In this document: positions 1 to 64,000 of the stretch, one piece after another
Layout: each line of letters opens with the position of its first letter
Position numbering within the stretch: position 1 is the first letter of the stretch
Origin: an uncultured Ignavibacteriaceae bacterium
Lineage (GTDB): Bacteria; Bacteroidota; Ignavibacteria; UBA10030
NCBI GenBank assembly: GCA_964473365.1
Contig: CAYYOV010000014.1
Span: 137-64,136 of the forward strand
Direction of reading: 5' to 3'
Length of the DNA stretch: 64,000 bases
Translations under genes and position numbers: made by a program
Notes under the pieces: generated by a model
Seen by the model: only the letters and a program-made list of their open reading frames with translations
Told to the model about the DNA's origin: nothing
Database searches by the model: none

Positions 1-341
1 AAGATGCGAAGATCGTGCGCAATGGCCGAAACGTCGAAGTCTACATGATCGCGGTTCGTTCCTCCTTCGAGCCGTGGAAGCTCGAGGTCAACAAAGGAGA
101 CAAGGTGACGATCTACCTGACGAACATCGAGCAAACGACGGATGAGCTGCACGGCCTCGGCATCAACGAATACAACATCAATGTCGTCGCCGATCCGGGC
201 GAGACAAAGGTCATCGAATTCGTCGCCGACAAGGCCGGCGTGTTCCCGTTCTATTGCACGAATTTCTGCTCCGCATTGCACCAGGAGATGCAAGGATATC
301 TGCTCGTCAAGGGCGGGTCCGGTTCGCTGACGATGCGGTAG
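1..341 (+). CDS. nosZ: Nitrous-oxide reductase NosZ, C-terminal CuA (cupredoxin) domain; 5' end lies outside the window
   Basis: The ORF is open to the window start in the frame of 15..341. It carries the CuA ligand pattern ELHGLG ... FYCTNFCSALHQEMQG (H, C-x3-C-x3-H-x2-M). It is followed by nosD/F/L/Y. Confidence 0.9.
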   Translation, partial: DAKIVRNGRNVEVYMIAVRSSFEPWKLEVNKGDKVTIYLTNIEQTTDELHGLGINEYNINVVADPGETKVIEFVADKAGVFPFYCTNFCSALHQEMQGYLLVKGGSGSLTMR

Positions 342-358
342 GGAAGTTCCGCCAACGC

Positions 359-386
359 CCCTCCTCCGGATCTCACCGGAGGAGGG
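359..386 (+). terminator. GC-rich intercistronic stem-loop between nosZ and the next gene (possible partial terminator or mRNA-stabilising hairpin)
   Basis: Perfect 11-bp inverted repeat CCCTCCTCCGG / CCGGAGGAGGG with the 6-nt loop ATCTCA, 18 nt after the nosZ stop. No U-tract follows. Confidence 0.4.
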
Positions 387-409
387 TGCGCTCGGCTGAA
401 AGGAGTTAC

Positions 410-1048
410 ATGCAACGATCGCTCGATGTCGCAAACCGTTTCTTTGAGATTCCACTGGATCTGAGGAGCAGGATTCTCGTCTTCATCGCGGCCCTCCTCA
501 TGCTCCCGACGTATATCGCACCGTTGTGGGAAATGACGCTGTATTCCAATCAATTTCCCGAAGGCCTCACGCTGCAGATCTATTCGCACAAACTCGAAGG
601 GGGAAAAACCCCGAACCGTGACGACCTGAAAGAGATCAATGCACTCAACCACTACATCGGCATGAAAGCGCTCCAGGAAGAGGACTTCACAGAATTCCAG
701 TGGATCCCGTTCGTCGTCGGCGGGATGGTCTTGCTCGCTCTTCGCGTTGTCGTCCTGGGCAAAATGGCCGCCCTGGTGGATCTCTTCGTGCTCTTCACAT
801 ACTTTGGACTGTTTTCGCTCTGGAGTTTCTACCACAAGCTCTACGTCTACGGTCATTCGCTTGATCCGACCGCCGCGGTCACGGTGCCACCCTTCACACC
901 TCCGTTGTTCGGTCACCAGACCATGGCAAACTTCGAAGTCTATAATTTCCCATCCGTCGGTTCCTATTTCATGGCATTGGCGCCGTTCGCGCTCCTGGCG
1001 GCCGGTTGGTTCTCGTATCGTGCCCATCGCCGGGAGCTTGTCGCGTGA
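410..1048 (+). CDS. nosB: NosB-like integral membrane protein (4 predicted TM helices)
   Basis: ATG 410 is preceded by AAGGAG (400-405). It has four hydrophobic helices by eye and lies directly 3' of nosZ, as described for clade II nos clusters. The 254-409 part of the tracked ORF overlaps nosZ and is not used. Confidence 0.55.
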   Translation: MQRSLDVANRFFEIPLDLRSRILVFIAALLMLPTYIAPLWEMTLYSNQFPEGLTLQIYSHKLEGGKTPNRDDLKEINALNHYIGMKALQEEDFTEFQWIPFVVGGMVLLALRVVVLGKMAALVDLFVLFTYFGLFSLWSFYHKLYVYGHSLDPTAAVTVPPFTPPLFGHQTMANFEVYNFPSVGSYFMALAPFALLAAGWFSYRAHRRELVA

Positions 1049-1863
1049 TCCGGATTCCGTCACTTCCCCTGACGAGGGAACACGGCTCATGGGCCCTGCT
1101 GGCCGTTCCGCTGGCGATCGGGTCGGCATCGGCAGAGACCGTATCAATGCGGCATGCGGTCCTGGCTCTGGCGGCGTTGGCGGCGTTTCTCAGTTACATT
1201 CCGCTGCAGACGCTCCTGGACCGCTCCACCGACCGGGCGCTTTCTGATGCGACATTGCGTGGTGCTCGTTTTTGGGCCGTGACCTTGATGGGAGGAGCGT
1301 TCACGCTCGGTGGAGGGCTTGTTCTGGTTGGGGAGCTTCATCTTCTCGCCTGGGGTACGGTCGCCGCCACAAGCCTGGTGATCCGGTCGGTGATGAACCG
1401 ATCAAGCGGAAGATCGGCGGGGGCCGATCTGGTGGCAGTGGCGGGGCTCTCCGTCGGCTCTCCGTCGGCGCTCCTCCTCGGGGCCACCGACGACTGGCCG
1501 CGGGCGATCCTGCTCTGGTTACTTGTGGCCCTCTTCTTTGGCTGTTCTGTTGTATACGTGCACATGAAGATGCACAGGACGGCATTCAGGTCCATGAACC
1601 TGCCACTTCGTCGGCGACTTCGTCTCGGCTGGATGCCGTTGACGTATCATGTTTTCGTCATTGTACTTGCTGCCGTGATCGTGCACATGGGCGCCACCAG
1701 CTACATGACGGTGCTTGCGTATCTCCCGATGGCCATCCATGCCCTCATTGGCACCATCCGTCTTTCAGCTCCCGTGCGATTCCGGCGACTCGGTTTCCTG
1801 CTCGTCGGTCAATCGGTCATCTTTGCCGTCCTCCTGACCGGAGCGTGGCGCGGAATGGTATGA
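1045..1863 (+). CDS. YwiC-like polytopic membrane protein
   Basis: GTG 1045 overlaps the previous stop (GTGA). The N-terminal TREHGSWALLAVPLAIG resembles the YwiC-like family N-terminus. It has multiple TM helices, and its stop overlaps the nosD start (ATGA). Confidence 0.6.
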   Translation: MIRIPSLPLTREHGSWALLAVPLAIGSASAETVSMRHAVLALAALAAFLSYIPLQTLLDRSTDRALSDATLRGARFWAVTLMGGAFTLGGGLVLVGELHLLAWGTVAATSLVIRSVMNRSSGRSAGADLVAVAGLSVGSPSALLLGATDDWPRAILLWLLVALFFGCSVVYVHMKMHRTAFRSMNLPLRRRLRLGWMPLTYHVFVIVLAAVIVHMGATSYMTVLAYLPMAIHALIGTIRLSAPVRFRRLGFLLVGQSVIFAVLLTGAWRGMV

Positions 1864-3209
1864 ACCAGGCGACCCATCTCTTGACGGTGGTCCTCGTGGC
1901 CGCCCTGCTCGAAGCTCCGGCGCAGTCGCAGGAGATCCAGTCGTGGATCGACGCTGCAGGGCCGGGGGATACGGTAGTGGTCCCACCGGGCACGTGGACC
2001 GGCAATATCGCCCTCCGGGTACGCACGACGCTCATCGGCCTTCCGGGGGCTACGGTCCGGGGTGACGGAACTGGCAGTTGCATCGTGGTGCTTGCTGATT
2101 CCTGCGTCATCGAAGGACTGGTGATCGAACATTCTGGAGCAGCGTTGGCCCAGGAGCACTCTGGTATCCTTCTGAGGTCTGACGGCAATCGCGTTCGGAA
2201 TAACCGCTTGCGTGACATACTGTTCGGCGTCTACCTCTACCAGTCGGACGACAACGTGATCTCGAACAACGAGATCGCCGGACGGGTGGAGTTGTCCGAA
2301 GGTGAACGAGGGAGCGGGGTGCACATCTGGGATTCATACCGTAACCGTCTTACGGACAATACGATCCACCACATGCGGGACGGCTTCTACTTTCAGAATG
2401 CGTCGCATTCGTGGATCGAAGGGAACGAGGTCTTCGCACTTCGGTACGGCCTTCACTACATGTACGCCGACTCGAACACGTTCGTCGGAAATCGATTTCA
2501 CGACAACGTGGCGGGAGCGGCCGTCATGTATTCCCACGGCATTGTGATGCGGAGAAACACCTTTCTCCGGAACCGAGGTTTCGCGTCGTACGGGATCCTC
2601 TTCCAGGATTGTCACGGGATGAAAGCTGATTCCAATCTCATCGTGGACAACGTCGTCGGCATGTTCTTTGAGGCATCGTCACACAATGACTTCCGATACA
2701 ATGTAATCGCCCAGAATGATATTGCTCTGAAGATGTTCCAGAACTCCGACGAGAATCTCTTTGCCGAGAACGCCTTCATCGACAACCTCATTCCCCTTTC
2801 GGTGGTGGGGAAGAGAACAACGACGCGATGGTCGTCACACGGCCGCGGAAACTACTGGAGCGACTACGATGGCTACGACCTTGATGCCGACGGAGTCGGT
2901 GACGTGCCGCAGACAATCCAAAATGCGTTCGACTACCTTGAGGGACGTCAACCTGCGTTCCGGCTGTACCTCTATAGCACAGCGTCGAAAGCACTGGCAG
3001 CAGCGACCAAGGCCTTTCCCATCCTCCAGCTCTCTTCGGAACGTGATCCAGCGCCACTGATGCGTCCGATCACGGTACGACGAAGTCAGAGCCACGCCTC
3101 AGCGGGCGTTCTGGTCCAGGGCCGGCGGGCGTCGGTACTGCCGTGGCTGTTGACCATCCCGCTCGTAGGAATGGTGATCGTGATCATCGCGCGAAGGCGA
3201 ACGTCATGA
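1860..3209 (+). CDS. nosD: NosD, periplasmic right-handed beta-helix protein for CuZ maturation
   Basis: Signal-like N-terminus MNQATHLLTVVLVAALLEAPAQS. Repeated N-x-I/V-x-x-N beta-helix turns (NNRLRD, SNNEIAG, TDNTIHH, EGNEVF, VGNRFHDN, RRNTFLRN, DSNLIVDN). Sits between nosB-like and nosF. The 1272-1859 part of the tracked ORF is a shadow over the YwiC-like gene. Confidence 0.9.
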   Translation: MNQATHLLTVVLVAALLEAPAQSQEIQSWIDAAGPGDTVVVPPGTWTGNIALRVRTTLIGLPGATVRGDGTGSCIVVLADSCVIEGLVIEHSGAALAQEHSGILLRSDGNRVRNNRLRDILFGVYLYQSDDNVISNNEIAGRVELSEGERGSGVHIWDSYRNRLTDNTIHHMRDGFYFQNASHSWIEGNEVFALRYGLHYMYADSNTFVGNRFHDNVAGAAVMYSHGIVMRRNTFLRNRGFASYGILFQDCHGMKADSNLIVDNVVGMFFEASSHNDFRYNVIAQNDIALKMFQNSDENLFAENAFIDNLIPLSVVGKRTTTRWSSHGRGNYWSDYDGYDLDADGVGDVPQTIQNAFDYLEGRQPAFRLYLYSTASKALAAATKAFPILQLSSERDPAPLMRPITVRRSQSHASAGVLVQGRRASVLPWLLTIPLVGMVIVIIARRRTS

Positions 3210-3964
3210 TCGTCCAAGTCGAAAACCTTACAAAGCGGTACGGGTCGTTCACCGCAATCGACGGGGTCTCGTTCGATGTTGGTCGCGGTCAGGTGTTCGC
3301 GCTCCTGGGTCCGAACGGCAGCGGCAAGACGACAACGATGAAATGCCTCGTGGGGCTCAACGTTGCGACGTCAGGGCAGATCGTGGTGAACGGCGTCGAT
3401 GCGATCGGCTCCTCGAATGCCGCCCGACAGCACATCAGCTACCTTCCGCAACGCGTGGTGTTTCCCGAATCACTCACGGCCCGAGAGATCCTGCGATTTC
3501 ACGCACGGCTACGCGGGCTGTCGAATGACGTCGCGGACGAGGCGTTGGAAGGAGCGCGATTCAACGGATCCGCGCACAAGCCGGTGGGTACGTTCTCCGG
3601 AGGCATGGTTCAACGACTGGGACTGGCGGTCGCCGCGCTCGCGTCCGCTCCGGTGTTGTTGCTCGACGAACCGACGGCAAGTCTAGATCCAGAGGGCGTC
3701 GTTCGTTTCCGAGCGTTCGTGCGGGAACAACGGTCTCGCGGCACAACGGTCATTTTCTCCACGCACCTTTTGTCGGAGGTGGAACAGCTCGCCGATCGGG
3801 TGGCGGTTTTCGTTGGCGGAAAGCTCGTGGCTCGGACGGGGATCGACGAGATCAGACGTACGTTTATGGCGAATGGAACGATCGAGGACATGTATCTTCA
3901 TTTTGTCGGAGGCGGTAATGAACATGCGTACGAAAGTAAGCAGAGTGAAATACCCAAGAATTAG
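3206..3964 (+). CDS. nosF: NosF, ABC transporter ATP-binding subunit
   Basis: Walker A GPNGSGKTT, ABC signature FSGGMVQRL, Walker B LLLDEP. The start overlaps the nosD stop (ATGA). Confidence 0.9.
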   Translation: MIVQVENLTKRYGSFTAIDGVSFDVGRGQVFALLGPNGSGKTTTMKCLVGLNVATSGQIVVNGVDAIGSSNAARQHISYLPQRVVFPESLTAREILRFHARLRGLSNDVADEALEGARFNGSAHKPVGTFSGGMVQRLGLAVAALASAPVLLLDEPTASLDPEGVVRFRAFVREQRSRGTTVIFSTHLLSEVEQLADRVAVFVGGKLVARTGIDEIRRTFMANGTIEDMYLHFVGGGNEHAYESKQSEIPKN

Positions 3965-4394
3965 CGCGCATTCGTTGATCGGGTGTGCGATGCTGGTTTG
4001 GACTGCCGGGTGTTCTTCGGGCGAATTGCGCCCGGTTGACCTCTATCCGGAGGACGCATGCGCAATGTGCCGGATGGCCGTTTCAGACCCGGCGTTCGCG
4101 TCCGAAATCATCACGGAGGAGGGCGAAGCGCTCAAATTCGACGACCTTCGTTGCCTGGAGAACTATCGCCGTGAGCATGCCACGATGAAGATCAAGGCCG
4201 TCTTCGTCAAGGACTATGTGACGAAGTCGTGGTTGCCTTTCGAGAAGAGCGTGATTGTGCGGACGAGTATCGACACGCCCATGGGATCGGGACGGATCGC
4301 CACTTCGGGTTCCGACGAAGCGAAACGTCTCGTGGACGCCTTTCCACCTGCGGCCGATGAGACGGCCTGTTGTCCTGACTGTGCGACGAAATGA
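3918..4394 (+). CDS. nosL: NosL, copper-binding lipoprotein
   Basis: Lipobox-like WTAGC, the EDACAMCRMAV motif typical of NosL, and size. The start is uncertain (3918 or 3924), and the gene overlaps the nosF 3' end in another frame. Confidence 0.8.
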   Translation: MNMRTKVSRVKYPRISAHSLIGCAMLVWTAGCSSGELRPVDLYPEDACAMCRMAVSDPAFASEIITEEGEALKFDDLRCLENYRREHATMKIKAVFVKDYVTKSWLPFEKSVIVRTSIDTPMGSGRIATSGSDEAKRLVDAFPPAADETACCPDCATK

Positions 4395-5224
4395 GCGCGC
4401 TGAAGCAATTCGGGGCGATCGCGGGCCAGGAGTGGACCGTCCATGCCAGAAATCGGTGGACGATCGTCGTGGCCGCGACGTTCGCCGTGCTCGTCGTGGC
4501 CATCGCCAGTGCGGGCATGATGGCCGAAGGGTTCGAGGGCGTTCAATCGTTCCGGAGAACGTCCACGAGTCTGCTGAATCTCGTTGTGACGTTCATTCCT
4601 CTTCTGGCGCTGATCGTCGGCACGCTGAGCTTCACTGGCGACCGGGGGAGTGCCGAGCTTCTCTTCTCACAGCCAGTGAGCCGAGGGACGGTCCTCTTGG
4701 GCAAAGCAGCGGGTGTCGTCGCATCGCTGTGGAGTTCCATGCTCGCCGGATTCGTTGGCTCGGGAGCCATCATCCTTGCAACGAGCGGCGTTGAAGGACT
4801 CTTTCCGTACCTCTCCCTGGTCGCGCTGTCGCTCGTCCTGGCGGCAGTGTTTGTCGCGATCGCAGTGGCCTCCGCGATTGCCGCACGTCGCAAGGTCCGA
4901 GCCTTTGGGATCTCGCTCGCGTTGTGGTTCTTCTTCGTTCTCTTCTACGACCTCCTAATCATCGGCACTGTTACGTTCATCGATGGTCCGCTAGCCACGA
5001 CGACGCTCTTTGTGTCGCTCTTCGGAAATCCCGTTGACATGATACGAGTCGCGGCACTTCTTTCGATGGAGAATGCCGCGATCTTCGGACCTTCCGGTGC
5101 GGCGCTTCTTCGCTTTCTGGGAGGGGCGTGGGCCAGCGGGATCGCTATTGCCGCGGGGCTTGCGTTGTGGATCGTCTGTCCGCTCTACCTTGGACAGCGG
5201 TTGTTGAAGCGCCAGGACCTGTGA
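4391..5224 (+). CDS. nosY: NosY, ABC-2 type permease
   Basis: Six hydrophobic helices. The start overlaps the nosL stop (ATGA). It lies in nos context. Confidence 0.85.
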   Translation: MSALKQFGAIAGQEWTVHARNRWTIVVAATFAVLVVAIASAGMMAEGFEGVQSFRRTSTSLLNLVVTFIPLLALIVGTLSFTGDRGSAELLFSQPVSRGTVLLGKAAGVVASLWSSMLAGFVGSGAIILATSGVEGLFPYLSLVALSLVLAAVFVAIAVASAIAARRKVRAFGISLALWFFFVLFYDLLIIGTVTFIDGPLATTTLFVSLFGNPVDMIRVAALLSMENAAIFGPSGAALLRFLGGAWASGIAIAAGLALWIVCPLYLGQRLLKRQDL

Positions 5225-5247
5225 TCGGAAGAACGATCGTCGACATC

Positions 5248-6468
5248 ATGAATTGCCGAGACTCTACGTGCGGAAGCGTGTTGATCGTTCCGGTGTTCGC
5301 TGCCGTCACGCTAGCGGTGGGATGCAACCACGACCAGAGCGAGATCCAGCATTTCAACACTCGGTCAACGCTTGTAGCGGTCTCGGCTCCCGAGGGTGTG
5401 TCGGTGACCCTTCTTCAGTCGGGTGACGGGATTGATGATCTTCGCAACGTCAGCGAGCACGCGGAGGGCGAACGTTGGCTCGAGCCGGGCCGATGGGTGC
5501 TCCAGGCCTCAGAGGGCGGGAGAACCTGGTACTATCCGGTCACCACCTCCAGATACCGGGGAGGTCCGGACGACGACGGGCGACTGATCGTCAGTGTCCG
5601 TCGACCTACCGATGAAAGCCCTGCAGAGTTCTTCGGCATGCGGTTCGTGACTGTTCCCAGCGGGTGGTTCCTCTGTGGCGACAGGCGAAATCCGCAAGAA
5701 CCGCGATACGTCTGGCTCACCACCTACTTCATGTTGGAGGGCGAGGTCACGAACCGCGCGTATCGGGCGTTTCTTGCATCTCCGTCAGGATGGGGAAACG
5801 ACTCGAATTGGACTCCGGAAGGCATCGAATGGCGCCGAAGGACGTCTACCCGTAGTTCCGCTGCACTTTCTCCCGATCATCGGGAGTATGCGCGTTTCGG
5901 CCAGGAGGATCTCCCTGTAACAAATGTTACGTGGTACGAGGCCACTGCATTCGCCTCTTGGGCGAAAGAGGTGTTTGGAGCTGGCCTCTGGGATATCGCA
6001 CTTCCGGACGAGTCAGAATGGGAAAAAAGTGCGCGAGGTCCTGACGACTGTGAGTACGGACTCAGTCAATCGATCAGCGACCGAGAAGCGGAATGGTATA
6101 ATTGGAGAAAGAACCCAGGGGCCCAGTTCACGGTCGTCTCATGCTCGGATCCAGCACATTCGTACCGACCGAATCGATACGGATTGTTCCACATGGCTGG
6201 AAATGTTACCGAATGGACGAGCTCCATTTCGACGCCCACCGGAAGGCCGTCATCCCGCCACGAGGATAGTCGGGATCTGAACACGACACCGGCTCAGCGC
6301 ATCGCTCGGGGCGGATCTTGGTACAGCGCCAGCGTTGCATTGTTGAACGTAACCTACCGCGAGACGTTTCCACCAGAACACTCCACCCACGAGTTGGGCT
6401 TTCGGCTCCGTGCTCGCAGGGTGCCCAGGCTTGTTCGCCCCCACGATCCTTCTCATCTCGGAGGATAG
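5248..6468 (+). CDS. FGE-sulfatase (SUMF1) domain lipoprotein, NirV-like
   Basis: Lipoprotein-like N-terminus ...AAVTLAVGCNHD. FGE-domain motifs are present: VTNRAYRAFL, VTWYEATAFASWA, NRYGLFHMAGNVTEW, ARGGSWYS. An alternative GTG start at 5221 overlaps the nosY stop. Confidence 0.8.
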   Translation: MNCRDSTCGSVLIVPVFAAVTLAVGCNHDQSEIQHFNTRSTLVAVSAPEGVSVTLLQSGDGIDDLRNVSEHAEGERWLEPGRWVLQASEGGRTWYYPVTTSRYRGGPDDDGRLIVSVRRPTDESPAEFFGMRFVTVPSGWFLCGDRRNPQEPRYVWLTTYFMLEGEVTNRAYRAFLASPSGWGNDSNWTPEGIEWRRRTSTRSSAALSPDHREYARFGQEDLPVTNVTWYEATAFASWAKEVFGAGLWDIALPDESEWEKSARGPDDCEYGLSQSISDREAEWYNWRKNPGAQFTVVSCSDPAHSYRPNRYGLFHMAGNVTEWTSSISTPTGRPSSRHEDSRDLNTTPAQRIARGGSWYSASVALLNVTYRETFPPEHSTHELGFRLRARRVPRLVRPHDPSHLGG

Positions 6469-6545
6469 GGTTTGTGCGGAGCCGCTCAATTCCCTCACAC
6501 AGTTCTTCTGCATCTGCGGCAGGCTGTATCCTGTTCGCATGGTGA

Positions 6546-6848
6546 AGGCGAGACTCGATCTCCGTCAGCACGGCTGATCAATTCGGTCAACGCTCTCATA
6601 CACCTCCGGACCGATTCCTACGTTCGCTCATCCAAATCCAACGGCCGTCGGACCTTGTGCGGACGAGGCAAGAGCATCAGCGGTACACGGAAAAGGCAAA
6701 GGCCGCGACGAAGTCACAACTTGTGAGCAGCTCCCTGGAACCGGACGTGTGGTCCGCGATGCGGACCGAAGGGGTGACGGGGTTTCTGCAGAAGCCATAC
6801 GACCTGGACACATTGGCGGCGAGCATTCGAGCGGTCCTGCAGCCGTAG
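6546..6848 (+). pseudogene. Possible decayed response-regulator receiver fragment
   Basis: The C-terminal 45 aa (SQLVSSSLEPDVWSAMRTEGVTGFLQKPYDLDTLAASIRAVLQP) look like the beta4-alpha5 part of a receiver domain. An in-frame stop at 6543 removes the N-terminal acidic pocket. The expected phospho-acceptor region reads DLVRTRQ rather than DLVLxD. Confidence 0.3.
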
Positions 6849-6855
6849 GCCGGGG

Positions 6856-7590
6856 TCAGCGGTCCATCAGCTCGCGGAGCCGGTCGTATCCGGCGCGACT
6901 CACGTTCCACGTTGAACCATCTTTGAGTGTTGCCACGCGGCTGTCCTTGGCGTAGAGCTCGATCTTCGCCAACCGGTCGATATTGATGATGGTCGATCGG
7001 TGGATCCGCACAAACCGACGGGGGTCGAGATGTGACTCAATCTCGCCCATCGTCTGCTGCTTCAAGAACTTCCTACCACCCGCCATTACCTGCACGTAGT
7101 CGTCCTGGGCCGTTATCACATCGACCGTCTCGGCCGGGACGACGTGCACATTCCCTCCGTCTCGGATGAGGATGCGGTCGGTCCGTTGTTCACCGAGCGC
7201 CGCCAAGGTGCGCATGGCAGGAACGGCATGCCGACGGACCGCAGAGCTCGCTTTGTCCCACGCTTGACGAAAGCGTGCCTCGTCGACCGGCTTGAGCAGA
7301 TAATCGACGGCATTGACTTCGAACGCTCGTACCGCATGTTCGTCGTGTGCCGTGACGAAGATAACGGCAAACGTTCCATCCACCAGCTCGAGCACCTCGA
7401 ATCCGTTCAGCTTCGGCATCTGGACGTCGATGAGCACGATGTCCGGCCTCAATTCCTGAATGGCCTTCACGGCCTCGAACCCGTTTGCGCATTCGGCCAC
7501 CACCTCGGCATCAGCGAGCGCGGTGACATGCTCACGTACCAGCCGGCGTGCCAACGGTTCGTCATCGACAATGATAGTGCGGAGTGGCAT
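6856..7590 (-). CDS. LytR/AlgR-family response regulator (receiver + LytTR DNA-binding domain)
   Basis: Receiver motifs IIVDDEPLARR and DIVLIDVQMPKLNGFE. The C-terminal LytTR-like region reads VDYVQVMAGGRKFLKQQTMGEIESHL...FVRIHRSTIINI. An alternative GTG start lies at 7596. Confidence 0.9.
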   Translation of the reverse strand: MPLRTIIVDDEPLARRLVREHVTALADAEVVAECANGFEAVKAIQELRPDIVLIDVQMPKLNGFEVLELVDGTFAVIFVTAHDEHAVRAFEVNAVDYLLKPVDEARFRQAWDKASSAVRRHAVPAMRTLAALGEQRTDRILIRDGGNVHVVPAETVDVITAQDDYVQVMAGGRKFLKQQTMGEIESHLDPRRFVRIHRSTIINIDRLAKIELYAKDSRVATLKDGSTWNVSRAGYDRLRELMDR

Positions 7591-7592
7591 GG

Positions 7593-8639
7593 TCACAGAT
7601 CGCTGGGGAGGACGATATCGACCACAAACGAACCGCCCTCACGACGGGCGTCGACACTGGCCTCACCTGCGGCAATGGCTCGCAGGCGAGCCCGGACGGC
7701 TTCGAGTCCGAAGGATGTGCCCCCAGCCGGAGGGCTTTCGGGGTCGAGTGGGTTGGCCACACGAACATGCACCTGCGATCCGCGGACCTGTGCGGCGACC
7801 TCGATGCATCCGCCGTCGAGCATGCGGGCGATGCCGTGCTTGACCGCATTTTCGATAAGGGGCTGGAGCAGGAGTGAGGGGACGCGACGCGTCCGAACGT
7901 CGTCCGAGATGTTGAAGGACACCATCAGCCGATCGCCGAATCGGACCTTTTCAATCTCGAGGTACTGGCGAACGAGCGTCAGTTCCGTCTCGAAGGTCGT
8001 CAGCGGTTGGCGGCCAGCATCGACGCTGGCGCGGAAGAATCCGGCCAGACGTTCCGTCATGGTGCGTGCGGCCGCAGGATCGGCCGTGGTCAGCGCACTG
8101 ATGGAATTCAGGCTGTTGAAGAGGAAATGCGGGTCGATCTGGGCCCGAAGGGCCTTCAACTCTGACTCGCGCGCCAGCAACTGAGATTCAAACGAGTGCC
8201 GTTCTGCCTCGCGCGACGATTCAAATGCGGCAAGCAAATAGTGCGTCGCGGCAGCGAGGAGATAGAGCACGATGCCGCCACCGAACAACAACCGGAGTTC
8301 GGTCGAAGCCAGGTTCACCTGCAGGTCCATCATGCCACGAGTGGCGGAGGCCCATCCTTGCAGAAGGAGGACCAGTCCCGAGCTCGACACAAGCGCCGCC
8401 ACGATATGGACGCCTACCAGCCGGGATGCTGGAATAGTTGCGATCGGCATGGCGCGCACCAAATACCACGTCGATAGCGAAAAGGCGCCGTACAGGAGGG
8501 TAACAGGCAAGATCAGGATAGCAGCCTCGAGCCAGCCGAGGCGTCCGGGTGCAATCAGGACCGTGAGGAGCGCTCCAATGGAGGTCCATCCACCCAGATA
8601 CAGCAGGAGTCGTTCGCGACGGGCGAGGAGCGGATGCAT
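7593..8639 (-). CDS. LytS/YehU-type sensor histidine kinase
   Basis: N-terminal TM helices, H-box region QIDPHFLFNSLNSI (His_kinase family) and an HATPase-like C-terminus. An upstream GTG at 8786 is an alternative start. Confidence 0.85.
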   Translation of the reverse strand: MHPLLARRERLLLYLGGWTSIGALLTVLIAPGRLGWLEAAILILPVTLLYGAFSLSTWYLVRAMPIATIPASRLVGVHIVAALVSSSGLVLLLQGWASATRGMMDLQVNLASTELRLLFGGGIVLYLLAAATHYLLAAFESSREAERHSFESQLLARESELKALRAQIDPHFLFNSLNSISALTTADPAAARTMTERLAGFFRASVDAGRQPLTTFETELTLVRQYLEIEKVRFGDRLMVSFNISDDVRTRRVPSLLLQPLIENAVKHGIARMLDGGCIEVAAQVRGSQVHVRVANPLDPESPPAGGTSFGLEAVRARLRAIAAGEASVDARREGGSFVVDIVLPSDL

Positions 8640-8810
8640 GAAGGCAAGATACGCGGAAGCTGGCTGGAAGTCTACGTGTACATCGCCGGCATCAAATGAG
8701 AGGAATATCTCCGAAGGATACCAATCGGGTTGAGCATCGCGAGCACGGATGAGATGCGTCTCCGTGCTCGCGACCTCGCCGCACACTTCATGCGCCTCGG
8801 GGAGACGCTT

Positions 8811-9503
8811 CTAGTTCTTGATCTCTACGCCTCCCATCACGACGCTGCCACGGATCACAAGACGTTTTGTGGAGCCGTGAATGGGCCGGGTCTCGTCAGA
8901 GAATCCTCCCATGATGGGCATGCCCTCCAATTGCACGGTCCAGGTTTCGGGGACCTTCAGGCTGATGCCACCCCAGATCGCGAACACTTCCAGCACCGCC
9001 GCTTCGCGGATATCGGCCTGGCGAAGGTCGAGCTCGCATCCTCCCATGATGGCCGTGATCTTCCCGCCCCGAAAATCCCGGCTATTGTTGCGCCGCTCGA
9101 ATCCGCCCATGATCGCCGTGAGGTTAAGGGTCGAATCGTCCGACAGCCCCTTGTCACCCGTCAGGATCGCGGTCTGGCCGGGTGTCTTGCGATACGACCC
9201 CCACAGGACGGCGCCGCCAATGGCGATCAAGACGATCGGCCACCACGTGTGCAGGCTGAACTCGAACAGGTCGAGATGGTCCAGGAGCAGCACAGTTCCT
9301 GCGAGGACCCAGAAGATGGACCAGAACCGATTGCAGGTCGGGTCGAACAGCCGCACGAGACCGTATCCGAGAACGAGCGCCGGCCACCACCGCAGATACT
9401 GGTCGGCATAGATCAGGTCGAGATTGTCCAGCATGAGGATCACGCCGACGGCGAGGACGATGAGGCCGAAGACGAGTTGTGCTGAGATCCGATGGGTGTT
9501 CAT
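8811..9503 (-). CDS. LiaF-like membrane protein (N-terminal TM region + C-terminal beta-rich toast-rack-like domain)
   Basis: Four N-terminal TM helices. The C-terminus has repeated IMGG/VMGG strand motifs (AIMGGFE, AIMGGCE, PIMGGFS, VVMGGVEI). The start overlaps the upstream stop (ATGA). Confidence 0.7.
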   Translation of the reverse strand: MNTHRISAQLVFGLIVLAVGVILMLDNLDLIYADQYLRWWPALVLGYGLVRLFDPTCNRFWSIFWVLAGTVLLLDHLDLFEFSLHTWWPIVLIAIGGAVLWGSYRKTPGQTAILTGDKGLSDDSTLNLTAIMGGFERRNNSRDFRGGKITAIMGGCELDLRQADIREAAVLEVFAIWGGISLKVPETWTVQLEGMPIMGGFSDETRPIHGSTKRLVIRGSVVMGGVEIKN

Positions 9504-9874
9504 GACACGACTCCTTCTTGCCGGTCTTCCTTCGGCTTACGCGGCAGGAGCGATTTCCAAATGACGCTGATGCCCCATGCGATGATGAGGAACGGCCACG
9601 AATCGCTGAAGTGAAGTCCCCAAATGTGATTGAGGGAAACGAACAGCCAGAGCCCGATGAAGAGCAGCCACACGCCACTGCCCACATCGTCACGGTCTTT
9701 GGCGTTGACTACTTTCTGGATGCCGAGGAGAACGAGGATGAACGGCCAGTACTTCCAGATCGGGCCGATCTCGAGATAGTACAGGTTGTCGGCCAGGAAG
9801 AGCACTCCCATGCCGATGAGCAGGAGGCCGAGGAACAACTGGCCTCCGAAACGAGATGACGTGCCGCGGGACAT
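9500..9874 (-). CDS. Small LiaI/LiaF-like 4-TM membrane protein
   Basis: Four hydrophobic helices similar in pattern to the N-terminus of the next gene (LFLGLLLIGMGVLFLADNL.. versus LVFGLIVLAVGVILMLDNL..). ATG 9874 is preferred over 9910. Confidence 0.6.
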   Translation of the reverse strand: MSRGTSSRFGGQLFLGLLLIGMGVLFLADNLYYLEIGPIWKYWPFILVLLGIQKVVNAKDRDDVGSGVWLLFIGLWLFVSLNHIWGLHFSDSWPFLIIAWGISVIWKSLLPRKPKEDRQEGVVS

Positions 9875-9987
9875 GCGAACCTCCGAAGTGTGAAGTGCAT
9901 GGACCAACATACAGCAGAAATGCTCAGATGTTGCGCGGGAATCGGCGAACGGCGGTTACGCGTCGGTCAACGGAGGATGGTTGATGC

Positions 9988-10869
9988 TCAGAGGTCGTCG
10001 ATGGTCTTCGGCCAGTCTTCCTTCAGAAGCCTCGAGAGCGACCGGTCGGCGAGAATCCGCCCGTTGGTCTGGCAGCGTGGGCAGTAATTGCACTCATTCT
10101 CAGCGTACACGATGCGCTGGATGACGGTGCCGCAATTCGGGCACGGCTTCCCGAACCGACCGTGGACGGCCATGTCCGGCCGGAAGGCCGTCACCTTTGC
10201 CGGGAATGCGCCGTTCGCCTCCTCACGCAATCGCGCTGTCCACTCGGCCAGGACGGACCGTGTGGAATCGAAGAGACGCCGCGCTTCACCATCTGCCAGA
10301 TTCTGAGAACGCGCCAAAGGTGAGAGCCGGGCATGGTGCAAGATCTCGTCGCTGTAGGCGTTCCCGATGCCGCTGAACAAACGAGGATCGGTCAGACATC
10401 GTTTGAGTGTATGCTGTTCGCGTCGGAGTTGTTCGTGGAATTGCTCATACGTCGCTTCTCCGATCTCCAGGCCACCTCGATCGAAAGCCCGAAGCGATCC
10501 TTCACCACGGACCAGATGCAGCGACGCACGTTTCTTCGATGAGGCCTCCGTGACGAGGAGCGATCCGCCCTCGACGTCGAACGCGGCGAGGCCGATCTTT
10601 CCCGGTGGCCGTGCACCCGGCTTAGCCCACCGGAGACGACCGGCCACCATGAGATGCAGTATCGCGTGCAGGTCGCCATCGAGATCGATGATGATCTGTT
10701 TCCCGAGGCGGCGGATGCCGGTGATCGTCCGGTCCGCAGTCGCCTCGATCGGCGGATCGACGGATCGGAGGAGGAATGGGCTGAACAAGCGGATCGATCG
10801 GAGCTTTTTCCCCGCAAGACGATCCGACAGCGCCTCAACGTAGAGGGCAATGTCCGGGAGTTCAGGCAT
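9988..10869 (-). CDS. Fpg/Nei-family DNA glycosylase / AP lyase
   Basis: N-terminal MPELPD (catalytic Pro2). H2TH region. C-terminal zinc finger CPNCGTVIQRIVYAENECNYCPRCQ. Confidence 0.85.
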   Translation of the reverse strand: MPELPDIALYVEALSDRLAGKKLRSIRLFSPFLLRSVDPPIEATADRTITGIRRLGKQIIIDLDGDLHAILHLMVAGRLRWAKPGARPPGKIGLAAFDVEGGSLLVTEASSKKRASLHLVRGEGSLRAFDRGGLEIGEATYEQFHEQLRREQHTLKRCLTDPRLFSGIGNAYSDEILHHARLSPLARSQNLADGEARRLFDSTRSVLAEWTARLREEANGAFPAKVTAFRPDMAVHGRFGKPCPNCGTVIQRIVYAENECNYCPRCQTNGRILADRSLSRLLKEDWPKTIDDL

Positions 10870-10883
10870 AGCTGCCTGTCCGA

Positions 10884-11837
10884 TCAGACGCGACGGACCG
10901 TCGTCGATCGCTCCGGCGGCGAAGGCGCGGCAGTCTGTTGGAGGATCTCCGTGAACGAGCGGAGGAGAAGCGTTTCGTCAGAAGGCAACGTGACATTGTG
11001 AAGGAGATACCAATGCTCGGTGTGGCTTGTCGTCTCACCCGGCTTGAGCGTACTGAGACCACCGAGGCTCTCCATTTCGAGCATCCGGGCATTTGTGAAG
11101 AACTCCGCGTTGACGCCGAAATCGGGATAGACGGCGGACGGGTCGTATGGAAAACGTTTCACAAAAAGGCGGTTTGTGTTATGGTAAGCGGCCCATCCTT
11201 GGGTTACGAGCGCCCCAAACTTCTGTGGGATCGTTGCGGACGTGTCCTGCCGGAGGAACACGAAGTGCCGACCCCAATTCCACCGGGGGTCGGTCATGTC
11301 CGTGTAATGCCACAGCGAAAGGGGTCGTGCCGGGAGGACCTTTTCAGGATGCGGGATGGGACGTTCGTGCGGAATGATCGCCGTTCCGCCGGCGGCCATA
11401 ACACTCAAGGCCCAGGGGGCGAGTTCCACAGGTGTACGTCCAACGTTCTTCAGGAGATGTTCGACCCGGACACCTGTTGAAGAAGGAAGAAACGAGATGC
11501 GCAGGGACTTCTGGAGGGCGGTCCCGGCCTCTGCGGCGGGAGTAAACAGGGCCACATCCTCCTCTTCCTTCACGAGTACTACGGGTCCATTATCCGGATG
11601 ATCGGTCCAGCCCTTGGTCTCGGGAGCGACCCATAGTCGGTGTCCGCCATACGAACGGTAGATCGATTCGCCGGACTTTCCCATCTGGTCGGAGTATTCG
11701 ACGAATTCATTCGGGCCATCGATGAACCCGAAGCGGATGACGCGTGGGCCCACCTCGAGCGTGACAAGGAGGTCGACAGTCCCGTTGGAGAGACGGGCGC
11801 AGCGGGACCATCCCTGGTACGGTATGATGGAGATCAT
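10884..11837 (-). CDS. Hypothetical protein (possibly mutarotase-like beta-sandwich)
   Basis: Long ORF with normal amino-acid composition and no strong competing ORF. The functional guess rests only on a loose resemblance and is weak. Confidence 0.6.
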   Translation of the reverse strand: MISIIPYQGWSRCARLSNGTVDLLVTLEVGPRVIRFGFIDGPNEFVEYSDQMGKSGESIYRSYGGHRLWVAPETKGWTDHPDNGPVVLVKEEEDVALFTPAAEAGTALQKSLRISFLPSSTGVRVEHLLKNVGRTPVELAPWALSVMAAGGTAIIPHERPIPHPEKVLPARPLSLWHYTDMTDPRWNWGRHFVFLRQDTSATIPQKFGALVTQGWAAYHNTNRLFVKRFPYDPSAVYPDFGVNAEFFTNARMLEMESLGGLSTLKPGETTSHTEHWYLLHNVTLPSDETLLLRSFTEILQQTAAPSPPERSTTVRRV

Positions 11838-11888
11838 AACGGCTACGACAGGGTGGTTGGGGGTCTGGGGCGTTGGGCGGGAACCCGA

Positions 11889-12206
11889 TCAGCTTTTCAA
11901 GCGTACGGCCGTTCCTGACGCGCTGACCATGAGCATACTATTACCGACGGTCTCGTAGTCGAGGTCGATGCCGATGACCGCGTTGGCGCCCAGGCGCGTG
12001 GCCTGTTCGGACATCTCCTGCAGAGCGATCTCCTTCGCCTTGCGAAGTTCGTTCTCGTAGGCAGCCGAACGTCCGCCGACGATATCGCGAATACCGGCAA
12101 GGACGTCGCGGAAGATGTTGGCACCCAGAATGGCTTCGCCCGTGACGAGGCCGAGGTACGCCTCGGCTGGCTTTCCTTCAACGATGGAAGTGGTCGTAAG
12201 GAGCAT
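11889..12206 (-). CDS. YbjQ/UPF0145 family protein
   Basis: The full-length pattern [34 protein letters not shown]...[12 protein letters not shown] is characteristic of the YbjQ family. Confidence 0.85.
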
Positions 12207-12302
12207 GGCTCTTCGGAAAGGTTGTGATGAGAGATCGGACCGTCCTGGGACGGGTCCGCAACGGGGCTTCTGTATCTTCTCGTCAATCGATCATGAACAC
12301 CA

Positions 12303-12899
12303 TCATCGCTCGTTCACTCGTTTCCAGTCGTCTTCCGTATCGACGTCGATGCCTGCAGCCGGAAAATCGACGTAGGCAGTATCCTCAACCCGGAGCAGCA
12401 TTACGACCTCGGCGCCGGCATCTCCTCGCAGGTTGCCGATGTCCTGGAAGTAGCGCCTCGTGAACAAGGCCGGGGCTCCAGGCATCCCTTTGACCCGGGT
12501 GGCCACGAGACCCTTACGCCGCGTGCGTTGGGTGTCGATAAGCGTGTTCAGATGATCGCTCGAGACCCGAGGCTGATCGGCCAGCATGAAAATGACGCTG
12601 TCAACGTCGTTCGGAACGGTCGCCAATCCTGCCTGGATCGAAGTGCTGAGTCCACCGCTCCAGTGTTGGTGATCCACAACCGTAACGATCAGGCCCGAGA
12701 CCTGATCCCGGATCACGTCTGCATGTGCGCCGAGAACGACGCGCACGTGGCGAGCGTTCGAGGCGATGGCTTGTTCGGCCAGATAGCGCAGGAGTGTGGA
12801 GCCATGGTAGGGCAGGAGTTGTTTCGGACGCCCGAATCGGGCGGAGGGTCCGGCGGCGAGGAGGATCACCTCGGTGGTCTGTACGGGTTCGGTCGGCAT
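12303..12899 (-). CDS. MobA/MocA-like nucleotidyltransferase
   Basis: N-terminal ILLAAGPSARFGRPKQLLPYHG nucleotide-binding motif. The start overlaps the pepF stop by 1 nt. Confidence 0.75.
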   Translation of the reverse strand: MPTEPVQTTEVILLAAGPSARFGRPKQLLPYHGSTLLRYLAEQAIASNARHVRVVLGAHADVIRDQVSGLIVTVVDHQHWSGGLSTSIQAGLATVPNDVDSVIFMLADQPRVSSDHLNTLIDTQRTRRKGLVATRVKGMPGAPALFTRRYFQDIGNLRGDAGAEVVMLLRVEDTAYVDFPAAGIDVDTEDDWKRVNER

Positions 12900-14755
12900 C
12901 AGCGTCCCATCCGTGTGAGGAGCGTTTCGATATCGTCCATGATCCGGTTCATACGTCGCATCGTGGCAGCGAGCGGCTCGTCGGAGGTCATGTCGACGCC
13001 GGCGGTCCGAAGCTGCTCGATCGGATACTCGGAACCACCGGAGGCCAGCAGGGCCGTGTATCTGCGCGTCGTGTCGCGATCACCGGACAAGACGCGCTCC
13101 GCCAGCAACGATGACGCAGTATACGACGTTGCGTACTGATAGACGTAGAAGTTATAATAAAAATGTGGGATGTAGGCCCATTCCGCCTGGATCTCATCAT
13201 CCACGACGCAGACCCCGTCCGCGTGTCCGTACGCCTCCTCGACGATGCTTCGGTACATCGCGCTGAAGTCGTCGCCCGTCAGGGCCTCTCCCTGTTCCGT
13301 TCGTTGGTGCATACGCAGCTCGAATTCGGCGAACTGGGTCTGGCGGAACACGGTTCCTTTCATCCCCTCCAGCTCGTGCCCGAGAAGGGACAGGCGTACG
13401 GCGTCGTCGTCGATGGTCTTGAGCATGTGGTCGATCAAGAGTGCTTCGTTGAACGTCGATGCGACCTCGGCGACGAAGATCGTGTAGTGGGACCGGATCC
13501 ACGGTTGGGCGGCATTGGCGTAGTACGAATGCATCGTATGTCCCAGCTCGTGCGTCAGCGTGCTCACGTCATCGTACTTGCCGTTGTAGTTCATCAGGAT
13601 ATAGGGGTGGGCATCGTAGGCCGACCCGTTGGAATAGGCTCCCGACCGCTTGCCCGGCGTCGGATAGAGGTCCACCCAGCGTTCCGTGAAGACCCGCTTC
13701 GTCACACGCCGATAATCATCACCCAGCGGCTCGAGTGACGCCAGGATGTGCTCCTGGGCCTCCTCCACGCCGAACGTCAGGGGAACGTCTGCCAGCAGCG
13801 GAGCATAGAGGTCGTAGTAGTGCAGTCGCTCGACGCCGAGGATCCTCCGCCGAAGGCGCAGATAGCGATGGAAGGTCGAACGATGCGAACGAACGCCGTC
13901 AATCAGTCGATGGACGACCTCCACCGGGATCCGGTGTGCGTCAAGGGCGGCCTCCAGACACGACCCATACCGGCGGGCCCGCTGGTAGAACATGTTCTTC
14001 TTGATCTCGGCGCTCAATTGTACGCCAAAGGTCCGGCGGTAGTCGTACAACCGGGCGAAGAAGCTTTTCATGACCGTCTGCCGATCGGACCGTACCACAC
14101 TCGCGCGATGCAGCGAGTACGCGGCCGGGGTCAGACGCACCGATTGGCCGGTCGAAAGGTCGACGTCGGGGTAGGGGAACTCGGAGTTCGAGAAGATGCT
14201 GTTGATGTCCTGCGGCCCGGAGGCCATGAGAGCTGCATCTGCGATGATCTTCTCCTCCGCGGCGGTTCCGGTATGCTCACGGCGGCGAAGCAGATCGAGC
14301 AGGAAGAACCCGTAGGGCTCGAGTCCCGGGTGCGTGTCGAGCATCGACCGGATGGTCGCATCCCCCAGCCCGAGAAGCTCCGGCTCCAGGAACGCCGTCT
14401 GTGAGCCGACGTCTGCGTACGTCTGCTGGATCTCTTGCTGAAGCGCGAGCATCGACGAATCGCGCGTGTCTTCGTCCGATGCCATGCCCGCGTAGGCGGC
14501 CAGAGAGGCGAGCCGTCGACCGATCTCACTGTACAGATCCAGACACTCCTGAACGGTCTGCGCCCCTGAAGAGAGCCGGTCCCGAAACCGAACAAGCTCC
14601 GGGATACGGCGAACCAAATCCTGCTTTTCGGCGCGCCAGGCGTCGACAGATGGGAAAAGATGGGTCAGGTCCCACTGGTAGCGAGCCGGGATCTGTGATC
14701 GGTCGGTAAATATCGGCACACCGGGTTGTTCGATGGCGAGAAGAGGCGAACGCAT
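12899..14755 (-). CDS. pepF: Oligoendopeptidase F (M3B metallopeptidase)
   Basis: HELGHTMH zinc motif. Length and overall M3B-like layout fit. Confidence 0.9.
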   Translation of the reverse strand: MRSPLLAIEQPGVPIFTDRSQIPARYQWDLTHLFPSVDAWRAEKQDLVRRIPELVRFRDRLSSGAQTVQECLDLYSEIGRRLASLAAYAGMASDEDTRDSSMLALQQEIQQTYADVGSQTAFLEPELLGLGDATIRSMLDTHPGLEPYGFFLLDLLRRREHTGTAAEEKIIADAALMASGPQDINSIFSNSEFPYPDVDLSTGQSVRLTPAAYSLHRASVVRSDRQTVMKSFFARLYDYRRTFGVQLSAEIKKNMFYQRARRYGSCLEAALDAHRIPVEVVHRLIDGVRSHRSTFHRYLRLRRRILGVERLHYYDLYAPLLADVPLTFGVEEAQEHILASLEPLGDDYRRVTKRVFTERWVDLYPTPGKRSGAYSNGSAYDAHPYILMNYNGKYDDVSTLTHELGHTMHSYYANAAQPWIRSHYTIFVAEVASTFNEALLIDHMLKTIDDDAVRLSLLGHELEGMKGTVFRQTQFAEFELRMHQRTEQGEALTGDDFSAMYRSIVEEAYGHADGVCVVDDEIQAEWAYIPHFYYNFYVYQYATSYTASSLLAERVLSGDRDTTRRYTALLASGGSEYPIEQLRTAGVDMTSDEPLAATMRRMNRIMDDIETLLTRMGR

Positions 14756-14818
14756 GAGGTCAGGGCAGAATCTCTGAAAGGACGGCTACAGAAGAAAGAT
14801 ACAGGACACCGCTGGCAT

Positions 14819-15208
14819 TTACAATGCAGGACCGCCGGACTGCAGCCACGCGTCCGCCTCGCGAGCGTTGCGGAACGCGCGAATGGCAAACGAACCCCCA
14901 TGCCGGAGTGATTCGTACATACGTGCGATCCCGAACATCACGTCGCCTGGCGCCACGATGGCCCAACGTGTCCCGCGGAACAGCTCCTCCACCTGGGTGA
15001 CGCGGTCGGAAATGCGCCGGACCTCATCGAACGTGATGGATGCGGAAGCGATCCGGGATGAGTCGATGATCCCATTCCTACCGCGGATCTCCATTCCGGC
15101 CTTTGAAAGGTCATCGATCAGCCGCAGGAAATCATCGAGACCGATCGTTCCCGTTCCGTCGATGACGACGAGGCCGCGTGATGGCTCAATGTTCACGGTC
15201 AAGGGCAT
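14819..15208 (-). CDS. Hypothetical small protein (STAS-like?)
   Basis: 129-aa ORF with balanced composition. No diagnostic motif recognised. Confidence 0.55.
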   Translation of the reverse strand: MPLTVNIEPSRGLVVIDGTGTIGLDDFLRLIDDLSKAGMEIRGRNGIIDSSRIASASITFDEVRRISDRVTQVEELFRGTRWAIVAPGDVMFGIARMYESLRHGGSFAIRAFRNAREADAWLQSGGPAL

Positions 15209-15381
15209 GCCTTCGCTCCGATCTCTCCTGAGGGAGTCAGCCTAGAACGTCAAAGCCCCGGCGTTCGATCGAGCGTCCAGGGCCTCCGGGCATACTCCAC
15301 CGCAGTTCCTCCCCAGGAATAGGCATGCCACATTCGGAAACTACGCTGCAACATCGCCGATGTCAAGCCGTCGATGAGGAC

Positions 15382-17697
15382 CTACCGCACGACAATCTCG
15401 TCGACGAACAGCCATGCCTGATTACCGGCCCCCGGACTCCCCGCTGGGATCGCCCCGTAGCGGTGGGCGATGGCGCGGACGTACCGAGCTTTCACTGGCT
15501 CGATCGTCAGCTCGACAGGGATCACTTTATCCGTGGTCGCGTAGTTGAACTCGTTCCAGCGTGCGACAGTCCTGTACTCCACGCCATCGTTCGAGACCTG
15601 GACCTCGACCGATCGGGGAAGCCAGATCCATTGGCCGACGCCGCTGTAGAACCGGAATCCGAACGACCGCAAAGGCCGCGGTTCGAGGAGGTCGATCGTG
15701 GCGTCCATGTCGGCGCCGCTCCAGCCGAGCCATTCGCCGTCCCCATATCGGTCGCTGCTGGCTGGCACACCATTGACAAGCGCCTGCCGGCCGCCGATCG
15801 CGTAGCTCCCCTGCGGCGGCGTTACCAGGCTGATCGGTTTTCCGGCGGCAGCATGCATCACGATCGGCGTACGGGTGGTTCGGGTCGAGCGCCGTCCGTC
15901 GGAGAACCCGGCAGCGCGGACGTCGAGATCGGTCGTCACCGCGAGCGGTCCCTCGAACCTGTTCGAAGTGGCTGTCGGCTCCGTGCCGTCGGTCGTGTAG
16001 CGCACGATGGCGCGCGGGTCACGGCTGGAGAGGGAGAGGGTGACGCCATTCGGTGCAGGGCCGATCGTTGCGCGCACATCGAACAGATGGTTCGCATAAT
16101 TCACCCCGAGCCGGTCAAGTCGGGCCATGTGGTGTGCGAGGCGGTCGGCGAAGTCGTCGAAATCGCGGAATTCCGGCGGACTCCACAGCACCTCTGCGAG
16201 GGCTGCGGCACGAGGATAGACCATGTACTCGACGTGGCGTTCGTTCAGGATATATTCCGTCCACACGTTCCCCTGTGCCCCCAAAATGTGCCGGGCTTCC
16301 TTTGCGGTCAGTTCTGCTGGCGTCGGTTCGAAGGAATAGACCTTCTCGAGCGGAGTGAATCCACCGATCGCGATCGGTTCTTCGGGCGAGCGTGACTGAT
16401 AGTAGTCGAAATAGCAGTGTGACCCCGGCGTCATGATCACGTCATGACCCAGACGTGCGGCGTCGATCCCGCCTTGTGTTCCCCGCCACGACATCACCGT
16501 TGCACCGGGCGCAAGGCCTCCTTCGAGGATCTCGTCCCAGCCGATGAGCCTTCGGCCGTGTGACGAGAGGAATCGCTCCATGCGTCGAATGAAGTAGCTC
16601 TGCAATTCATGGTCGTCCTTCAAGCCCTCACGCGCCTTTGTGGACGCACATTTTGGACAGACGGCCCAACGGGTCTTGGGGACCTCATCACCGCCGACAT
16701 GGATGTATGTCCCTGGGAACAGATCGATGACCTCGGTCAAGACGCCTTCCAGAAAGGTGAAGACGCTGTCGGTCGTGCAGAAGACATCGTCGAACACGCC
16801 CCAGAGCTGGGACGGCTCGAACGGACCGCCGGTGCAGGATAATTCCGGGTATGCGGAGAGCGCGGCCAATGCGTGTCCGGGCATCTCGATCTCGGGCACG
16901 ATCGTCACGGATCGTTCCTGCGCGTAGCGGACCACCTCGCGGATCTCGTCCTGCGTGTAGAAACCGCCATACCGTACGCTGTCGAAGCGGTGTGGTACGT
17001 CGCTGTAATGGCCGATGAGTGTCCCGTTCCGCCACCCGCCGATACTCGTCAGCCGCGGATACCGTTTGATCTCGATGCGCCATCCCTGATCGTCGGTCAG
17101 GTGCCAGTGGAACCGGTTCATCTTGTGCATCGCCAAAAGGTCGATGTAGCGCTTGACGAAGGCGACGGGGAAGAAGTGCCGCGAGACGTCGAGATGCATT
17201 CCTCGGTACGGGTAGCGGGGCGCGTCATCAATGACGACGGCCGGCACAGACCATGTGCGAGACTGCGGATCGTCGTTCTCGATGTCGGGGGGGAGAAGTT
17301 GTCGGAGGGTTTGCAGCCCGTAGAACGCTCCGGCAGCCGTCCGAGCTTCGATCACGACCCCCGCAGGCGAGGATGTCAGCCGATAGCCTTCTTCATTGTC
17401 GATCGTGCTCGATGCGCGAAAGACGATCGAGTTCGTGCCACCATCTCCGTGCTTCAACGGCAGCGGAAGACCGGTCCCGCGTCGCAACAGGCCGGCCGCC
17501 ATCTCCGCGACGTGAAGGAACGCTTTGTCGGACGTGTCCGCCGCGATGACGCTCTGTGCATTGATGTAGAAGGCGCCGGTCGCAGTCTGCACCGTCGTGG
17601 GGCGTGGAACGACCGGGACGGTTGATCGTTCGGGACGGGGTCCGGGAGCGCAGGAGAGCAGAAGTCCGGTGACAAGGATGAGTACGAAGGATCTCAT
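15382..17697 (-). CDS. GH20 beta-N-acetylhexosaminidase with C-terminal Ig-like and F5/8 type C (discoidin) modules
   Basis: Lipoprotein-like start MRSFVLILVTGLLLSCAPG. GH20 catalytic region HWHLTDDQGWRIEIKRYP ... IHVGGDEV. Discoidin-like tail ending AWLFVDEIVVR. Confidence 0.9.
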   Translation of the reverse strand: MRSFVLILVTGLLLSCAPGPRPERSTVPVVPRPTTVQTATGAFYINAQSVIAADTSDKAFLHVAEMAAGLLRRGTGLPLPLKHGDGGTNSIVFRASSTIDNEEGYRLTSSPAGVVIEARTAAGAFYGLQTLRQLLPPDIENDDPQSRTWSVPAVVIDDAPRYPYRGMHLDVSRHFFPVAFVKRYIDLLAMHKMNRFHWHLTDDQGWRIEIKRYPRLTSIGGWRNGTLIGHYSDVPHRFDSVRYGGFYTQDEIREVVRYAQERSVTIVPEIEMPGHALAALSAYPELSCTGGPFEPSQLWGVFDDVFCTTDSVFTFLEGVLTEVIDLFPGTYIHVGGDEVPKTRWAVCPKCASTKAREGLKDDHELQSYFIRRMERFLSSHGRRLIGWDEILEGGLAPGATVMSWRGTQGGIDAARLGHDVIMTPGSHCYFDYYQSRSPEEPIAIGGFTPLEKVYSFEPTPAELTAKEARHILGAQGNVWTEYILNERHVEYMVYPRAAALAEVLWSPPEFRDFDDFADRLAHHMARLDRLGVNYANHLFDVRATIGPAPNGVTLSLSSRDPRAIVRYTTDGTEPTATSNRFEGPLAVTTDLDVRAAGFSDGRRSTRTTRTPIVMHAAAGKPISLVTPPQGSYAIGGRQALVNGVPASSDRYGDGEWLGWSGADMDATIDLLEPRPLRSFGFRFYSGVGQWIWLPRSVEVQVSNDGVEYRTVARWNEFNYATTDKVIPVELTIEPVKARYVRAIAHRYGAIPAGSPGAGNQAWLFVDEIVVR

Positions 17698-17785
17698 GTC
17701 ATTGAGCCGAGGTTGATCCAGGTTGGCCAGCGGGTGATACAAAGTGAAGGAAGGTGGCGGGAATTGCAAGCCGTTCCGGTGCCCC

Positions 17786-17829
17786 AAAAAGACGAACGGA
17801 GACCAACGCCCTGCACGTGGTCTCCGTTC
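17786..17829 (-). terminator. Rho-independent terminator after the phosphodiesterase gene
   Basis: Perfect 12-bp stem GAACGGAGACCA / TGGTCTCCGTTC with a 12-nt loop. On the minus strand it is followed by GTCTTTTT. It lies 26 nt downstream of the stop at 17855. Confidence 0.65.
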
Positions 17830-17854
17830 GCTGATCCCTTGACCCTCAAGCGGG

Positions 17855-19477
17855 CTACCTGGTCAGGACCTCCTCAAGTGGCCTTCCGCTGACAGTCTTG
17901 GGGGTTTTCAGGTTCAGCATTTTGGCGATCGTGACGGCAACGTCCACCGTTCGTACTGGCCTCGTGATGCGATTGACGCCGAATGCCGGACCCCAAAAGA
18001 GGACGGGGACATGATTGTCGTAGTTGTAGCATGACCCATGGCTCGTGCCCGTCTCACGCGACGATGGGAGCAGATACTCCTTGAACCTCAGTTGGAAATC
18101 CTCTCCGCGCGGCGCGTAGTAGCTGTTCCGAAAGCGGTCGAGATACGGCCGATGCGGTCCGCCCGTGTCGACGAGCTCGGACTTGAAATAGACGTCGGCG
18201 ATGCCGTCGATGGTCCGCAGACCTTCGCCGATCCTGACATCGAGCGCCCGCGGCTTCACGCCCGCCTTGGTTGCTTCATCATAATTGACGAAACCGTTCG
18301 TCGAGAAGAGTTGACCCGTTACCCCGATGGAACGGCGAAGCGTCGAATCGAGCGCCACCGCGTTCGGCCGGATCTCCGTCGATACGTTCAACCGTTTCGC
18401 GAACCTGAACTCCACGTCCTGCATATATTCCGGAAGGGGCATGCACGCATGGTCCGCGCTGAGGGCCACGAACAGATGGTTGCGGCCGACCAGCCGTTCG
18501 AGATCTGCCAGGAATTGGCCAAGGGCCGCATCGATGCGCGCCAGATGGTCCTGCATCTCGTGGCTATTTCCGCCGTAGGCATGCCCGACATAGTCCGTCG
18601 ATGAAAGGGAGATCATGAGCAGATCGGTCGTGTTGCGGCTACCGAGTTGTTCACCTTCGACGGCCGCGCGGGCTGCGTCGAGGATGAGCAGGTCACCCCA
18701 CGGCGTGCCTGCCAGTTGTTCGGCGCGCTGTGCCAGGTTGAGGACCTTCGGCATTGTGCGAACGCCGTTCCACAATTGCTCGCCACGCTGGTCGTCCGGA
18801 CCCAGGTATAGACTATCGGCGAGGAGCTTACTCCAGACCGGCGGCACATGCTTGAAGACCCAATTCTGTTCGTTGAACGACTTCATCCATGGAGCGGTCG
18901 TCTTCATGTACGCGGCCGAGGTCACGAGCTTGCCGGTCTTTCGGTCGTACCAATAGACCTGGTCGGGTTCCTTGCCGCCCATCAAGATGGCCGCTCGGTC
19001 CTTGATCGAGAGCGAGATCACCTTTGACGACCTCGAGGAGGCCTTGAGCCAGTCGCCAAGCGCCGGTACGGCAAGGTTGCGCGAGGAGAATCCGCCGCCG
19101 AGCCCGTCCACGGGTTTGGCCGTCGAGTCTTCGACACAGTAGACATCCTTACGCGTCTTCGGGTCGATCCATTCGTTTCCGAGGATCCCGTGGACTCTCG
19201 GGAACGACCCGGTCGACAGCGTCGCGTGCCCGGGACCAGTCTCGCTCGCCGCATAGTCGAGCATCGCGTTCGCAAAGACGGCCCCCTCGGCGTAGAGACG
19301 TTTCAGTCCGCCATTCCATTGATGGCCGTACCAGTCAACATACTCGGCCTTCATCTGGTCGATCGAGATGACGACCACAAGCGATGGCCGGGGTGAGACG
19401 TCTGCTGGTTGCTTCGGTTGGGCTGACAGCGAGAGCGCCAGGGCGGACGCCAGGAGGAACGGCAGGGTTCGGTTCAT
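17855..19477 (-). CDS. Alkaline-phosphatase-superfamily nucleotide pyrophosphatase/phosphodiesterase (NPP-like), secreted
   Basis: Signal peptide [20 protein letters not shown]. Motifs VVISIDQM, TGPGHATLSTGSFPRVHGILGNEW, YVGHAYGG, LSADHA. The start overlaps the upstream stop (ATGA). Confidence 0.85.
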   Translation of the reverse strand: MNRTLPFLLASALALSLSAQPKQPADVSPRPSLVVVISIDQMKAEYVDWYGHQWNGGLKRLYAEGAVFANAMLDYAASETGPGHATLSTGSFPRVHGILGNEWIDPKTRKDVYCVEDSTAKPVDGLGGGFSSRNLAVPALGDWLKASSRSSKVISLSIKDRAAILMGGKEPDQVYWYDRKTGKLVTSAAYMKTTAPWMKSFNEQNWVFKHVPPVWSKLLADSLYLGPDDQRGEQLWNGVRTMPKVLNLAQRAEQLAGTPWGDLLILDAARAAVEGEQLGSRNTTDLLMISLSSTDYVGHAYGGNSHEMQDHLARIDAALGQFLADLERLVGRNHLFVALSADHACMPLPEYMQDVEFRFAKRLNVSTEIRPNAVALDSTLRRSIGVTGQLFSTNGFVNYDEATKAGVKPRALDVRIGEGLRTIDGIADVYFKSELVDTGGPHRPYLDRFRNSYYAPRGEDFQLRFKEYLLPSSRETGTSHGSCYNYDNHVPVLFWGPAFGVNRITRPVRTVDVAVTIAKMLNLKTPKTVSGRPLEEVLTR

Positions 19478-20280
19478 TCGAACGACCTCAGGATGAGCCG
19501 GCGGAGCTCGTGGCGCCGGGCCGGTGTGAGGTCGCGTTCGTACTTGAACGCGGCCGATTCCCAATCACCGTAGAGCGGGTTGGGCAAGACGATGAAACGA
19601 GAGCCAAATTCGCTCCGCCATCGGTCGACGGCGGCGTTGCGTTCTTCGAGCGGCTGACGATCGAACGCTGAAGCGAAATCAGCAAGGTTGTCTCCAACGA
19701 GGAGAACGATCTCGAAGTCCTGTGCGATCCGGCTCCGGCGGGCTTCCTTGCTCGACTCACGCTCCCGCGTGAGGAGGTGTGCGTCGTCGGCGTTCGGGAA
19801 CCCTGCTCGACGCAGGTTCGAAAGCGTGGCGGCGCGTTCGTCGGCGGAACGATTCGTCACGTAGAAGACGGCAACGCCCTTCGCCGATGCCGCAGTGAGA
19901 AATTCGTGCGAGCCCGGGATCGGACGGGCTTGTGCGTGATCCACCCATTCCTTCCACCATGCCGGGAACGCCGTATCGGTCTCCATGACCTTGACCTGAT
20001 GAGGGCTGTTGTCAAGGACGGTCTCGTCGATGTCGACGATGACGGCCCTTGGGCGTTGGCGAACAGAATCGCGGAGGTCGGCATCCAGGCGCATCGCCGC
20101 CAACTGGTATGCCTGATAGCACAACGCCCGATACTCACCGGAGGTCTGGAACCATACGGTGGCGGAGAGGGCATCGAAACGTCCCCGGTCGGGCTGTGGT
20201 TGCGCCGCTGTGCACGCGGCAAGGATCACAGAGCACGATACCGCGAAGACAAATCGGGTGGAGCTGGTCATGGCGGTCAT
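19474..20280 (-). CDS. 5'-nucleotidase / class C acid phosphatase, lipoprotein e(P4) family (HAD IIIB)
   Basis: Lipobox ILAAC. HAD motif [12 protein letters not shown], later [10 protein letters not shown]. The start overlaps the tkt stop. Confidence 0.85.
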
Positions 20281-22241
20281 CCCATCAGAGCGCGTGCGCG
20301 CGCAACGACATTCGCCGGCGTGAAGCCGTACTCCGTGAAGATCCGGTCTGCCGGAGCGGAAGCGCCGAAGTGATCGAATGCAATGATCTCTCCGCCGTCT
20401 CCGACGAACTGATGCCATCCAAGCGGAACGCCTGCCTCCACGGCCACACGTTTGCGTACGCTCGGCGGTAGCACCGCATCGCGGTATTCCTTCGACTGAC
20501 GTTCAAAGAGCTCCCACGAAGGCATGCTGACCACGCGGACCCGCACTTGTTCACGAGCGAGCATTTCGTATGCTGCCACCACATGCTGAACCTCGGAGCC
20601 GGTGGCCATCAGGATCAGCTCTGGGGTCGGGTGCGTTTCGGCCAGCACGTAGGCGCCGCGGACGGTTCCCGAGGCCGGAGCGAATTTCGTCCGGTCCATC
20701 GTGGGGAGCTTCTGACGGGTCAGGATAAGCGCGACGGGACCCGTCCGGTGTTCGACGGCGATGCGCCATGATTCAGCGGTCTCGTTCGCATCGGCCGGGC
20801 GGAGCACGATGAGGTTTGGGATGGATCGCAGCGAGGCCAGCTGTTCGACGGGCTGGTGGGTCGGGCCGTCCTCGCCTACGCCGATGCTATCGTGCGTGAA
20901 CACATAGATGGGCCGAATGCCCATCAAGGCAGCGAGTCGGATGGGGGGACGCATGTACTCGGAGAAGATCAGGAACGTGCCGCCGTACGGGATCAAGCCC
21001 TCGGTCAGGGCCAATCCGTTCATGATCGAGCCCATTGCATGCTCCCGAACGCCGAACCGAATGTATCGTCCGTCGGGCGTGGCCGGCTGCAGGTCGGCCG
21101 CTCCCTTCAGGGCCGTGTTGTTCGATGGCGTGAGGTCGGCAGATCCTCCAAGTAGCGTTGGGAGATGCGGCGCGATGGCGTTGAGGACCTTGCCCGAAGC
21201 TTCGCGTGTCGCCATCGATTCCGTAAAGGTCGGGACGGCAGTCTTCCATGCTTCGCCATAGTCGCCGTGTCGGACCTTCTCGAATTCGGCGGCAAGCTCC
21301 GGATATTCTGCCCGGTAGGCATCGAAGGCCTTCGACCACGCGGTCTCGAATTCCGCGCCCCGTTCTTCGGCCTTTCGGAACTGGGCAAGGACCTCGGCGG
21401 GGACATCAAACGTTGCATCTGGGTCGACGGCGTATGCCTTCTTCGTCAGTTTGACCTCTTCGTCCCCCAGCGGCGAACCGTGGGCGTCGTGGCTGTCGAC
21501 CTTGTTGGGACTTCCGAACCCGATGTGGGTGCGGATCATGATGAGCGACGGACGATCGGTCTGGGCCTTGGCCTCGACGATGGCCCGATGGATGGCCTCG
21601 AGGTCATTACCGTCTTCGACCGTACGCACTTGCCAGCCGTAGGCCGTAAATCGCCGGCCGACGTCTTCGGTGAAGGACAGATTTGTCGAGCCGTCGATGC
21701 TGATCTTATTGTCATCGTACAGATAAATGAGCTTTCCGAGCTTCTGATGGCCGGCGAACGAAGCCGCCTCGGATGAGACGCCTTCCATCAGGTCGCCGTC
21801 TCCGACGATCGCATAGATATGGTGGTCGATGATGGTGTGTCCGGGGCGATTGTAGCGCGCGGCCATCCACCGTTCGGCCAACGCCATCCCAACGCCGTTC
21901 GCGAAACCTTGTCCAAGCGGCCCCGTCGTCGTTTCGACCCCCGGAGTGTGTCCGTACTCCGGATGACCGGGTGTCCGGCTTCCCCATTGGCGGAAGTCCT
22001 TCAACTCGTCCAGCTCGAGCCCGTACCCCGTAAGATAGAGGAGGGCGTAGAGCAGCATGGACCCGTGGCCGGCCGACAGGACGAATCGGTCGCGGTTAGC
22101 CCACCGGGGGTTCCCTGGCTGGTGCCGCAAATGCCGGTTCCACAGGACGAAGGCCATGGCAGCGGCCCCCATGGGCATTCCGGGATGTCCGGACTTGGCC
22201 TTCTGTACGCCGTCAATGGCGAGCGTGCGGATCGTGTTCAC
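20277..22241 (-). CDS. tkt: Transketolase
   Basis: SGHPGMPMG, the TPP motif GDGDLMEG, and full-length pattern. GTG is the first available start. Confidence 0.95.
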
Positions 22242-22487
22242 GCAGCGGAGTTCGAGGGAGGGAGTCAGGGTCGTATCCTTTCAGAGACTCCGAGAAGATA
22301 GTGAACAAATGAAGCGGGAAAAAGAGGGGAAGGAAGGCGGGGCGAGATGTGTGCAAGCACACTCGATGCATCCGTCCATGATGCTGAATGCTGCCGGAAA
22401 CACATTATGGATGCCAGTGCAAACGCCAAGCGCCAGGATCACTCCCGGCGCTCGACGTCAATTGCAGCTCGTGCAAACGTTCAGTTC

Positions 22488-22931
22488 CTAGCGCGGGGCC
22501 TTCTCCGCGGGTTCGATGCGGTACGAATGGGTCAGCTTTGCGCTCGCGCTCACGATGGCGCTGACGGAGCAGTACTTTGTCGAAGAAAGCTCGATCGCCC
22601 GTTCGATATCTTCCTTCTTGAGGTTGTCGCCATAGAACACGTACTCGACGTGGACCTCCGTGAAGATGCGGGGATGTTCCTCGCGCTCATGGCCGACGAT
22701 GTTCACCTCGTAGCCTGCCAACGGGACCCGCTTCTTCTTCAGGATCGGGATCACGTCGCTCGACGTGCATCCGGCCAGGCCGATAAGCACAAGTTCCTTG
22801 GGTGTCGATCCGGCCAGACTGCCGCCGAAATCCGGACTCCCGTCCATCGCCACCCAGTGATTCGAAGCGCCTTTTCCGACGAACGTAATGCCCTGAACGT
22901 GCTTCAGCGTGATCTCTTTTTTGCCTGCCAT
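22488..22931 (-). CDS. OsmC-family peroxiredoxin-like protein
   Basis: OsmC-like pattern GSTPKELVLIGLAGCTSSDV ... STKYCSVSA (two conserved Cys). ATG 22931 is preferred. Confidence 0.85.
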   Translation of the reverse strand: MAGKKEITLKHVQGITFVGKGASNHWVAMDGSPDFGGSLAGSTPKELVLIGLAGCTSSDVIPILKKKRVPLAGYEVNIVGHEREEHPRIFTEVHVEYVFYGDNLKKEDIERAIELSSTKYCSVSAIVSASAKLTHSYRIEPAEKAPR

Positions 22932-23035
22932 AGTGACTTCCTTCCGATGGGAACGGTGTGTAAAGGTCAGCAAAGATCGCCCGAACTTCCAGCGTCGGGC
23001 GACCGCAGCTCCTTTGCTGCTACCTTTCGTTCAGC

Positions 23036-23251
23036 TCAGGCTTTGCTTTCCGAACCCTTGTTCGTCGACAGCTTCAGCGCGAAGTAGATCGGGCAGAAGC
23101 TCATAAGGCTCGTCGCAGCAAGAATGAGGGCGGCGGCACCAAGCACCAACGCGGCGGTCCCCGTGATCTGATCGGTGAAATAGAGGATCGCTACGACGAC
23201 GGCGAACAGGGCACGGGCGATGCGATCGGCGGAACCGAGGTTCTTTTTCAC
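23036..23251 (-). CDS. DUF2892 (YgaP-like) small membrane protein
   Basis: The pattern KKNLGSADRIARALFAVVVA...SFCPIYFAL is typical of DUF2892. GTG 23251 has a GGAG 8 nt upstream. The tracked start 23293 is a TTG. Confidence 0.7.
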   Translation of the reverse strand: MKKNLGSADRIARALFAVVVAILYFTDQITGTAALVLGAAALILAATSLMSFCPIYFALKLSTNKGSESKA

Positions 23252-23404
23252 GGCATTTCTCCGTAAGTGATGTTGCGAAACGTGGTCGGTCAACTGATTA
23301 TTGGATGCCCGGGCTCCCCAAAGGATTCAGGCGGATGGCCGCGTTTCGTCTTCCTTTTCACTCTTCTGTTTGCGTTCTTACGCCATCACACACGTCTCCA
23401 CGCC

Positions 23405-26347
23405 ATGCGACCCCGAACCCTGGTGTTTCCGGTCATCCTGTTTTGCCACCTTTCCCTGGCACAATCTGACAAGCCTGTGGATCTGGTGGACCCGTTCATC
23501 GGCACCGGCGGTCATGGACACACCTTCCCCGGCGCGACGGTTCCGTTCGGCATGGTCCAGTTGAGCCCCGATACGCGCGTGGAAGGCTGGGATGCCTGCG
23601 GCGGATATCACAGCTCCGATTCCTCCATCCTGGGGTTCAGTCACACGCATCTGAGCGGAACAGGCGTCGGCGACTACGGCGACGTGCTGTTTGCCCCCAC
23701 GATCGGCGCGGTCCAGTGGGAACCAGGATCGTCGACGGCCCCGGGGTACCGGTCGTCATTCCGTCACTCGACCGAGGTCGCAACTCCTGGCTACTATCGC
23801 GTCAACCTCGACGGCCGTCAGATCCTGGCAGAGTTGACGGCAGGTCGACGCATCGGCGTCCACCGCTACACGTTCCCCGACCGGGACACGGCCAACATTC
23901 TCATCGATCTCGTCCATGGGATCGGACCCGACGTCGTGCTCGACGCAACGCTCCGGGTCACCTCCGATCGTGAGGTGGTCGGAATGCGCCGCTCGCGCGG
24001 GTGGGCCAACGACCAGGTCATCTACTTCGTTGCACAATTCTCGCGTCCGTTCGATCGTGCGGTGGTGATGGCTCCGGAGGAGGGCGGAACGCTTCCAACG
24101 GCGTCGGGTACGGTCGTGAAAGGAGCGGTCCGGTTCCTGCCTGCCAGGGGACGGATCGTCACCGTGCGCGTCGGCATCTCTGCGGTCGACATCGATGGGG
24201 CGCGCCGCAATCTGGAGTCAGAACCCGGCTCCTTCGACGCGGTCCGACGTTCTGCCCGCCTGGCATGGGAGAACGCGTTGGGTCGGGTGACCATCGAAGG
24301 CGGAACGCGGGCGCAGCGACGTGTCTTCTATACGGCGCTGTATCACACGATGGTCGCTCCGAATGTCTTCTCAGACGTCGACGGACGATATCGGGGAATG
24401 GACGGCGTGATCCGGACAGCTGACGGGTTCGACCGCTATACGGTCTTCTCGCTCTGGGACACCTTCCGAGCGACGCATCCGCTCTTCACGATCCTCGAGC
24501 CGGCTCGGACGAATGACTTCATCCGTTCGTTCTTGTCCATCTACGAGGAGGGAGGAACACTGCCCGTGTGGGAACTGGCGGCCAACGAGACGTGGTGCAT
24601 GATCGGCTATCATGCCGTTCCGGTCATCGCCGACGCCGCTGCCAAAGGGATCCGCGGATACGACGCCGCCCTGGCCTTACGCGCAATGGAGGCGAGCGCC
24701 AACAAAGACCACTTCGGGCTCTCATTCTGCCGCCGCAGCGGATATGTGCCGGCGGAGAAGGAGTCGGAGTCGGTGTCGAAAACGCTGGAGTATGCCTACG
24801 ACGATTGGTGCATCGCTGAGTTCGCTCGAACGGTCGGGCGGCCGGAGGTCGCAGATGAGTACCTTCGTCGTTCGCAAAACTATCGGAACGTGTTCGATGC
24901 TTCCGTCGGGTTCATGCGTCCAAAGCACAACGGCGGCTGGTCTGAGCCGTTCCGCCCACTGGCCGTCACGAACGATTACACCGAGGCGAACGCGTGGCAG
25001 TATGCGTTCTTTGCTCCCCACGACATTGGGGGATTGGCGGACCTCTACGGCAGCCGAGAACGGCTTGCCGCGAAATTGGATGAGATGTTCTCGACATCGC
25101 CCGTGATCGAAGGACGTCAGCAGGCCGATATTACGGGCCTCATCGGTCAGTATGCGCATGGCAACGAGCCCAGCCATCACATCGCGTATCTGTATGCCTA
25201 CGCCGGCCAGCCGTGGAAGACACAACAGCGCGTGCGACAGATCCTCGACGAGTTCTACTCCGATCAACGAGACGGGCTCATCGGAAACGAAGATTGCGGT
25301 CAGATGTCGGCGTGGTACGTCATGAGCGCGTTGGGTTTCTATCCCGTCAATCCAGGACAGCCTATGTACGTTCTCGGCTCGCCCCTCTTCCCGAGAGCGA
25401 CGGTCCATCTTCCGAACGGCAGGTCATGGACGGTCCGATCAGAGGAGGGCGGCGCGGGTCGGCCCTATGTCGCGTCAGTGGCGCTAAATGCGAAGCCGAT
25501 CACCCGCTCCTGGATCTCGCACGAAGAGATCGTGAACGGGGGAGAGTTGCGATTCAGGATGGGCCGTGAGCCGGACGTGACGCGCGGTGTCTCCTCCGCG
25601 GATCTTCCGCCCGTTCCGAAGCACCTCGAGATCACGCTCACGCCGACCGTGACGCCAGCCCGTTCTTCCTTCTCCGAACCGGTTTCGCTGACGCTCATGA
25701 CTGCAACCCCGGGTGCGACGATCTTCTACACGATCGACGGCAGTGAGCCAACGGCATCCGCAAAGCGGTACAGCGGTCCGTTCACATTGGATGCATCGGC
25801 GGTTGTCAAAGCCCGTGCGTTTCTGGATGACCGTGCACCGAGTGGTATGATGGAAGCCTCGTTCACGCGCGTCGTACGGATCGGGGCGATCGCGCGTGCC
25901 GGGAGATACAGTCCACAGTATTCCGCTGGCGGCCGTGACGCGCTCATTGACGGCGTGCGAGGGGTGGAAGACTTTCGGGTCGGGGGATGGCAGGGATATG
26001 AGGGGAACGACATGGAGACGGTCGTGGACCTGGGAACGATCAAGCCGGTGAAACGCATTGCGGGGACGTTCCTCCAGGACCAGAACGCGTGGATCTTTTT
26101 CCCAACGTCCGTGCGATTCGAAATCTCGACGAACGGCGCCGACTATCAGACGGTGTATGAGGCAGGGACGGGGACCGATCCGCAGAAAGAAGGGGCGATG
26201 CGGGCAACGGTGGCGTCAACGATGGATGGGATCACGGCGCGATTCGTTCGGGTCACGGCCACGAACATCGGTTTGTGTCCGCCGTGGCACAAGGGGAGCG
26301 GAAACAAGGCGTGGTTGTTTGTGGATGAGATCGAGGTGGAGAACTGA
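23405..26347 (+). CDS. GH92 alpha-mannosidase with C-terminal Ig-like and F5/8 type C (discoidin) modules
   Basis: Signal peptide MRPRTLVFPVILFCHLSLAQ. GH92 N-terminal signature VDPFIGTGGHGHTFPGATVPFGMVQLSPDT. Later GNEPSHHIAYLY. The tail ends AWLFVDEIEVEN. Confidence 0.9.
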   Translation: MRPRTLVFPVILFCHLSLAQSDKPVDLVDPFIGTGGHGHTFPGATVPFGMVQLSPDTRVEGWDACGGYHSSDSSILGFSHTHLSGTGVGDYGDVLFAPTIGAVQWEPGSSTAPGYRSSFRHSTEVATPGYYRVNLDGRQILAELTAGRRIGVHRYTFPDRDTANILIDLVHGIGPDVVLDATLRVTSDREVVGMRRSRGWANDQVIYFVAQFSRPFDRAVVMAPEEGGTLPTASGTVVKGAVRFLPARGRIVTVRVGISAVDIDGARRNLESEPGSFDAVRRSARLAWENALGRVTIEGGTRAQRRVFYTALYHTMVAPNVFSDVDGRYRGMDGVIRTADGFDRYTVFSLWDTFRATHPLFTILEPARTNDFIRSFLSIYEEGGTLPVWELAANETWCMIGYHAVPVIADAAAKGIRGYDAALALRAMEASANKDHFGLSFCRRSGYVPAEKESESVSKTLEYAYDDWCIAEFARTVGRPEVADEYLRRSQNYRNVFDASVGFMRPKHNGGWSEPFRPLAVTNDYTEANAWQYAFFAPHDIGGLADLYGSRERLAAKLDEMFSTSPVIEGRQQADITGLIGQYAHGNEPSHHIAYLYAYAGQPWKTQQRVRQILDEFYSDQRDGLIGNEDCGQMSAWYVMSALGFYPVNPGQPMYVLGSPLFPRATVHLPNGRSWTVRSEEGGAGRPYVASVALNAKPITRSWISHEEIVNGGELRFRMGREPDVTRGVSSADLPPVPKHLEITLTPTVTPARSSFSEPVSLTLMTATPGATIFYTIDGSEPTASAKRYSGPFTLDASAVVKARAFLDDRAPSGMMEASFTRVVRIGAIARAGRYSPQYSAGGRDALIDGVRGVEDFRVGGWQGYEGNDMETVVDLGTIKPVKRIAGTFLQDQNAWIFFPTSVRFEISTNGADYQTVYEAGTGTDPQKEGAMRATVASTMDGITARFVRVTATNIGLCPPWHKGSGNKAWLFVDEIEVEN

Positions 26348-26351
26348 AGGG

Positions 26352-26438
26352 AATTTCGGATTGCGGATTGGAAATTTCGAAATGGCGAAGAAATGCTTCC
26401 AGGCGATAATCCGAAATTGGCGATCCGCAATTCGCAAT
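26352..26438. repeat. Long imperfect hairpin built from heptanucleotide units, between convergent genes (likely bidirectional terminator)
   Basis: Left arm AATTTCG GATTGCG GATTGGA AATTTCG (26352-26379). Right arm CCGAAAT TGGCGAT CCGCAAT TCGCAAT (26411-26438). About 22 of 27 positions are complementary by hand alignment. Confidence 0.6.
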
Positions 26439-26446
26439 GCATCGGG

Positions 26447-26848
26447 TCATCCTCTGTACCTCGGTCTCCGGATCTCCGGCTTCGGACCGCGCCATGCTTG
26501 AAGTCGTTCCACGACGAACGCCACGAGTCGCTGATCGAGGGTCGCGCTGGCATTTCGGAAGTCGGCAATGACGCGAGGAGCATCGAAGGTCCCGTCCGGA
26601 ATGAGGATCGGCGTCGACTTGTACTGTCCCGGGTTCCCTTCTCCGTCGTCGACGCGGTCATGTCGCGAGGCGCCTGGCGCCTTCCACGTGAAGGCTCGCT
26701 GGTCGTTCGACAGGTCGTAGCACAGCTGGAATCCGATGATGGTATCGTCGTCGCCGTACCACACGATAAGATCGAACAGGTCGTCGGTGAACCATCGGCG
26801 CTTCGGTTCACCCTGAATGTGCTTGACGTACGTGATCTCGCTGAGCAT
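26447..26848 (-). CDS. Hypothetical protein
   Basis: 133-aa ORF from ATG 26848 with normal composition. No motif recognised. Confidence 0.55.
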   Translation of the reverse strand: MLSEITYVKHIQGEPKRRWFTDDLFDLIVWYGDDDTIIGFQLCYDLSNDQRAFTWKAPGASRHDRVDDGEGNPGQYKSTPILIPDGTFDAPRVIADFRNASATLDQRLVAFVVERLQAWRGPKPEIRRPRYRG

Positions 26849-26955
26849 CTGCGTATGCCCTGGTCTCAAGATCTCAGGTCGCGGGACAGCCGTCCATGCC
26901 GCACGTCACATTCGTGCATAGATTCCAAGCGACGACCACGAGCCGCCACGTGCCC

Positions 26956-28065
26956 TCACTGATATTCGATTGACGTCAGCTCTAGCCGGAACCAGGTATT
27001 GTCCCCCTCCTTCAATCGCCATGTCACGCTGGAACGCACGGGGATACGGAAACCGCCGAGGTTCTTCGACTCTTCCATCGTGATCACCCATCGTTCGAGT
27101 GTGGCCCCTTCAGGCCGGTCCATGTAGCGGTCTGCTTCGAAACCTGTCAGATCGCCGGAGGCGTCGAACCGGAAAACTCCCGTGACGCTGTTGCCGCCGT
27201 CCGTCAGTGTGGCGCGCGCTGATGCGCTGTCCACGGCCTCCCACCTGATGGAAGGGCTCAGTGCCGCAGTGGGGAACCAGCAGATCTCGGCCAGAAAACG
27301 GAGCAGCGTTCCTTGGTCCATCTGCGCGCCGCTTGCGTCCACCATCGTCAGAAGCCCAAACGCGCTGATCTTCATCCGGCCGTGGCCGTCGGAATACGTG
27401 TCTTCTCCGAGCACGGTGACGACCGGCATCATCTGCATCGACGTCCGCCAGACGAAGCCGGGTGGTTCGACCCGAAAGACCTGCTCTGCCACGGCCGGCA
27501 CCCAATCGGCGTCCGGTCGCTGGCGCATCTCGCCCCGTTGCGTGAGGCGGACGGACGTGACAGGCCTCGACCCGACGACGCCGGAAGCGTTGAGCCAGCG
27601 TTGGACCGGGGGAGGAAGTAGCGCGATAGACTCCGCGGTGATGACCGCCGTGGGCTGAGGTCTGGCCGACCGGACCAGAGCCTCCATGTCGTTCCGCGCA
27701 GCACGGTCGAATCGGACCTCGGCCGCCGAGGGGAGCGCCGCCAGGAGGATAATGAGGTTGGCGATCGTGCCGTATTTCGCGTCGGGCCATGCGACGATCA
27801 CGAGGAGTTGGGAGACAAGCACGCCAATGCCGGCGAGGAGCGGCCACCACTCCTGACGGAGCATCATTCCCACGCCACCGGCGAGGAGCAGGAGCGTGGC
27901 GAGCAGCCAGGCGATGCCGTACACCGGGTAGGCCCGCGACGGCACACTGATCATCGTGCGGCCCGTCAACTGCGAAACCGGCGCCAGCCCGAAGTACTTG
28001 ACGAACCCAAGCAGATGGATCAACGCATGAAAGGTCAGAAGCAGGAGCAGGAGAGAGCGCAGCAT
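26956..28065 (-). CDS. Hypothetical membrane-anchored protein (3 N-terminal TM helices + soluble domain)
   Basis: N-terminus MLRSLLLLLLTFHALIHLLGFVKYFGL, then two more helices and a roughly 250-aa soluble part. The family is not confidently recognised. Confidence 0.7.
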   Translation of the reverse strand: MLRSLLLLLLTFHALIHLLGFVKYFGLAPVSQLTGRTMISVPSRAYPVYGIAWLLATLLLLAGGVGMMLRQEWWPLLAGIGVLVSQLLVIVAWPDAKYGTIANLIILLAALPSAAEVRFDRAARNDMEALVRSARPQPTAVITAESIALLPPPVQRWLNASGVVGSRPVTSVRLTQRGEMRQRPDADWVPAVAEQVFRVEPPGFVWRTSMQMMPVVTVLGEDTYSDGHGRMKISAFGLLTMVDASGAQMDQGTLLRFLAEICWFPTAALSPSIRWEAVDSASARATLTDGGNSVTGVFRFDASGDLTGFEADRYMDRPEGATLERWVITMEESKNLGGFRIPVRSSVTWRLKEGDNTWFRLELTSIEYQ

Positions 28066-28294
28066 GGTAGCTATGGAGGATGCGTGAGCGTGTTTTCGAT
28101 GATGGTCGGAGCGCGATTCGTCACAGTGAACGTGCGGTGTGCTGGAAGCGGAGTGTCGGCGTACGAGGGAAAGGTCGGAATCACATGGAACACTGAAGCG
28201 GCATGCGTTGTCGCGGGAATCGGTCTTCGATGGGGCTCATGTGAGGCGCAGGTATGATCTGAAGAGAGCGCGCCGGCGCATTTTCGAGAACGTG

Positions 28295-28714
28295 TCATGG
28301 ATACCGCTCACGAAGGCGTCTGACCGATCGCCGAACCAGCTCCCCGAGGACCTTAAGATCGACTCCGTCGAGCGTCTTGAGATACAGACATCCGCCGCCG
28401 ACCTTGTGCTTGCCGAGCTTCGTGAGCAATGTCTTGTCAGCTTCCAGGCCTCCCATGAGATACACCGTCAGCGCACCCTTGCGAGGCGACAGACCTGCCA
28501 GCATCCAGTCCCCTTCGCGTCCGCTGGCATAGGTATAATGATACGAACCGAAACCGATGATGCTCGGGCCCCACATCGCAGGACGCTCCCCTGTGACCTT
28601 TCGCATGATCGCGATCAACGACTGCGTGTCCTTCCGCTGCTGCGTGTCCTTGACGGACTTGACGAACTCCGTGACGCTGCGTTTCGTCCGGATGGTCTTC
28701 AGTTCGGTCGGCAT
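28295..28714 (-). CDS. DUF1801 (YdhG-like) domain protein
   Basis: Pattern VTEFVKSV....IMRKVTGERPAMWGPSIIGFGSYHYTYASGREGDW...SPRKGALTVYL. Confidence 0.8.
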   Translation of the reverse strand: MPTELKTIRTKRSVTEFVKSVKDTQQRKDTQSLIAIMRKVTGERPAMWGPSIIGFGSYHYTYASGREGDWMLAGLSPRKGALTVYLMGGLEADKTLLTKLGKHKVGGGCLYLKTLDGVDLKVLGELVRRSVRRLRERYP

Positions 28715-28846
28715 GGGGAGGACGGGAGTTGGAGGAGAGAGTGATCGCAGGGAAGATGCGAGACCTACGGGAGGATGTCAAGGGGCGTGCCGAAGCAGAC
28801 CGAAAACGTAGCGTCGCGTGACGAGCCACCATGTCACACCAACGAC

Positions 28847-28884
28847 AACGCCGCGTCGGGACGTGAGGTCTTCGACGCGGCGTT
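28847..28884 (-). terminator. Stem-loop downstream of the beta-barrel protein gene
   Basis: Perfect 12-bp stem AACGCCGCGTCG / CGACGCGGCGTT with a 14-nt loop, 60 nt after the stop at 28944. The U-tract is weak. Confidence 0.5.
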
Positions 28885-28943
28885 CAGGTTCCGAGCAAGG
28901 TGTACGCCGGACTGGATCAGCCCTTCAAATCGGTCACAGCGGG

Positions 28944-29834
28944 TCAGAACCCGATGCCCAGCGTGAACAGCACGACATCCTGCTTCTGTTCGCTCTCGCC
29001 GGACGTCGACGTGCCCGGGGTCGAGGTGCTCTGTTCATACTTCGGTTTTGCGGCCAGATAACGGACCATGAAGGTCAACCCTCCCGCCGATTGGAGGCCG
29101 ATACGGCCGCCGAACGCCGGGGCATTGCCCTTTAGAGGATCCTGCGAGAATTGCATGCCCAGATAGTCGATCGAAACCTTCGGTGATGTGGAGATCATAT
29201 ACCCGAAATCGCCGGCGATGAAAAATCGCACACCCGTGGACGTGCTTCCGAATCCGAGCGAGATGGATGGGACGATCATGTTCCAGGAACCGATGTCGGC
29301 AGAGATCCCGGTCGTGCCGCCGAACATCTTGAGCAACGCATCTTCATCGACCTTGTTCATGATGTAGGACCCGCCGATGGCAAAGTAGATGCCGCCGGAA
29401 GAGATGTGCGAGTACTCCATACCGGCCACAAACCCGAATTTCGCCATGCCCCCTTCAGGGTCGTCCGTTTTCGCAAATGGCCCCGTTGGCATCGCTCCGC
29501 CCGCGACAAACGAGAAGAATCCCGACGCGCGTTCAGGTTCTGCGGCGTTGGTCTCTGCCGCTATCGCAGGAGGCGGCACTCCTTCCTTCGTGATCCGCTC
29601 GACCTCGCTCATTTGAAAGACGAAGATGCTTCCGTCGGCGGTCTGGATCTTGACCGTCTTGTCGGGGATCTGTTCGAGGACGGCCCCCTTGATCACGCTG
29701 CCGTTCTTCAAGTACACCACATCGCGCTGCGTGATCTGTGCGATGATCGATGTGGTGAGAAGCACTACCAAAGCGGAAAGCAGCAAAGCACGCGACACGA
29801 TGGCGATTCTCACGTCGTACTCCTTTGGATGCAC
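28944..29834 (-). CDS. Putative outer-membrane beta-barrel protein with an N-terminal soluble domain
   Basis: Signal-like ALLLSALVVLLTTSIIAQ. The C-terminal half has alternating hydrophobic strands and a terminal ...LFTLGIGF. GTG start. Confidence 0.65.
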   Translation of the reverse strand: MHPKEYDVRIAIVSRALLLSALVVLLTTSIIAQITQRDVVYLKNGSVIKGAVLEQIPDKTVKIQTADGSIFVFQMSEVERITKEGVPPPAIAAETNAAEPERASGFFSFVAGGAMPTGPFAKTDDPEGGMAKFGFVAGMEYSHISSGGIYFAIGGSYIMNKVDEDALLKMFGGTTGISADIGSWNMIVPSISLGFGSTSTGVRFFIAGDFGYMISTSPKVSIDYLGMQFSQDPLKGNAPAFGGRIGLQSAGGLTFMVRYLAAKPKYEQSTSTPGTSTSGESEQKQDVVLFTLGIGF

Positions 29835-30039
29835 AAGAGTGGTGATCTGAACGCGTACCCTAATCTACCACCTTGAAAAGACAATCGTAATCGAAATTCG
29901 TACGAGCGAGGATCGAAACCCTCTCACTTCTGAGAATGAGATCGTCTCCACATGGACCTCGCCAAGAGACTCCCACGATTTGCACCCAGGACGGCTCCAC
30001 GGAGTTGTGGCATGATGATCCTGTCCGGATGTCGGGCCT

Positions 30040-30327
30040 TCACTTCTTGGGCTTGTTGCGACCGTCGGGTCGTGTGAATCGGACCTCGACCGGTTTCTCG
30101 AGGTTCTCGATCGACTCACCGATGTCATCGACACGCTTGCGGAGGACCGCCCGGGCATCCCGAAGCCCCTGATTGTAGAAGAACGGACCTACCTCGTCGG
30201 CGAAAAAATTCAGGAGGTCTCCGGCCTCGAATTGTCCAAGCTCCAGGCCGAACTCCCTCGCGGCGAACGCCTGGATCTTCTGGATGATCGCATCTTTGTC
30301 GGGCTTGGCGAAGTTTACCAGTGGCAT
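30040..30327 (-). CDS. DUF2164 family protein
   Basis: The pattern IQKIQAFAAREFGLELGQFEAGDLLNFFADEVGPFFYNQGLRDA matches my recollection of DUF2164. Confidence 0.7.
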   Translation of the reverse strand: MPLVNFAKPDKDAIIQKIQAFAAREFGLELGQFEAGDLLNFFADEVGPFFYNQGLRDARAVLRKRVDDIGESIENLEKPVEVRFTRPDGRNKPKK

Positions 30328-30392
30328 ATGGCATGCAGGGGTGGCGAGTGAATGTGGATACTCGGCGTCGTCGCAGGTGCTGAGGAAGATGA

Positions 30393-31292
30393 CTATGGTT
30401 GGCCGACAGCGTCCCAGACGGCCCGGGCGACCGAGGCGATCACCCCTTCGCGCGCGGCCTCTGAAGCCCGAGAGTCTGAAACGAAGACCACGACGACGAG
30501 TCGCCGTCCGTCAGGCCGCACGATGATGCCCGCGTCGTTCGTGGCCGCCGCGATCCCGTGACGATCAACGCCCGATGTGCCGGTCTTGTGGGCGACGACG
30601 GTACCCGGCGGAAGGGCCCCTCTGAGCCGCTTCGGTCCGCCCGGGCTTTGTGACATGATGCTCCAAAGATAGGAACGAAGATCTTCGGAAAAGATGTCGC
30701 GCTCCGCGAATACTCGCAGGAGACGCGCCATTGCGATGGGCGTACTGAAATTTCGGTACTGGACTTCGCTGGAGGCGTGCATCTCCTCTTCCGTCGCCAC
30801 GATAGCCATTCCGTCGATGCCAAGTCCGCGTACGTAGCGGTCCACCGTGGCCGGTCCGCCGAGTTGCCACAGTAGAATGTCGCAGCCATTGTTGTCGCTG
30901 AGTGCAACCGTGGTTGCAAGAATGGAATCGAGCGTGAGATCGACGTTCCCAGCCGGGTGGGCGTCGCGGAGTGGGCTCCAGGTGTCGGGCAAGAGGTCTG
31001 ACGCCGTGACATGCACGACCTGCGACAACGAGAGCGCTCCGCGTTCTACCTGGTCAAGCACTGCCAGGGCGATGGGGAATTTGTACACGCTCTGCATCGG
31101 AAATCGGCGGTCGCCGTTGAACGTGAGCGTGTCGCCCGTCGCGAGGTCGATCGCCGCGACTCCCACCGTCCCGTCGATGGATCGGGCGACATGCTCGATC
31201 GGCCCCCGAGCGCGTGACAGTTGCGCCTCGACCGGCCGGAAGAACACGACCGACATGAGGCATGACAGGAGCGTGTATGTGGTTCTGGACAT
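30393..31292 (-). CDS. Class A (serine) beta-lactamase
   Basis: Signal peptide. S-x-x-K (QSVYK), SDN (LSDNN) and KTG (HKTGTSG) occur in canonical order and spacing. Confidence 0.9.
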   Translation of the reverse strand: MSRTTYTLLSCLMSVVFFRPVEAQLSRARGPIEHVARSIDGTVGVAAIDLATGDTLTFNGDRRFPMQSVYKFPIALAVLDQVERGALSLSQVVHVTASDLLPDTWSPLRDAHPAGNVDLTLDSILATTVALSDNNGCDILLWQLGGPATVDRYVRGLGIDGMAIVATEEEMHASSEVQYRNFSTPIAMARLLRVFAERDIFSEDLRSYLWSIMSQSPGGPKRLRGALPPGTVVAHKTGTSGVDRHGIAAATNDAGIIVRPDGRRLVVVVFVSDSRASEAAREGVIASVARAVWDAVGQP

Positions 31293-31449
31293 GGCCGAAC
31301 GCTTTCGGGTATGATACCCAACCTCCGGAAAATTTCATTCTCCGGCAATTGGCGGCTGAGGGTCTCGTCATGCTGCCGGGGGGTCCCCGCTCGATCGGAG
31401 AGCATGGCTTCTTCAAAAAAATCCCCGCAAGTTCTGGCAGAGGAGACCT

Positions 31450-32112
31450 ATGATTCTCGAGATCGCTATTGATTCGCTGTCCGACGGCCTTGCCGCTGCG
31501 TCTGCAGGCGCTGACCGGTTGGAAGTCTGCGCTAGCCTGGGCGAAGGGGGTCTGTCGCCCTCCCTTGAGTTGGTCCGCTCATTGGCTGCTCAGACCCGAG
31601 TACCGCTCTTTGTGATGATCCGTCCCCGGGGTGGAGACTTTGCGTACTCACATGCGGAATGTGGAGTGATGGAGCGTCACATCGACGAGGTCAAAGAGGC
31701 TGGAGCACATGGGATCGTGCTCGGTCTCCTCACACCGGAACATGCTGTCGACCTTGAACGGACTGCCGCCTTTGTGAAGCGTTCAGCCCCGTTGCCTGTG
31801 ACGTTCCATCGGGCCTTCGATCGGTGTCACGACCTTCCAGCGACCGCGCAACGTCTGTCGGACATCGGTGTGCGCCGCATTCTTACGTCGGGGGGCGCGG
31901 CGTCTGCGGAACTCGGGATGGCGATGCTGAAGGAACTTCATCAACAGGTAGGGAGGAGCATCGGCATTCTGCCGGGTGGAGGCGTCAGACCGGCGAACAT
32001 CCGGCGTCTCATCGAATCGACGGGAGTTGCAGAGATCCACTCTGCGGCGCGCGATGCAGCAGGGTTGTTCGATCCGGAGATCGTGCGCCGCATGAAAGGA
32101 GCGATCGAATGA
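31450..32112 (+). CDS. cutC: Copper homeostasis protein CutC
   Basis: CutC-like TIM-barrel pattern LEIAIDSL..A..GADRLEVCASL.EGGLSPS ... HRAFD. Confidence 0.85.
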   Translation: MILEIAIDSLSDGLAAASAGADRLEVCASLGEGGLSPSLELVRSLAAQTRVPLFVMIRPRGGDFAYSHAECGVMERHIDEVKEAGAHGIVLGLLTPEHAVDLERTAAFVKRSAPLPVTFHRAFDRCHDLPATAQRLSDIGVRRILTSGGAASAELGMAMLKELHQQVGRSIGILPGGGVRPANIRRLIESTGVAEIHSAARDAAGLFDPEIVRRMKGAIE

Positions 32113-32130
32113 TCATCCGCTCGTGTCCGC

Positions 32131-32898
32131 TTACCTCGGCTTCATCGAGAACGCCGCCATCTTTCGGGCCAGGATCCGGGGGAAGGCGCCAATGAACCAT
32201 CCGTTCAGCTTGTTGAACCATCCGGGGACCACGACCGCCCGTCCCCGCATCATCCCGTCCCACGCGGCCTCGGCCACCGGACGGCTCTCCATCGATAGAT
32301 AGCGATCCAGGATCGACCGGCCTGTATTGGCGGTTGCCTGGAATCCCGTCGCAGTCGCACCAGGGCAGGCTGCGGTGACCGTCACACCTGTGCCCCGCAA
32401 TTCCTCGTGCAGTGCCTCGCTCAGCGAGAGGATGTATGCCTTCGTGGCAGCATAGACCCCGAATGTTGGGGCGGGTTGGAATGCAGCCGTCGAAGCGAAG
32501 TTGAGGATCCTTCCCGAGCGTCGAGCGACCATCCCCGACAGGACCACGTGGGTCAACTCGCTGAGCGAGACAATATTCACCTGCAGCATCGAGGCGTACA
32601 GGCCCCACGGTTGCGAGGCGAAGGGGGCGTAGTTACCGAAGCCGGCGCAATTCACGAGAATGTCGATCGGACCGATCGATTGGGTCTTCCGAAATACCTC
32701 GGCGGCACTGCCTGGACGGCTGAGGTCTGTCGGGAGCACGTGGGCCCGTCCGCCGGTCTCGCGGAGCTCGGCAGCGAGGGAATTCAGTTTGTCAGTGGTG
32801 CGTGCCACCAGCACGACGTCGTAGCCGTGGCGTACAGCGATGTGGGCCAGGTCGCGGCCCAGGCCGGAAGAGGCGCCTGTGATGAGAGCGAGAGGCAT
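32131..32898 (-). CDS. Short-chain dehydrogenase/reductase (SDR)
   Basis: TGASSGLG cofactor motif, NxAG, catalytic YAATKAY. Confidence 0.9.
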   Translation of the reverse strand: MPLALITGASSGLGRDLAHIAVRHGYDVVLVARTTDKLNSLAAELRETGGRAHVLPTDLSRPGSAAEVFRKTQSIGPIDILVNCAGFGNYAPFASQPWGLYASMLQVNIVSLSELTHVVLSGMVARRSGRILNFASTAAFQPAPTFGVYAATKAYILSLSEALHEELRGTGVTVTAACPGATATGFQATANTGRSILDRYLSMESRPVAEAAWDGMMRGRAVVVPGWFNKLNGWFIGAFPRILARKMAAFSMKPR

Positions 32899-32907
32899 GG
32901 GGGAGAG

Positions 32908-33026
32908 GAAAGATGAAAGATAGAAGATGGAAGATGGAAGATGGAAGATTGAAGATGAAAGATGGAAGATTGAAGATGAAAGATGAAAGATGAAAGAGTG
33001 AAGATGTAAGATGTGAGAATGAAGAC
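32908..33026. repeat. 17 tandem copies of a degenerate heptanucleotide ([G/T][G/A]AAGAT on + strand; ATCTT[C/T][C/A] on the SDR sense strand)
   Basis: Counted directly: GAAAGAT GAAAGAT AGAAGAT GGAAGAT GGAAGAT GGAAGAT TGAAGAT GAAAGAT GGAAGAT TGAAGAT GAAAGAT GAAAGAT GAAAGAG TGAAGAT GTAAGAT GTGAGAA TGAAGAC. The array starts 10 nt upstream of the SDR ATG. Confidence 0.9.
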
Positions 33027-33167
33027 GAAAAAGAGATTGATCGCAGATCGATCGTGTAGATGGAGAAATGCAGGGTAGGACAGGAGGAGCGATGACAAAG
33101 AAAGGCGGTGGAGCGTAGGTCCTGACGAGGGAAGCGGGTTCGATGGGAAGGGGGCAGCGCGACCGAT

Positions 33168-34877
33168 CTATGCCGGATCCCGTTTGATCACCAGTAGTGT
33201 CACGTCGTCCCGCATCGGCACGGGTCCAGCAAAATCGTGGATCTTCTTCTCGATCGCATCGGCCATCGCGACCGAATCGAGGTGACGGTTCTCCACGACG
33301 AACGCCTCAAGCCGCTTTTCGCCAAAGAGTTCGTTGTTCTCGTTGGCTGCTTCCGTGACGCCATCCGAAAAGACCACGACAAGGTCGCCGGGCTCCAGTT
33401 CGATGACATCCTCCTCGAAGAACAGGTCGTCAAGGATGCCGAGAACGGTCCCGCCGGCACTCAGTCGACGTACTGTGCCGTCGGGCTTTACGACGATCGG
33501 GTTCTCATGCCCCGCATTCGTGAAGACCATCCAGTGACGCTCGATATCCAGGATGCTGTAGAACAACGTGACGAACTTACCCTCTGCAATGCTTTGGCGA
33601 AGGAGCTTGTTCGTCCGGTGCATGATGCGGCGCGGCGTCGGTCCCACCATCCATTGACTGCGCAGAATGGCCTGGATGTTGGCCATGAGCAGTGCCGCCG
33701 ACAATCCCTTGCCCGTCACGTCGCCCAAGCACAGTGCAGTGCGGCGTTCGTTCATCGGGATGAAGTCGAAGTAGTCGCCTCCGACCCATTGCGCCGGCTT
33801 TGTCCGCCCGGTGATGTCGTAGCCCGGGATCCGGGGAGCTTCGTGCGGCAGGAGGCTCATCTGCACGTTCCGCGCGGCGTTCAGCTCCTTCTCCATGGCG
33901 ATGCTCTGCCGCTCGAGCGCATACAGCCGGGCATTCTCGAGCGCGATCGCGCCATGGACCGACAACGAAAGGATAAGGTCCAGGTCCTCTTTCGTGAAAA
34001 GCCCATCCCGCTTGTTGATGAGCTGAAGGACGCCGATGGTCCGATCGTCCTTGTTCCGGATCGGCACGCAGAGGATCGTCCGGGTGCGGTAGCCCGTCTT
34101 CGTATCAAAATCCGGGTTGAACCGGGGGTCCAGGTACGCGTCGTCGATGACGAGCGGCTCACCTGTCGAGCCGACATATCCGGCGATACCGCGTCCGAGC
34201 GGCAATCGGATCTCGACCAGGTCCGAGCCCTGAAGCACCTTCGACCAGAGTTCTTTCTTTGCCTCGTCGACCACATACACGGTTCCACCGTCGGCGTCGA
34301 CGATGTCGCGTGCGGTGTCAAGGATGATCTCCAGCAGGCGGTCGAGATGCAGCGTAGAATTGACGATGCGTGAAGCCTCGGAAAGGCGCCGCAATTTCTC
34401 GATCTCGAGCGAATGCTGGTCGCCAATGCGCTCCAATTGGCGGACAAAGTGCTGGCTCAAGCCGCGCAGCCGGACGCTCAGCACCTGAGCCAGACGCTGG
34501 GCGACCTCCGGCGACGACGCGATCAACGCCTCGAAGTCAGCCTTCGGCAACTCAGCGGTCACCGTCTCGTCGAGGGCGATCGCCGTCGACATCCGCGGAC
34601 GCCCGTCGAGGAGCTCCGACTCACCGAAGAAATCGCCGGCATGGAGCAACGAGAGCAAGATCTCTCCGCCAGCTGAGGTTCGCTTGCTCACCCACACCCG
34701 CCCCGAGAGGATGAGGAACAAGGCTTCATGCGGGTCATCGACACCGAGGATCGTGGAACCCTTGGCCCACTCGCGGCGGATGAGCGATGGACGCACCTGT
34801 TCGAAATCCTCGTCGCTGAGGGTTTCGAAGAACAGGTTCAGTCGGGTGGGATCAGGTGTCGACATGGATCGCAACAA
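33168..34877 (-). CDS. cNMP-binding + GAF + PP2C/SpoIIE-type serine phosphatase (RsbU-like)
   Basis: N-terminal cyclic-nucleotide-binding-like FGESELLDGRPRMSTAIA. A central GAF-like region. C-terminal PPM motifs GGDYFDF, LGDVTGKG, NAGHENP, VVVFSDGVTEA. Confidence 0.85.
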   Translation of the reverse strand: MLRSMSTPDPTRLNLFFETLSDEDFEQVRPSLIRREWAKGSTILGVDDPHEALFLILSGRVWVSKRTSAGGEILLSLLHAGDFFGESELLDGRPRMSTAIALDETVTAELPKADFEALIASSPEVAQRLAQVLSVRLRGLSQHFVRQLERIGDQHSLEIEKLRRLSEASRIVNSTLHLDRLLEIILDTARDIVDADGGTVYVVDEAKKELWSKVLQGSDLVEIRLPLGRGIAGYVGSTGEPLVIDDAYLDPRFNPDFDTKTGYRTRTILCVPIRNKDDRTIGVLQLINKRDGLFTKEDLDLILSLSVHGAIALENARLYALERQSIAMEKELNAARNVQMSLLPHEAPRIPGYDITGRTKPAQWVGGDYFDFIPMNERRTALCLGDVTGKGLSAALLMANIQAILRSQWMVGPTPRRIMHRTNKLLRQSIAEGKFVTLFYSILDIERHWMVFTNAGHENPIVVKPDGTVRRLSAGGTVLGILDDLFFEEDVIELEPGDLVVVFSDGVTEAANENNELFGEKRLEAFVVENRHLDSVAMADAIEKKIHDFAGPVPMRDDVTLLVIKRDPA

Positions 34878-34945
34878 TGATCAGAACTGGGTAGCGAGGC
34901 GTCAGAGGTAGGCGCGGTTTTGGGTGAACGTCACCGGCAGGTCGG

Positions 34946-35821
34946 TCATTCCTGCTCGTCCTGACGGGCGGAGAGGGGTGCGCGCATCTTCCTTCGCCAC
35001 ACGAGAAAACCGGTGATCGCTCCGGCGATCGCAAGCCCGGCGCCGAACTCCCCGATGAGATAGGCCGTCGGACCTGTGTCCACGGTTATGACGTCGAAGA
35101 ATCCCTGGATGAATGCGTTGTGGCTGGCGTGCAGAAATGCGCCCGTCCATAGACTGCCCGAAGCCAGCCGGAGCCACGTGAACGGGAAGCTGATGCCGAC
35201 CACCATGATGAAGAACATCGACGCTGAATACCACGAGGGCGTCGCGCCGGTATACTCGAGCAGGAAGATCGCAGGAAAATGCCAGAGCGCCCAGACCGTT
35301 CCGGTGACAAGCGTGGCCTTCGTCGGACCAAGAGCCGCGGCGAGCCGGGGGACAAGATAGCCCCGCCACCCGATTTCTTCCCCCGTGGCAGACAGACAGC
35401 TCTGCAGGAATCCGATGGTTCCCACCACGCCAAGCCAGACAACGACAGAGGTACCCGCAGGCAGCGCGCTCGCGATGCCGATCGATTGCAGGGCTCGCGC
35501 AATCCTGGCCGTGTCGGGCACGGACCCGAGTCCCGTGAGCCACACCGATCCGTATGCCACTCCCGCGTACGCCAGCGGCAACAGATAGGCGATCGCTTGG
35601 AACTTCGTCTTCCCCCATCCCCAACCCAGTCCGCGCAGTGACCGATGTTCGACGAACTGCAGGATCATGCCGGCGAGCCCCGGGCACCACATCACGGCAA
35701 GCACCCACAGTCCACCGTCGACGCGCATGCTCCCGGCTGACAGCATGACGCTGTATGGCACGGCGCTGAACACGAGCGTGAGAACCAGGAACATCGATGA
35801 TTGTCGTCCCGGATGCTTCAT
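34946..35821 (-). CDS. CPBP-family intramembrane glutamic endopeptidase (CAAX protease-like)
   Basis: Motifs EEIGWRGYL and FLHASHN in a polytopic membrane protein. Confidence 0.85.
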   Translation of the reverse strand: MKHPGRQSSMFLVLTLVFSAVPYSVMLSAGSMRVDGGLWVLAVMWCPGLAGMILQFVEHRSLRGLGWGWGKTKFQAIAYLLPLAYAGVAYGSVWLTGLGSVPDTARIARALQSIGIASALPAGTSVVVWLGVVGTIGFLQSCLSATGEEIGWRGYLVPRLAAALGPTKATLVTGTVWALWHFPAIFLLEYTGATPSWYSASMFFIMVVGISFPFTWLRLASGSLWTGAFLHASHNAFIQGFFDVITVDTGPTAYLIGEFGAGLAIAGAITGFLVWRRKMRAPLSARQDEQE

Positions 35822-35944
35822 CGAGCGAGCGGCGAGATCAACGCGTGTACGGAAATCAAGGTTGCCATTGCGTGGAGCCGACCGACGGATAAACTTGGGC
35901 AGGAAAGTGTGCGGAAGGACCGATCCGGAATCGCCGATGAACGG

Positions 35945-36490
35945 TCAGAAGAAACGCACCTGGCATTTTTTGCAGCGTTTGCCCGGCCAGGGAGAGATGC
36001 CCATGTATGACCCGCAGTTGGCGCATCTCCACATGACACGGTCGATGAGCACCATGCTCAGTACCATCAGGCCGATCAAACCGAAACTGATCGCGGGTCC
36101 GTTGATCTTATAGTTGGGGCCGAGTACGTATGCCGTCAAAGCTGTGGCGATGAAGAAGACAGAACGGAACAAGAAGTTGCCAAGCATGTTCTGCTTGGGC
36201 TTGGGGGCCGTTTTCTGGAGTTTCGGCGTGTAGCGGTTTCCGCCGAACTGACCTCCCGGCTTGACGGGCACTCCTGGGATGCGCCCCGGAGGCGCCGGCG
36301 TCGGACCCGTGGGACGACCTGTCGGTACTGAAGCAGGGGACCCCGGCGGACGGACAGCAGGACGAGGCGGAACGCCCGGCGGCCGAGGTGGGATCCCCGC
36401 GGGACGCGGCGGTACTCCTGCGGGACGCGGTGGCGTCATCCCTGGAGGACGGGGCGGTCCGGGAGGACGTTGTGGAGGAGGAAAGCCCAT
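35945..36490 (-). CDS. Pro-rich protein with a 2-TM segment and C-terminal zinc-ribbon (WRCxxC...CxxC)
   Basis: N-terminal PPRPAG(V/I)PPRP repeats, two TM helices, then MWRCANCGSYMGISPWPGKRCKKCQVRFF. It is paralogous to the modules of the next gene. Confidence 0.65.
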   Translation of the reverse strand: MGFPPPQRPPGPPRPPGMTPPRPAGVPPRPAGIPPRPPGVPPRPAVRPPGSPASVPTGRPTGPTPAPPGRIPGVPVKPGGQFGGNRYTPKLQKTAPKPKQNMLGNFLFRSVFFIATALTAYVLGPNYKINGPAISFGLIGLMVLSMVLIDRVMWRCANCGSYMGISPWPGKRCKKCQVRFF

Positions 36491-36669
36491 GAATGAACAA
36501 AGATTAGCAATCGCACGGCCAGAAGCAAGGAAAGGAAGAAGGGCTCCAGGTCCATTGAGGGGAAATGGATCGCGCGGCCCCGGAGAACGCGCCTTGCGAC
36601 GTGTCCTCGTAGGAGCGAGCGGGGGTTACGAGTTCGTAATGGTCTTCCGGTGGAACGGAATGCAAATGA

Positions 36670-37227
36670 TCAGAGAAGCTTTCCACCACACTTCGTACAC
36701 GATCGACCTGGCCAAAGAGTGCGTTTAAGGTAGCCGCCGCAATGCGGACATCTCCACCAACGCCACTCACCCCATCCACCCACAGCCATGAAGACGAGGG
36801 TCACGGCCCAGAATAGCATCGGATTGTGGTCCATTTCAGGGCCCCAGAAGGCGAAGATCGCAACGAGCGCCGCGCCGAAGAGGAACCGCAGAACAAGGAG
36901 GCCACCGACCCTGCGTTCGGGATTGGCGACCGCGACCGGTGTGGCGGCGCCGTCTGCGCGGTCGTGCCCAAAGAGGTGCGTTCCGCACGACTCGCAAAAG
37001 TCGGGCATGACAGAGTTGCCCGGGTATCGGTTGCAGGTCGGGCATCGCCACCATGCAGCGGTCACGACGGCGTACAGGGTTGTTGCTGAAGCAAAGATGA
37101 TGAGGCTGAGGTCGAGCTCCAGGCGGTTTGCCAGGAGGAGCAGGTTCGAGGTCAGGGCGATCGCGAGGAACGCGAGCCGGGCGGCAAAGATTCGGCGAAA
37201 GCGGGAAGGGAGCGGTGCGGCGGACAT
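36670..37227 (-). CDS. Membrane protein with two tandem [2-TM + WWRCPxC...CxxCG zinc-ribbon] modules
   Basis: WWRCPTCNRYPGNSVMPDFCESCGTHLF and WRWWRCPHCGGYLKRTLWPGRSCTKCGGKLL each follow a pair of hydrophobic helices. The gene starts 10 nt after the anti-sigma stop. Confidence 0.7.
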   Translation of the reverse strand: MSAAPLPSRFRRIFAARLAFLAIALTSNLLLLANRLELDLSLIIFASATTLYAVVTAAWWRCPTCNRYPGNSVMPDFCESCGTHLFGHDRADGAATPVAVANPERRVGGLLVLRFLFGAALVAIFAFWGPEMDHNPMLFWAVTLVFMAVGGWGEWRWWRCPHCGGYLKRTLWPGRSCTKCGGKLL

Positions 37228-37237
37228 GGTGTCCGTC

Positions 37238-37474
37238 CTACTTCAGGTTCAGAATGGCCATCAGTTTGCGGTGAGCCTTTGGTGACAGGTGCGGCGTCGG
37301 CTCGACACGGTAGAGGTGTACGGTCTTCTTGACGCTGTCAAGGTAGGCGTAGCAGTTCGGGCAGTCGTGGATGTGCTTCCGGATCTCCCGGCATCGCGGC
37401 GAGTCGAGCTGACTGTCGAGGTTGTCGCAGATGTGCTTCGCGACTTCGTCACATTTGACCAGGCGTTTCTTCAT
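37238..37474 (-). CDS. Soluble zinc-binding anti-sigma factor (ZAS, RsrA-like)
   Basis: H-x3-C-x2-C motif (KHIHDCPNC) plus upstream Cys residues. No TM segment. The start overlaps the sigma gene stop. Confidence 0.8.
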   Translation of the reverse strand: MKKRLVKCDEVAKHICDNLDSQLDSPRCREIRKHIHDCPNCYAYLDSVKKTVHLYRVEPTPHLSPKAHRKLMAILNLK

Positions 37475-38091
37475 GCTCTCATGTATCCGTGCAATTCTTC
37501 CCGGAGAAATGCCCGGGCCCGATGCAACCGTGATTTGACCGCCGGTACGCTGAGCCCCAGGATCTTCGAGGTCTCCGCCGCGGACCGTTCTTCAACATCG
37601 CGAAGGACGAACACCGAACGGTAGTCCGGCGGGAGCTTGGCGATGGCTTCGTCGAGATGCATCCTGGTCTCCCGCTTCAACACTCCATCGAGGGGCGTCT
37701 CGCGCCACGACGGGATCGTCTGGCGCACGTGTCCGTCTTCGTCGTGTGGAGGATTGTTCGTGAAGCCTTCGGGTGCATCGATGCTGACGGAGGCCCTGGC
37801 CAGTTTCGACCTCCGCATCTTCATGAGACAGTTGTTCGTCACCACCCGGTACAGCCACGTCGAGAATTTCGACCGGCGGTCGAACTGGTGCAGCTTTCGA
37901 AAGACGTTGACGAACGTGTCCTGGAAGACCTCTTCCGCCGCCTCCTGGTCGCGACAGAGCTTGAAGGCATACCGATACACGAGATCCTCGTACCGATTGA
38001 CGAGCGTGGTAAATGCCCGCTGATCGCCCCGTTGTGCCGCGGCAAGAAGCTCAGATTCCTCGTTCGAGTCGTATGTCGCGGACGCCTTCAT
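37471..38091 (-). CDS. ECF (group IV) sigma-70 factor
   Basis: Region 2 (LVYRYAFKLCRDQEAAEEVFQDTFVNVFRKL...FSTWLYRVVTNNC) and region 4 (RSVFVLRDVEERSAAETSKILGLSVPAVKSRLHRAR). ATG 38091 gives 206 aa. The upstream part of the tracked ORF is Arg/Pro-rich and is not used. Confidence 0.9.
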   Translation of the reverse strand: MKASATYDSNEESELLAAAQRGDQRAFTTLVNRYEDLVYRYAFKLCRDQEAAEEVFQDTFVNVFRKLHQFDRRSKFSTWLYRVVTNNCLMKMRRSKLARASVSIDAPEGFTNNPPHDEDGHVRQTIPSWRETPLDGVLKRETRMHLDEAIAKLPPDYRSVFVLRDVEERSAAETSKILGLSVPAVKSRLHRARAFLREELHGYMRA

Positions 38092-38542
38092 TCGTTTGAT
38101 GTTGCCAGAATAAAGAAGGATTCGGGGAAATGCCAGATTGTCCGCGGAACTGCCTATCCGAGCCGATATCCGCATGGGCCGAGGCGAGCGAGGAGGCAGA
38201 GGCAGCCGAACGAATCGAAGACCAGGAGTGCGATAGGTGGCCCATGGAACCGTCACTGCAGCGGATCTTCGCGACCTTCGTGTCTGATGGACGAGAAAGT
38301 TCTTCAGCGACCTTTCTGCGCAATGATCCGGGACGGTGGGTCTGGCGGCGACAGCCAACATCAAGTTGGTGAACCGGTCAGCTGATCCGTCTCGCGCACC
38401 TTCCTGATTCTCGAAAACAGTTGCTTGCCTCTAGCAAACATGAGACGCGCGGTACGGACTTCGGCAAATTCCAGCCCTAATCGTCTTTTCGGCCTGGCAT
38501 ATAACTTGTCATTTATAGGTGTAGGTATTCGGAGTGATTCCT

Positions 38543-39007
38543 ATGGAAACTGGCCAAGACCGCAAGAAACCTCTCTATTCCATAGGGACGGTTGCGCGCA
38601 TCCTCAATGTGGCTGTCCAGACGTTGCGGATGTACGAACGCGAAGGACTGATCGTCCCCTCAAAGTCGCCCGGCAACCAGCGCCTCTACTCAGAGGCCGA
38701 TGTCGAGCGTCTTCGCTGCATCCGTCGCGCCATTACGGAAGACAAGATCGGCATCGAGGGGCTTCGCCGCCTGCATTCGCTGATCCCGTGCTGGGACATC
38801 ATCAAGTGTTCCCAGACAGACCGGCGCAATTGCTCCGCCTTCCGCGGTCACGAAGGGGGATGTTGGACACATCTGCATACCCGTAATGTCTGCGCTTCGC
38901 GCGACTGCCGCGTGTGCCCGGTGTACGAGCTTGCGGTCGACTGCGGTGATATCAAAGAGACCATCATCATGGCTTCGAAAGCATATGACGACCCTGTCAC
39001 GGCGTAA
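38543..39007 (+). CDS. MerR-family transcriptional regulator with a C-terminal Cys-rich (two CW motifs) domain
   Basis: HTH YSIGTVARILNVAVQTLRMYEREGLI. The C-terminus has 8 Cys in 52 aa, including CWDIIKC and CWTHLHTRNVC. ATG 38543 has GGAG 8 nt upstream; the tracked GTG is at 38534. Confidence 0.85.
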   Translation: METGQDRKKPLYSIGTVARILNVAVQTLRMYEREGLIVPSKSPGNQRLYSEADVERLRCIRRAITEDKIGIEGLRRLHSLIPCWDIIKCSQTDRRNCSAFRGHEGGCWTHLHTRNVCASRDCRVCPVYELAVDCGDIKETIIMASKAYDDPVTA

Positions 39008-41192
39008 GTTCCTGAAGATCTCCGGCGCCACTGTCGCAGCCGCCTCGGCGGTCGCTGCTGCCGGAACCTCCATCTCTTCGTCACTGCGCTCATCGGGCGC
39101 CGCCAAGGGCGACCGGTCTGTGGCGACGTTCTGCGACATCTGTTTCTGGAAGTGCGGGGCGATCGCCCACGTCCGGGATGGAACGCTCTGGAAAGTGGAA
39201 GGCAATCCGCTCGACCCGCTGAGTCAGGGCCGTCTGTGTCCGCGGGGTACGGGCGGCGTGGGCGCGTCCTTCGACACCGACCGGTTGCGCGCTCCGCTGA
39301 TCCGGCGCCAGGACCGTGGAGAGGATGAATGGGTGGAGGTGACCTGGGATGAGGCCATGACGTACATCGCCGGGAAGATGCAGAAGATCAAGGCGTCGTA
39401 CGGGCCAGAGTCGATCGCCCTGTTCAGCCATGGCATCGGCGGCAACTTCTTCAAGCACACCATCAAAGCATTCGGCTCGCCGAACATCACGGCGCCGTCG
39501 TTCGCCCAGTGCCGCGGACCGCGCGACGTCGGGTTCCGACTGACGTTCGGCGAAGATGTCTCCTCGCCTGAGCGCACCGATATTCGCAACGCACAGTGTC
39601 TCGTCCTCATCGGATCGCACCTGGGCGAGAACATGCACAACACGCAAGTACAGGAATTTGCCGATGCGGTGGGCGACGGCGCGAGCGTCATCGTCGTCGA
39701 TCCCCGGTATTCGATCGCCGCGAGCAAGGCGAAGTACTACCTTCCGATCAAGCCCGGGACCGACCTGGCCCTGCTACTGGCGTGGATGCATGTCATCGTG
39801 AACGAGAAGTTGTACGACGCGGAGTACGTGAAGCAATATGGGTTCGGGTTCGAACCGTTCGCCGCATCGCTCGCATCGTACACGCCCGAGTGGGCCTATC
39901 CGGAGACCGGTATCGATCCGGAGCTCATTCGTGCAACGGCGCGCGAGATGGCCCGCTATCGGCCGGCCACGCTGATCCATCCGGGCCGGCACGCAACATG
40001 GTATGGCGACGACGCTCAACGCAGCCGCGCCATTGCGTTGCTGAACGCGCTCATGGGCTCGTGGGGTCGAAAGGGGGGCTTCTACACGCCGCAGTCCATG
40101 GATGTTCCGGCGTACCCCACGCCGGCATATCCCACCCCGTCGAAACCCAAGGTCGACAACCCCGGACACAAGTACCCGTTCGCGCACGAAACGATCACGA
40201 CCGGGATCCGCGAAGCGACGATCACAGGCAAGCCGTATCCGATCAAAGGGTGGTTCGTGTACGCTACCAACCTGCTCCATGCCCTTCCGAACGAAGAGGA
40301 GACGATCCGGGCGATGCAGAACCTGGACCTCCTCGTCGTCGTCGACGTGATCCCGAGCGAGATCGCCGGATGGGCCGACGTGGTCCTTCCCGAGTCGATC
40401 TACCTGGAGCGGCATGACGACCTGAACGTCGAGTGGTTCCGCGATCCGTTCGTCGCCGTCCGGCAACCGGTCGTTGAATCGCCGAACGACCAAAAGCCGA
40501 ACTGGTGGATGGCGAAGACGCTGGCGGAAAAGCTGGGCCTGGGCGCGTACTATCCGTGGAAGGACATCGAAGAATATCTCTCGCATCGCGTCACGGCCGC
40601 CGGCCTGTCGTGGGATGAACTGCAGCAGAAGGGGATCATCCGCGGTCCGAAACAGCCGATCTACTTTGACGAAGGCGTGCCTGCAGAATTCCCCACGCCA
40701 TCGGGGAAGATCGAGTTCTTCTCGCTCCAACTGCAAACGGCGGGCTTCGATCCTGTGCCGGTCTACCAGAGACCGAAGTCGGGACCGCCGGGGAGCTTCC
40801 GCCTCCTGTACGGCCGATCGCCCGTGCATTCGTTCAGCAGAACGCAGAGCAATCCGGTCCTGATGGACATGATGGACGAGAATATGGTGTGGGTCAACGC
40901 CGACGTCGCATCGCGCAACGGCTGGAAGACGGGAGACTGGGTCGTGCTCCGTAATCAGGACAACGTCGTCAGCAATCGGATCAAAGTGCTCGCAACCGAG
41001 CGGATCCGGCCCGAGTGTGTCTACATGGTCCACGGCTTTGGCCATACATCCAAGCGACTGCGGAGAGCATTGGGCCGTGGCGCGAGCGATGCACAGCTGG
41101 TGACCCGATATACGGTGGACCCGTTGATGGGAGGGACGGGGATGAATGTGAATTTCGTGACCATCGAGACGGCGGAGGTGGACCGTGGCTAG
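38985..41192 (+). CDS. Molybdopterin (bis-MGD) oxidoreductase catalytic subunit, PsrA/PhsA/TtrA-like
   Basis: Tat signal SRRKFLKISGATVAAASAVAAAG. N-terminal 4Fe-4S motif C-x2-C-x3-C-x27-C (FCDICFWKCG...GRLCPRG). Size is about 735 aa. It is followed by 4Fe-4S and NrfD-type subunits. Confidence 0.9.
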   Translation: MTTLSRRKFLKISGATVAAASAVAAAGTSISSSLRSSGAAKGDRSVATFCDICFWKCGAIAHVRDGTLWKVEGNPLDPLSQGRLCPRGTGGVGASFDTDRLRAPLIRRQDRGEDEWVEVTWDEAMTYIAGKMQKIKASYGPESIALFSHGIGGNFFKHTIKAFGSPNITAPSFAQCRGPRDVGFRLTFGEDVSSPERTDIRNAQCLVLIGSHLGENMHNTQVQEFADAVGDGASVIVVDPRYSIAASKAKYYLPIKPGTDLALLLAWMHVIVNEKLYDAEYVKQYGFGFEPFAASLASYTPEWAYPETGIDPELIRATAREMARYRPATLIHPGRHATWYGDDAQRSRAIALLNALMGSWGRKGGFYTPQSMDVPAYPTPAYPTPSKPKVDNPGHKYPFAHETITTGIREATITGKPYPIKGWFVYATNLLHALPNEEETIRAMQNLDLLVVVDVIPSEIAGWADVVLPESIYLERHDDLNVEWFRDPFVAVRQPVVESPNDQKPNWWMAKTLAEKLGLGAYYPWKDIEEYLSHRVTAAGLSWDELQQKGIIRGPKQPIYFDEGVPAEFPTPSGKIEFFSLQLQTAGFDPVPVYQRPKSGPPGSFRLLYGRSPVHSFSRTQSNPVLMDMMDENMVWVNADVASRNGWKTGDWVVLRNQDNVVSNRIKVLATERIRPECVYMVHGFGHTSKRLRRALGRGASDAQLVTRYTVDPLMGGTGMNVNFVTIETAEVDRG

Positions 41193-41724
41193 GCTCGCGA
41201 TGGTCATCGATACGGCGCGATGCGTCGGCTGTATGGACTGCGTCGTGGCGTGCAAGACGGAGAACAACGTCGCCGAGGGGTTCAACCGCGACTGGATCGT
41301 CTACGACACGCAAGGGAAATTCCCCACGCTCCACATGGAGATCCGGAGCGAGCGTTGCAATCAGTGTTCCGAGCCTCCGTGCGTCGATTGCTGCCCGACA
41401 GGTGCAAGCCATGTCCACGACTACGGGGGCGTCGTCCTCGTGGAAAAGACAATGTGCATCGGCTGCAAGGCATGTATTGCCAGCTGCCCGTATGATGCCC
41501 GTTTTGTGCATCCCGATGGGTACGTGGACAAATGCACGTTCTGCATCCATCGCGTGGAGAAGGGAATGGACCCGGCGTGCGTGTCGGTCTGTCCGACCCA
41601 CTGCATGCACTTCGGCGACCTGGACGACCCGAACTCGAACGTCTCCAGACTCCTGGCGTCGAGGAAGAACCACGTGCTCATTCCGGCGGCAGGTACTGAG
41701 CCTCACGTGTACTACCTGACGTGA
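41185..41724 (+). CDS. 4Fe-4S ferredoxin-type electron-transfer subunit (PsrB/PhsB/NrfC-like)
   Basis: Four Cys clusters: CVGCMDCVVAC, CNQCSEPPCVDCCP, CIGCKACIASCP, CTFC...CVSVCP. GTG 41185 has GGAGG 6 nt upstream. Confidence 0.9.
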   Translation: MARLAMVIDTARCVGCMDCVVACKTENNVAEGFNRDWIVYDTQGKFPTLHMEIRSERCNQCSEPPCVDCCPTGASHVHDYGGVVLVEKTMCIGCKACIASCPYDARFVHPDGYVDKCTFCIHRVEKGMDPACVSVCPTHCMHFGDLDDPNSNVSRLLASRKNHVLIPAAGTEPHVYYLT

Positions 41725-41738
41725 GATTCCGGTGAAGC

Positions 41739-41766
41739 ACGAAATGCGAAATACGAAATCCGAAAC
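41739..41766. repeat. Four tandem heptamers NCGAAAY in the spacer between the B and C subunit genes
   Basis: ACGAAAT GCGAAAT ACGAAAT CCGAAAC, flanked by GCAC...GAGCACG. It lies inside a 147-nt gap in an otherwise tight operon. Confidence 0.7.
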
Positions 41767-41871
41767 GAGCACGACTGGTGGATGTCCGGGCGGCCATATG
41801 GACTCCGTCCTTCGTGGATCCCTGCCTGCGGCAGGCAGGCTCGAGTTCCGCTTCTTTCCGAGGGCTTGACC

Positions 41872-42819
41872 ATGCATGAACTCTTTTCGACACGGAACAA
41901 TCATCTGATCGATCCCGCCCTGGCGATCTGGGGCTGGGAGATCCCGGTCTACTTGTTCATCGGCGGACTGGTCGCCGGCTTCATGATCATCGCCGGCTAT
42001 TTCACGCTGCGGGGTCATCACCGGCACAGCGATTTCTCGAACTTCTATCTGCCCCACCTGAGCCTCGTGCTCCTGTCGCTGGGCATGTTCGCGCTGTTCC
42101 TGGACCTCGAGCACAAGCTCTACGTGTGGCGGTTGTATCTGGCGTTCGAGTTCACGTCGCCTATGTCGTGGGGCGCATGGATCCTCGTGCTCGTCTATCC
42201 GACGCTGCTGTTGAACACGCTGGTCGCCATTCCAAAGCGTTTCCGGAATCGCATACCGATCTTCGACCGCATCTCGGCGATGATCGCAGAACGCCCCATG
42301 CTCGCCAAAAACATCGGCGTGCTCAATATGATCATGGGGGCCGTGCTCGGAATGTATACCGGGATCCTCCTTAGTTCCCTTGGCGCCCGGCCGCTGTGGA
42401 GCAGCTCGATGCTCTGGGTGCTGTTCCTGACCTCCGGATTGTCGTCGGCCGCTGCGCTGGTGCATCTCATTACGACCGACCGGACGGAGCGGGAACTTCT
42501 GGCGAAGGCCGACAACAGCTTCCTCATCTTCGAGCTCCTCATCTTTGTCCTGTTCTTCATCGGGCTCGTGTCGTCATCGCAGGCCCAGCATCATGCGGCC
42601 GACATGCTGCTCACGGGGCCCTACGCAGCCGCGTTCTGGGTGTTCGTCGTTCTGCTCGGGATCATCATCCCGCTGTTCCTTCAGCTCCTCGCCGTCAATC
42701 ACAAGGTCCGGCACACGGCGATCGCACCGATCATGGTCATCGCCGGGGGCATCGCACTCCGGTTTGTGATCGTCTTCGCCGGTCAGGCAAGCCATTGGAC
42801 GCGGATGGCAGGGAATTGA
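41872..42819 (+). CDS. NrfD/PsrC-type polytopic membrane anchor (quinol-interacting) subunit
   Basis: Eight or more TM helices. The N-terminus WGWEIPVYLFIGGLVAG is typical of the NrfD family. It lies in operon context. Confidence 0.85.
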   Translation: MHELFSTRNNHLIDPALAIWGWEIPVYLFIGGLVAGFMIIAGYFTLRGHHRHSDFSNFYLPHLSLVLLSLGMFALFLDLEHKLYVWRLYLAFEFTSPMSWGAWILVLVYPTLLLNTLVAIPKRFRNRIPIFDRISAMIAERPMLAKNIGVLNMIMGAVLGMYTGILLSSLGARPLWSSSMLWVLFLTSGLSSAAALVHLITTDRTERELLAKADNSFLIFELLIFVLFFIGLVSSSQAQHHAADMLLTGPYAAAFWVFVVLLGIIIPLFLQLLAVNHKVRHTAIAPIMVIAGGIALRFVIVFAGQASHWTRMAGN

Positions 42820-42895
42820 TGTGAGACGTGATCTGCCCAGCAATCGAGATCTGTAGCACTGTCGATGTATCGTACCCTCTGACGGAGAATCTTCT

Positions 42896-43465
42896 ATGAC
42901 CACTCAAGCTGCAACCACCGCTGGGGTCCGCGAGCACGCCGTTGGCGTCTCCCGATCACCCCAGCCGTACATGAACCCCTATCTTGCCGGCATCGGTCTT
43001 GGGCTTGTGTTGCTCGCTGCGTTCGTCATTATGGGCCGGGGCCTGGGCGCTTCCGGTGCCTTCTCGACCCTGGTGAGCGTGAGCGTCGCGAAGGTCGCGC
43101 CGGCGCATGCTGCCGCAAACAACTTCTACGGCGAGTATCTCGGGACCGAAGGGAATCCGTTCAAAGACTGGCTGGTGTTCGAAGTGATCGGCTTGTTCGC
43201 CGGCGGCTTCCTGTCGGGTGTCCTGGCAGGGCGCATCAAGCGCACGACCGAAAAGGGACCCCGCATCGCGGTGCGGAGCCGGCTGATGTTCGCGTTCCTC
43301 GGCGGCGGCCTCATGGGATTTGGCGCCAAGCTTGCCCGGGGTTGCACGAGCGGGCAGGCGCTGTCGGGCGGAGCCCTGCTGAACGTCGGAAGTTGGGCCT
43401 TCATGATGTGCGTGTTCGCTGGCGCGTACGCGCTGGCCTATGTGATGAGGAGACAATGGCAATGA
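42896..43465 (+). CDS. YeeE/YedE family sulfur-compound transporter component
   Basis: Motifs GRGLGASGAF and LARGCTSGQALSGG (conserved Cys loop). Multi-TM. Confidence 0.85.
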   Translation: MTTQAATTAGVREHAVGVSRSPQPYMNPYLAGIGLGLVLLAAFVIMGRGLGASGAFSTLVSVSVAKVAPAHAAANNFYGEYLGTEGNPFKDWLVFEVIGLFAGGFLSGVLAGRIKRTTEKGPRIAVRSRLMFAFLGGGLMGFGAKLARGCTSGQALSGGALLNVGSWAFMMCVFAGAYALAYVMRRQWQ

Positions 43466-44067
43466 ACGCCCCGCTCTTCAAATTCGGATTGTTCAACGAC
43501 GAGGTAAGTCTCATCATCGCCGTCGTCATCGGGATCGGCTTCGGGTTCTTCCTCGAGCGGGCCGGCTTTGGCAGCGCGAAGAAGCTTGCGGCGCAGTTCT
43601 ACTTCACGGACATGACCGTGCTCAAGGTGATGTTCACGGCGATCGTGACGGCCATGCTTGGCGTCTACTTTCTGTCGGTCCTCGGCTTCGTCGATCTGTC
43701 GCTCGTCTATCTCACTCCGACCAACCTGCTTCCGCAGGTCGTCGGTGGACTGCTGCTCGGATTCGGGTTCGTCATCGGGGGCTACTGTCCAGGCACCTCG
43801 TGCGTGTCGGCGGCGACCGGTCGTACGGATGGCTGGGTCTATTTGGGCGGGCTCCTCGTCGGAATCCTTGTCTTCGGTGAGGCGTTTCCCCTGCTGGAGA
43901 CGTTCTACAACTCCACGCCAATGGGTCAGGTGACGCTCGCACAATTGACCGGCATTCCGTACGGGATCCTGGTCTTCGGCGTTGTGGTCATGGCGCTCGG
44001 AGCGTTCGCAGCAGCCGAATGGGGAGAGAAGGTGCTGGCTGCTAGGAAGGGAGGGCGGACGTCATGA
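43456..44067 (+). CDS. YeeE/YedE family sulfur-compound transporter component (second half-size paralog)
   Basis: GFFLERAGFGSAKKL and IGGYCPGTSCVSA loops. It overlaps the previous gene by 10 nt. Confidence 0.85.
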   Translation: MAMNAPLFKFGLFNDEVSLIIAVVIGIGFGFFLERAGFGSAKKLAAQFYFTDMTVLKVMFTAIVTAMLGVYFLSVLGFVDLSLVYLTPTNLLPQVVGGLLLGFGFVIGGYCPGTSCVSAATGRTDGWVYLGGLLVGILVFGEAFPLLETFYNSTPMGQVTLAQLTGIPYGILVFGVVVMALGAFAAAEWGEKVLAARKGGRTS

Positions 44068-44720
44068 AGCAGCTGCTCGTCACCAGCACACTGAATCAAC
44101 GGCTGGCGGCCGTGGCGTTCATGTTCGGTGCCCTTGCGATCGTGGCAGGCGATCCATACCAGGGGCATACCGCGACCGTCGATGCAAAGGACCTGGCCAT
44201 CATCGTCCAGAAGGAAGTGGACCACGTCGCTCCGCTCACGCTCGCCGATTGGATCATCCAGGGCCGCTCCGACTACCGGCTAATCGATCTGCGTTCGGAG
44301 AAGGAGTTCGCGACCTACGCCATTCCGGGTGCCGAGAATGTTCCCGTGGCATCGCTGACCGACGCCGGACTAGCGAAGAATGAAAAGCTCGTCCTGTACT
44401 CCGACGGCGGTATCCACTCCGCCCAAGCGTGGATGCTTCTTCGCTCGCTGGGGTATGAGGGCGTGTACATCCTCCGCGGAGGGTTGGAAGGCTGGAACGA
44501 CGAGGTATTGTTCCCGACGATTGCCGAGAATGCCGATGCGGCTGCCAGGATCGAATTCGCCCGCACGGCGGAGGTGAGCAAGTACTTCGGCGGCTCGCCT
44601 CAGACCGGCGGGACGACCGCAACGGCGGCGCGGCCGGCCATCGTGGCCCCCAAGCTCGATCCTCCCGCCGCGGGAGCACCGGCCGGTGGCGCCAAGAAGA
44701 AAAAGAAAGAGGGTTGCTAG
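44064..44720 (+). CDS. Membrane-anchored rhodanese-homology protein with a degenerate active-site loop and a Lys-rich tail ending in Cys
   Basis: N-terminal hydrophobic helix. The rhodanese fold pattern has YSDGGIHS where YCxxGxRS is expected. The C-terminal tail is GGAKKKKKEGC. The start overlaps the previous stop (ATGA). Confidence 0.75.
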   Translation: MKQLLVTSTLNQRLAAVAFMFGALAIVAGDPYQGHTATVDAKDLAIIVQKEVDHVAPLTLADWIIQGRSDYRLIDLRSEKEFATYAIPGAENVPVASLTDAGLAKNEKLVLYSDGGIHSAQAWMLLRSLGYEGVYILRGGLEGWNDEVLFPTIAENADAAARIEFARTAEVSKYFGGSPQTGGTTATAARPAIVAPKLDPPAAGAPAGGAKKKKKEGC

Positions 44721-44829
44721 GCTGGTCAGGATTGCAGATGGATGAAGAGAGCGTGGATATCAGACGCCCAGGATGGCGCCTGATATCTTCTTTGGCCTAT
44801 CTTCTCTCACCGATCATTCGGAGGTCAGC

Positions 44830-45174
44830 ATGCCCGCACCCAAGAAACTGCCCAAACGATTCGTTCAGTTCACCAAACACCATCCCACGGTCGCTGCGGC
44901 CTACGACCAGCTCGGGAAGGCGGTCCAGAAGGACGGGCCGTTGTCGGCCCGTGAACGCGCGCTCGTGAAATTCGCCCTCTCGGTCGGAGCCAGGCTCGAA
45001 GGCGGCGCACATGCGCATGTGCGCAAGGCGTTCGAGATCGGCGTCGACGTACGCGACCTGCGGCATGTCGCCCTGCTGGCGATCCCGACCATCGGGTTCC
45101 CATCGTCGATGGCGGCGATGAGCTGGATCGACGACGTCGTCGAACGTCGCCCGAAGCGCTCCCGCCGTTCGTGA
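44830..45174 (+). CDS. Carboxymuconolactone decarboxylase (AhpD-like) family protein
   Basis: The pattern LSARERALVKFALSVGARLEGGAHAHVRKAFEIGV..RDLRHVALLA is typical of the CMD family. It contains no Cys. Confidence 0.75.
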   Translation: MPAPKKLPKRFVQFTKHHPTVAAAYDQLGKAVQKDGPLSARERALVKFALSVGARLEGGAHAHVRKAFEIGVDVRDLRHVALLAIPTIGFPSSMAAMSWIDDVVERRPKRSRRS

Positions 45175-45761
45175 TCTCGCCGGCAGACGTGCACGGATTC
45201 ATTCTCGCAGGCGGACGCAGCAGCCGTCTCGGAACGCCGAAAGCTCTCGTCGAAGTTGATGGTGCGCCGATCGTTGCACGAGTCCTCGCCGCTCTCTCCG
45301 CGGTCGTCTCATCGGTCACTGTCGTGACAGACCGGCCGGAGGAGGTATCGTTCCTCCACCTGCCCATCATCCCCGACCGGCATCACGCGAGCGGTCCGCT
45401 TGGCGGCCTCCATGCCGCGCTCTCGGCAGCGGCCTCGAAAACCATCGCGTTGGTCTCGTGCGACCTGCCGTTTCTCACTCCCGACCTGCTTCGATCCCTC
45501 ATCTCTCGTCATGGCGCTCGGCCGGTCACGGTCCCTCAGACCGATCGGCTCCATCCCGTGTGTGCGCTCTACGACCGACGACTCCTGGACCTGGCCGAAT
45601 CACGATTGCTGGCAGGCCAGCGCTCCATGCACGGGTTCCTGGAGATGGCAGGATACGAGGCAGTCCCCCTGTGGTCGTTTCAACCTCCGATGGATCCGAG
45701 GGTATTGATGAACGTGAACACCCCCGAAGATCTTCGAGCCGTCCGCTCCAGAGAGCTCTGA
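45171..45761 (+). CDS. mobA: Molybdenum cofactor guanylyltransferase
   Basis: GFILAGGRSSRLGTPKALVEVDG and LVSCDLPFL motifs. The GTG start overlaps the previous stop. Confidence 0.85.
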   Translation: MISPADVHGFILAGGRSSRLGTPKALVEVDGAPIVARVLAALSAVVSSVTVVTDRPEEVSFLHLPIIPDRHHASGPLGGLHAALSAAASKTIALVSCDLPFLTPDLLRSLISRHGARPVTVPQTDRLHPVCALYDRRLLDLAESRLLAGQRSMHGFLEMAGYEAVPLWSFQPPMDPRVLMNVNTPEDLRAVRSREL

Positions 45762-45797
45762 ATCCTTTTCCGTGCGCCTGCATCCAATCCCTACGAT

Positions 45798-46172
45798 ATG
45801 GAAACCGGACAACTCGTTCTCTACGGCATTTTGGCCTTGTGGCTTATCCTGCGGGTGCGACGATGGTACATCGCTCGGGACATCCCGCGGTACGGAGGCC
45901 AGGAGGTCGCTGAGCGGCTTCGGACAGGCAAGGCCGTTCTCGTCGACGTTCGAACCTCGCAGGAACGATCGCAGCAAAGCATCCCGGGTTCGGTCCATGT
46001 TCCCGTGGCCCAGCTGGGATCTGCGTTGGAAGGCCTTGAACGCTACCGTGACCGCGAGGTGATCTTCTACTGCGCCACCGGCAGCCGGAGCATGGTCGCA
46101 GCCATTCGGGCGAAGAAGGCCGGATTTGGGGTGGCGCACCTGGAAGGAGGCATCGGGTCATGGCAACACTGA
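45798..46172 (+). CDS. Single-domain rhodanese (sulfurtransferase) with an N-terminal TM helix
   Basis: Canonical active-site loop FYCATGSRS followed by HLEGGIGSW. Confidence 0.85.
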   Translation: METGQLVLYGILALWLILRVRRWYIARDIPRYGGQEVAERLRTGKAVLVDVRTSQERSQQSIPGSVHVPVAQLGSALEGLERYRDREVIFYCATGSRSMVAAIRAKKAGFGVAHLEGGIGSWQH

Positions 46173-46393
46173 GATCGATCATTTTGAATGTGTGGATCCA
46201 ACGAGTGGCCTTGATGCTGGTCGGAGGCGGGGTGGGCTACTGGTACTATGCCGCCATCGGTTGCGAGCGCGGTTGTGCGATCACCAGCGATCCTTGGATC
46301 AGCACAGCTTACGGTGCACTCATCGGATTTCTGGTCCACCCGGCCCGATTCCGAAGCACCAAACCAGCGGACACGGACGGAGGGACATCATGA
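46160..46393 (+). CDS. Small 2-TM membrane protein with a GCERGC motif (DUF6132-like)
   Basis: The pattern GYWYYAAIGCERGCAITSDPWISTAYGALIGFL resembles the small Cys-pair membrane proteins found next to thioredoxin/rhodanese genes in FCB genomes. It overlaps both neighbours. Confidence 0.55.
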   Translation: MATLRSIILNVWIQRVALMLVGGGVGYWYYAAIGCERGCAITSDPWISTAYGALIGFLVHPARFRSTKPADTDGGTS

Positions 46394-46773
46394 GCTACGG
46401 TATCGGAACGACGACCTCGTATACATTCGAGCAGGCGATCGAACGCGTTACGGAGGAGCTGAAGAAAGAAGGGTTCGGCGTCCTGATGTCCATTGACATG
46501 CAGGACACGTTGAAAAAGAAGATCAACGCGGACATCGAGCGGTACACGATCCTGGGGGCATGCAATCCGCCGTTCGCCCTTAAGGCCCTGGCGGCTGAAG
46601 AAGAGGTTGGTCTTTTGCTACCCTGCAATGTCATCGTGTACGAGAAGGATGGAAAGACGGCCGTAAGCGCTTTCGACCCGTTGGTGATGGAGCAGATCAT
46701 ACAGAATGAAGCGATGAAGCCGATCGCGGCTGAGGTGGAAGCCAGGTTGCGGCGGGTGATCGCATCCCTCTAA
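46390..46773 (+). CDS. DUF302 domain protein
   Basis: The pattern FEQAIERVTEELKKEGFGVLMSIDMQDTLKKK...YTILGACNPPFA...LLLPCNVIVYE is characteristic of DUF302. ATG 46390 overlaps the previous stop (ATGA). Confidence 0.85.
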   Translation: MSYGIGTTTSYTFEQAIERVTEELKKEGFGVLMSIDMQDTLKKKINADIERYTILGACNPPFALKALAAEEEVGLLLPCNVIVYEKDGKTAVSAFDPLVMEQIIQNEAMKPIAAEVEARLRRVIASL

Positions 46774-46832
46774 GAAAATCGAACCACGAAGGAATGCATC
46801 GTGGACAATATCTCTGTCAATCGGGAGCCCCT

Positions 46833-47201
46833 ATGTCAACGCATCTGAATACTCAGGAATTCAAAGAGAAGGTCTTCAACTACGATACGAACTCGGAGTG
46901 GAAGTTCTCCGGGCCGCGTCCGGCGGTCATCGACTTCTGGGCGCCGTGGTGCGGTCCCTGCCGTGTGGTCGGCCCCGTTCTCGATGAGCTCTCGAAGGAA
47001 TACGAGGGAAAGATCGACGTCTATAAAGTGAACGTCGACGATGAACAAGAGGTCGCGAGCGTCTTTGGCATCCGGAGCATCCCATCGATGCTCTTCGTGC
47101 CTGCATCCGGACAGCCCAAGATGGCGGTCGGTGCGCTTCCCAAGGAGGCGCTGAAGGAGGCCATCGAGAAGGAACTGCTGGCGCCGTCGGCTGAAGGGTA
47201 G
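46833..47201 (+). CDS. trxA: Thioredoxin
   Basis: WAPWCGPC active site and thioredoxin-fold pattern (VDFWAPWCGPCR...VNVDDEQEVASVFGIRSIPSMLF). Confidence 0.9.
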   Translation: MSTHLNTQEFKEKVFNYDTNSEWKFSGPRPAVIDFWAPWCGPCRVVGPVLDELSKEYEGKIDVYKVNVDDEQEVASVFGIRSIPSMLFVPASGQPKMAVGALPKEALKEAIEKELLAPSAEG

Positions 47202-47256
47202 AAGCGGAACACAGAGTTCCGCAGAGTCGTCACAGAGATCCACATACGGATCGTAC

Positions 47257-47282
47257 GAGCCCGGGAGGACATCCCTGGGCTC
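47257..47282 (+). terminator. Stem-loops 3' of the thioredoxin gene (this one plus a 7-bp stem at 47204-47222)
   Basis: GAGCCCGGGA / TCCC(T)GGGCTC followed by GTTCGCTTTGT. Also GCGGAAC-ACAGA-GTTCCGC immediately after the stop. Confidence 0.45.
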
Positions 47283-47520
47283 GTTCGCTTTGTAGGAGGG
47301 GAACGTTCAGGCGAAGCGGCTGACAAATGTTCCTATCAGGATCTCTGGAACGCTCGGCGCTGACGCTGTGGGGTGTCTGTGATGCGTTTCATTCTTGGCG
47401 GCGATCACGTGTGTCGCGCTGTTTTGATAGACGTTGCAGTGTGTACGCTGTCTCCGCTGGCTCGAAACAGATGCGGGACACGAACCTGCCTGCCGGCAGG
47501 AGTACACAAGAAAATAAATA

Positions 47521-47566
47521 CGTACCTTCGTGTACCTTCGCTCTGTTTCGTGAAACTTCGTGTGAC
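47521..47566 (+). promoter_or_regulatory. Four helically phased decamers ending in TTCG upstream of the SGNH hydrolase gene
   Basis: CGTACCTTCG TGTACCTTCG CTCTGTTTCG TGAAACTTCG TGTGAC. The TTCG(T/C) cores recur at exactly 10-nt spacing, 27-66 nt upstream of GTG 47587. Confidence 0.45.
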
Positions 47567-47586
47567 GCCTTTTTGAGAGGTGCCCC

Positions 47587-48258
47587 GTGCGTCTTCTTTC
47601 GGTCCTGGTGCTTTTCTCCGTCCTTGTTGTACCGCTGTTCTCGCAATCCACTGCTTCCCTCGACTCGCTCTATCTCAAGAGCGCTCACTACCGCCACATG
47701 ACCGACCTCTGGGCCCGCTACCGGCCCGCGAGGGCCGACGTCGTGATGCTCGGCAACTCTATCACGGCCGGGGTGGAATGGAGCGAGCTCCTAGGACGTC
47801 CGAACATCCTCAATCGCGGCATCGGTGGTGACAACCTCGTAGGGTTCTTGCACCGTCTCGAGTATGTCCTTCCGCTCCGGCCGAAGGTCTGCTTCGTCAT
47901 GGGGGGCATCAACGACCTCTACGCGGGGTACACGGCCGACCAGGTGTTCCGCAACTATACCGCTCTGCTCGATTCTCTCCGCGGAGCATCGATCATTCCG
48001 ATCGTCCAATCGACCCTTCACGTTTCGCCACGCTGGCGCCTGGCGGACGAGAGGAACCCGCAGGTCGCCCGGCTGAATGAACTCCTTTCCACGCATTGTC
48101 GTGAGCACGGGTTGACCTTCATTGACCTGAACGCCCGTCTGTCCGAAGGGGGACGTCTCCGGGACGAGTTCACGACGGACGGGGTTCATTTGACGGCGCG
48201 GGCATATGCTGTCTGGGGTGAGGTGCTCGAGCCCGAATTGCGACGCCATGGGCTGTAG
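47587..48258 (+). CDS. SGNH/GDSL-family hydrolase (secreted esterase)
   Basis: Signal peptide. Block I LGNSIT, block III GGINDL, block V DGVHLT. Confidence 0.85.
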   Translation: MRLLSVLVLFSVLVVPLFSQSTASLDSLYLKSAHYRHMTDLWARYRPARADVVMLGNSITAGVEWSELLGRPNILNRGIGGDNLVGFLHRLEYVLPLRPKVCFVMGGINDLYAGYTADQVFRNYTALLDSLRGASIIPIVQSTLHVSPRWRLADERNPQVARLNELLSTHCREHGLTFIDLNARLSEGGRLRDEFTTDGVHLTARAYAVWGEVLEPELRRHGL

Positions 48259-48324
48259 GCCGCGTCCGCTTGAATTTCAACCGGATTTCCGGTAGGATAC
48301 TTTCCCACATCGAGCGATCCATTC

Positions 48325-49020
48325 GTGTCTGCCGCCGCGCTCCATCCCAGAGAATCTGAACGCCTTGACGCATTGCGCCGGTACCGCATTCTCGACACGG
48401 CTCCGGAGCGGGCATTCGACGACCTGACGTATCTGGCGTCGTTCTTTTGCAAGACGCCGATGTCGCTCGTCACGTTCGTCGATCGTGACCGGCAATGGTT
48501 CAAGTCGCGGGTCGGAGTCCAACACCCGCAGACGTCGCGCAAGATCTCGTTCTGCGCTCACACGATCCTCCAGCCGACGGTCATGGTCGTTCCCGACATG
48601 CATGAGGACGACCGCTTCAGGGACAACCCGCTCGTGACGCACGAACCATCGGTCCGGTTCTATGCCGGGGCCCCGATCCTCAGCCCCGAAGGACTTCCGC
48701 TCGGCGCGCTCTGTGTGCTGGACCGAGTGCCGCGGACGCTCACGGTCGGACAGGAAGAGGCCTTGCGGGCGATGTCGCGCATCGCCGGCGCGGTCCTCGA
48801 GTCGAAGCGCTCGGTCGGTGAATTGGCTGTGGCAACGGAACGTCTCAACCTCCTGAGCCACATGATGCCGGTCTGTTCTTCGTGCGGACGCCTGCAGAGT
48901 GAATCGGGTGCATGGACGTCGCTCGAGCTCTTTGTCCGCGAACACGCGCATCAGGCGGGTGAGCTGCGGACCTGTCCCGATTGCGCCAAACGCCTCTACC
49001 CGAACTACATCCGCACCTGA
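48325..49020 (+). CDS. GAF-domain protein with a C-terminal CxxC...H...CxxC module
   Basis: The N-terminal ERLDALRRYRILDTAPERAFDDLTYLAS is typical of this GAF subfamily. The C-terminus reads CSSCGRLQSESGAWTSLELFVREHAHQAGELRTCPDCAKRLYP. GTG start. Confidence 0.8.
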   Translation: MSAAALHPRESERLDALRRYRILDTAPERAFDDLTYLASFFCKTPMSLVTFVDRDRQWFKSRVGVQHPQTSRKISFCAHTILQPTVMVVPDMHEDDRFRDNPLVTHEPSVRFYAGAPILSPEGLPLGALCVLDRVPRTLTVGQEEALRAMSRIAGAVLESKRSVGELAVATERLNLLSHMMPVCSSCGRLQSESGAWTSLELFVREHAHQAGELRTCPDCAKRLYPNYIRT

Positions 49021-49028
49021 CGACCACC

Positions 49029-52000
49029 GTGCGCTCCATCGCCCCCACCGGCCAGTCGGCATTCCGTGCGCGCGCCTGGTCCTTCCTGACGGCCGTCTTC
49101 CTGATCGTTGCATCTGCCGACGCCCAGACGATCTTTTCGTCCAAGGGTGAACCTTACATCCTCGACCAGTGGACGGTGAACGAGGGTCTGCCGCAGAACA
49201 CCGTGTCGGCCGTCGTTCAGACCTTCGACGGATTTCTGTGGCTTGCAACGAACGGCGGCCTTGTCCGCTTCGACGGCGTGCGCTTCCATACGTTTGAACG
49301 CATCTCTCCGACCGACGACCGCGCCTTCCGCATCACCAGTCTCGTCGAAGGACACGACAGCACGCTCTGGGTCGGAACGGAAGATGGCCAATTGTTCCGG
49401 TATCGTGCTGAGCATTTCGACCTCGTGTCGGCTCGGCAGGGAGCTGAGCCGACATTGTCGATCCTCGCTCTTGCACAGGATTCATCCGGGGTGATCTGGC
49501 TGGGAAGGATGAATGCAGGATTGGCGCGGGTCATGGGGTCGTCAGACGGCAAAGATTCGGTCACGCAATCAAGTTTACAGCCGACGTGGCAGATCCCGAT
49601 CGTGAGTACGATCAAAGCCAGTTCCACCGGATCTCTCTGGATCGGCGGCGGGGGGATTGCCGAACTGAAGGGATCCGGCATTCAGACGCACGAATTGCCG
49701 GAGCTGGACGCTCACGACTTGGTCGTCTCGGTGACGGTGGATTCGGCCGGACACGTATGGGCTGGCACCTCGGCGGGCCGCCTGTTTGAGCTCCATCAAC
49801 GCAAATTCGTCGAGACGCCGGCAACGCGCCTCCGGGATTCGTATGCGTTCGACGAAGTCCTTTTCGACGGACCGCCGGCCCTGATCAACGCCATGCGGTC
49901 GGGTGTGTTGCGGTATCTGGACGGCCGATTCTATCGGCAAGGGACCGAGCGATGGGGCCGGGCATTCATGGTCCGCAGCGTGTTGACCGACCGTGAAGAG
50001 AACACCTGGATTGGGACCGTGAGCCAGGGGTTATTCAGGATCCGTCGCGCCACGTTTGACCACTGGGACCTCGACGACCCGCAGCGCAATGTCACGGCCA
50101 TGGTGCATGACGGTCGACACGGCACCTGGGTTGGATTGAATTGTGGGGGCGTGCTGTTGGTTCGCGACGGAAAGGTCATCCCACATCCAGTCTCGAGGTT
50201 GTTGAGTGGCCAGTGTGTGTGGTCACTGACCGTCGACCCGAGAGGGCGTCTCTGGGTTGGAACGTGGGGAGCTGGCCTCTGGAGAATGGACCCGGATCAG
50301 CCGGAGGCAACAGTACGACGGTGGGGTGCATCAAGTGGACTTCGAAGCGATGTGATCATGGCGCTCGAGCCCCGCCGCGCGGGAGGTCTGTGGGTGGGAA
50401 CACAGAATGCCGGCTTGGCTCACCTGAATGGTGAGAACGTTGAGCGCTGGACCACCAAGGAAGGCCTTCCTTCGGATGACATTCGCTCGTTCGCCGAGGA
50501 CAGCTTGGGCCGTCTCTGGATCGGCACACAGCTGGGACCGGCGGTCCTCGAAGCGGGGGATGTCCGTCGGCTCGCAGGGCCCTCCGGAAGCAACTACGCG
50601 CCCGTTCGGACCGTCATGCTCGATGGGGCCGGCTCTGTGTGGATGGGGACCTATGGCGGCGGACTCTTGCGGTGGAAGAACGGTAACCTGGTGCGGATCA
50701 CGACGAGCGATGGCCTCTACGACAATATCATATCCCAATTTCTGATCGGCCCGAATGGGTACGCATGGATGGGATGCAATCGCGGTATCTGGAAGGTCGC
50801 GCTCCAGGAATTGAACGCCGTCGCCGATGGTCGCATCGAGCAAGTCACTTCGATCACGTACGGACGTGGTGATGGCTTGCGCACCATCGAAACGAACGGG
50901 GGCTTCCAGCCGGCAGGTCTGCGACATCCGAATGGAGAGCTGTGGTTCCCGACCGCAAGCGGGATCGCCCGTACGAACCCGACCACGCTTCGTCCCAATC
51001 GTGCCAGTCCCCCGGTGGTTGTGGAGCAGGTGTTCGTCGACCGTGTCGCGCAATCGGTGCTCCCCCAGATGCACTTTCCCGCGGGAGTTGAAGAGGTGCG
51101 CATCGAGTTCACGGCACTGAGCTTCACGGCCCCCCAGAAGGTGCGGTTCAAGTACCAAATGGTGGGCTACAACAAGTCGTGGGTGGATGTGGGCAACGAA
51201 CGGAGCGCAACATTCACCAATGTCACCCCCGGCACATACCGATTCCGTGTCATCGCCGCGAACAACGACGGCGTCTGGAATGAGGATGGCGCTGAGATCA
51301 CACTCACCTTCGAGTTCCCGTTCTGGGCGACCCTTTGGTTCCGTCTCCTCGCCGTGCTCGCGTTGGTCGGCATGGGTATGCTCGTCGTCGCGATCCGGCT
51401 TCGCCAGGTCCGTTTAGAGAAGGAACGACAGGAAGAGACGTCAAGAAGGCTCATCCAAAGTCAGGAGGAGGAGCGGCAGCGGATCGCGGGAGAGCTGCAT
51501 GACGGTTTGGGCCAGGACCTCATCGTCTCCAAGAATCGCTTGCTGCTCGCGGCCCACTATCTTCAGGACGGCACCCCGGCCAAGGACGAATTGATGAATG
51601 TCGTAGACGCCGTGACCGCGGCACTGCGGAGCGTCCGATCGATCGCATACAATTTGCGGCCGTTCCAGCTCGACCGCCTCGGACTCACGGAGACGATCCG
51701 GTCGACGGTCCGTGCGATCCAGCAGGTCACGCCCGTCAAGATCGAAACAGAGATCGCGTCGGTCGATGGCCTCTTGAACCGAGAGGCCGAGATCGGCGTG
51801 TTCCGGATTGTCCAAGAGGCTCTGACGAATGTCGTCAAGCACTCGCAAGCGACCCGCGCGAGCGTCGTCGTCGCCTACGATGAAGGTCATATCGTGATCC
51901 GCGTCGAAGACAATGGCCGGGGCTTCGATACGCCCGTCGAGGACAACGCCCTGACGTTCGGGTTCGGGCTCTCGAGCATCGAGGAGCGCGTCAAGATGCT

Positions 52001-52103
52001 CGGCGGTGTGCACAAGTTCTCGTCGTCTCCCGAGAGCGGCACGACGATCGCGGCACGGGTACCGATCGAGGGGAACGAGCCGGAACCGGCGCCGGAGCCG
52101 TGA
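49029..52103 (+). CDS. Sensor histidine kinase with periplasmic beta-propeller repeats + Y_Y_Y domain, HisKA_3 and HATPase domains
   Basis: At least 11 repeats of the W(I/V)GT..GL type (LWVGTEDGQLFRY, TWIGTVSQGLFRI, LWVGTQNAGLAHL ...). Y_Y_Y-like FKYQMVGYNKSW...GTYRFRV. A TM helix. H-box IAGELHDGLGQDL. The start is uncertain (TTG 48981 or GTG 49029). Confidence 0.9.
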   Translation: MRSIAPTGQSAFRARAWSFLTAVFLIVASADAQTIFSSKGEPYILDQWTVNEGLPQNTVSAVVQTFDGFLWLATNGGLVRFDGVRFHTFERISPTDDRAFRITSLVEGHDSTLWVGTEDGQLFRYRAEHFDLVSARQGAEPTLSILALAQDSSGVIWLGRMNAGLARVMGSSDGKDSVTQSSLQPTWQIPIVSTIKASSTGSLWIGGGGIAELKGSGIQTHELPELDAHDLVVSVTVDSAGHVWAGTSAGRLFELHQRKFVETPATRLRDSYAFDEVLFDGPPALINAMRSGVLRYLDGRFYRQGTERWGRAFMVRSVLTDREENTWIGTVSQGLFRIRRATFDHWDLDDPQRNVTAMVHDGRHGTWVGLNCGGVLLVRDGKVIPHPVSRLLSGQCVWSLTVDPRGRLWVGTWGAGLWRMDPDQPEATVRRWGASSGLRSDVIMALEPRRAGGLWVGTQNAGLAHLNGENVERWTTKEGLPSDDIRSFAEDSLGRLWIGTQLGPAVLEAGDVRRLAGPSGSNYAPVRTVMLDGAGSVWMGTYGGGLLRWKNGNLVRITTSDGLYDNIISQFLIGPNGYAWMGCNRGIWKVALQELNAVADGRIEQVTSITYGRGDGLRTIETNGGFQPAGLRHPNGELWFPTASGIARTNPTTLRPNRASPPVVVEQVFVDRVAQSVLPQMHFPAGVEEVRIEFTALSFTAPQKVRFKYQMVGYNKSWVDVGNERSATFTNVTPGTYRFRVIAANNDGVWNEDGAEITLTFEFPFWATLWFRLLAVLALVGMGMLVVAIRLRQVRLEKERQEETSRRLIQSQEEERQRIAGELHDGLGQDLIVSKNRLLLAAHYLQDGTPAKDELMNVVDAVTAALRSVRSIAYNLRPFQLDRLGLTETIRSTVRAIQQVTPVKIETEIASVDGLLNREAEIGVFRIVQEALTNVVKHSQATRASVVVAYDEGHIVIRVEDNGRGFDTPVEDNALTFGFGLSSIEERVKMLGGVHKFSSSPESGTTIAARVPIEGNEPEPAPEP

Positions 52104-52186
52104 TCTCCACGTCGAGCCCTCCACCGCATCTGCGCTGAGATGCCCAGGAAAGATGATGCGCCGTTGCGGTACACTCTTTGTCCCTG

Positions 52187-52840
52187 ATGCCCAAACCACA
52201 CACCATATTGATCGCCGATGACCATCCCGTGTTCCGACGCGGGATGGTGCAGATCATCGAGGAGAAGTTCTCCGGCTCGCGCATCGTCGAAGCCGGAAAC
52301 GGCTCTGAGGCGCTCATCGCGATCCATGATCATCGACCGACCATCGCGATCCTCGACGTCGACATGCCGAAACGGAACGGCCTCGACGTCGCCACAGAGA
52401 TCCGCCGGCGCGGACTGCAGGTGGCCGTCGTCATCCTCACGATGCACGACAACGAAGAGTTCTTCAATCGAGCGATGGATCTGGGTGTCATGGGATACGT
52501 GTTGAAGGATGGGGTCGTTGGAGAGATCGCCACCTGTCTCGAAGCGGTCGCGGCGGGGCGCCACTACTACTCTCCGCTACTGACCGATTACTGGGTGCGG
52601 CGCGACCAGGCGAAGTCCCAGATCAAAACACTCCTGGCTGGTCTTGCCGGCCTCACCCCCACCGAGCGGCACATCCTCAAGTTGATCGCGGAAAGCAAGA
52701 CCACCCGTGAGATCGCTGAGGTCCTCTTCATCAGCCCTAAGACCGTCGACAACCACCGCTCGAATATTGCCGCCAAGCTGAATCTGAAGGGGAACAATGC
52801 GGTTCTTCGCTTTGCGCTGGAGAACAAGGCGAAGATGTGA
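52187..52840 (+). CDS. NarL/FixJ-family response regulator (receiver + LuxR HTH)
   Basis: ILIADDHPVFRRG and IAILDVDMPKRNG. C-terminal LTPTERHILKLIAESKTTREIAEVLFISPKTVDNHRSNI. Confidence 0.9.
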   Translation: MPKPHTILIADDHPVFRRGMVQIIEEKFSGSRIVEAGNGSEALIAIHDHRPTIAILDVDMPKRNGLDVATEIRRRGLQVAVVILTMHDNEEFFNRAMDLGVMGYVLKDGVVGEIATCLEAVAAGRHYYSPLLTDYWVRRDQAKSQIKTLLAGLAGLTPTERHILKLIAESKTTREIAEVLFISPKTVDNHRSNIAAKLNLKGNNAVLRFALENKAKM

Positions 52841-52966
52841 CCAGCGTCACGTCCAGAGGGGTCGCATAGGGGCTGGCCCCTGGTACGTTGAGGATTCCCA
52901 CCTATTGAGCGCGCGGCAACCTCTGCCGTTATTGGTGTCGTACTAAGGACATCCAAAACCTCGCCC

Positions 52967-53338
52967 GTGAAGATTCTGCTGGTTGAACAGAACCCTACGC
53001 TTCGTGGTCTCCTGCGCTCGATCCTCGAATTGGGCCACGCCGAGATCGCGGAGGCAAGCGACGCCACCGCGGCCCTGCGGGCGTTCTCAGAGTACCGACC
53101 TGATTGGGTCCTCGTCGATCTGACGCTGCGAGAGATGGACGGTTTCGACGCGACCCGGCTCCTGAAGTCGTCGCATCCGGAGGCGAAGGTGATGCTCGTG
53201 GCCGACCAGGACAGTCTCGCGCTTCGCAAGAAGGCGCGCGCGGCTGGTGCGGGCGGCATCCTGGTCAAAGAGGACCTGTACCGTGATCTGCGGCGAACGC
53301 AGTTTCTCCCCATGGCGCCGCCACGGCCATTGCCGTGA
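52967..53338 (+). CDS. Stand-alone receiver-domain protein with an atypical acidic pocket
   Basis: The receiver fold pattern has LLVEQN in place of the usual DD/DE pair. The acceptor-like D in WVLVDLTL and the K in ILVKEDL are retained. GTG start. It ends 14 nt before the next ORF. Confidence 0.75.
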   Translation: MKILLVEQNPTLRGLLRSILELGHAEIAEASDATAALRAFSEYRPDWVLVDLTLREMDGFDATRLLKSSHPEAKVMLVADQDSLALRKKARAAGAGGILVKEDLYRDLRRTQFLPMAPPRPLP

Positions 53339-53352
53339 AGCGAACCTGAATC

Positions 53353-53865
53353 ATGGGACAGACGCTTCTATCGGCCGGACTTATTGTGATCGTGACGATC
53401 GCCGTCATCAATGCGAATCGGCTGGTCATCAACAGTCAGACTACCAAGCTCGAGGCGCAGGCTCGGCTCGAGGCGTCGGATATCGCCATGGAGATCATCA
53501 CCGAGGCCAGGACGAAGAAGTTCGATGAAAAAGTCGACGGGACCGATTGGCAGGCTGTAGACGAGTTCACAGAGGCCTCGTCACTGGGCCCGGACGGGAG
53601 TGAGTCGTTCACGATGCCCGACGTCGTTACGTATCAATCCGCATCGCGATTCGACGACTTCGATGATTACAAGGGGTACAGGCGGACCGCTTCGTCATCG
53701 CAATTGAGCGGCTACTCGGTCTCGTGCGACGTTTTCTACGTCAAGCGGGAGGCTCCTGACACAAAGACGACCAACCGAACATACTTGAAAAAAATGATCG
53801 TCTACGTGACCCACTCCCTGTATCTGCGCGACACGCTGCGCATCAGCATGACGAAGACGCATTGA
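53353..53865 (+). CDS. N-terminally anchored small protein, minor-pseudopilin-like (non-canonical)
   Basis: MGQTLLSAGLIVIVTIAVINANRL hydrophobic N-terminus followed by an amphipathic helix (EASDIAMEIITEARTKKFDE) and a beta-rich C-terminus. It lies next to pilC/pilB-like genes. No G|FTLIE leader. Function is inferred. Confidence 0.55.
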   Translation: MGQTLLSAGLIVIVTIAVINANRLVINSQTTKLEAQARLEASDIAMEIITEARTKKFDEKVDGTDWQAVDEFTEASSLGPDGSESFTMPDVVTYQSASRFDDFDDYKGYRRTASSSQLSGYSVSCDVFYVKREAPDTKTTNRTYLKKMIVYVTHSLYLRDTLRISMTKTH

Positions 53866-53866
53866 C

Positions 53867-54424
53867 ATGGGCGCGATCCTCGATATCATTGGGTCGTATA
53901 TCTTCAAGGCGGCGATGGTTGGCATCATCCTGGCGACCTCGATGTCGCTCAACGAAGTGATGACGAAGAAGGCCCAACAGACGAACCTTGAGAAGACGAT
54001 GAACATCGCATTATCGGTCGTCGACTGGGACCTTCGCAACATCGGCTACAACTACTCCGGATCATCGAAGATTGTGTATTTCAACTCGACCGGGTTCAAA
54101 TACTATGGCGATGTGGACAACAACGGCACGGTCGATTCGGTCCAGTGGGTCGTCTCATCACCGAAAGTGACGGTCGGCGACAGTCTGGTAACGAGATATA
54201 CCGTTTCGCGCAGATTGAACAACGGGTCGTACTATTCGGTCTTGTCGCGCTTGCGTCATCTCGATGTCGCCTTTCTGGATGCTTCAGGAAGCGCCACGAG
54301 TACGCCTGCCAGCGTTCGTGCGATCCGGATCAAGATCACCGCGGAATCTCCGTTTATCATTAATGGCGAGATCCTGACGGCAACTCGGCAGATTACCGTG
54401 TTCCCGCCGAACCTCGCATTCTAG
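53867..54424 (+). CDS. N-terminally anchored small protein, minor-pseudopilin-like (non-canonical)
   Basis: Starts 1 nt after the previous stop. It has a hydrophobic N-terminus (FKAAMVGIILATSMSL) and a beta-rich C-terminus whose pattern (VDNNGTVDSVQW..., IRIKITAES) recalls PilW/GspJ-type minor pilins. Function is inferred. Confidence 0.55.
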   Translation: MGAILDIIGSYIFKAAMVGIILATSMSLNEVMTKKAQQTNLEKTMNIALSVVDWDLRNIGYNYSGSSKIVYFNSTGFKYYGDVDNNGTVDSVQWVVSSPKVTVGDSLVTRYTVSRRLNNGSYYSVLSRLRHLDVAFLDASGSATSTPASVRAIRIKITAESPFIINGEILTATRQITVFPPNLAF

Positions 54425-54437
54425 TTCCCGCAAGATC

Positions 54438-54941
54438 ATGAGACACTCTTCGCTCATTTTTGTCGGCGGCTTCACGCTCGTCTTCGGCTTCTTCGCGGCG
54501 GAATCGTACGACGCCGATGCCGACGCACTCCGGACTGCGGAGATACGCGCTTCGCAGATGCAGGCCGACCTCATCGCCGAGGCCGGCTGCTACATGGCCT
54601 CACATGCGGCAGCGATCAGTGCGTGGGGAACGACGACGACCGCCATGAATGGCGGCACGCTGACCTATACCGTCACGAAGCCGACTTCGACACCTGCACT
54701 CTCTTCACCGGATTGGGAGAACATCAGCGGAGTGTGGTATCCCCTGAAAGCAACAGCAGTGTGTACCGGGAAATACGGTGAGATCACCATCGTGAAACGT
54801 GCGGCGCTGGAGAAGCGCTCCGTGACGGCCGCCGGCTACCTGACGTGGCGCCAGTGGGTCATCAAGCGCCTCTATACGGACCCCTATTCACTCGCCGACC
54901 CCCGTACCGATTCGCTCATGGCGAATTCCGTTCGTCGGTGA
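54438..54941 (+). CDS. N-terminally anchored small protein with a GG|FTLV prepilin-like N-terminus lacking Glu+5
   Basis: MRHSSLIFVGGFTLVFGFFAAES resembles a class III signal (G|FTL) but has Phe at +5. The following helix ADLIAEAGCYMA is PilX-like. Function is inferred. Confidence 0.55.
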   Translation: MRHSSLIFVGGFTLVFGFFAAESYDADADALRTAEIRASQMQADLIAEAGCYMASHAAAISAWGTTTTAMNGGTLTYTVTKPTSTPALSSPDWENISGVWYPLKATAVCTGKYGEITIVKRAALEKRSVTAAGYLTWRQWVIKRLYTDPYSLADPRTDSLMANSVRR

Positions 54942-55118
54942 GGGATCTTTTGATCGGGGCGAAACGCAGATACCGTCCCACGATAAACACCGGTAATCCC
55001 TTCAAAAACCGCAGTCGAGCCCTCCGGTTTTGTGGTTCTTTCCGAGTTTTTTCACTAGGTTCAAAATTGTCGCAGTCTATCACTTACGCTCGAACGCTCA
55101 AGCGAAGTCTTCCTCAGA

Positions 55119-56717
55119 ATGTCTAATTGGGACCAAAAAAAGATCGGGTCCGTTGTTGAGGTCAACAGCACCGGCGTCGAAGTAAAGATCGATGCGGAAG
55201 GCGGCCTCACGCGCAAGATCGGCGAGAAGACCTATTATGTGGGTCAGATCGGGACGTACGTCCTCATCCCGATCGGGCAATCCTACGTCATCGGTATCGT
55301 GTCCGAAGCCCGCCGGACGGACAGCTCGAACGGCGAGACGCCGATGATGGTCGCCACGACCCTCATTGGGACGATCCGGAAGGGGAAGTTCGAACCCGGC
55401 GTATCGGTCCTACCGAGCATCGACATGCCCGTGTACCTTCTCGAGGACAAGGACATTCGTGGCGCTTTCCAGGCCTTCCAGCAATACAATTTCTCGATCG
55501 GCACCCTGTCTATGTTCGAGACAGAACGGGCCTATCTGAACCCGAACAAGTTCTTCGGGAAGCACATTGCCGTCCTCGGGAGCAGCGGGTCCGGAAAGTC
55601 GCACACGGTCGCCTCGGTCCTTCAAAAGGTCGTGTCGCTTCCCGAGACGCACGTCGTCATCCTCGACCTGCACAACGAATACCGTCAGGCCTTTCCCGAC
55701 ACGGGGCAGTACTGCGAGATCTCTTCCCTGGAGCTGCCGTACTGGCTGCTGAACTTCGACGAAATGCGGGAGATGTTCGTCGACCCGAACGACGAGAACG
55801 CGTCGATCCAAATGTCGCTGCTGCAGGACCTCGTCATCCTGTCGAAGAAGGACAAGAACCCGCGCTTGACCGACGTGATCACGCTCGATTCCCCTGTCTA
55901 TTTCGACCTGGCCGCCATCCGCGGCCGTCTGCAATTCCTCGACGGGGAAAAGGTCACGAGCAGTGCCGGCATGCGGGAGGGTCCCTTCTCCGGAAAGCTG
56001 ACGCGGCTCATCGCCCGGCTCGACACGAAGATGAACGACTCGCGGTACGCGTTCATGTTCAAGCCGAAGCTCATGGCCGATACCGAATCGGCCGTGTCGC
56101 TCCTCATGATGTTGTTCGGCCTGAGCGGCAAGTCGCGCGTGACGCTCATGGACCTCAGCGGCGTACCATCGGATATTTTGAAAACGATCGTTGCCCTCCT
56201 GGCCCGGCTGGCATTCGATTTCAATTTCTGGAATCCAAATCGTTCGGAGTTGCCGATCCTTCTCGTCTTTGAGGAGGCACACAACTATCTCTCGGTGCAT
56301 GCCGAGGGTTCGACAGCGGCCCGCAAGACGGTCGAACGGATCGCCAAAGAAGGCCGAAAATACGGCGTCAGTTGTATGCTCGTCAGCCAACGGCCGGCCG
56401 AGATCTCCGAGACGATCCTGTCTCAGTGCAGCAATTTCATCCTGTTGCGTCTGCTGAACCCGACCGACCAGGCGTACATCCGCCGGCTCGTCCCGGAATC
56501 GTTCAGCGGGCTTGAGTCCTCTATTTCGCTGCTCCGGCAGGGCGAAGCGATCATCCTGGGTGATTCCATCCCGATGCCGCAGCGGGTGCAGATCGACCCG
56601 CCGTCGCCGCCGCCACTGAGCTCCGACGTGCTCTTCTTCGACAAATGGAAGAAAAGCGACGTGAAGACCGATCCGCACGAAGTGCTCGAGCGGTGGTGGA
56701 ACCAACAGCGTAACTGA
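55119..56717 (+). CDS. HerA/FtsK-clade P-loop ATPase (DUF87/HerA central domain with an N-terminal HAS-barrel-like domain)
   Basis: N-terminal beta-barrel pattern IGSVVEVNSTGVEVKID...VGQIGTYVLIPIGQSYVIGIVSE. Walker A HIAVLGSSGSGKSHTV. LLVFEEAHNYL (Walker B/sensor). GRKYGVSCMLVSQRPAEISETILSQCSNFILLRL. The stop is 2 nt before the pilC-like start. Confidence 0.85.
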   Translation: MSNWDQKKIGSVVEVNSTGVEVKIDAEGGLTRKIGEKTYYVGQIGTYVLIPIGQSYVIGIVSEARRTDSSNGETPMMVATTLIGTIRKGKFEPGVSVLPSIDMPVYLLEDKDIRGAFQAFQQYNFSIGTLSMFETERAYLNPNKFFGKHIAVLGSSGSGKSHTVASVLQKVVSLPETHVVILDLHNEYRQAFPDTGQYCEISSLELPYWLLNFDEMREMFVDPNDENASIQMSLLQDLVILSKKDKNPRLTDVITLDSPVYFDLAAIRGRLQFLDGEKVTSSAGMREGPFSGKLTRLIARLDTKMNDSRYAFMFKPKLMADTESAVSLLMMLFGLSGKSRVTLMDLSGVPSDILKTIVALLARLAFDFNFWNPNRSELPILLVFEEAHNYLSVHAEGSTAARKTVERIAKEGRKYGVSCMLVSQRPAEISETILSQCSNFILLRLLNPTDQAYIRRLVPESFSGLESSISLLRQGEAIILGDSIPMPQRVQIDPPSPPPLSSDVLFFDKWKKSDVKTDPHEVLERWWNQQRN

Positions 56718-56719
56718 CC

Positions 56720-58075
56720 ATGGCCCGGATGCCGACCAAGGTTGAGTACCGTGTCTCCGCTCAGGATCGTGCCGGGCGGGCGCTGGTGAAGTACGTCATG
56801 GCCACGTCGTACATGGAGGCGCGGTCGAGGGGGCGGGAGTGGACGTCGCGCAACGGGGCCCAGCTGCTGAAGGTCGAAAAGAAGCGGACGTTCGTCTACA
56901 AGGCACGCCGCGGAGACAAGCTCATCACGGGTACGCAAAGCGCGTATTCGAGGGCGGAGGTAACGGCTGCGCTCAAGCGCATCGGCTACCAGGTCCAATC
57001 GGTCTACACGCCCTTCTCGATCAAGTTCGCGGCGCCGGCGACGGATATTGTCGGGTTCGTCTCGCAGAGCGCAAAACTGCTCGAGCAGAAGCTGCCGTTC
57101 AACGAGGTCCTTGTTCTGATGTCCGACAACATCAAGAACAAAGCCCTCAACCAGTGCATCCGCGACGTGATGAACGACCTTCGGAACGGTATGGATTCCC
57201 GGGAGGCGTTCCTCCGTCAATCGCAGGTGCTTGGCTACCACACGGCCTTGTTGCTCGGCATCGCAACGAAGAGCGGCGATGTGGCGGCGATCTTCCGGAG
57301 CGTGGCCCAGCTGGTCGAACGGCAGGCGGAGTTCTCCAAGGGCCTGAAGTCGGCGCTGCTCATGCCGGCCGTTACCGCGGTCACCCTCGTCGGGGCCATC
57401 ATCTTCTATGCGATGTATCTCGTGCCGCAGATGATGGACATGCTCGGCCCGATGATGTCGGAGATCCCTCCGGTGACCGCCTTCACGCTGGAGGCGAGCG
57501 CGTTCATCCAGGAGAACTACCCCTGGCTCATTGGGCTCTTCCTCGCCATCGTTGGAGGATTCTACGGCTGGCTGACGACGAGCAACGGCCGTCTGCAGTT
57601 CGATCGGTACGTCGTCCGCATGCCTTACGTGGGGACGATCCTCAAGAACACTTCGGTCGAAATCTTTACAAGGGTACTCAGCATCATCTATACATCGTCG
57701 GGTGAGAATATCGAAGCGATGCAGGTGGCAGCAGACGCGAGCGGAAATCTGTGGTTCGCTCGTCAGATCCGGACCGTCGCTTCTCCGATGATGCTGACAC
57801 AGGGCGTGGAGCTGGGCCGGGCCCTCGCCGCAACGGAGTTCCTGCCCGAAATGGCCCTGTCGCGATTTCGGACGGCAGCCGAGACAGGTTCGGTCAAGAC
57901 GACGGCGCAGAATCTCGCCGATTATTACGAGACAGAGAATTCGTTCGCGATGAAGAACCTGGTCAGCATCATCGAGCTGGGCGTCACGGTCATCATCATG
58001 GGTTCGCTCGTCTTCCTGACGTTGTTGTCGTCGGAGACAGCAAGCATCGACACCAGCCGGATCGGCGTCGGATAA
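56720..58075 (+). CDS. PilC/GspF-family platform protein (two T2SS-F domains) with a duplicated N-terminal cytoplasmic domain
   Basis: Two GspF-like repeats (…ALNQCIRDVMNDLRNGMDSREAF… and …NLWFARQIRTVASPMMLTQGVELGRAL…), each followed by TM helices. Two N-terminal (F/Y)x(Y)(K/R)..D..G modules are present: KVEYRVSAQDRAGR... and TFVYKARRGDKLIT... Confidence 0.85.
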   Translation: MARMPTKVEYRVSAQDRAGRALVKYVMATSYMEARSRGREWTSRNGAQLLKVEKKRTFVYKARRGDKLITGTQSAYSRAEVTAALKRIGYQVQSVYTPFSIKFAAPATDIVGFVSQSAKLLEQKLPFNEVLVLMSDNIKNKALNQCIRDVMNDLRNGMDSREAFLRQSQVLGYHTALLLGIATKSGDVAAIFRSVAQLVERQAEFSKGLKSALLMPAVTAVTLVGAIIFYAMYLVPQMMDMLGPMMSEIPPVTAFTLEASAFIQENYPWLIGLFLAIVGGFYGWLTTSNGRLQFDRYVVRMPYVGTILKNTSVEIFTRVLSIIYTSSGENIEAMQVAADASGNLWFARQIRTVASPMMLTQGVELGRALAATEFLPEMALSRFRTAAETGSVKTTAQNLADYYETENSFAMKNLVSIIELGVTVIIMGSLVFLTLLSSETASIDTSRIGVG

Positions 58076-58078
58076 GAC

Positions 58079-59878
58079 ATGGAACAACAACCCGCACCTT
58101 CAAAGAACGTGAAGCGGGACCTGCCCGCCCTGCTCGTTGAGCACGGCGTGGTGACCCAGAGCGTCCTCGACGAAGCCTCGGCGGTGATGGCGACCGACCC
58201 GGCGCCGTCGCCGCGTCGGCTCGTGCGCATCCTGGCCGACCAGTTCAAGGTGGACGCCGACGCCCTCTACCGCGAGGTGGCTCAGTTCTACGCGTTCAGA
58301 ACGCTCGACGTCGAACGCGAAGGGATTACGGACGACCGGATCGCGTTCATCCGGGCGATGTTGGAATACCTGCCGCCGCATCTTCAGGACCGGGCCGCCG
58401 ATTCGCAGGTGCTGCCGTTTACGGTCGATGCGACGAATCCCAATCGACTCCTCCTGGTTTCTCCCGACCCGACGCGGCGCGAGGTCTACGAGGTCGCGAA
58501 GGGGACCGGATACAAGTCGTTCGAGATCTGCTTCACCCCGCCCAGCCAGTGGCAGGACCTGTGGCGCAAGGTGGTCGTCGCACGGCCTTCGCAAGCGCAG
58601 GGGCAATACTCGACCGGCGCGATCGAAGAAGTGGAGGAGGAAGAGGACGAAGGGTTCGAGCGCGAGATCGAGCAGGAGATCAGCCGGAGCGGGCTGATGA
58701 CCCTGATCGACAATATCCTCGTCGACGGCGTACGCGTCGGGGCAAGCGATATTCATGTGATCCCGCGTGGCGAGAAGATCTCGGAGTTCCACTTCCGCAT
58801 CGACGGTAAGTTGACGCTCTGGCTCCGTTACACGGAGGCCCGCACCGAAGCGGTCTCGGCAGTGCTCAAGGACCGCGCAAAAGGTCTGGACCGGTTCGAA
58901 CGGAACATGGCGCAGGACGGGTTCGCGCAGATGCTCATCGACGGCAAGACGATCCGCTTCCGCGTCTCGGTCCTGCCGACGGTAGGGAAGGAGCTCAAGA
59001 GCAAGCACGAATCGATCGTCATTCGTATCCTGCAGGAACCGAACCTGTCCATCCGGATCGAGGACCTCGGGTTCAATCCGCAGGCCGAGCAATCGCTCCG
59101 GAAGGCCATCGCCAAGCCGCACGGGATCATCATCGTCACAGGCCCGACGGGATCCGGGAAAAGCACGACGCTCGTGGCCGCCCTGCGCGCCATCATGGAC
59201 CCGGCGTACAACATTCTGACCGTCGAAGACCCTGTCGAGTATTTCATCGACGGTGCCAGGCAGATCAAGCTGAACCCGAAACTCGATTTCGAGGGGGCTC
59301 TGCGCGCCATCCTGCGTCACGATCCTGACATCGTCATGGTCGGTGAGATGCGCGACAGGATCACGGCGGAGATCGCCATCAAGCTCGCGAACACCGGTCA
59401 CTTGACCTTCTCGACGCTCCATACGAACGATTCGGTCAGCGTCATTTCGCGACTCATGAAGATGGGCGTCGAACCGTTCCTCATCGCATACGCGATCAAC
59501 CTCGTCGTCGCGCAACGGCTGATGCGGCGCCTCTGCCCGCGATGCAAGGCCCCGATGCCCGTGACGGAGTATGATGAGCTACGGGCGCTTGGACTGACGG
59601 AGGCGGAGATCAACAACGGGTCGTTCTTCTCGGCCGTGGGATGTTCGGATTGCATCGGCGGGTATCGTGGTCGTCGGGCGATCCATGAAGCATTGTATTT
59701 CACTAAAGACATCCGTAAGCTCATCATGCAATCCGACACGATGGTCGATGATGAGAAGATCCGCGAGGGAGCAGCCCGCGGCGGTATGCTCACGTTGCGA
59801 CAAGCGGCCATCAATCTGCTGAAAGAAGGGGTGACCTCGGTCGACGAAGTGGTCTCTGTCACGTCAGAGGAAGACTGA
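58079..59878 (+). CDS. PilB/GspE-family type IV filament assembly ATPase
   Basis: GspE-N-like N-terminus. Walker A GPTGSGKSTT. Asp/His boxes (VGEMRD, TGHLTFSTLHTN). Tetracysteine motif CPRC...CSDC, typical of extension ATPases. Confidence 0.9.
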   Translation: MEQQPAPSKNVKRDLPALLVEHGVVTQSVLDEASAVMATDPAPSPRRLVRILADQFKVDADALYREVAQFYAFRTLDVEREGITDDRIAFIRAMLEYLPPHLQDRAADSQVLPFTVDATNPNRLLLVSPDPTRREVYEVAKGTGYKSFEICFTPPSQWQDLWRKVVVARPSQAQGQYSTGAIEEVEEEEDEGFEREIEQEISRSGLMTLIDNILVDGVRVGASDIHVIPRGEKISEFHFRIDGKLTLWLRYTEARTEAVSAVLKDRAKGLDRFERNMAQDGFAQMLIDGKTIRFRVSVLPTVGKELKSKHESIVIRILQEPNLSIRIEDLGFNPQAEQSLRKAIAKPHGIIIVTGPTGSGKSTTLVAALRAIMDPAYNILTVEDPVEYFIDGARQIKLNPKLDFEGALRAILRHDPDIVMVGEMRDRITAEIAIKLANTGHLTFSTLHTNDSVSVISRLMKMGVEPFLIAYAINLVVAQRLMRRLCPRCKAPMPVTEYDELRALGLTEAEINNGSFFSAVGCSDCIGGYRGRRAIHEALYFTKDIRKLIMQSDTMVDDEKIREGAARGGMLTLRQAAINLLKEGVTSVDEVVSVTSEED

Positions 59879-59906
59879 GGCCGGTCCATCCCCTCCCCCA
59901 TCCTGC

Positions 59907-61385
59907 ATGGCCGTCCGTTCCGACATACAACAACAAGCTGGCGAGATCGCCCGGGCGAAAGCTGCGGCGAAGGAATGCCTCATTGCGGCCGACAAGTTCC
60001 TGAAGGACCGGCAGTTCGACAAGGCGCGTGCACAGGTCAACAAGGCGAAGGAGATCGACCCGTCGAACCCGTATATCTCGGCCTTCGAGGAACGGATCAA
60101 GATCTTCGAAGAGCAGTTGAAGTCGCAGCCCGCGCCTGCACCCAAGGCTCCGGAGCCTCCTCCGGCTGCGGCACCCAAGGTAGAACCGGTCGCGCCTCCA
60201 AAGCCGGTAGCCGAGCCTCCCAAGGCCAAGCCGACGCCTCCGCCGACCCCGGTGGTGGAGAAGCCGAAGCCGGCCCCGGCGCCTGTCGTCGAGAAGCCTT
60301 CTCCGCCCCCGGCACCCGTGGTCGAAAAGCCGAAGCCGGTTCCGCCTCCGGTCGTGGAGAAGCCCAAACCGGCGCCAGCCCCAGCTCCTGAGCCGGCGAA
60401 GCCGAAGCCTGTGCCTCCTCCTCCCGAACCAGAGCCCGAGCCTGTGCCGGAGCCACCTCCGGCCCGGCCAGCCCGTGCGGCGATGCCTCCGGACGAGACA
60501 GTGCTACCCAGGCATGTACCTGAGCCTGCGCCTGCAAAGACCGCAGCAGCTGGTCCGCCTCCATCGGACGAACTGAAGGTGAAGATGGAGGAGATGAGCC
60601 GGCAGATCATGGAATTGTCATCGGCGCTCCTGTCCGAACGGCGGACGCGCGAAGATATTCTCAAGAAGCAGCTCGAACAGTCCGTCAGCCGTTTTCGCGA
60701 AGGATTGCGGAAAGCGTGGTCACTCGGCGCTCCGAAAGAGAAGGCACAGGCGGAGGTGGACGCGCTGGCGCATTCGCTCGGCCTTGATGACGACGTCATC
60801 TCCTCGGTGACCCGCGAAGTGAAGTTGGAGATGTATGGGCGTGCCGTGAAAGAGATGTTGGCCAAGCGCAAGCTGATTCGGAGCTCATCGTCCACGATGG
60901 ATTGGCTGCGAAAGGTCTATCAGATCTCGATGGCCGAGTATCTGGAGTATGAGTCGAAGTTCCTTCTCGACCTGGTGACCGACCAGTTCCGCGGCACGTT
61001 GCTGCTTGTGGCCGGGACCGACTCTGTCCGGCGTGACCTGGCGGTGCGGATGAAGTCGTCCGGGTTCGCCGTCGTCGCGGCGCTGACCCCGGAGGAGGCC
61101 CTCGAGAAGATCGAGCGCGTCAGTCCGACGATCGTGCTGACGGAGACGCAGTTCCCCGGACGTGTCGTCAGCGGCGTGATGTTCCTGCAGTTGCTGCGCG
61201 CCAACCCGAAGTTCTCGTTCGTACCTGTCGTTCTGCTGTGCGACGAGCAGGAGGCGGTGACGCTGCAATCGTCCGAGCTGAGGGACATCGAAGGCGTCAT
61301 CCGAACGCCCGTCGATTACGATGAATTGAACGCAATGATCAACGAGAAGTTGGCGGCGTTGCGAAACGCCATCTCGAATATTTGA
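59907..61385 (+). CDS. Pro-rich repeat protein with a C-terminal pseudo-receiver domain
   Basis: N-terminal helical/TPR-like segment. A Pro-rich linker of about 140 aa contains 4x PVVEKPKP. A coiled-coil-like middle follows. The C-terminal receiver-like fold (TLLLVAGTD...PTIVLTETQFPG...VPVVLLCD...IRTPVDYDEL) has Glu at the acceptor position. Confidence 0.75.
   Translation: MAVRSDIQQQAGEIARAKAAAKECLIAADKFLKDRQFDKARAQVNKAKEIDPSNPYISAFEERIKIFEEQLKSQPAPAPKAPEPPPAAAPKVEPVAPPKPVAEPPKAKPTPPPTPVVEKPKPAPAPVVEKPSPPPAPVVEKPKPVPPPVVEKPKPAPAPAPEPAKPKPVPPPPEPEPEPVPEPPPARPARAAMPPDETVLPRHVPEPAPAKTAAAGPPPSDELKVKMEEMSRQIMELSSALLSERRTREDILKKQLEQSVSRFREGLRKAWSLGAPKEKAQAEVDALAHSLGLDDDVISSVTREVKLEMYGRAVKEMLAKRKLIRSSSSTMDWLRKVYQISMAEYLEYESKFLLDLVTDQFRGTLLLVAGTDSVRRDLAVRMKSSGFAVVAALTPEEALEKIERVSPTIVLTETQFPGRVVSGVMFLQLLRANPKFSFVPVVLLCDEQEAVTLQSSELRDIEGVIRTPVDYDELNAMINEKLAALRNAISNI
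60249..60371 (+). repeat. In-frame tandem repeat encoding 4x P(A/P)PVVEKP(K/S)P
   Basis: The DNA repeats GTGGTGGAGAAGCCGAAGCC / GTCGTCGAGAAGCCTTCTCC / GTGGTCGAAAAGCCGAAGCC / GTCGTGGAGAAGCCCAAACC recur at 33-nt spacing. Confidence 0.8.
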
Positions 61386-61435
61386 ATCACCGGCGGTCCG
61401 CCCAGCGCGGGACGCGCCGCACCCCAGAGGCTGAT

Positions 61436-61810
61436 ATGGCGAAACAGATCTTGCTGGCCGAAGATGACGAGGACAACCGCGACCTCATGGTGTTCGTGGT
61501 CGAACGGGGAGGGCTGGATGCCGAGCTGCTCCTTGCGGAGAATGGGCAACAGGCCGTCGAGATCGCGCGCGCCAAGAAGCCGGTATTGATCTTGATGGAC
61601 ATGCAGATGCCGGTCATGGACGGGTTCACGGCAGTGAAGATTCTGAAAGCCGACCCGGAGACGCAGGAGATCCCGATTATCGCGTTCACGGCGCAGGCGC
61701 GTGCGGAGGACAAGGAGATCACCCGGTCGATCGGTTGCGTGGAGCACTACACGAAGCCGATGGACCCGGAAGAGCTCATCACGCTCATCCGCCGGTATAT
61801 CGGCGAGTAA
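61436..61810 (+). CDS. CheY-like single-domain response regulator
   Basis: ILLAEDDEDNRD, VLILMDMQMPVMDG, IPIIAFTAQA, YTKPMD: all canonical receiver residues are present. Confidence 0.9.
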   Translation: MAKQILLAEDDEDNRDLMVFVVERGGLDAELLLAENGQQAVEIARAKKPVLILMDMQMPVMDGFTAVKILKADPETQEIPIIAFTAQARAEDKEITRSIGCVEHYTKPMDPEELITLIRRYIGE

Positions 61811-61836
61811 CCCAGACCTTTCGAGATATCACGATC

Positions 61837-64000
61837 ATGTTCCGTTCACGGGTCTATCTTCGGGTGCTGGGGAACTTCGGGTTCCTCCTCATCGTCCTTG
61901 TCGCGATGACCGTTCTCATCACCCGCGTCCTCAATCAGATGCAGTCGGGATATGCGTCGGCGTCGGCTGATATTGCATTTCTGAGTTCGCTCACGAACTT
62001 GCGCACGACGCTGGGTGAAACGCCGGACTATCTGGACCTGTATCTGTCGACGAAAGACCAGAATGCCCGTGACGCCTATGTCGCCGGGTCGAAGAGCGTC
62101 GATGAATCGTTCAACGACCTCAAGTCGTTGACGACGGACTCATTGACGGCCAGCTACCTGAATCAGGCGCGGGCGCTGTTCGTGGCCTGGCAGGAGTTCG
62201 TCGTCCAGCCACGCGTCCGGTTGGCCGAGGAGACCCTCAGGCCCGATTCTGTCGAGCTCCTCACCGCGAACATTCGCGACGCTGAAATGAACGGCCGCTA
62301 TCTGTTCCAGATGCGGTCGATCCTGACGTCGCTCGTCCAGCGTCAGCTCTCCTCGCAGTCGATCCAGATGGAGAGTGCCAGGACCCTCGGGTCCGGACTT
62401 GGCCAGTTCATCGTGTTCGTCAACGTGTTGTTCGCGTTGTTCGCGGTTGCCCTTGGATTCTTCCTGACCCGGTCGATCACCCGTCCGCTCAATCAGCTGC
62501 GGGAGGGGACGCAGAACATCATGCAGTCGAAGTACGTGCCGCTCGACATCCAGCGGAGCGACGAATTCGGCGAGCTCGCCGCCGACTTCAACACGATGTC
62601 GACCATGCTCCGGGAGAACTACACGCGCATCCGGTCGTACTCCGACCTCATGACGGTCCTCAACGAGAACGAGTCGACAAGCGGCGTGTTGTCGAAGAGT
62701 CTCGACCTTCTTTGCCAGCAGGTCGGGGCCATCAACGGAGCCTTCTACTTGTACGATCGCGAGACGAACCGGCTCGACCTGCGCGGAAGCTTCGCCTTGC
62801 GGGCCGACCGGACGGCGATCACCTCCTTCGCCGTCGGCGAGGGGATCCCAGGGGAATGTGCGCGACTCCGGACGCCGCTCGAGGTGAACGATCTCCCGCA
62901 ACTCGTGGCGTTCCCCGTCGACACCGGCTTGAACACGATCACGCCCAAGACGGCGTACGCGGTACCGGTCATGTTCCAGGAAAATCTCGTCGGCGTCCTC
63001 GTCCTCGGCTCGACGAAACCGCTGGATGAATTCACGAAGGCACTCGTTTCGAGCGCAGCGCCGCAGATCGGCGTGGCCATCACGAACGCCCTCAACTTTG
63101 AGGCGACCCAGGCCCTGACGCAGGAGCTGACGGCGAAACATGCGGAGCTGAACGGCAAGAATGCCGAGCTGGAGCGGGCATATCAGGTGAAGTCGGACTT
63201 CCTGTCGAACATGTCGCACGAGCTTCGGACGCCGCTCAATTCGATCATCGGGTTCACGTCGATCCTGCTGAGCGATCGAGGCGACCCGATGACCGCAGAC
63301 CAACGGAAGGCGATGGAAAAGGTGCTCAAGAACGGCAAGCACCTTCTCCAACTGATCAACGACATTCTGGACTTCTCGAAGATCGAATCGGGCCGGATGC
63401 ACGTGAGCGTAGAGACCGACTCCGTCGAAAGCGTGGTCAACGGCGCGATCCTCACGGCGGAACATCTTGTGAGACAAAAGGGGCTCGAGCTGAAGGACGA
63501 GATCCAGGCCGGCATGCCGATGCTGCAGACCGACACGCTGAAGATCAAGCAGATCATCGTCAACCTCCTCAGCAACGCGTCGAAGTTCACCGACCAGGGC
63601 GCGATCGAGGTGAAATCCTGGTTCGACAAGGGCCTCGTCCACGTGTCGGTGAAGGACTCCGGTATCGGCATCGAACAGAAGGACATCGACCGGATCTTTG
63701 AAGAGTTCCAGCAGATTGACAGCAGCCATTCGAGGAAGTACAAAGGCACAGGGCTGGGCCTACCGATCGCGCGGCGTTTGGCGCGACTCCTCGGTGGCGA
63801 CCTCGTCGCCACGAGCACCTACGGACAGGGTTCGACCTTTACGTTGACTGTGCCGCCCGAGCTGCCGAAGAGTGCGTCGGAGCGGGCCGACGTGACGCAA
63901 AAGCCGATCGTCTTACCGGCCACCCCGGCCAAGCCGGCTGTGCCGCCATCGAAACCGGCGGTGTCGGCCCCGACGGTCGAGAAGCCTCCGGCGCCGACCC
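61837..64000 (+). CDS. Sensor histidine kinase (2 TM + HAMP + GAF + HisKA + HATPase), 3' end outside the window
   Basis: This ORF is open to the window end and so is absent from the ORF track. HAMP-like TRSITRPLNQLREGTQNI...DEFGELAADFNTM. A GAF-like region. H-box FLSNMSHELRTPLNSI. N/G boxes NLLSNASKF, DSGIGI, GTGLGL. A Pro-rich tail begins at about 63900. Confidence 0.85.
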   Translation, partial: MFRSRVYLRVLGNFGFLLIVLVAMTVLITRVLNQMQSGYASASADIAFLSSLTNLRTTLGETPDYLDLYLSTKDQNARDAYVAGSKSVDESFNDLKSLTTDSLTASYLNQARALFVAWQEFVVQPRVRLAEETLRPDSVELLTANIRDAEMNGRYLFQMRSILTSLVQRQLSSQSIQMESARTLGSGLGQFIVFVNVLFALFAVALGFFLTRSITRPLNQLREGTQNIMQSKYVPLDIQRSDEFGELAADFNTMSTMLRENYTRIRSYSDLMTVLNENESTSGVLSKSLDLLCQQVGAINGAFYLYDRETNRLDLRGSFALRADRTAITSFAVGEGIPGECARLRTPLEVNDLPQLVAFPVDTGLNTITPKTAYAVPVMFQENLVGVLVLGSTKPLDEFTKALVSSAAPQIGVAITNALNFEATQALTQELTAKHAELNGKNAELERAYQVKSDFLSNMSHELRTPLNSIIGFTSILLSDRGDPMTADQRKAMEKVLKNGKHLLQLINDILDFSKIESGRMHVSVETDSVESVVNGAILTAEHLVRQKGLELKDEIQAGMPMLQTDTLKIKQIIVNLLSNASKFTDQGAIEVKSWFDKGLVHVSVKDSGIGIEQKDIDRIFEEFQQIDSSHSRKYKGTGLGLPIARRLARLLGGDLVATSTYGQGSTFTLTVPPELPKSASERADVTQKPIVLPATPAKPAVPPSKPAVSAPTVEKPPAPT

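Follow-up and report, generated by a model that had tools for sequence, protein, structure and literature searches.

Does a HerA-family ATPase, encoded immediately in front of a PilC-like platform protein and a PilB-like assembly ATPase, belong to the filament machinery as a second motor, or has it come to stand there through a change of gene order? The question is raised by a same-strand array at the end of a 64,000-nucleotide stretch of DNA from an uncultured Ignavibacteriaceae bacterium (the window; Table 1), in which the pilC ATG lies 2 nt past the HerA TGA and pilB starts 3 nt past the pilC stop, while a gap of 177 nt (54942-55118) separates HerA from the preceding small gene s3. The gene order, spacings and motifs described in a sequence-only reading of this DNA all proved correct against the ORF list and translations, and profile searches bore out its family assignments (HerA clade, T2SSF, T2SSE). 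Just ahead of the array, a sensor histidine kinase has an annotated ortholog at the same position in the related loci L004 and L007, and the NarL/LuxR-type regulator that follows is its partner. The receiver gene that opens the array is kept before s1 in L004-L007.

Table 1. Features of the locus, with positions counted from the first letter of the window.
Feature	Position	Strand	Basis
Sensor histidine kinase, context gene	48981..52103	+	Orthologs: Reg_prop/Y_Y_Y, HisKA_3, HATPase_c
NarL/LuxR-type response regulator, context gene	52178..52840	+	Orthologs in L004, L007: Response_reg + GerE
Stand-alone receiver domain protein, first gene of the same-strand array	52967..53338	+	Pfam Response_reg, E 7.1e-19
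s1, pilin-like small protein	53353..53865	+	AF2 fold, ortholog positions
s2, second small N-anchored protein of the PilCB module	53867..54424	+	Ortholog positions
s3, third small N-anchored protein	54438..54941	+	Position of third small ORF in relatives
Conserved intergenic motif, candidate promoter	55033..55063	+	Alignment of HerA upstream regions
HerA-family hexameric P-loop ATPase, 532 aa	55119..56717	+	DUF87, PADLOC, structure matches
PilC/GspF-type inner-membrane platform protein	56720..58075	+	T2SSF, E 2.2e-24
PilB/GspE-type assembly ATPase, tetracysteine motif	58079..59878	+	T2SSE, E 1.4e-103
ProREC, first gene of the phosphorelay block	59907..61385	+	Response_reg below cutoff, ortholog positions
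CheY-like single-domain response regulator (probable start)	61433..61810	+	Response_reg, E 9.9e-22
Hybrid histidine kinase (TM, HAMP, GAF, HisKA, HATPase_c)	61837..64000, cut by window end	+	Pfam

The HerA-like protein is a genuine member of the HerA family of ATPases. It matches DUF87 in Pfam (E 1.5e-32), aligns over its full length with the PADLOC model HerA PDLC04105 (505 bits) and scores 130 bits against NCBIfam helicase_HerA and 403 bits against the equivalog HerA_antiphage_2, far under the cutoff of 850 for the latter. Its translation carries Walker A (GSSGSGKS), Walker B (LLVFEEAH, within LLVFEEAHNYL) and the LVSQRPAEIS...FILLRL block. The AF2 model matches solved HerA hexamers over the full length, and its beta-rich N-terminal domain (residues 8-107) is as expected for the HAS-barrel that had been proposed from the letters; no regulatory domain was seen in the protein. 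The closest kin are the HerA proteins of the bacterial DUF4297-HerA and SIR2-HerA anti-phage systems (PDB 9c1m, 8xau, 8ziq, 8wiv), with which the whole architecture of N-terminal beta-barrel, DUF87/RecA-like core and C-terminal helices is shared at 30-34% identity (Foldseek E about 1e-35; phmmer 247-333 bits, with 333 for 9c1m and 301 for 8xau). The archaeal and bacterial HerA-NurA end-resection helicase (PDB 4d2i, 116 bits; 9x1l) has the HerA family (DUF87) in common but is much more distant. Unlike the defence proteins, the window HerA is about 40-50 residues shorter and has no adjoining effector gene. Indeed, no SIR2, DUF4297, NurA or other PADLOC effector was found among its neighbours in the window, as had been noted before for the first three, and neither NurA, Mre11 nor Rad50 was found near HerA in any locus with gene annotation that we examined.

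We then compared gene order around HerA and around PilC. The best 80 of 337 HerA relatives were kept as loci, all of them from Ignavibacteriota or 'Bacteroidota' MAGs where a lineage is named, and 65 informative species-level loci were counted. In 5 of the 65, pilC lies directly downstream of HerA, and in all five HerA is at least 73% identical to that of the window; the same arrangement occurs in 0 of the remaining 60, among which only L014 (70% identity) has any pil gene in its flanks. From the PilC side the outcome is alike: of 43 informative loci with PilC relatives (38-80% identity), a single one, which belongs to the window's clade (PilC 80% identity), has HerA upstream, and the other 42 have none. 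PilB, by comparison, comes directly after PilC in 67 of the 68 loci with PilC relatives. A real HerA-type ATPase gene thus stands directly before pilC and pilB in only one narrow Ignavibacteria lineage. The sequence-only reading had suggested that filament assembly may be linked to a HerA-type translocase; because the adjacency is absent from 60 other HerA and 42 other PilC loci, HerA is, as judged from gene order, not a core filament component.

Within the window's clade the trio is nevertheless kept, in five species-level genomes and in metagenome contigs (HerA 73-96% identity), so that the synteny expected by the earlier reading holds inside this shallow clade and fails outside it. Between the window and L008, exactly HerA-PilC-PilB has switched orientation against its two flanks, the s1-s3 genes and the relay genes, and the trio coming through this inversion intact is as expected of an operon under selection. 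HerA and PilC stand as close as 2-9 nt in the innermost relatives only, against 33-97 nt in L007, L004 and L008; the PilC-PilB genes are at most 14 nt apart or overlap everywhere. A rough NJ tree of HerA, which carries no support values, places the HerA-PilC-PilB loci in one clade, the sister group of which includes relay-linked HerA genes. The HerA of this clade carries only six conservative clade-specific substitutions and no indels, and its sequence was not remodelled on joining the operon. In the 177-nt gap a motif, TGGTTCTTTCC-N4-TTTTTCACTAGGTTCA, stops 55 nt short of the HerA ATG. It is common to the window, L009, L010, L004 and L007 and partial in L008, and conservation does not extend to the remainder of the gap. 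A sigma-70 scan of the motif region found nothing; the conservation suggests a candidate promoter of a HerA-PilC-PilB unit, and the three genes are likely co-transcribed in this clade.

The comparisons show the PilB-PilC pair and the pilin-like proteins to be the conserved filament module, the core of which, PilC-PilB plus two or three small pilin-like proteins, s1-s3, often stands beside a phosphorelay. In L091 the whole relay is followed by PilC-PilB-s1-s2 with no HerA, and L090 is similar. In most PilC loci an s1 ortholog is present downstream of PilB; in L089, L091 and many metagenome loci it is followed by an ortholog of s2, a protein with the conserved N-terminal motif LD[IL]IGS. The s3 position is filled by a third small ORF in L004-L010, including L008, and also in L089/L093; tblastn of the L089 ORF against the window gave no match, so that this last equivalence is positional only, and s3 matches no Pfam or NCBIfam family. 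Other loci carry a putative major subunit of about 130 aa ('MGQQQLLL...'), and HerA in the window takes the usual position of this major pilin-like gene, directly upstream of pilC. The s1 protein begins MG-QTLLSAGLIVIV... and matches no Pfam or NCBIfam family. In its AF2 model (pLDDT 82.6) a helix spanning residues 2-53 leads into a sheet of 4-5 strands, and the best Foldseek match, a Thermus competence pilin, is not significant (E 0.39).

As in the PilB-PilC (GspE-GspF) core of T4aP and T2SS, the window has a T2SSE ATPase with a tetracysteine (CPRC...CSDC, CxxC...CxxC) adjacent to a T2SSF platform, and small proteins that have a hydrophobic helix at the N-terminus and are predicted to fold like pilins. 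It differs in that all NCBIfam cutoffs are missed, by the PilB-like protein for TIGR02538 PilB (432 bits, cutoff 676) and GspE (394 bits, cutoff 630) and by the PilC-like protein for the PilC and GspF models, in that the pilin-like proteins, s1 among them, lack the canonical G/FTLxE prepilin leader and Glu5, and in the large phosphorelay attached to the module. Additionally, the remainder of the window was checked in part (Pfam on 10 of the larger ORFs, N-terminal reads of the others) and showed no PilT, PilMNOPQ, secretin or prepilin peptidase, in agreement with the initial impression, and no PilT, PilMNOQ, secretin or prepilin peptidase was seen in the annotated flanks of the related loci. 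The systems compared here take in the divergent 'T2SS' of Bacteroidetes, which clusters with T4aP (Denise et al. 2019, PMC6668835).

The phosphorelay comprises the Pro-rich pseudo-receiver ProREC, CheY, a hybrid HAMP-GAF kinase, RR-HisKA, RR-HATPase and DUF6901. ProREC has a helical N-terminal domain, a Pro-rich linker of the PVVEKPKP type and a C-terminal receiver-like domain, which stays under the Response_reg cutoff (27.8 against 30.2 bits) and, by hand alignment to the canonical receiver motif, carries Glu at the phospho-acceptor position (IVLTETQFPG). In L004, L008, L089, L090 and L091 its ortholog comes before CheY and the kinase. The CheY-like ORF opens at 61382; orthologs have 124 aa and start with MxKQILLAEDD, which makes the ATG at 61433 the probable true start. 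The hybrid kinase, 48% identical to that of L089, has orthologs of 957-1026 aa that continue into a receiver domain and are followed by the RR-HisKA, RR-HATPase and DUF6901 genes.

Elsewhere HerA is a gene conserved across the phylum, in two paralog groups that often occur in one genome. We observe the order gatA-sucD-HerA-ndk-NUDIX (about 25-30 loci), HK-RRHK-HerA (16 species, gap about 38 nt) and, for paralog group B, HerA directly after a HAMP-cyclase and a SpoIIE phosphatase and before a molybdopterin oxidoreductase and a ferric-reductase-type membrane gene (about 25 loci). In L014 and L089 HerA closes the relay operon, 30 nt past DUF6901 and divergent from PilCB, and in L086 it lies between a receiver gene and a ProREC-like gene. 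HerA stays 56-96% identical across lineages whose neighbour genes differ completely, and its gene tree tracks genomic context, as expected for vertical inheritance. The recurrent neighbour of the window's HerA lineage is the phosphorelay and not PilB/PilC.

How, then, should the local adjacency be read? The two-motor machine proposed at the outset, in which this clade's HerA was recruited as a second ATPase that docks on PilB/PilC and moves DNA or another substrate during filament assembly, draws on the tight HerA-PilC coupling in the window and its closest relatives, the trio's survival of the inversion, the upstream motif that suggests a single transcription unit and the place of HerA where the major pilin-like gene usually stands. 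We nonetheless hold it to be quite improbable, given the counts of zero in all other HerA and PilC loci, the lack of clade-specific indels or domain changes in HerA and the widening of the HerA-PilC gap inside the same clade; of the proposal, the conserved trio within the clade stands. The Sulfolobus Ups pili and their Ced DNA importer, whose CedB is a HerA/VirB4-like ATPase, were the analogy drawn in the sequence-only reading and share with the locus the concept of a type IV filament plus a HerA-clade ATPase. However, the CedB and CedD models reach only 38 and 80 bits (cutoffs 700 and 600), the window has no CedA-like or other membrane or DNA-channel partner, and its HerA-pilus adjacency is limited to one shallow clade.

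HerA could instead be an output or partner of signalling, through the phosphorelay or a partner-switching type of control (RR-HATPase, SpoIIE PP2C), and share only its controller with PilB/PilC. Its positions at the end of the relay operon, behind HK-RRHK, behind the SpoIIE phosphatase and HAMP-cyclase and next to receiver and ProREC-like genes speak for this, but the sucD-HerA-ndk housekeeping context is equally conserved, synteny at such depth may merely reflect slow rearrangement, and HerA shows no regulatory domain; we regard this as rather unlikely. To our knowledge, no mechanism ties HerA to two-component or partner-switching control. Highly improbable, in our view, is an anti-phage module in which HerA acts as in DUF4297-HerA or SIR2-HerA and one of the neighbouring genes encodes an effector that escaped recognition. 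Defence-type HerA proteins give the closest profiles and solved structures, yet the score is far under the NCBIfam cutoff, no PADLOC effector was found among the neighbours, and conservation throughout one phylum beside changing housekeeping and signalling neighbours is unlike the patchy distribution of mobile defence genes.

In summary, we favour, at a probability of about 60%, the view that the locus is the local version of a widespread Ignavibacteriota set, a type-IV-filament-like core with a multi-component phosphorelay, into which a separate HerA was brought by rearrangement. HerA is a phylum-wide ring ATPase with no nuclease or SIR2 partner, which in sister lineages appears to end a phosphorelay operon (...RR-HATPase-DUF6901-HerA, or HK-RRHK-HerA) and in more distant ones to be flanked by sucD and ndk or preceded by a SpoIIE phosphatase; a rearrangement in the window's shallow clade would then have put it directly upstream of pilC. 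Since HerA and the pilus gene sets are apart in the rest of the phylum, the juxtaposition most likely reflects a local change of gene order rather than a new two-motor machine. The three genes are probably read as one transcript from the promoter-like element in the 177-nt gap. As other type IV filaments do, this one would use PilB, working on PilC, as its motor, which may be controlled by the relay; HerA would act as a hexameric NTP-driven translocase or scaffold of the ordinary kind that shares regulation with the filament module, possibly via the relay, and is not a structural part. As HerA stays in or beside the relay/filament set in three arrangements (window, L008, L014/L089), and as the relay link persists in the HK-RRHK-HerA group too, a looser functional tie of HerA to the filament system through the phosphorelay is possible.

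The ORFs, spacings and motifs listed in the sequence-only reading were all present in the window when checked by ORF calls and translations, and profile searches confirmed its assignment of three genes to the HerA, T2SSF and T2SSE families. The resulting gene order is compiled in the table below; the genes past position 64000 were inferred from three related loci in other assemblies (L004, L007 and L092). GC content is even throughout the window (0.58-0.63), so nothing marks the locus region as foreign. Among the best 80 of 337 HerA relatives, the closest species-level genome is JALONQ01 (locus L009), with a HerA of 96% identity.

Genes and spacer of the same-strand array, with position, strand and basis of the call
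Feature	Position	Strand	Evidence or remark
Receiver	52967-53338	+	First of the same-strand array
s1, small N-anchored ORF	53353-53865	+	ORF call
s2, small N-anchored ORF	53867-54424	+	ORF call
s3, small N-anchored ORF	54438-54941	+	ORF call
Intergenic gap, 177 nt	between s3 and the HerA gene
HerA-family ATPase, 532 aa	55119-56717	+	DUF87, E 1.5e-32
PilC-like	56720-58075	+	T2SSF, E 2.2e-24; ATG 2 nt past the HerA TGA
PilB-like	58079-59878	+	T2SSE, E 1.4e-103; start 3 nt past the PilC stop
ProREC, Pro-rich with receiver-like C-terminus	59907-61385	+	ORF call
CheY-like	61382-61810	+	Likely start 61433
HAMP-GAF-HisKA-HATPase kinase	61837 to window end (64000)	+	Pfam

The 532-aa ATPase is a true HerA-family protein. 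Pfam PF01935 (DUF87) matches it with 114 bits against a cutoff of 23, and the PADLOC HerA model PDLC04105 gives 505 bits in a full-length alignment beginning at HerA residue 5. Its Walker A (GSSGSGKS) and Walker B (LLVFEEAH) motifs are invariant across an alignment of 15 orthologs. The AF2 model (mean pLDDT 71.5) has a RecA-like core and a beta-rich N-terminal domain; residues 8-107 are modelled as all-beta (pLDDT 65-83), and the Pfam HAS-barrel model gave no match. By sequence, the closest solved structures are HerA proteins of defence complexes (9c1m with 333 bits, 8xau with 301, 8ziq with 299), and archaeal HerA 4d2i reaches 116 bits only. A Foldseek search with the model returned full-length matches to the DUF4297-HerA and SIR2-HerA chains (E ~1e-35, 30-34% identity). 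By homology to the solved hexamers, the window protein would form a hexameric DNA-translocating ring.

The relationship to anti-phage HerA stays under the equivalog level, as window HerA reaches neither of the two NCBIfam cutoffs (403 bits against 850 for NF042944, HerA_antiphage_2; 180 against 800 for NF042943). In the SIR2-HerA and DUF4297-HerA systems the effector gene adjoins herA, whereas PADLOC and Pfam scans of all neighbours found no SIR2, DUF4297 or NurA-type neighbour of HerA in the window, in agreement with the sequence-only reading; the PADLOC scan gave nothing relevant for a hidden defence partner among the window neighbours either. The HerA-NurA repair module has NurA beside herA, but neither NurA nor Mre11/Rad50 adjoins herA in the related loci with annotation read. 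Across about 90 related loci the neighbours are instead sucD/ndk, SpoIIE, kinases or pilC. A loose analogy to Ced-type DNA import had also been drawn; window HerA scores far under the cutoffs of both CedB (38 bits, cutoff 700) and CedD (80 bits, cutoff 600). HerA here is an orphan that is conserved in the phylum, has anti-phage HerA as its closest relatives and often lies 3' of signalling genes. Two further candidates were rejected. The small proteins s1-s3 are not HerA partners, as their orthologs travel with PilC-PilB in genomes that carry HerA elsewhere, and HerA is not a recently transferred or mobile gene, its tree tracking genomic context with two conserved paralog groups.

Close HerA homologs are numerous, and every one that bears a lineage name belongs to an Ignavibacteria or 'Bacteroidota' MAG. 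We scanned one genome per species with an alignment of 15 orthologs as query, which gave 337 relatives, and examined the loci of the best 80 (HerA 56-96% identity), comparing all window proteins with them by tblastn; the 65 loci with at least 1.5 kb 3' of herA were informative for adjacency. All relatives are MAGs or metagenome contigs, seen with flanks of 10 kb, and unannotated loci carry naive longest-ORF gene calls. Within these best 80 of 337 relatives, pilC and pilB lie directly 3' of herA in 5 of the 65 informative loci, all five with HerA of at least 73% identity, and pilC follows herA directly in none of the other 60. Only one of those 60 has any pil gene in its flanks: L014 (HerA 70%), whose pilC lies 9 kb upstream on the other strand. 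When the same 80 loci were clustered by their neighbours, about 25-30 showed the context gatA-sucD-HerA-ndk-NUDIX (HerA 62-67% identity), and a hybrid HK-RR-HisKA-HerA-cysE-like context occurs in 16 species of this set (65-67%). Its kinase shares 56-62% identity with the relay kinase of L089, a locus found from the PilC side. A second HerA paralog group (56-59% identity) is co-resident with the first in many genomes (paired loci L032/L069, L038/L068, L050/L073) and has the context HAMP-cyclase-SpoIIE-HerA, then a molybdopterin oxidoreductase and a ferric-reductase-type membrane gene. The loci of this second paralog (L003, L063-L088; e.g. L003:8683-11632) encode a HAMP-guanylate-cyclase-type protein, a SpoIIE PP2C phosphatase and Oxidored_molyb.

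The view from PilC is similar. PilC homologs led to three annotated loci (L089-L091) and, by a metagenome scan, to 80 loci with PilC of 38-80% identity. Of 68 informative loci, 67 have PilB directly 3' of PilC, and HerA lies 5' of PilC in 1 of 43, namely L092 (PilC 80%), a member of the window's clade. The common layout is sm127 (a putative major subunit of about 130 aa), PilC, PilB, s1, s2 and sometimes s3. Many loci with PilC of 50-60% identity have an adjoining relay of ProREC, CheY, the hybrid HAMP-GAF kinase, RR-HisKA, RR-HATPase and DUF6901. In L091 the whole relay precedes PilC-PilB-s1-s2 without HerA; in L089 and L014 HerA is the final gene of the relay operon, 30 nt past DUF6901, and this operon is divergent from PilC-PilB-s1-s2-s3. 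The DUF6901 gene (Pfam PF21842, 246 bits; L089:992-1756 (-), also in L008, L014, L091 and L092) is a constant last or near-last relay member and sits 3' of an RR-HATPase protein without a HisKA domain. If HerA were a core operon member of a filament class, herA should be syntenic with pilC and pilB across related genomes. Seen from either side, such synteny was not found, and every case of the arrangement falls in one clade with HerA of at least 73% identity. The relay is shown to be a frequent neighbour of the PilB-PilC module, and HerA an independent conserved gene that joined the module only in one shallow clade.

In a rough NJ tree without support values, all HerA-PilC-PilB loci fall into one clade. 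The sister group of this clade comprises L014 with its relay-HerA operon, the HK-RRHK-HerA group and a few unlinked loci, and the sucD-ndk and paralog groups are separate. The window's clade has the gene content of L089 minus sm127, re-ordered to one same-strand array (e.g. L092), with HerA at the usual place of sm127 before PilC; no sm127 homolog was found anywhere in the window, which itself breaks off within the hybrid kinase gene. A single inversion separates the window from L008: it covers exactly HerA, PilC and PilB and turns this trio around with respect to the s1-s3 and relay blocks. The HerA-PilC gap is 2-9 nt in the closest relatives only and widens to 33, 90 and 97 nt in L007, L004 and L008, and the PilC-PilB gap is at most 14 nt, or an overlap, in all loci. 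Window-clade HerA carries 6 clade-specific substitutions, all conservative and without indels, compared with 1-5 in other groups, and nothing in these sequences suggests adaptation to a new partner. The adjacency of HerA and pilC is thus peculiar to one lineage and no mark of a new filament class.

PilB and PilC with their pilin-like proteins are shown to form a conserved filament module. A PilB/GspE-family ATPase adjoins a PilC/GspF-family platform protein in the window, as in the type IV filament superfamily. PilB scores 432 bits against the PilB cutoff of 676 and 394 against the GspE cutoff of 630, and both proteins stay under every NCBIfam equivalog cutoff. T4aP and T2SS proper have PilT, a PilMNOP complex, a secretin and above-cutoff scores. 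A partial check of the window, by Pfam for 10 larger ORFs and by N-terminal reads for the others, showed no prepilin peptidase, PilT, PilMNO/PilMNOP or secretin, and neither did the 10-kb flanks of related loci where these are annotated. The earlier statement that PilT, PilMNOPQ and prepilin peptidase are missing from the visible part holds within this partial check, and genes for PilT, PilMNOP and a secretin may be located in other parts of the genome. Denise et al. 2019 (PMC6668835) describe a divergent 'T2SS' of Bacteroidetes, grouping with T4aP, in which the pilin has diverged strongly; we take it as a lead to the nearest described relative.

The small proteins s1-s3 and those of the sm127 type match no Pfam or NCBIfam family. 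Conservation at the N-terminus follows the pattern M(x0-2)G-Q..., and Glu5 is absent. In detail, s1 begins 'M[SNG]LGQTM[IL]T...' ('MGQTLLS...' in the window copy), s2 begins 'Mxx(x)LD[IL]IGS...', and sm127 begins 'MGQQQLLLIILG...' or 'MGQQQLLLIILGVI...', its first two residues being MG in 38 of 39 copies. In the AF2 model of s1 (pLDDT 82.6), residues 2-53 form a helix and a sheet of 4-5 strands comes after it, which is the 'lollipop' topology of pilins. The top PDB hit in Foldseek was a Thermus competence pilin at a non-significant E of 0.39. Most solved pilins lack the N-terminal helix, so the pilin call is one of topology. Pilins of type IV filaments carry a class III signal peptide, with a short leader that ends in Gly, a hydrophobic helix and usually Glu5, and come with a prepilin peptidase; the small proteins here are pilin-like in their predicted fold and miss the canonical leader and Glu5. 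The sm127 gene (L089:9208-9591 (-)) has homologs 5' of PilC in about 39 loci (L093-L171), which encode small pilin-like proteins with almost leaderless N-termini. The sm127 and s1 families may be cleaved past a leader of 2-4 residues or stay uncleaved, and could be markers of an undescribed variant of the type IV filament in Ignavibacteriota.

The sole conserved block in the 177-nt gap, found by alignment of herA-upstream regions, is TGGTTCTTTCC-N4-TTTTTCACTAGGTTCA (window 55033-55063). It is common to the window, L009, L010, L004 and L007 and partly present in L008, where herA heads a divergent unit. We regard this block as a candidate promoter of the herA-pilC-pilB unit; it departs from the sigma-70 consensus and could be either an operator or a promoter of the Bacteroidota style. 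A scan of 52700-62000 for sigma-70 promoters and intrinsic terminators gave counts not above shuffles and 0 in the gap; it says nothing on transcription units, and Bacteroidota-type promoters are outside its coverage. The motif comes from the upstream alignment instead.

Taken together, we regard the locus as a PilB/PilC filament module of non-canonical type, probably controlled by the phosphorelay, into which an orphan HerA has been inserted in a single clade. PilB would power subunit insertion through PilC, and the relay would modulate PilB/PilC via the hybrid kinase, the RR-kinase, CheY and the pseudo-receiver of ProREC, whose acceptor position reads Glu in a hand alignment (IVLTETQFPG). 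HerA in this clade would be co-expressed with the filament module and act as an ordinary HerA-type hexameric ATPase. Several observations concern the wider window. Imperfect PVVEKPKP(A/V)P repeats make up the ProREC linker (60100-60500), and a second, unrelated and extremely Pro-rich ORF, MGFPPPQRPPGPPRPPGMTPPRPAG..., lies at 35945-36490 (-). A cNMP-binding-GAF-SpoIIE phosphatase gene at 33168-34865 (-) places another partner-switching-type enzyme in the region of the relay; a 564-aa gene with the same domains at the far left of L004-L006 may be its equivalent. The left edge of the window (45-6468 (+)) holds a nitrous-oxide reductase accessory cluster with NosD confirmed at 1860-3209 (Pfam, 153 bits) and, by N-terminal sequence only, an apparent NosZ C-terminal fragment and ABC-type NosF/NosY-like genes.

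The sequence-only reading had proposed a two-motor machine on the premise that no described type IV filament class includes a HerA-clade ATPase. The premise is correct: our literature search found none, and HerA appeared there only as an outgroup or superfamily name. The evidence nevertheless points to a lineage-specific change of gene order rather than to a HerA-PilB/PilC machine. That the orphan HerA is a genuine accessory of a phosphorelay-controlled, non-canonical filament system in a subset of Ignavibacteriota appears unlikely, with perhaps one chance in five. HerA may be a regulated output of signalling pathways, because its lineage repeatedly follows RR-HATPase/DUF6901, HK-RRHK or, in the paralog group, SpoIIE genes; synteny at this depth is weak evidence, since the sucD-ndk context is equally conserved. 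As an accessory, HerA could serve filament-coupled DNA handling or be the relay's regulated output, the window's clade would show the system at its most integrated, herA, pilC and pilB forming one transcription unit, and the filament system with its leader-poor 'MGQ' pilins without Glu5 would be an undescribed type IV filament variant.

Should HerA work with PilB/PilC after all, no earlier type IV filament machine of bacteria would have had a HerA-clade motor, and the coupling of substrates such as DNA to filament dynamics would become more accessible to study; the evidence for a lineage-specific gene order lowers that prospect. Because herA is part of the pil operon in some lineages, joined to the relay operon in others and unlinked in still others, there is a natural comparison that could test a functional link. 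Beyond HerA, Ignavibacteriota have a widespread PilB-PilC module with unusual pilin-like proteins, of very short leaders and no Glu5, that is tied to a large phosphorelay.
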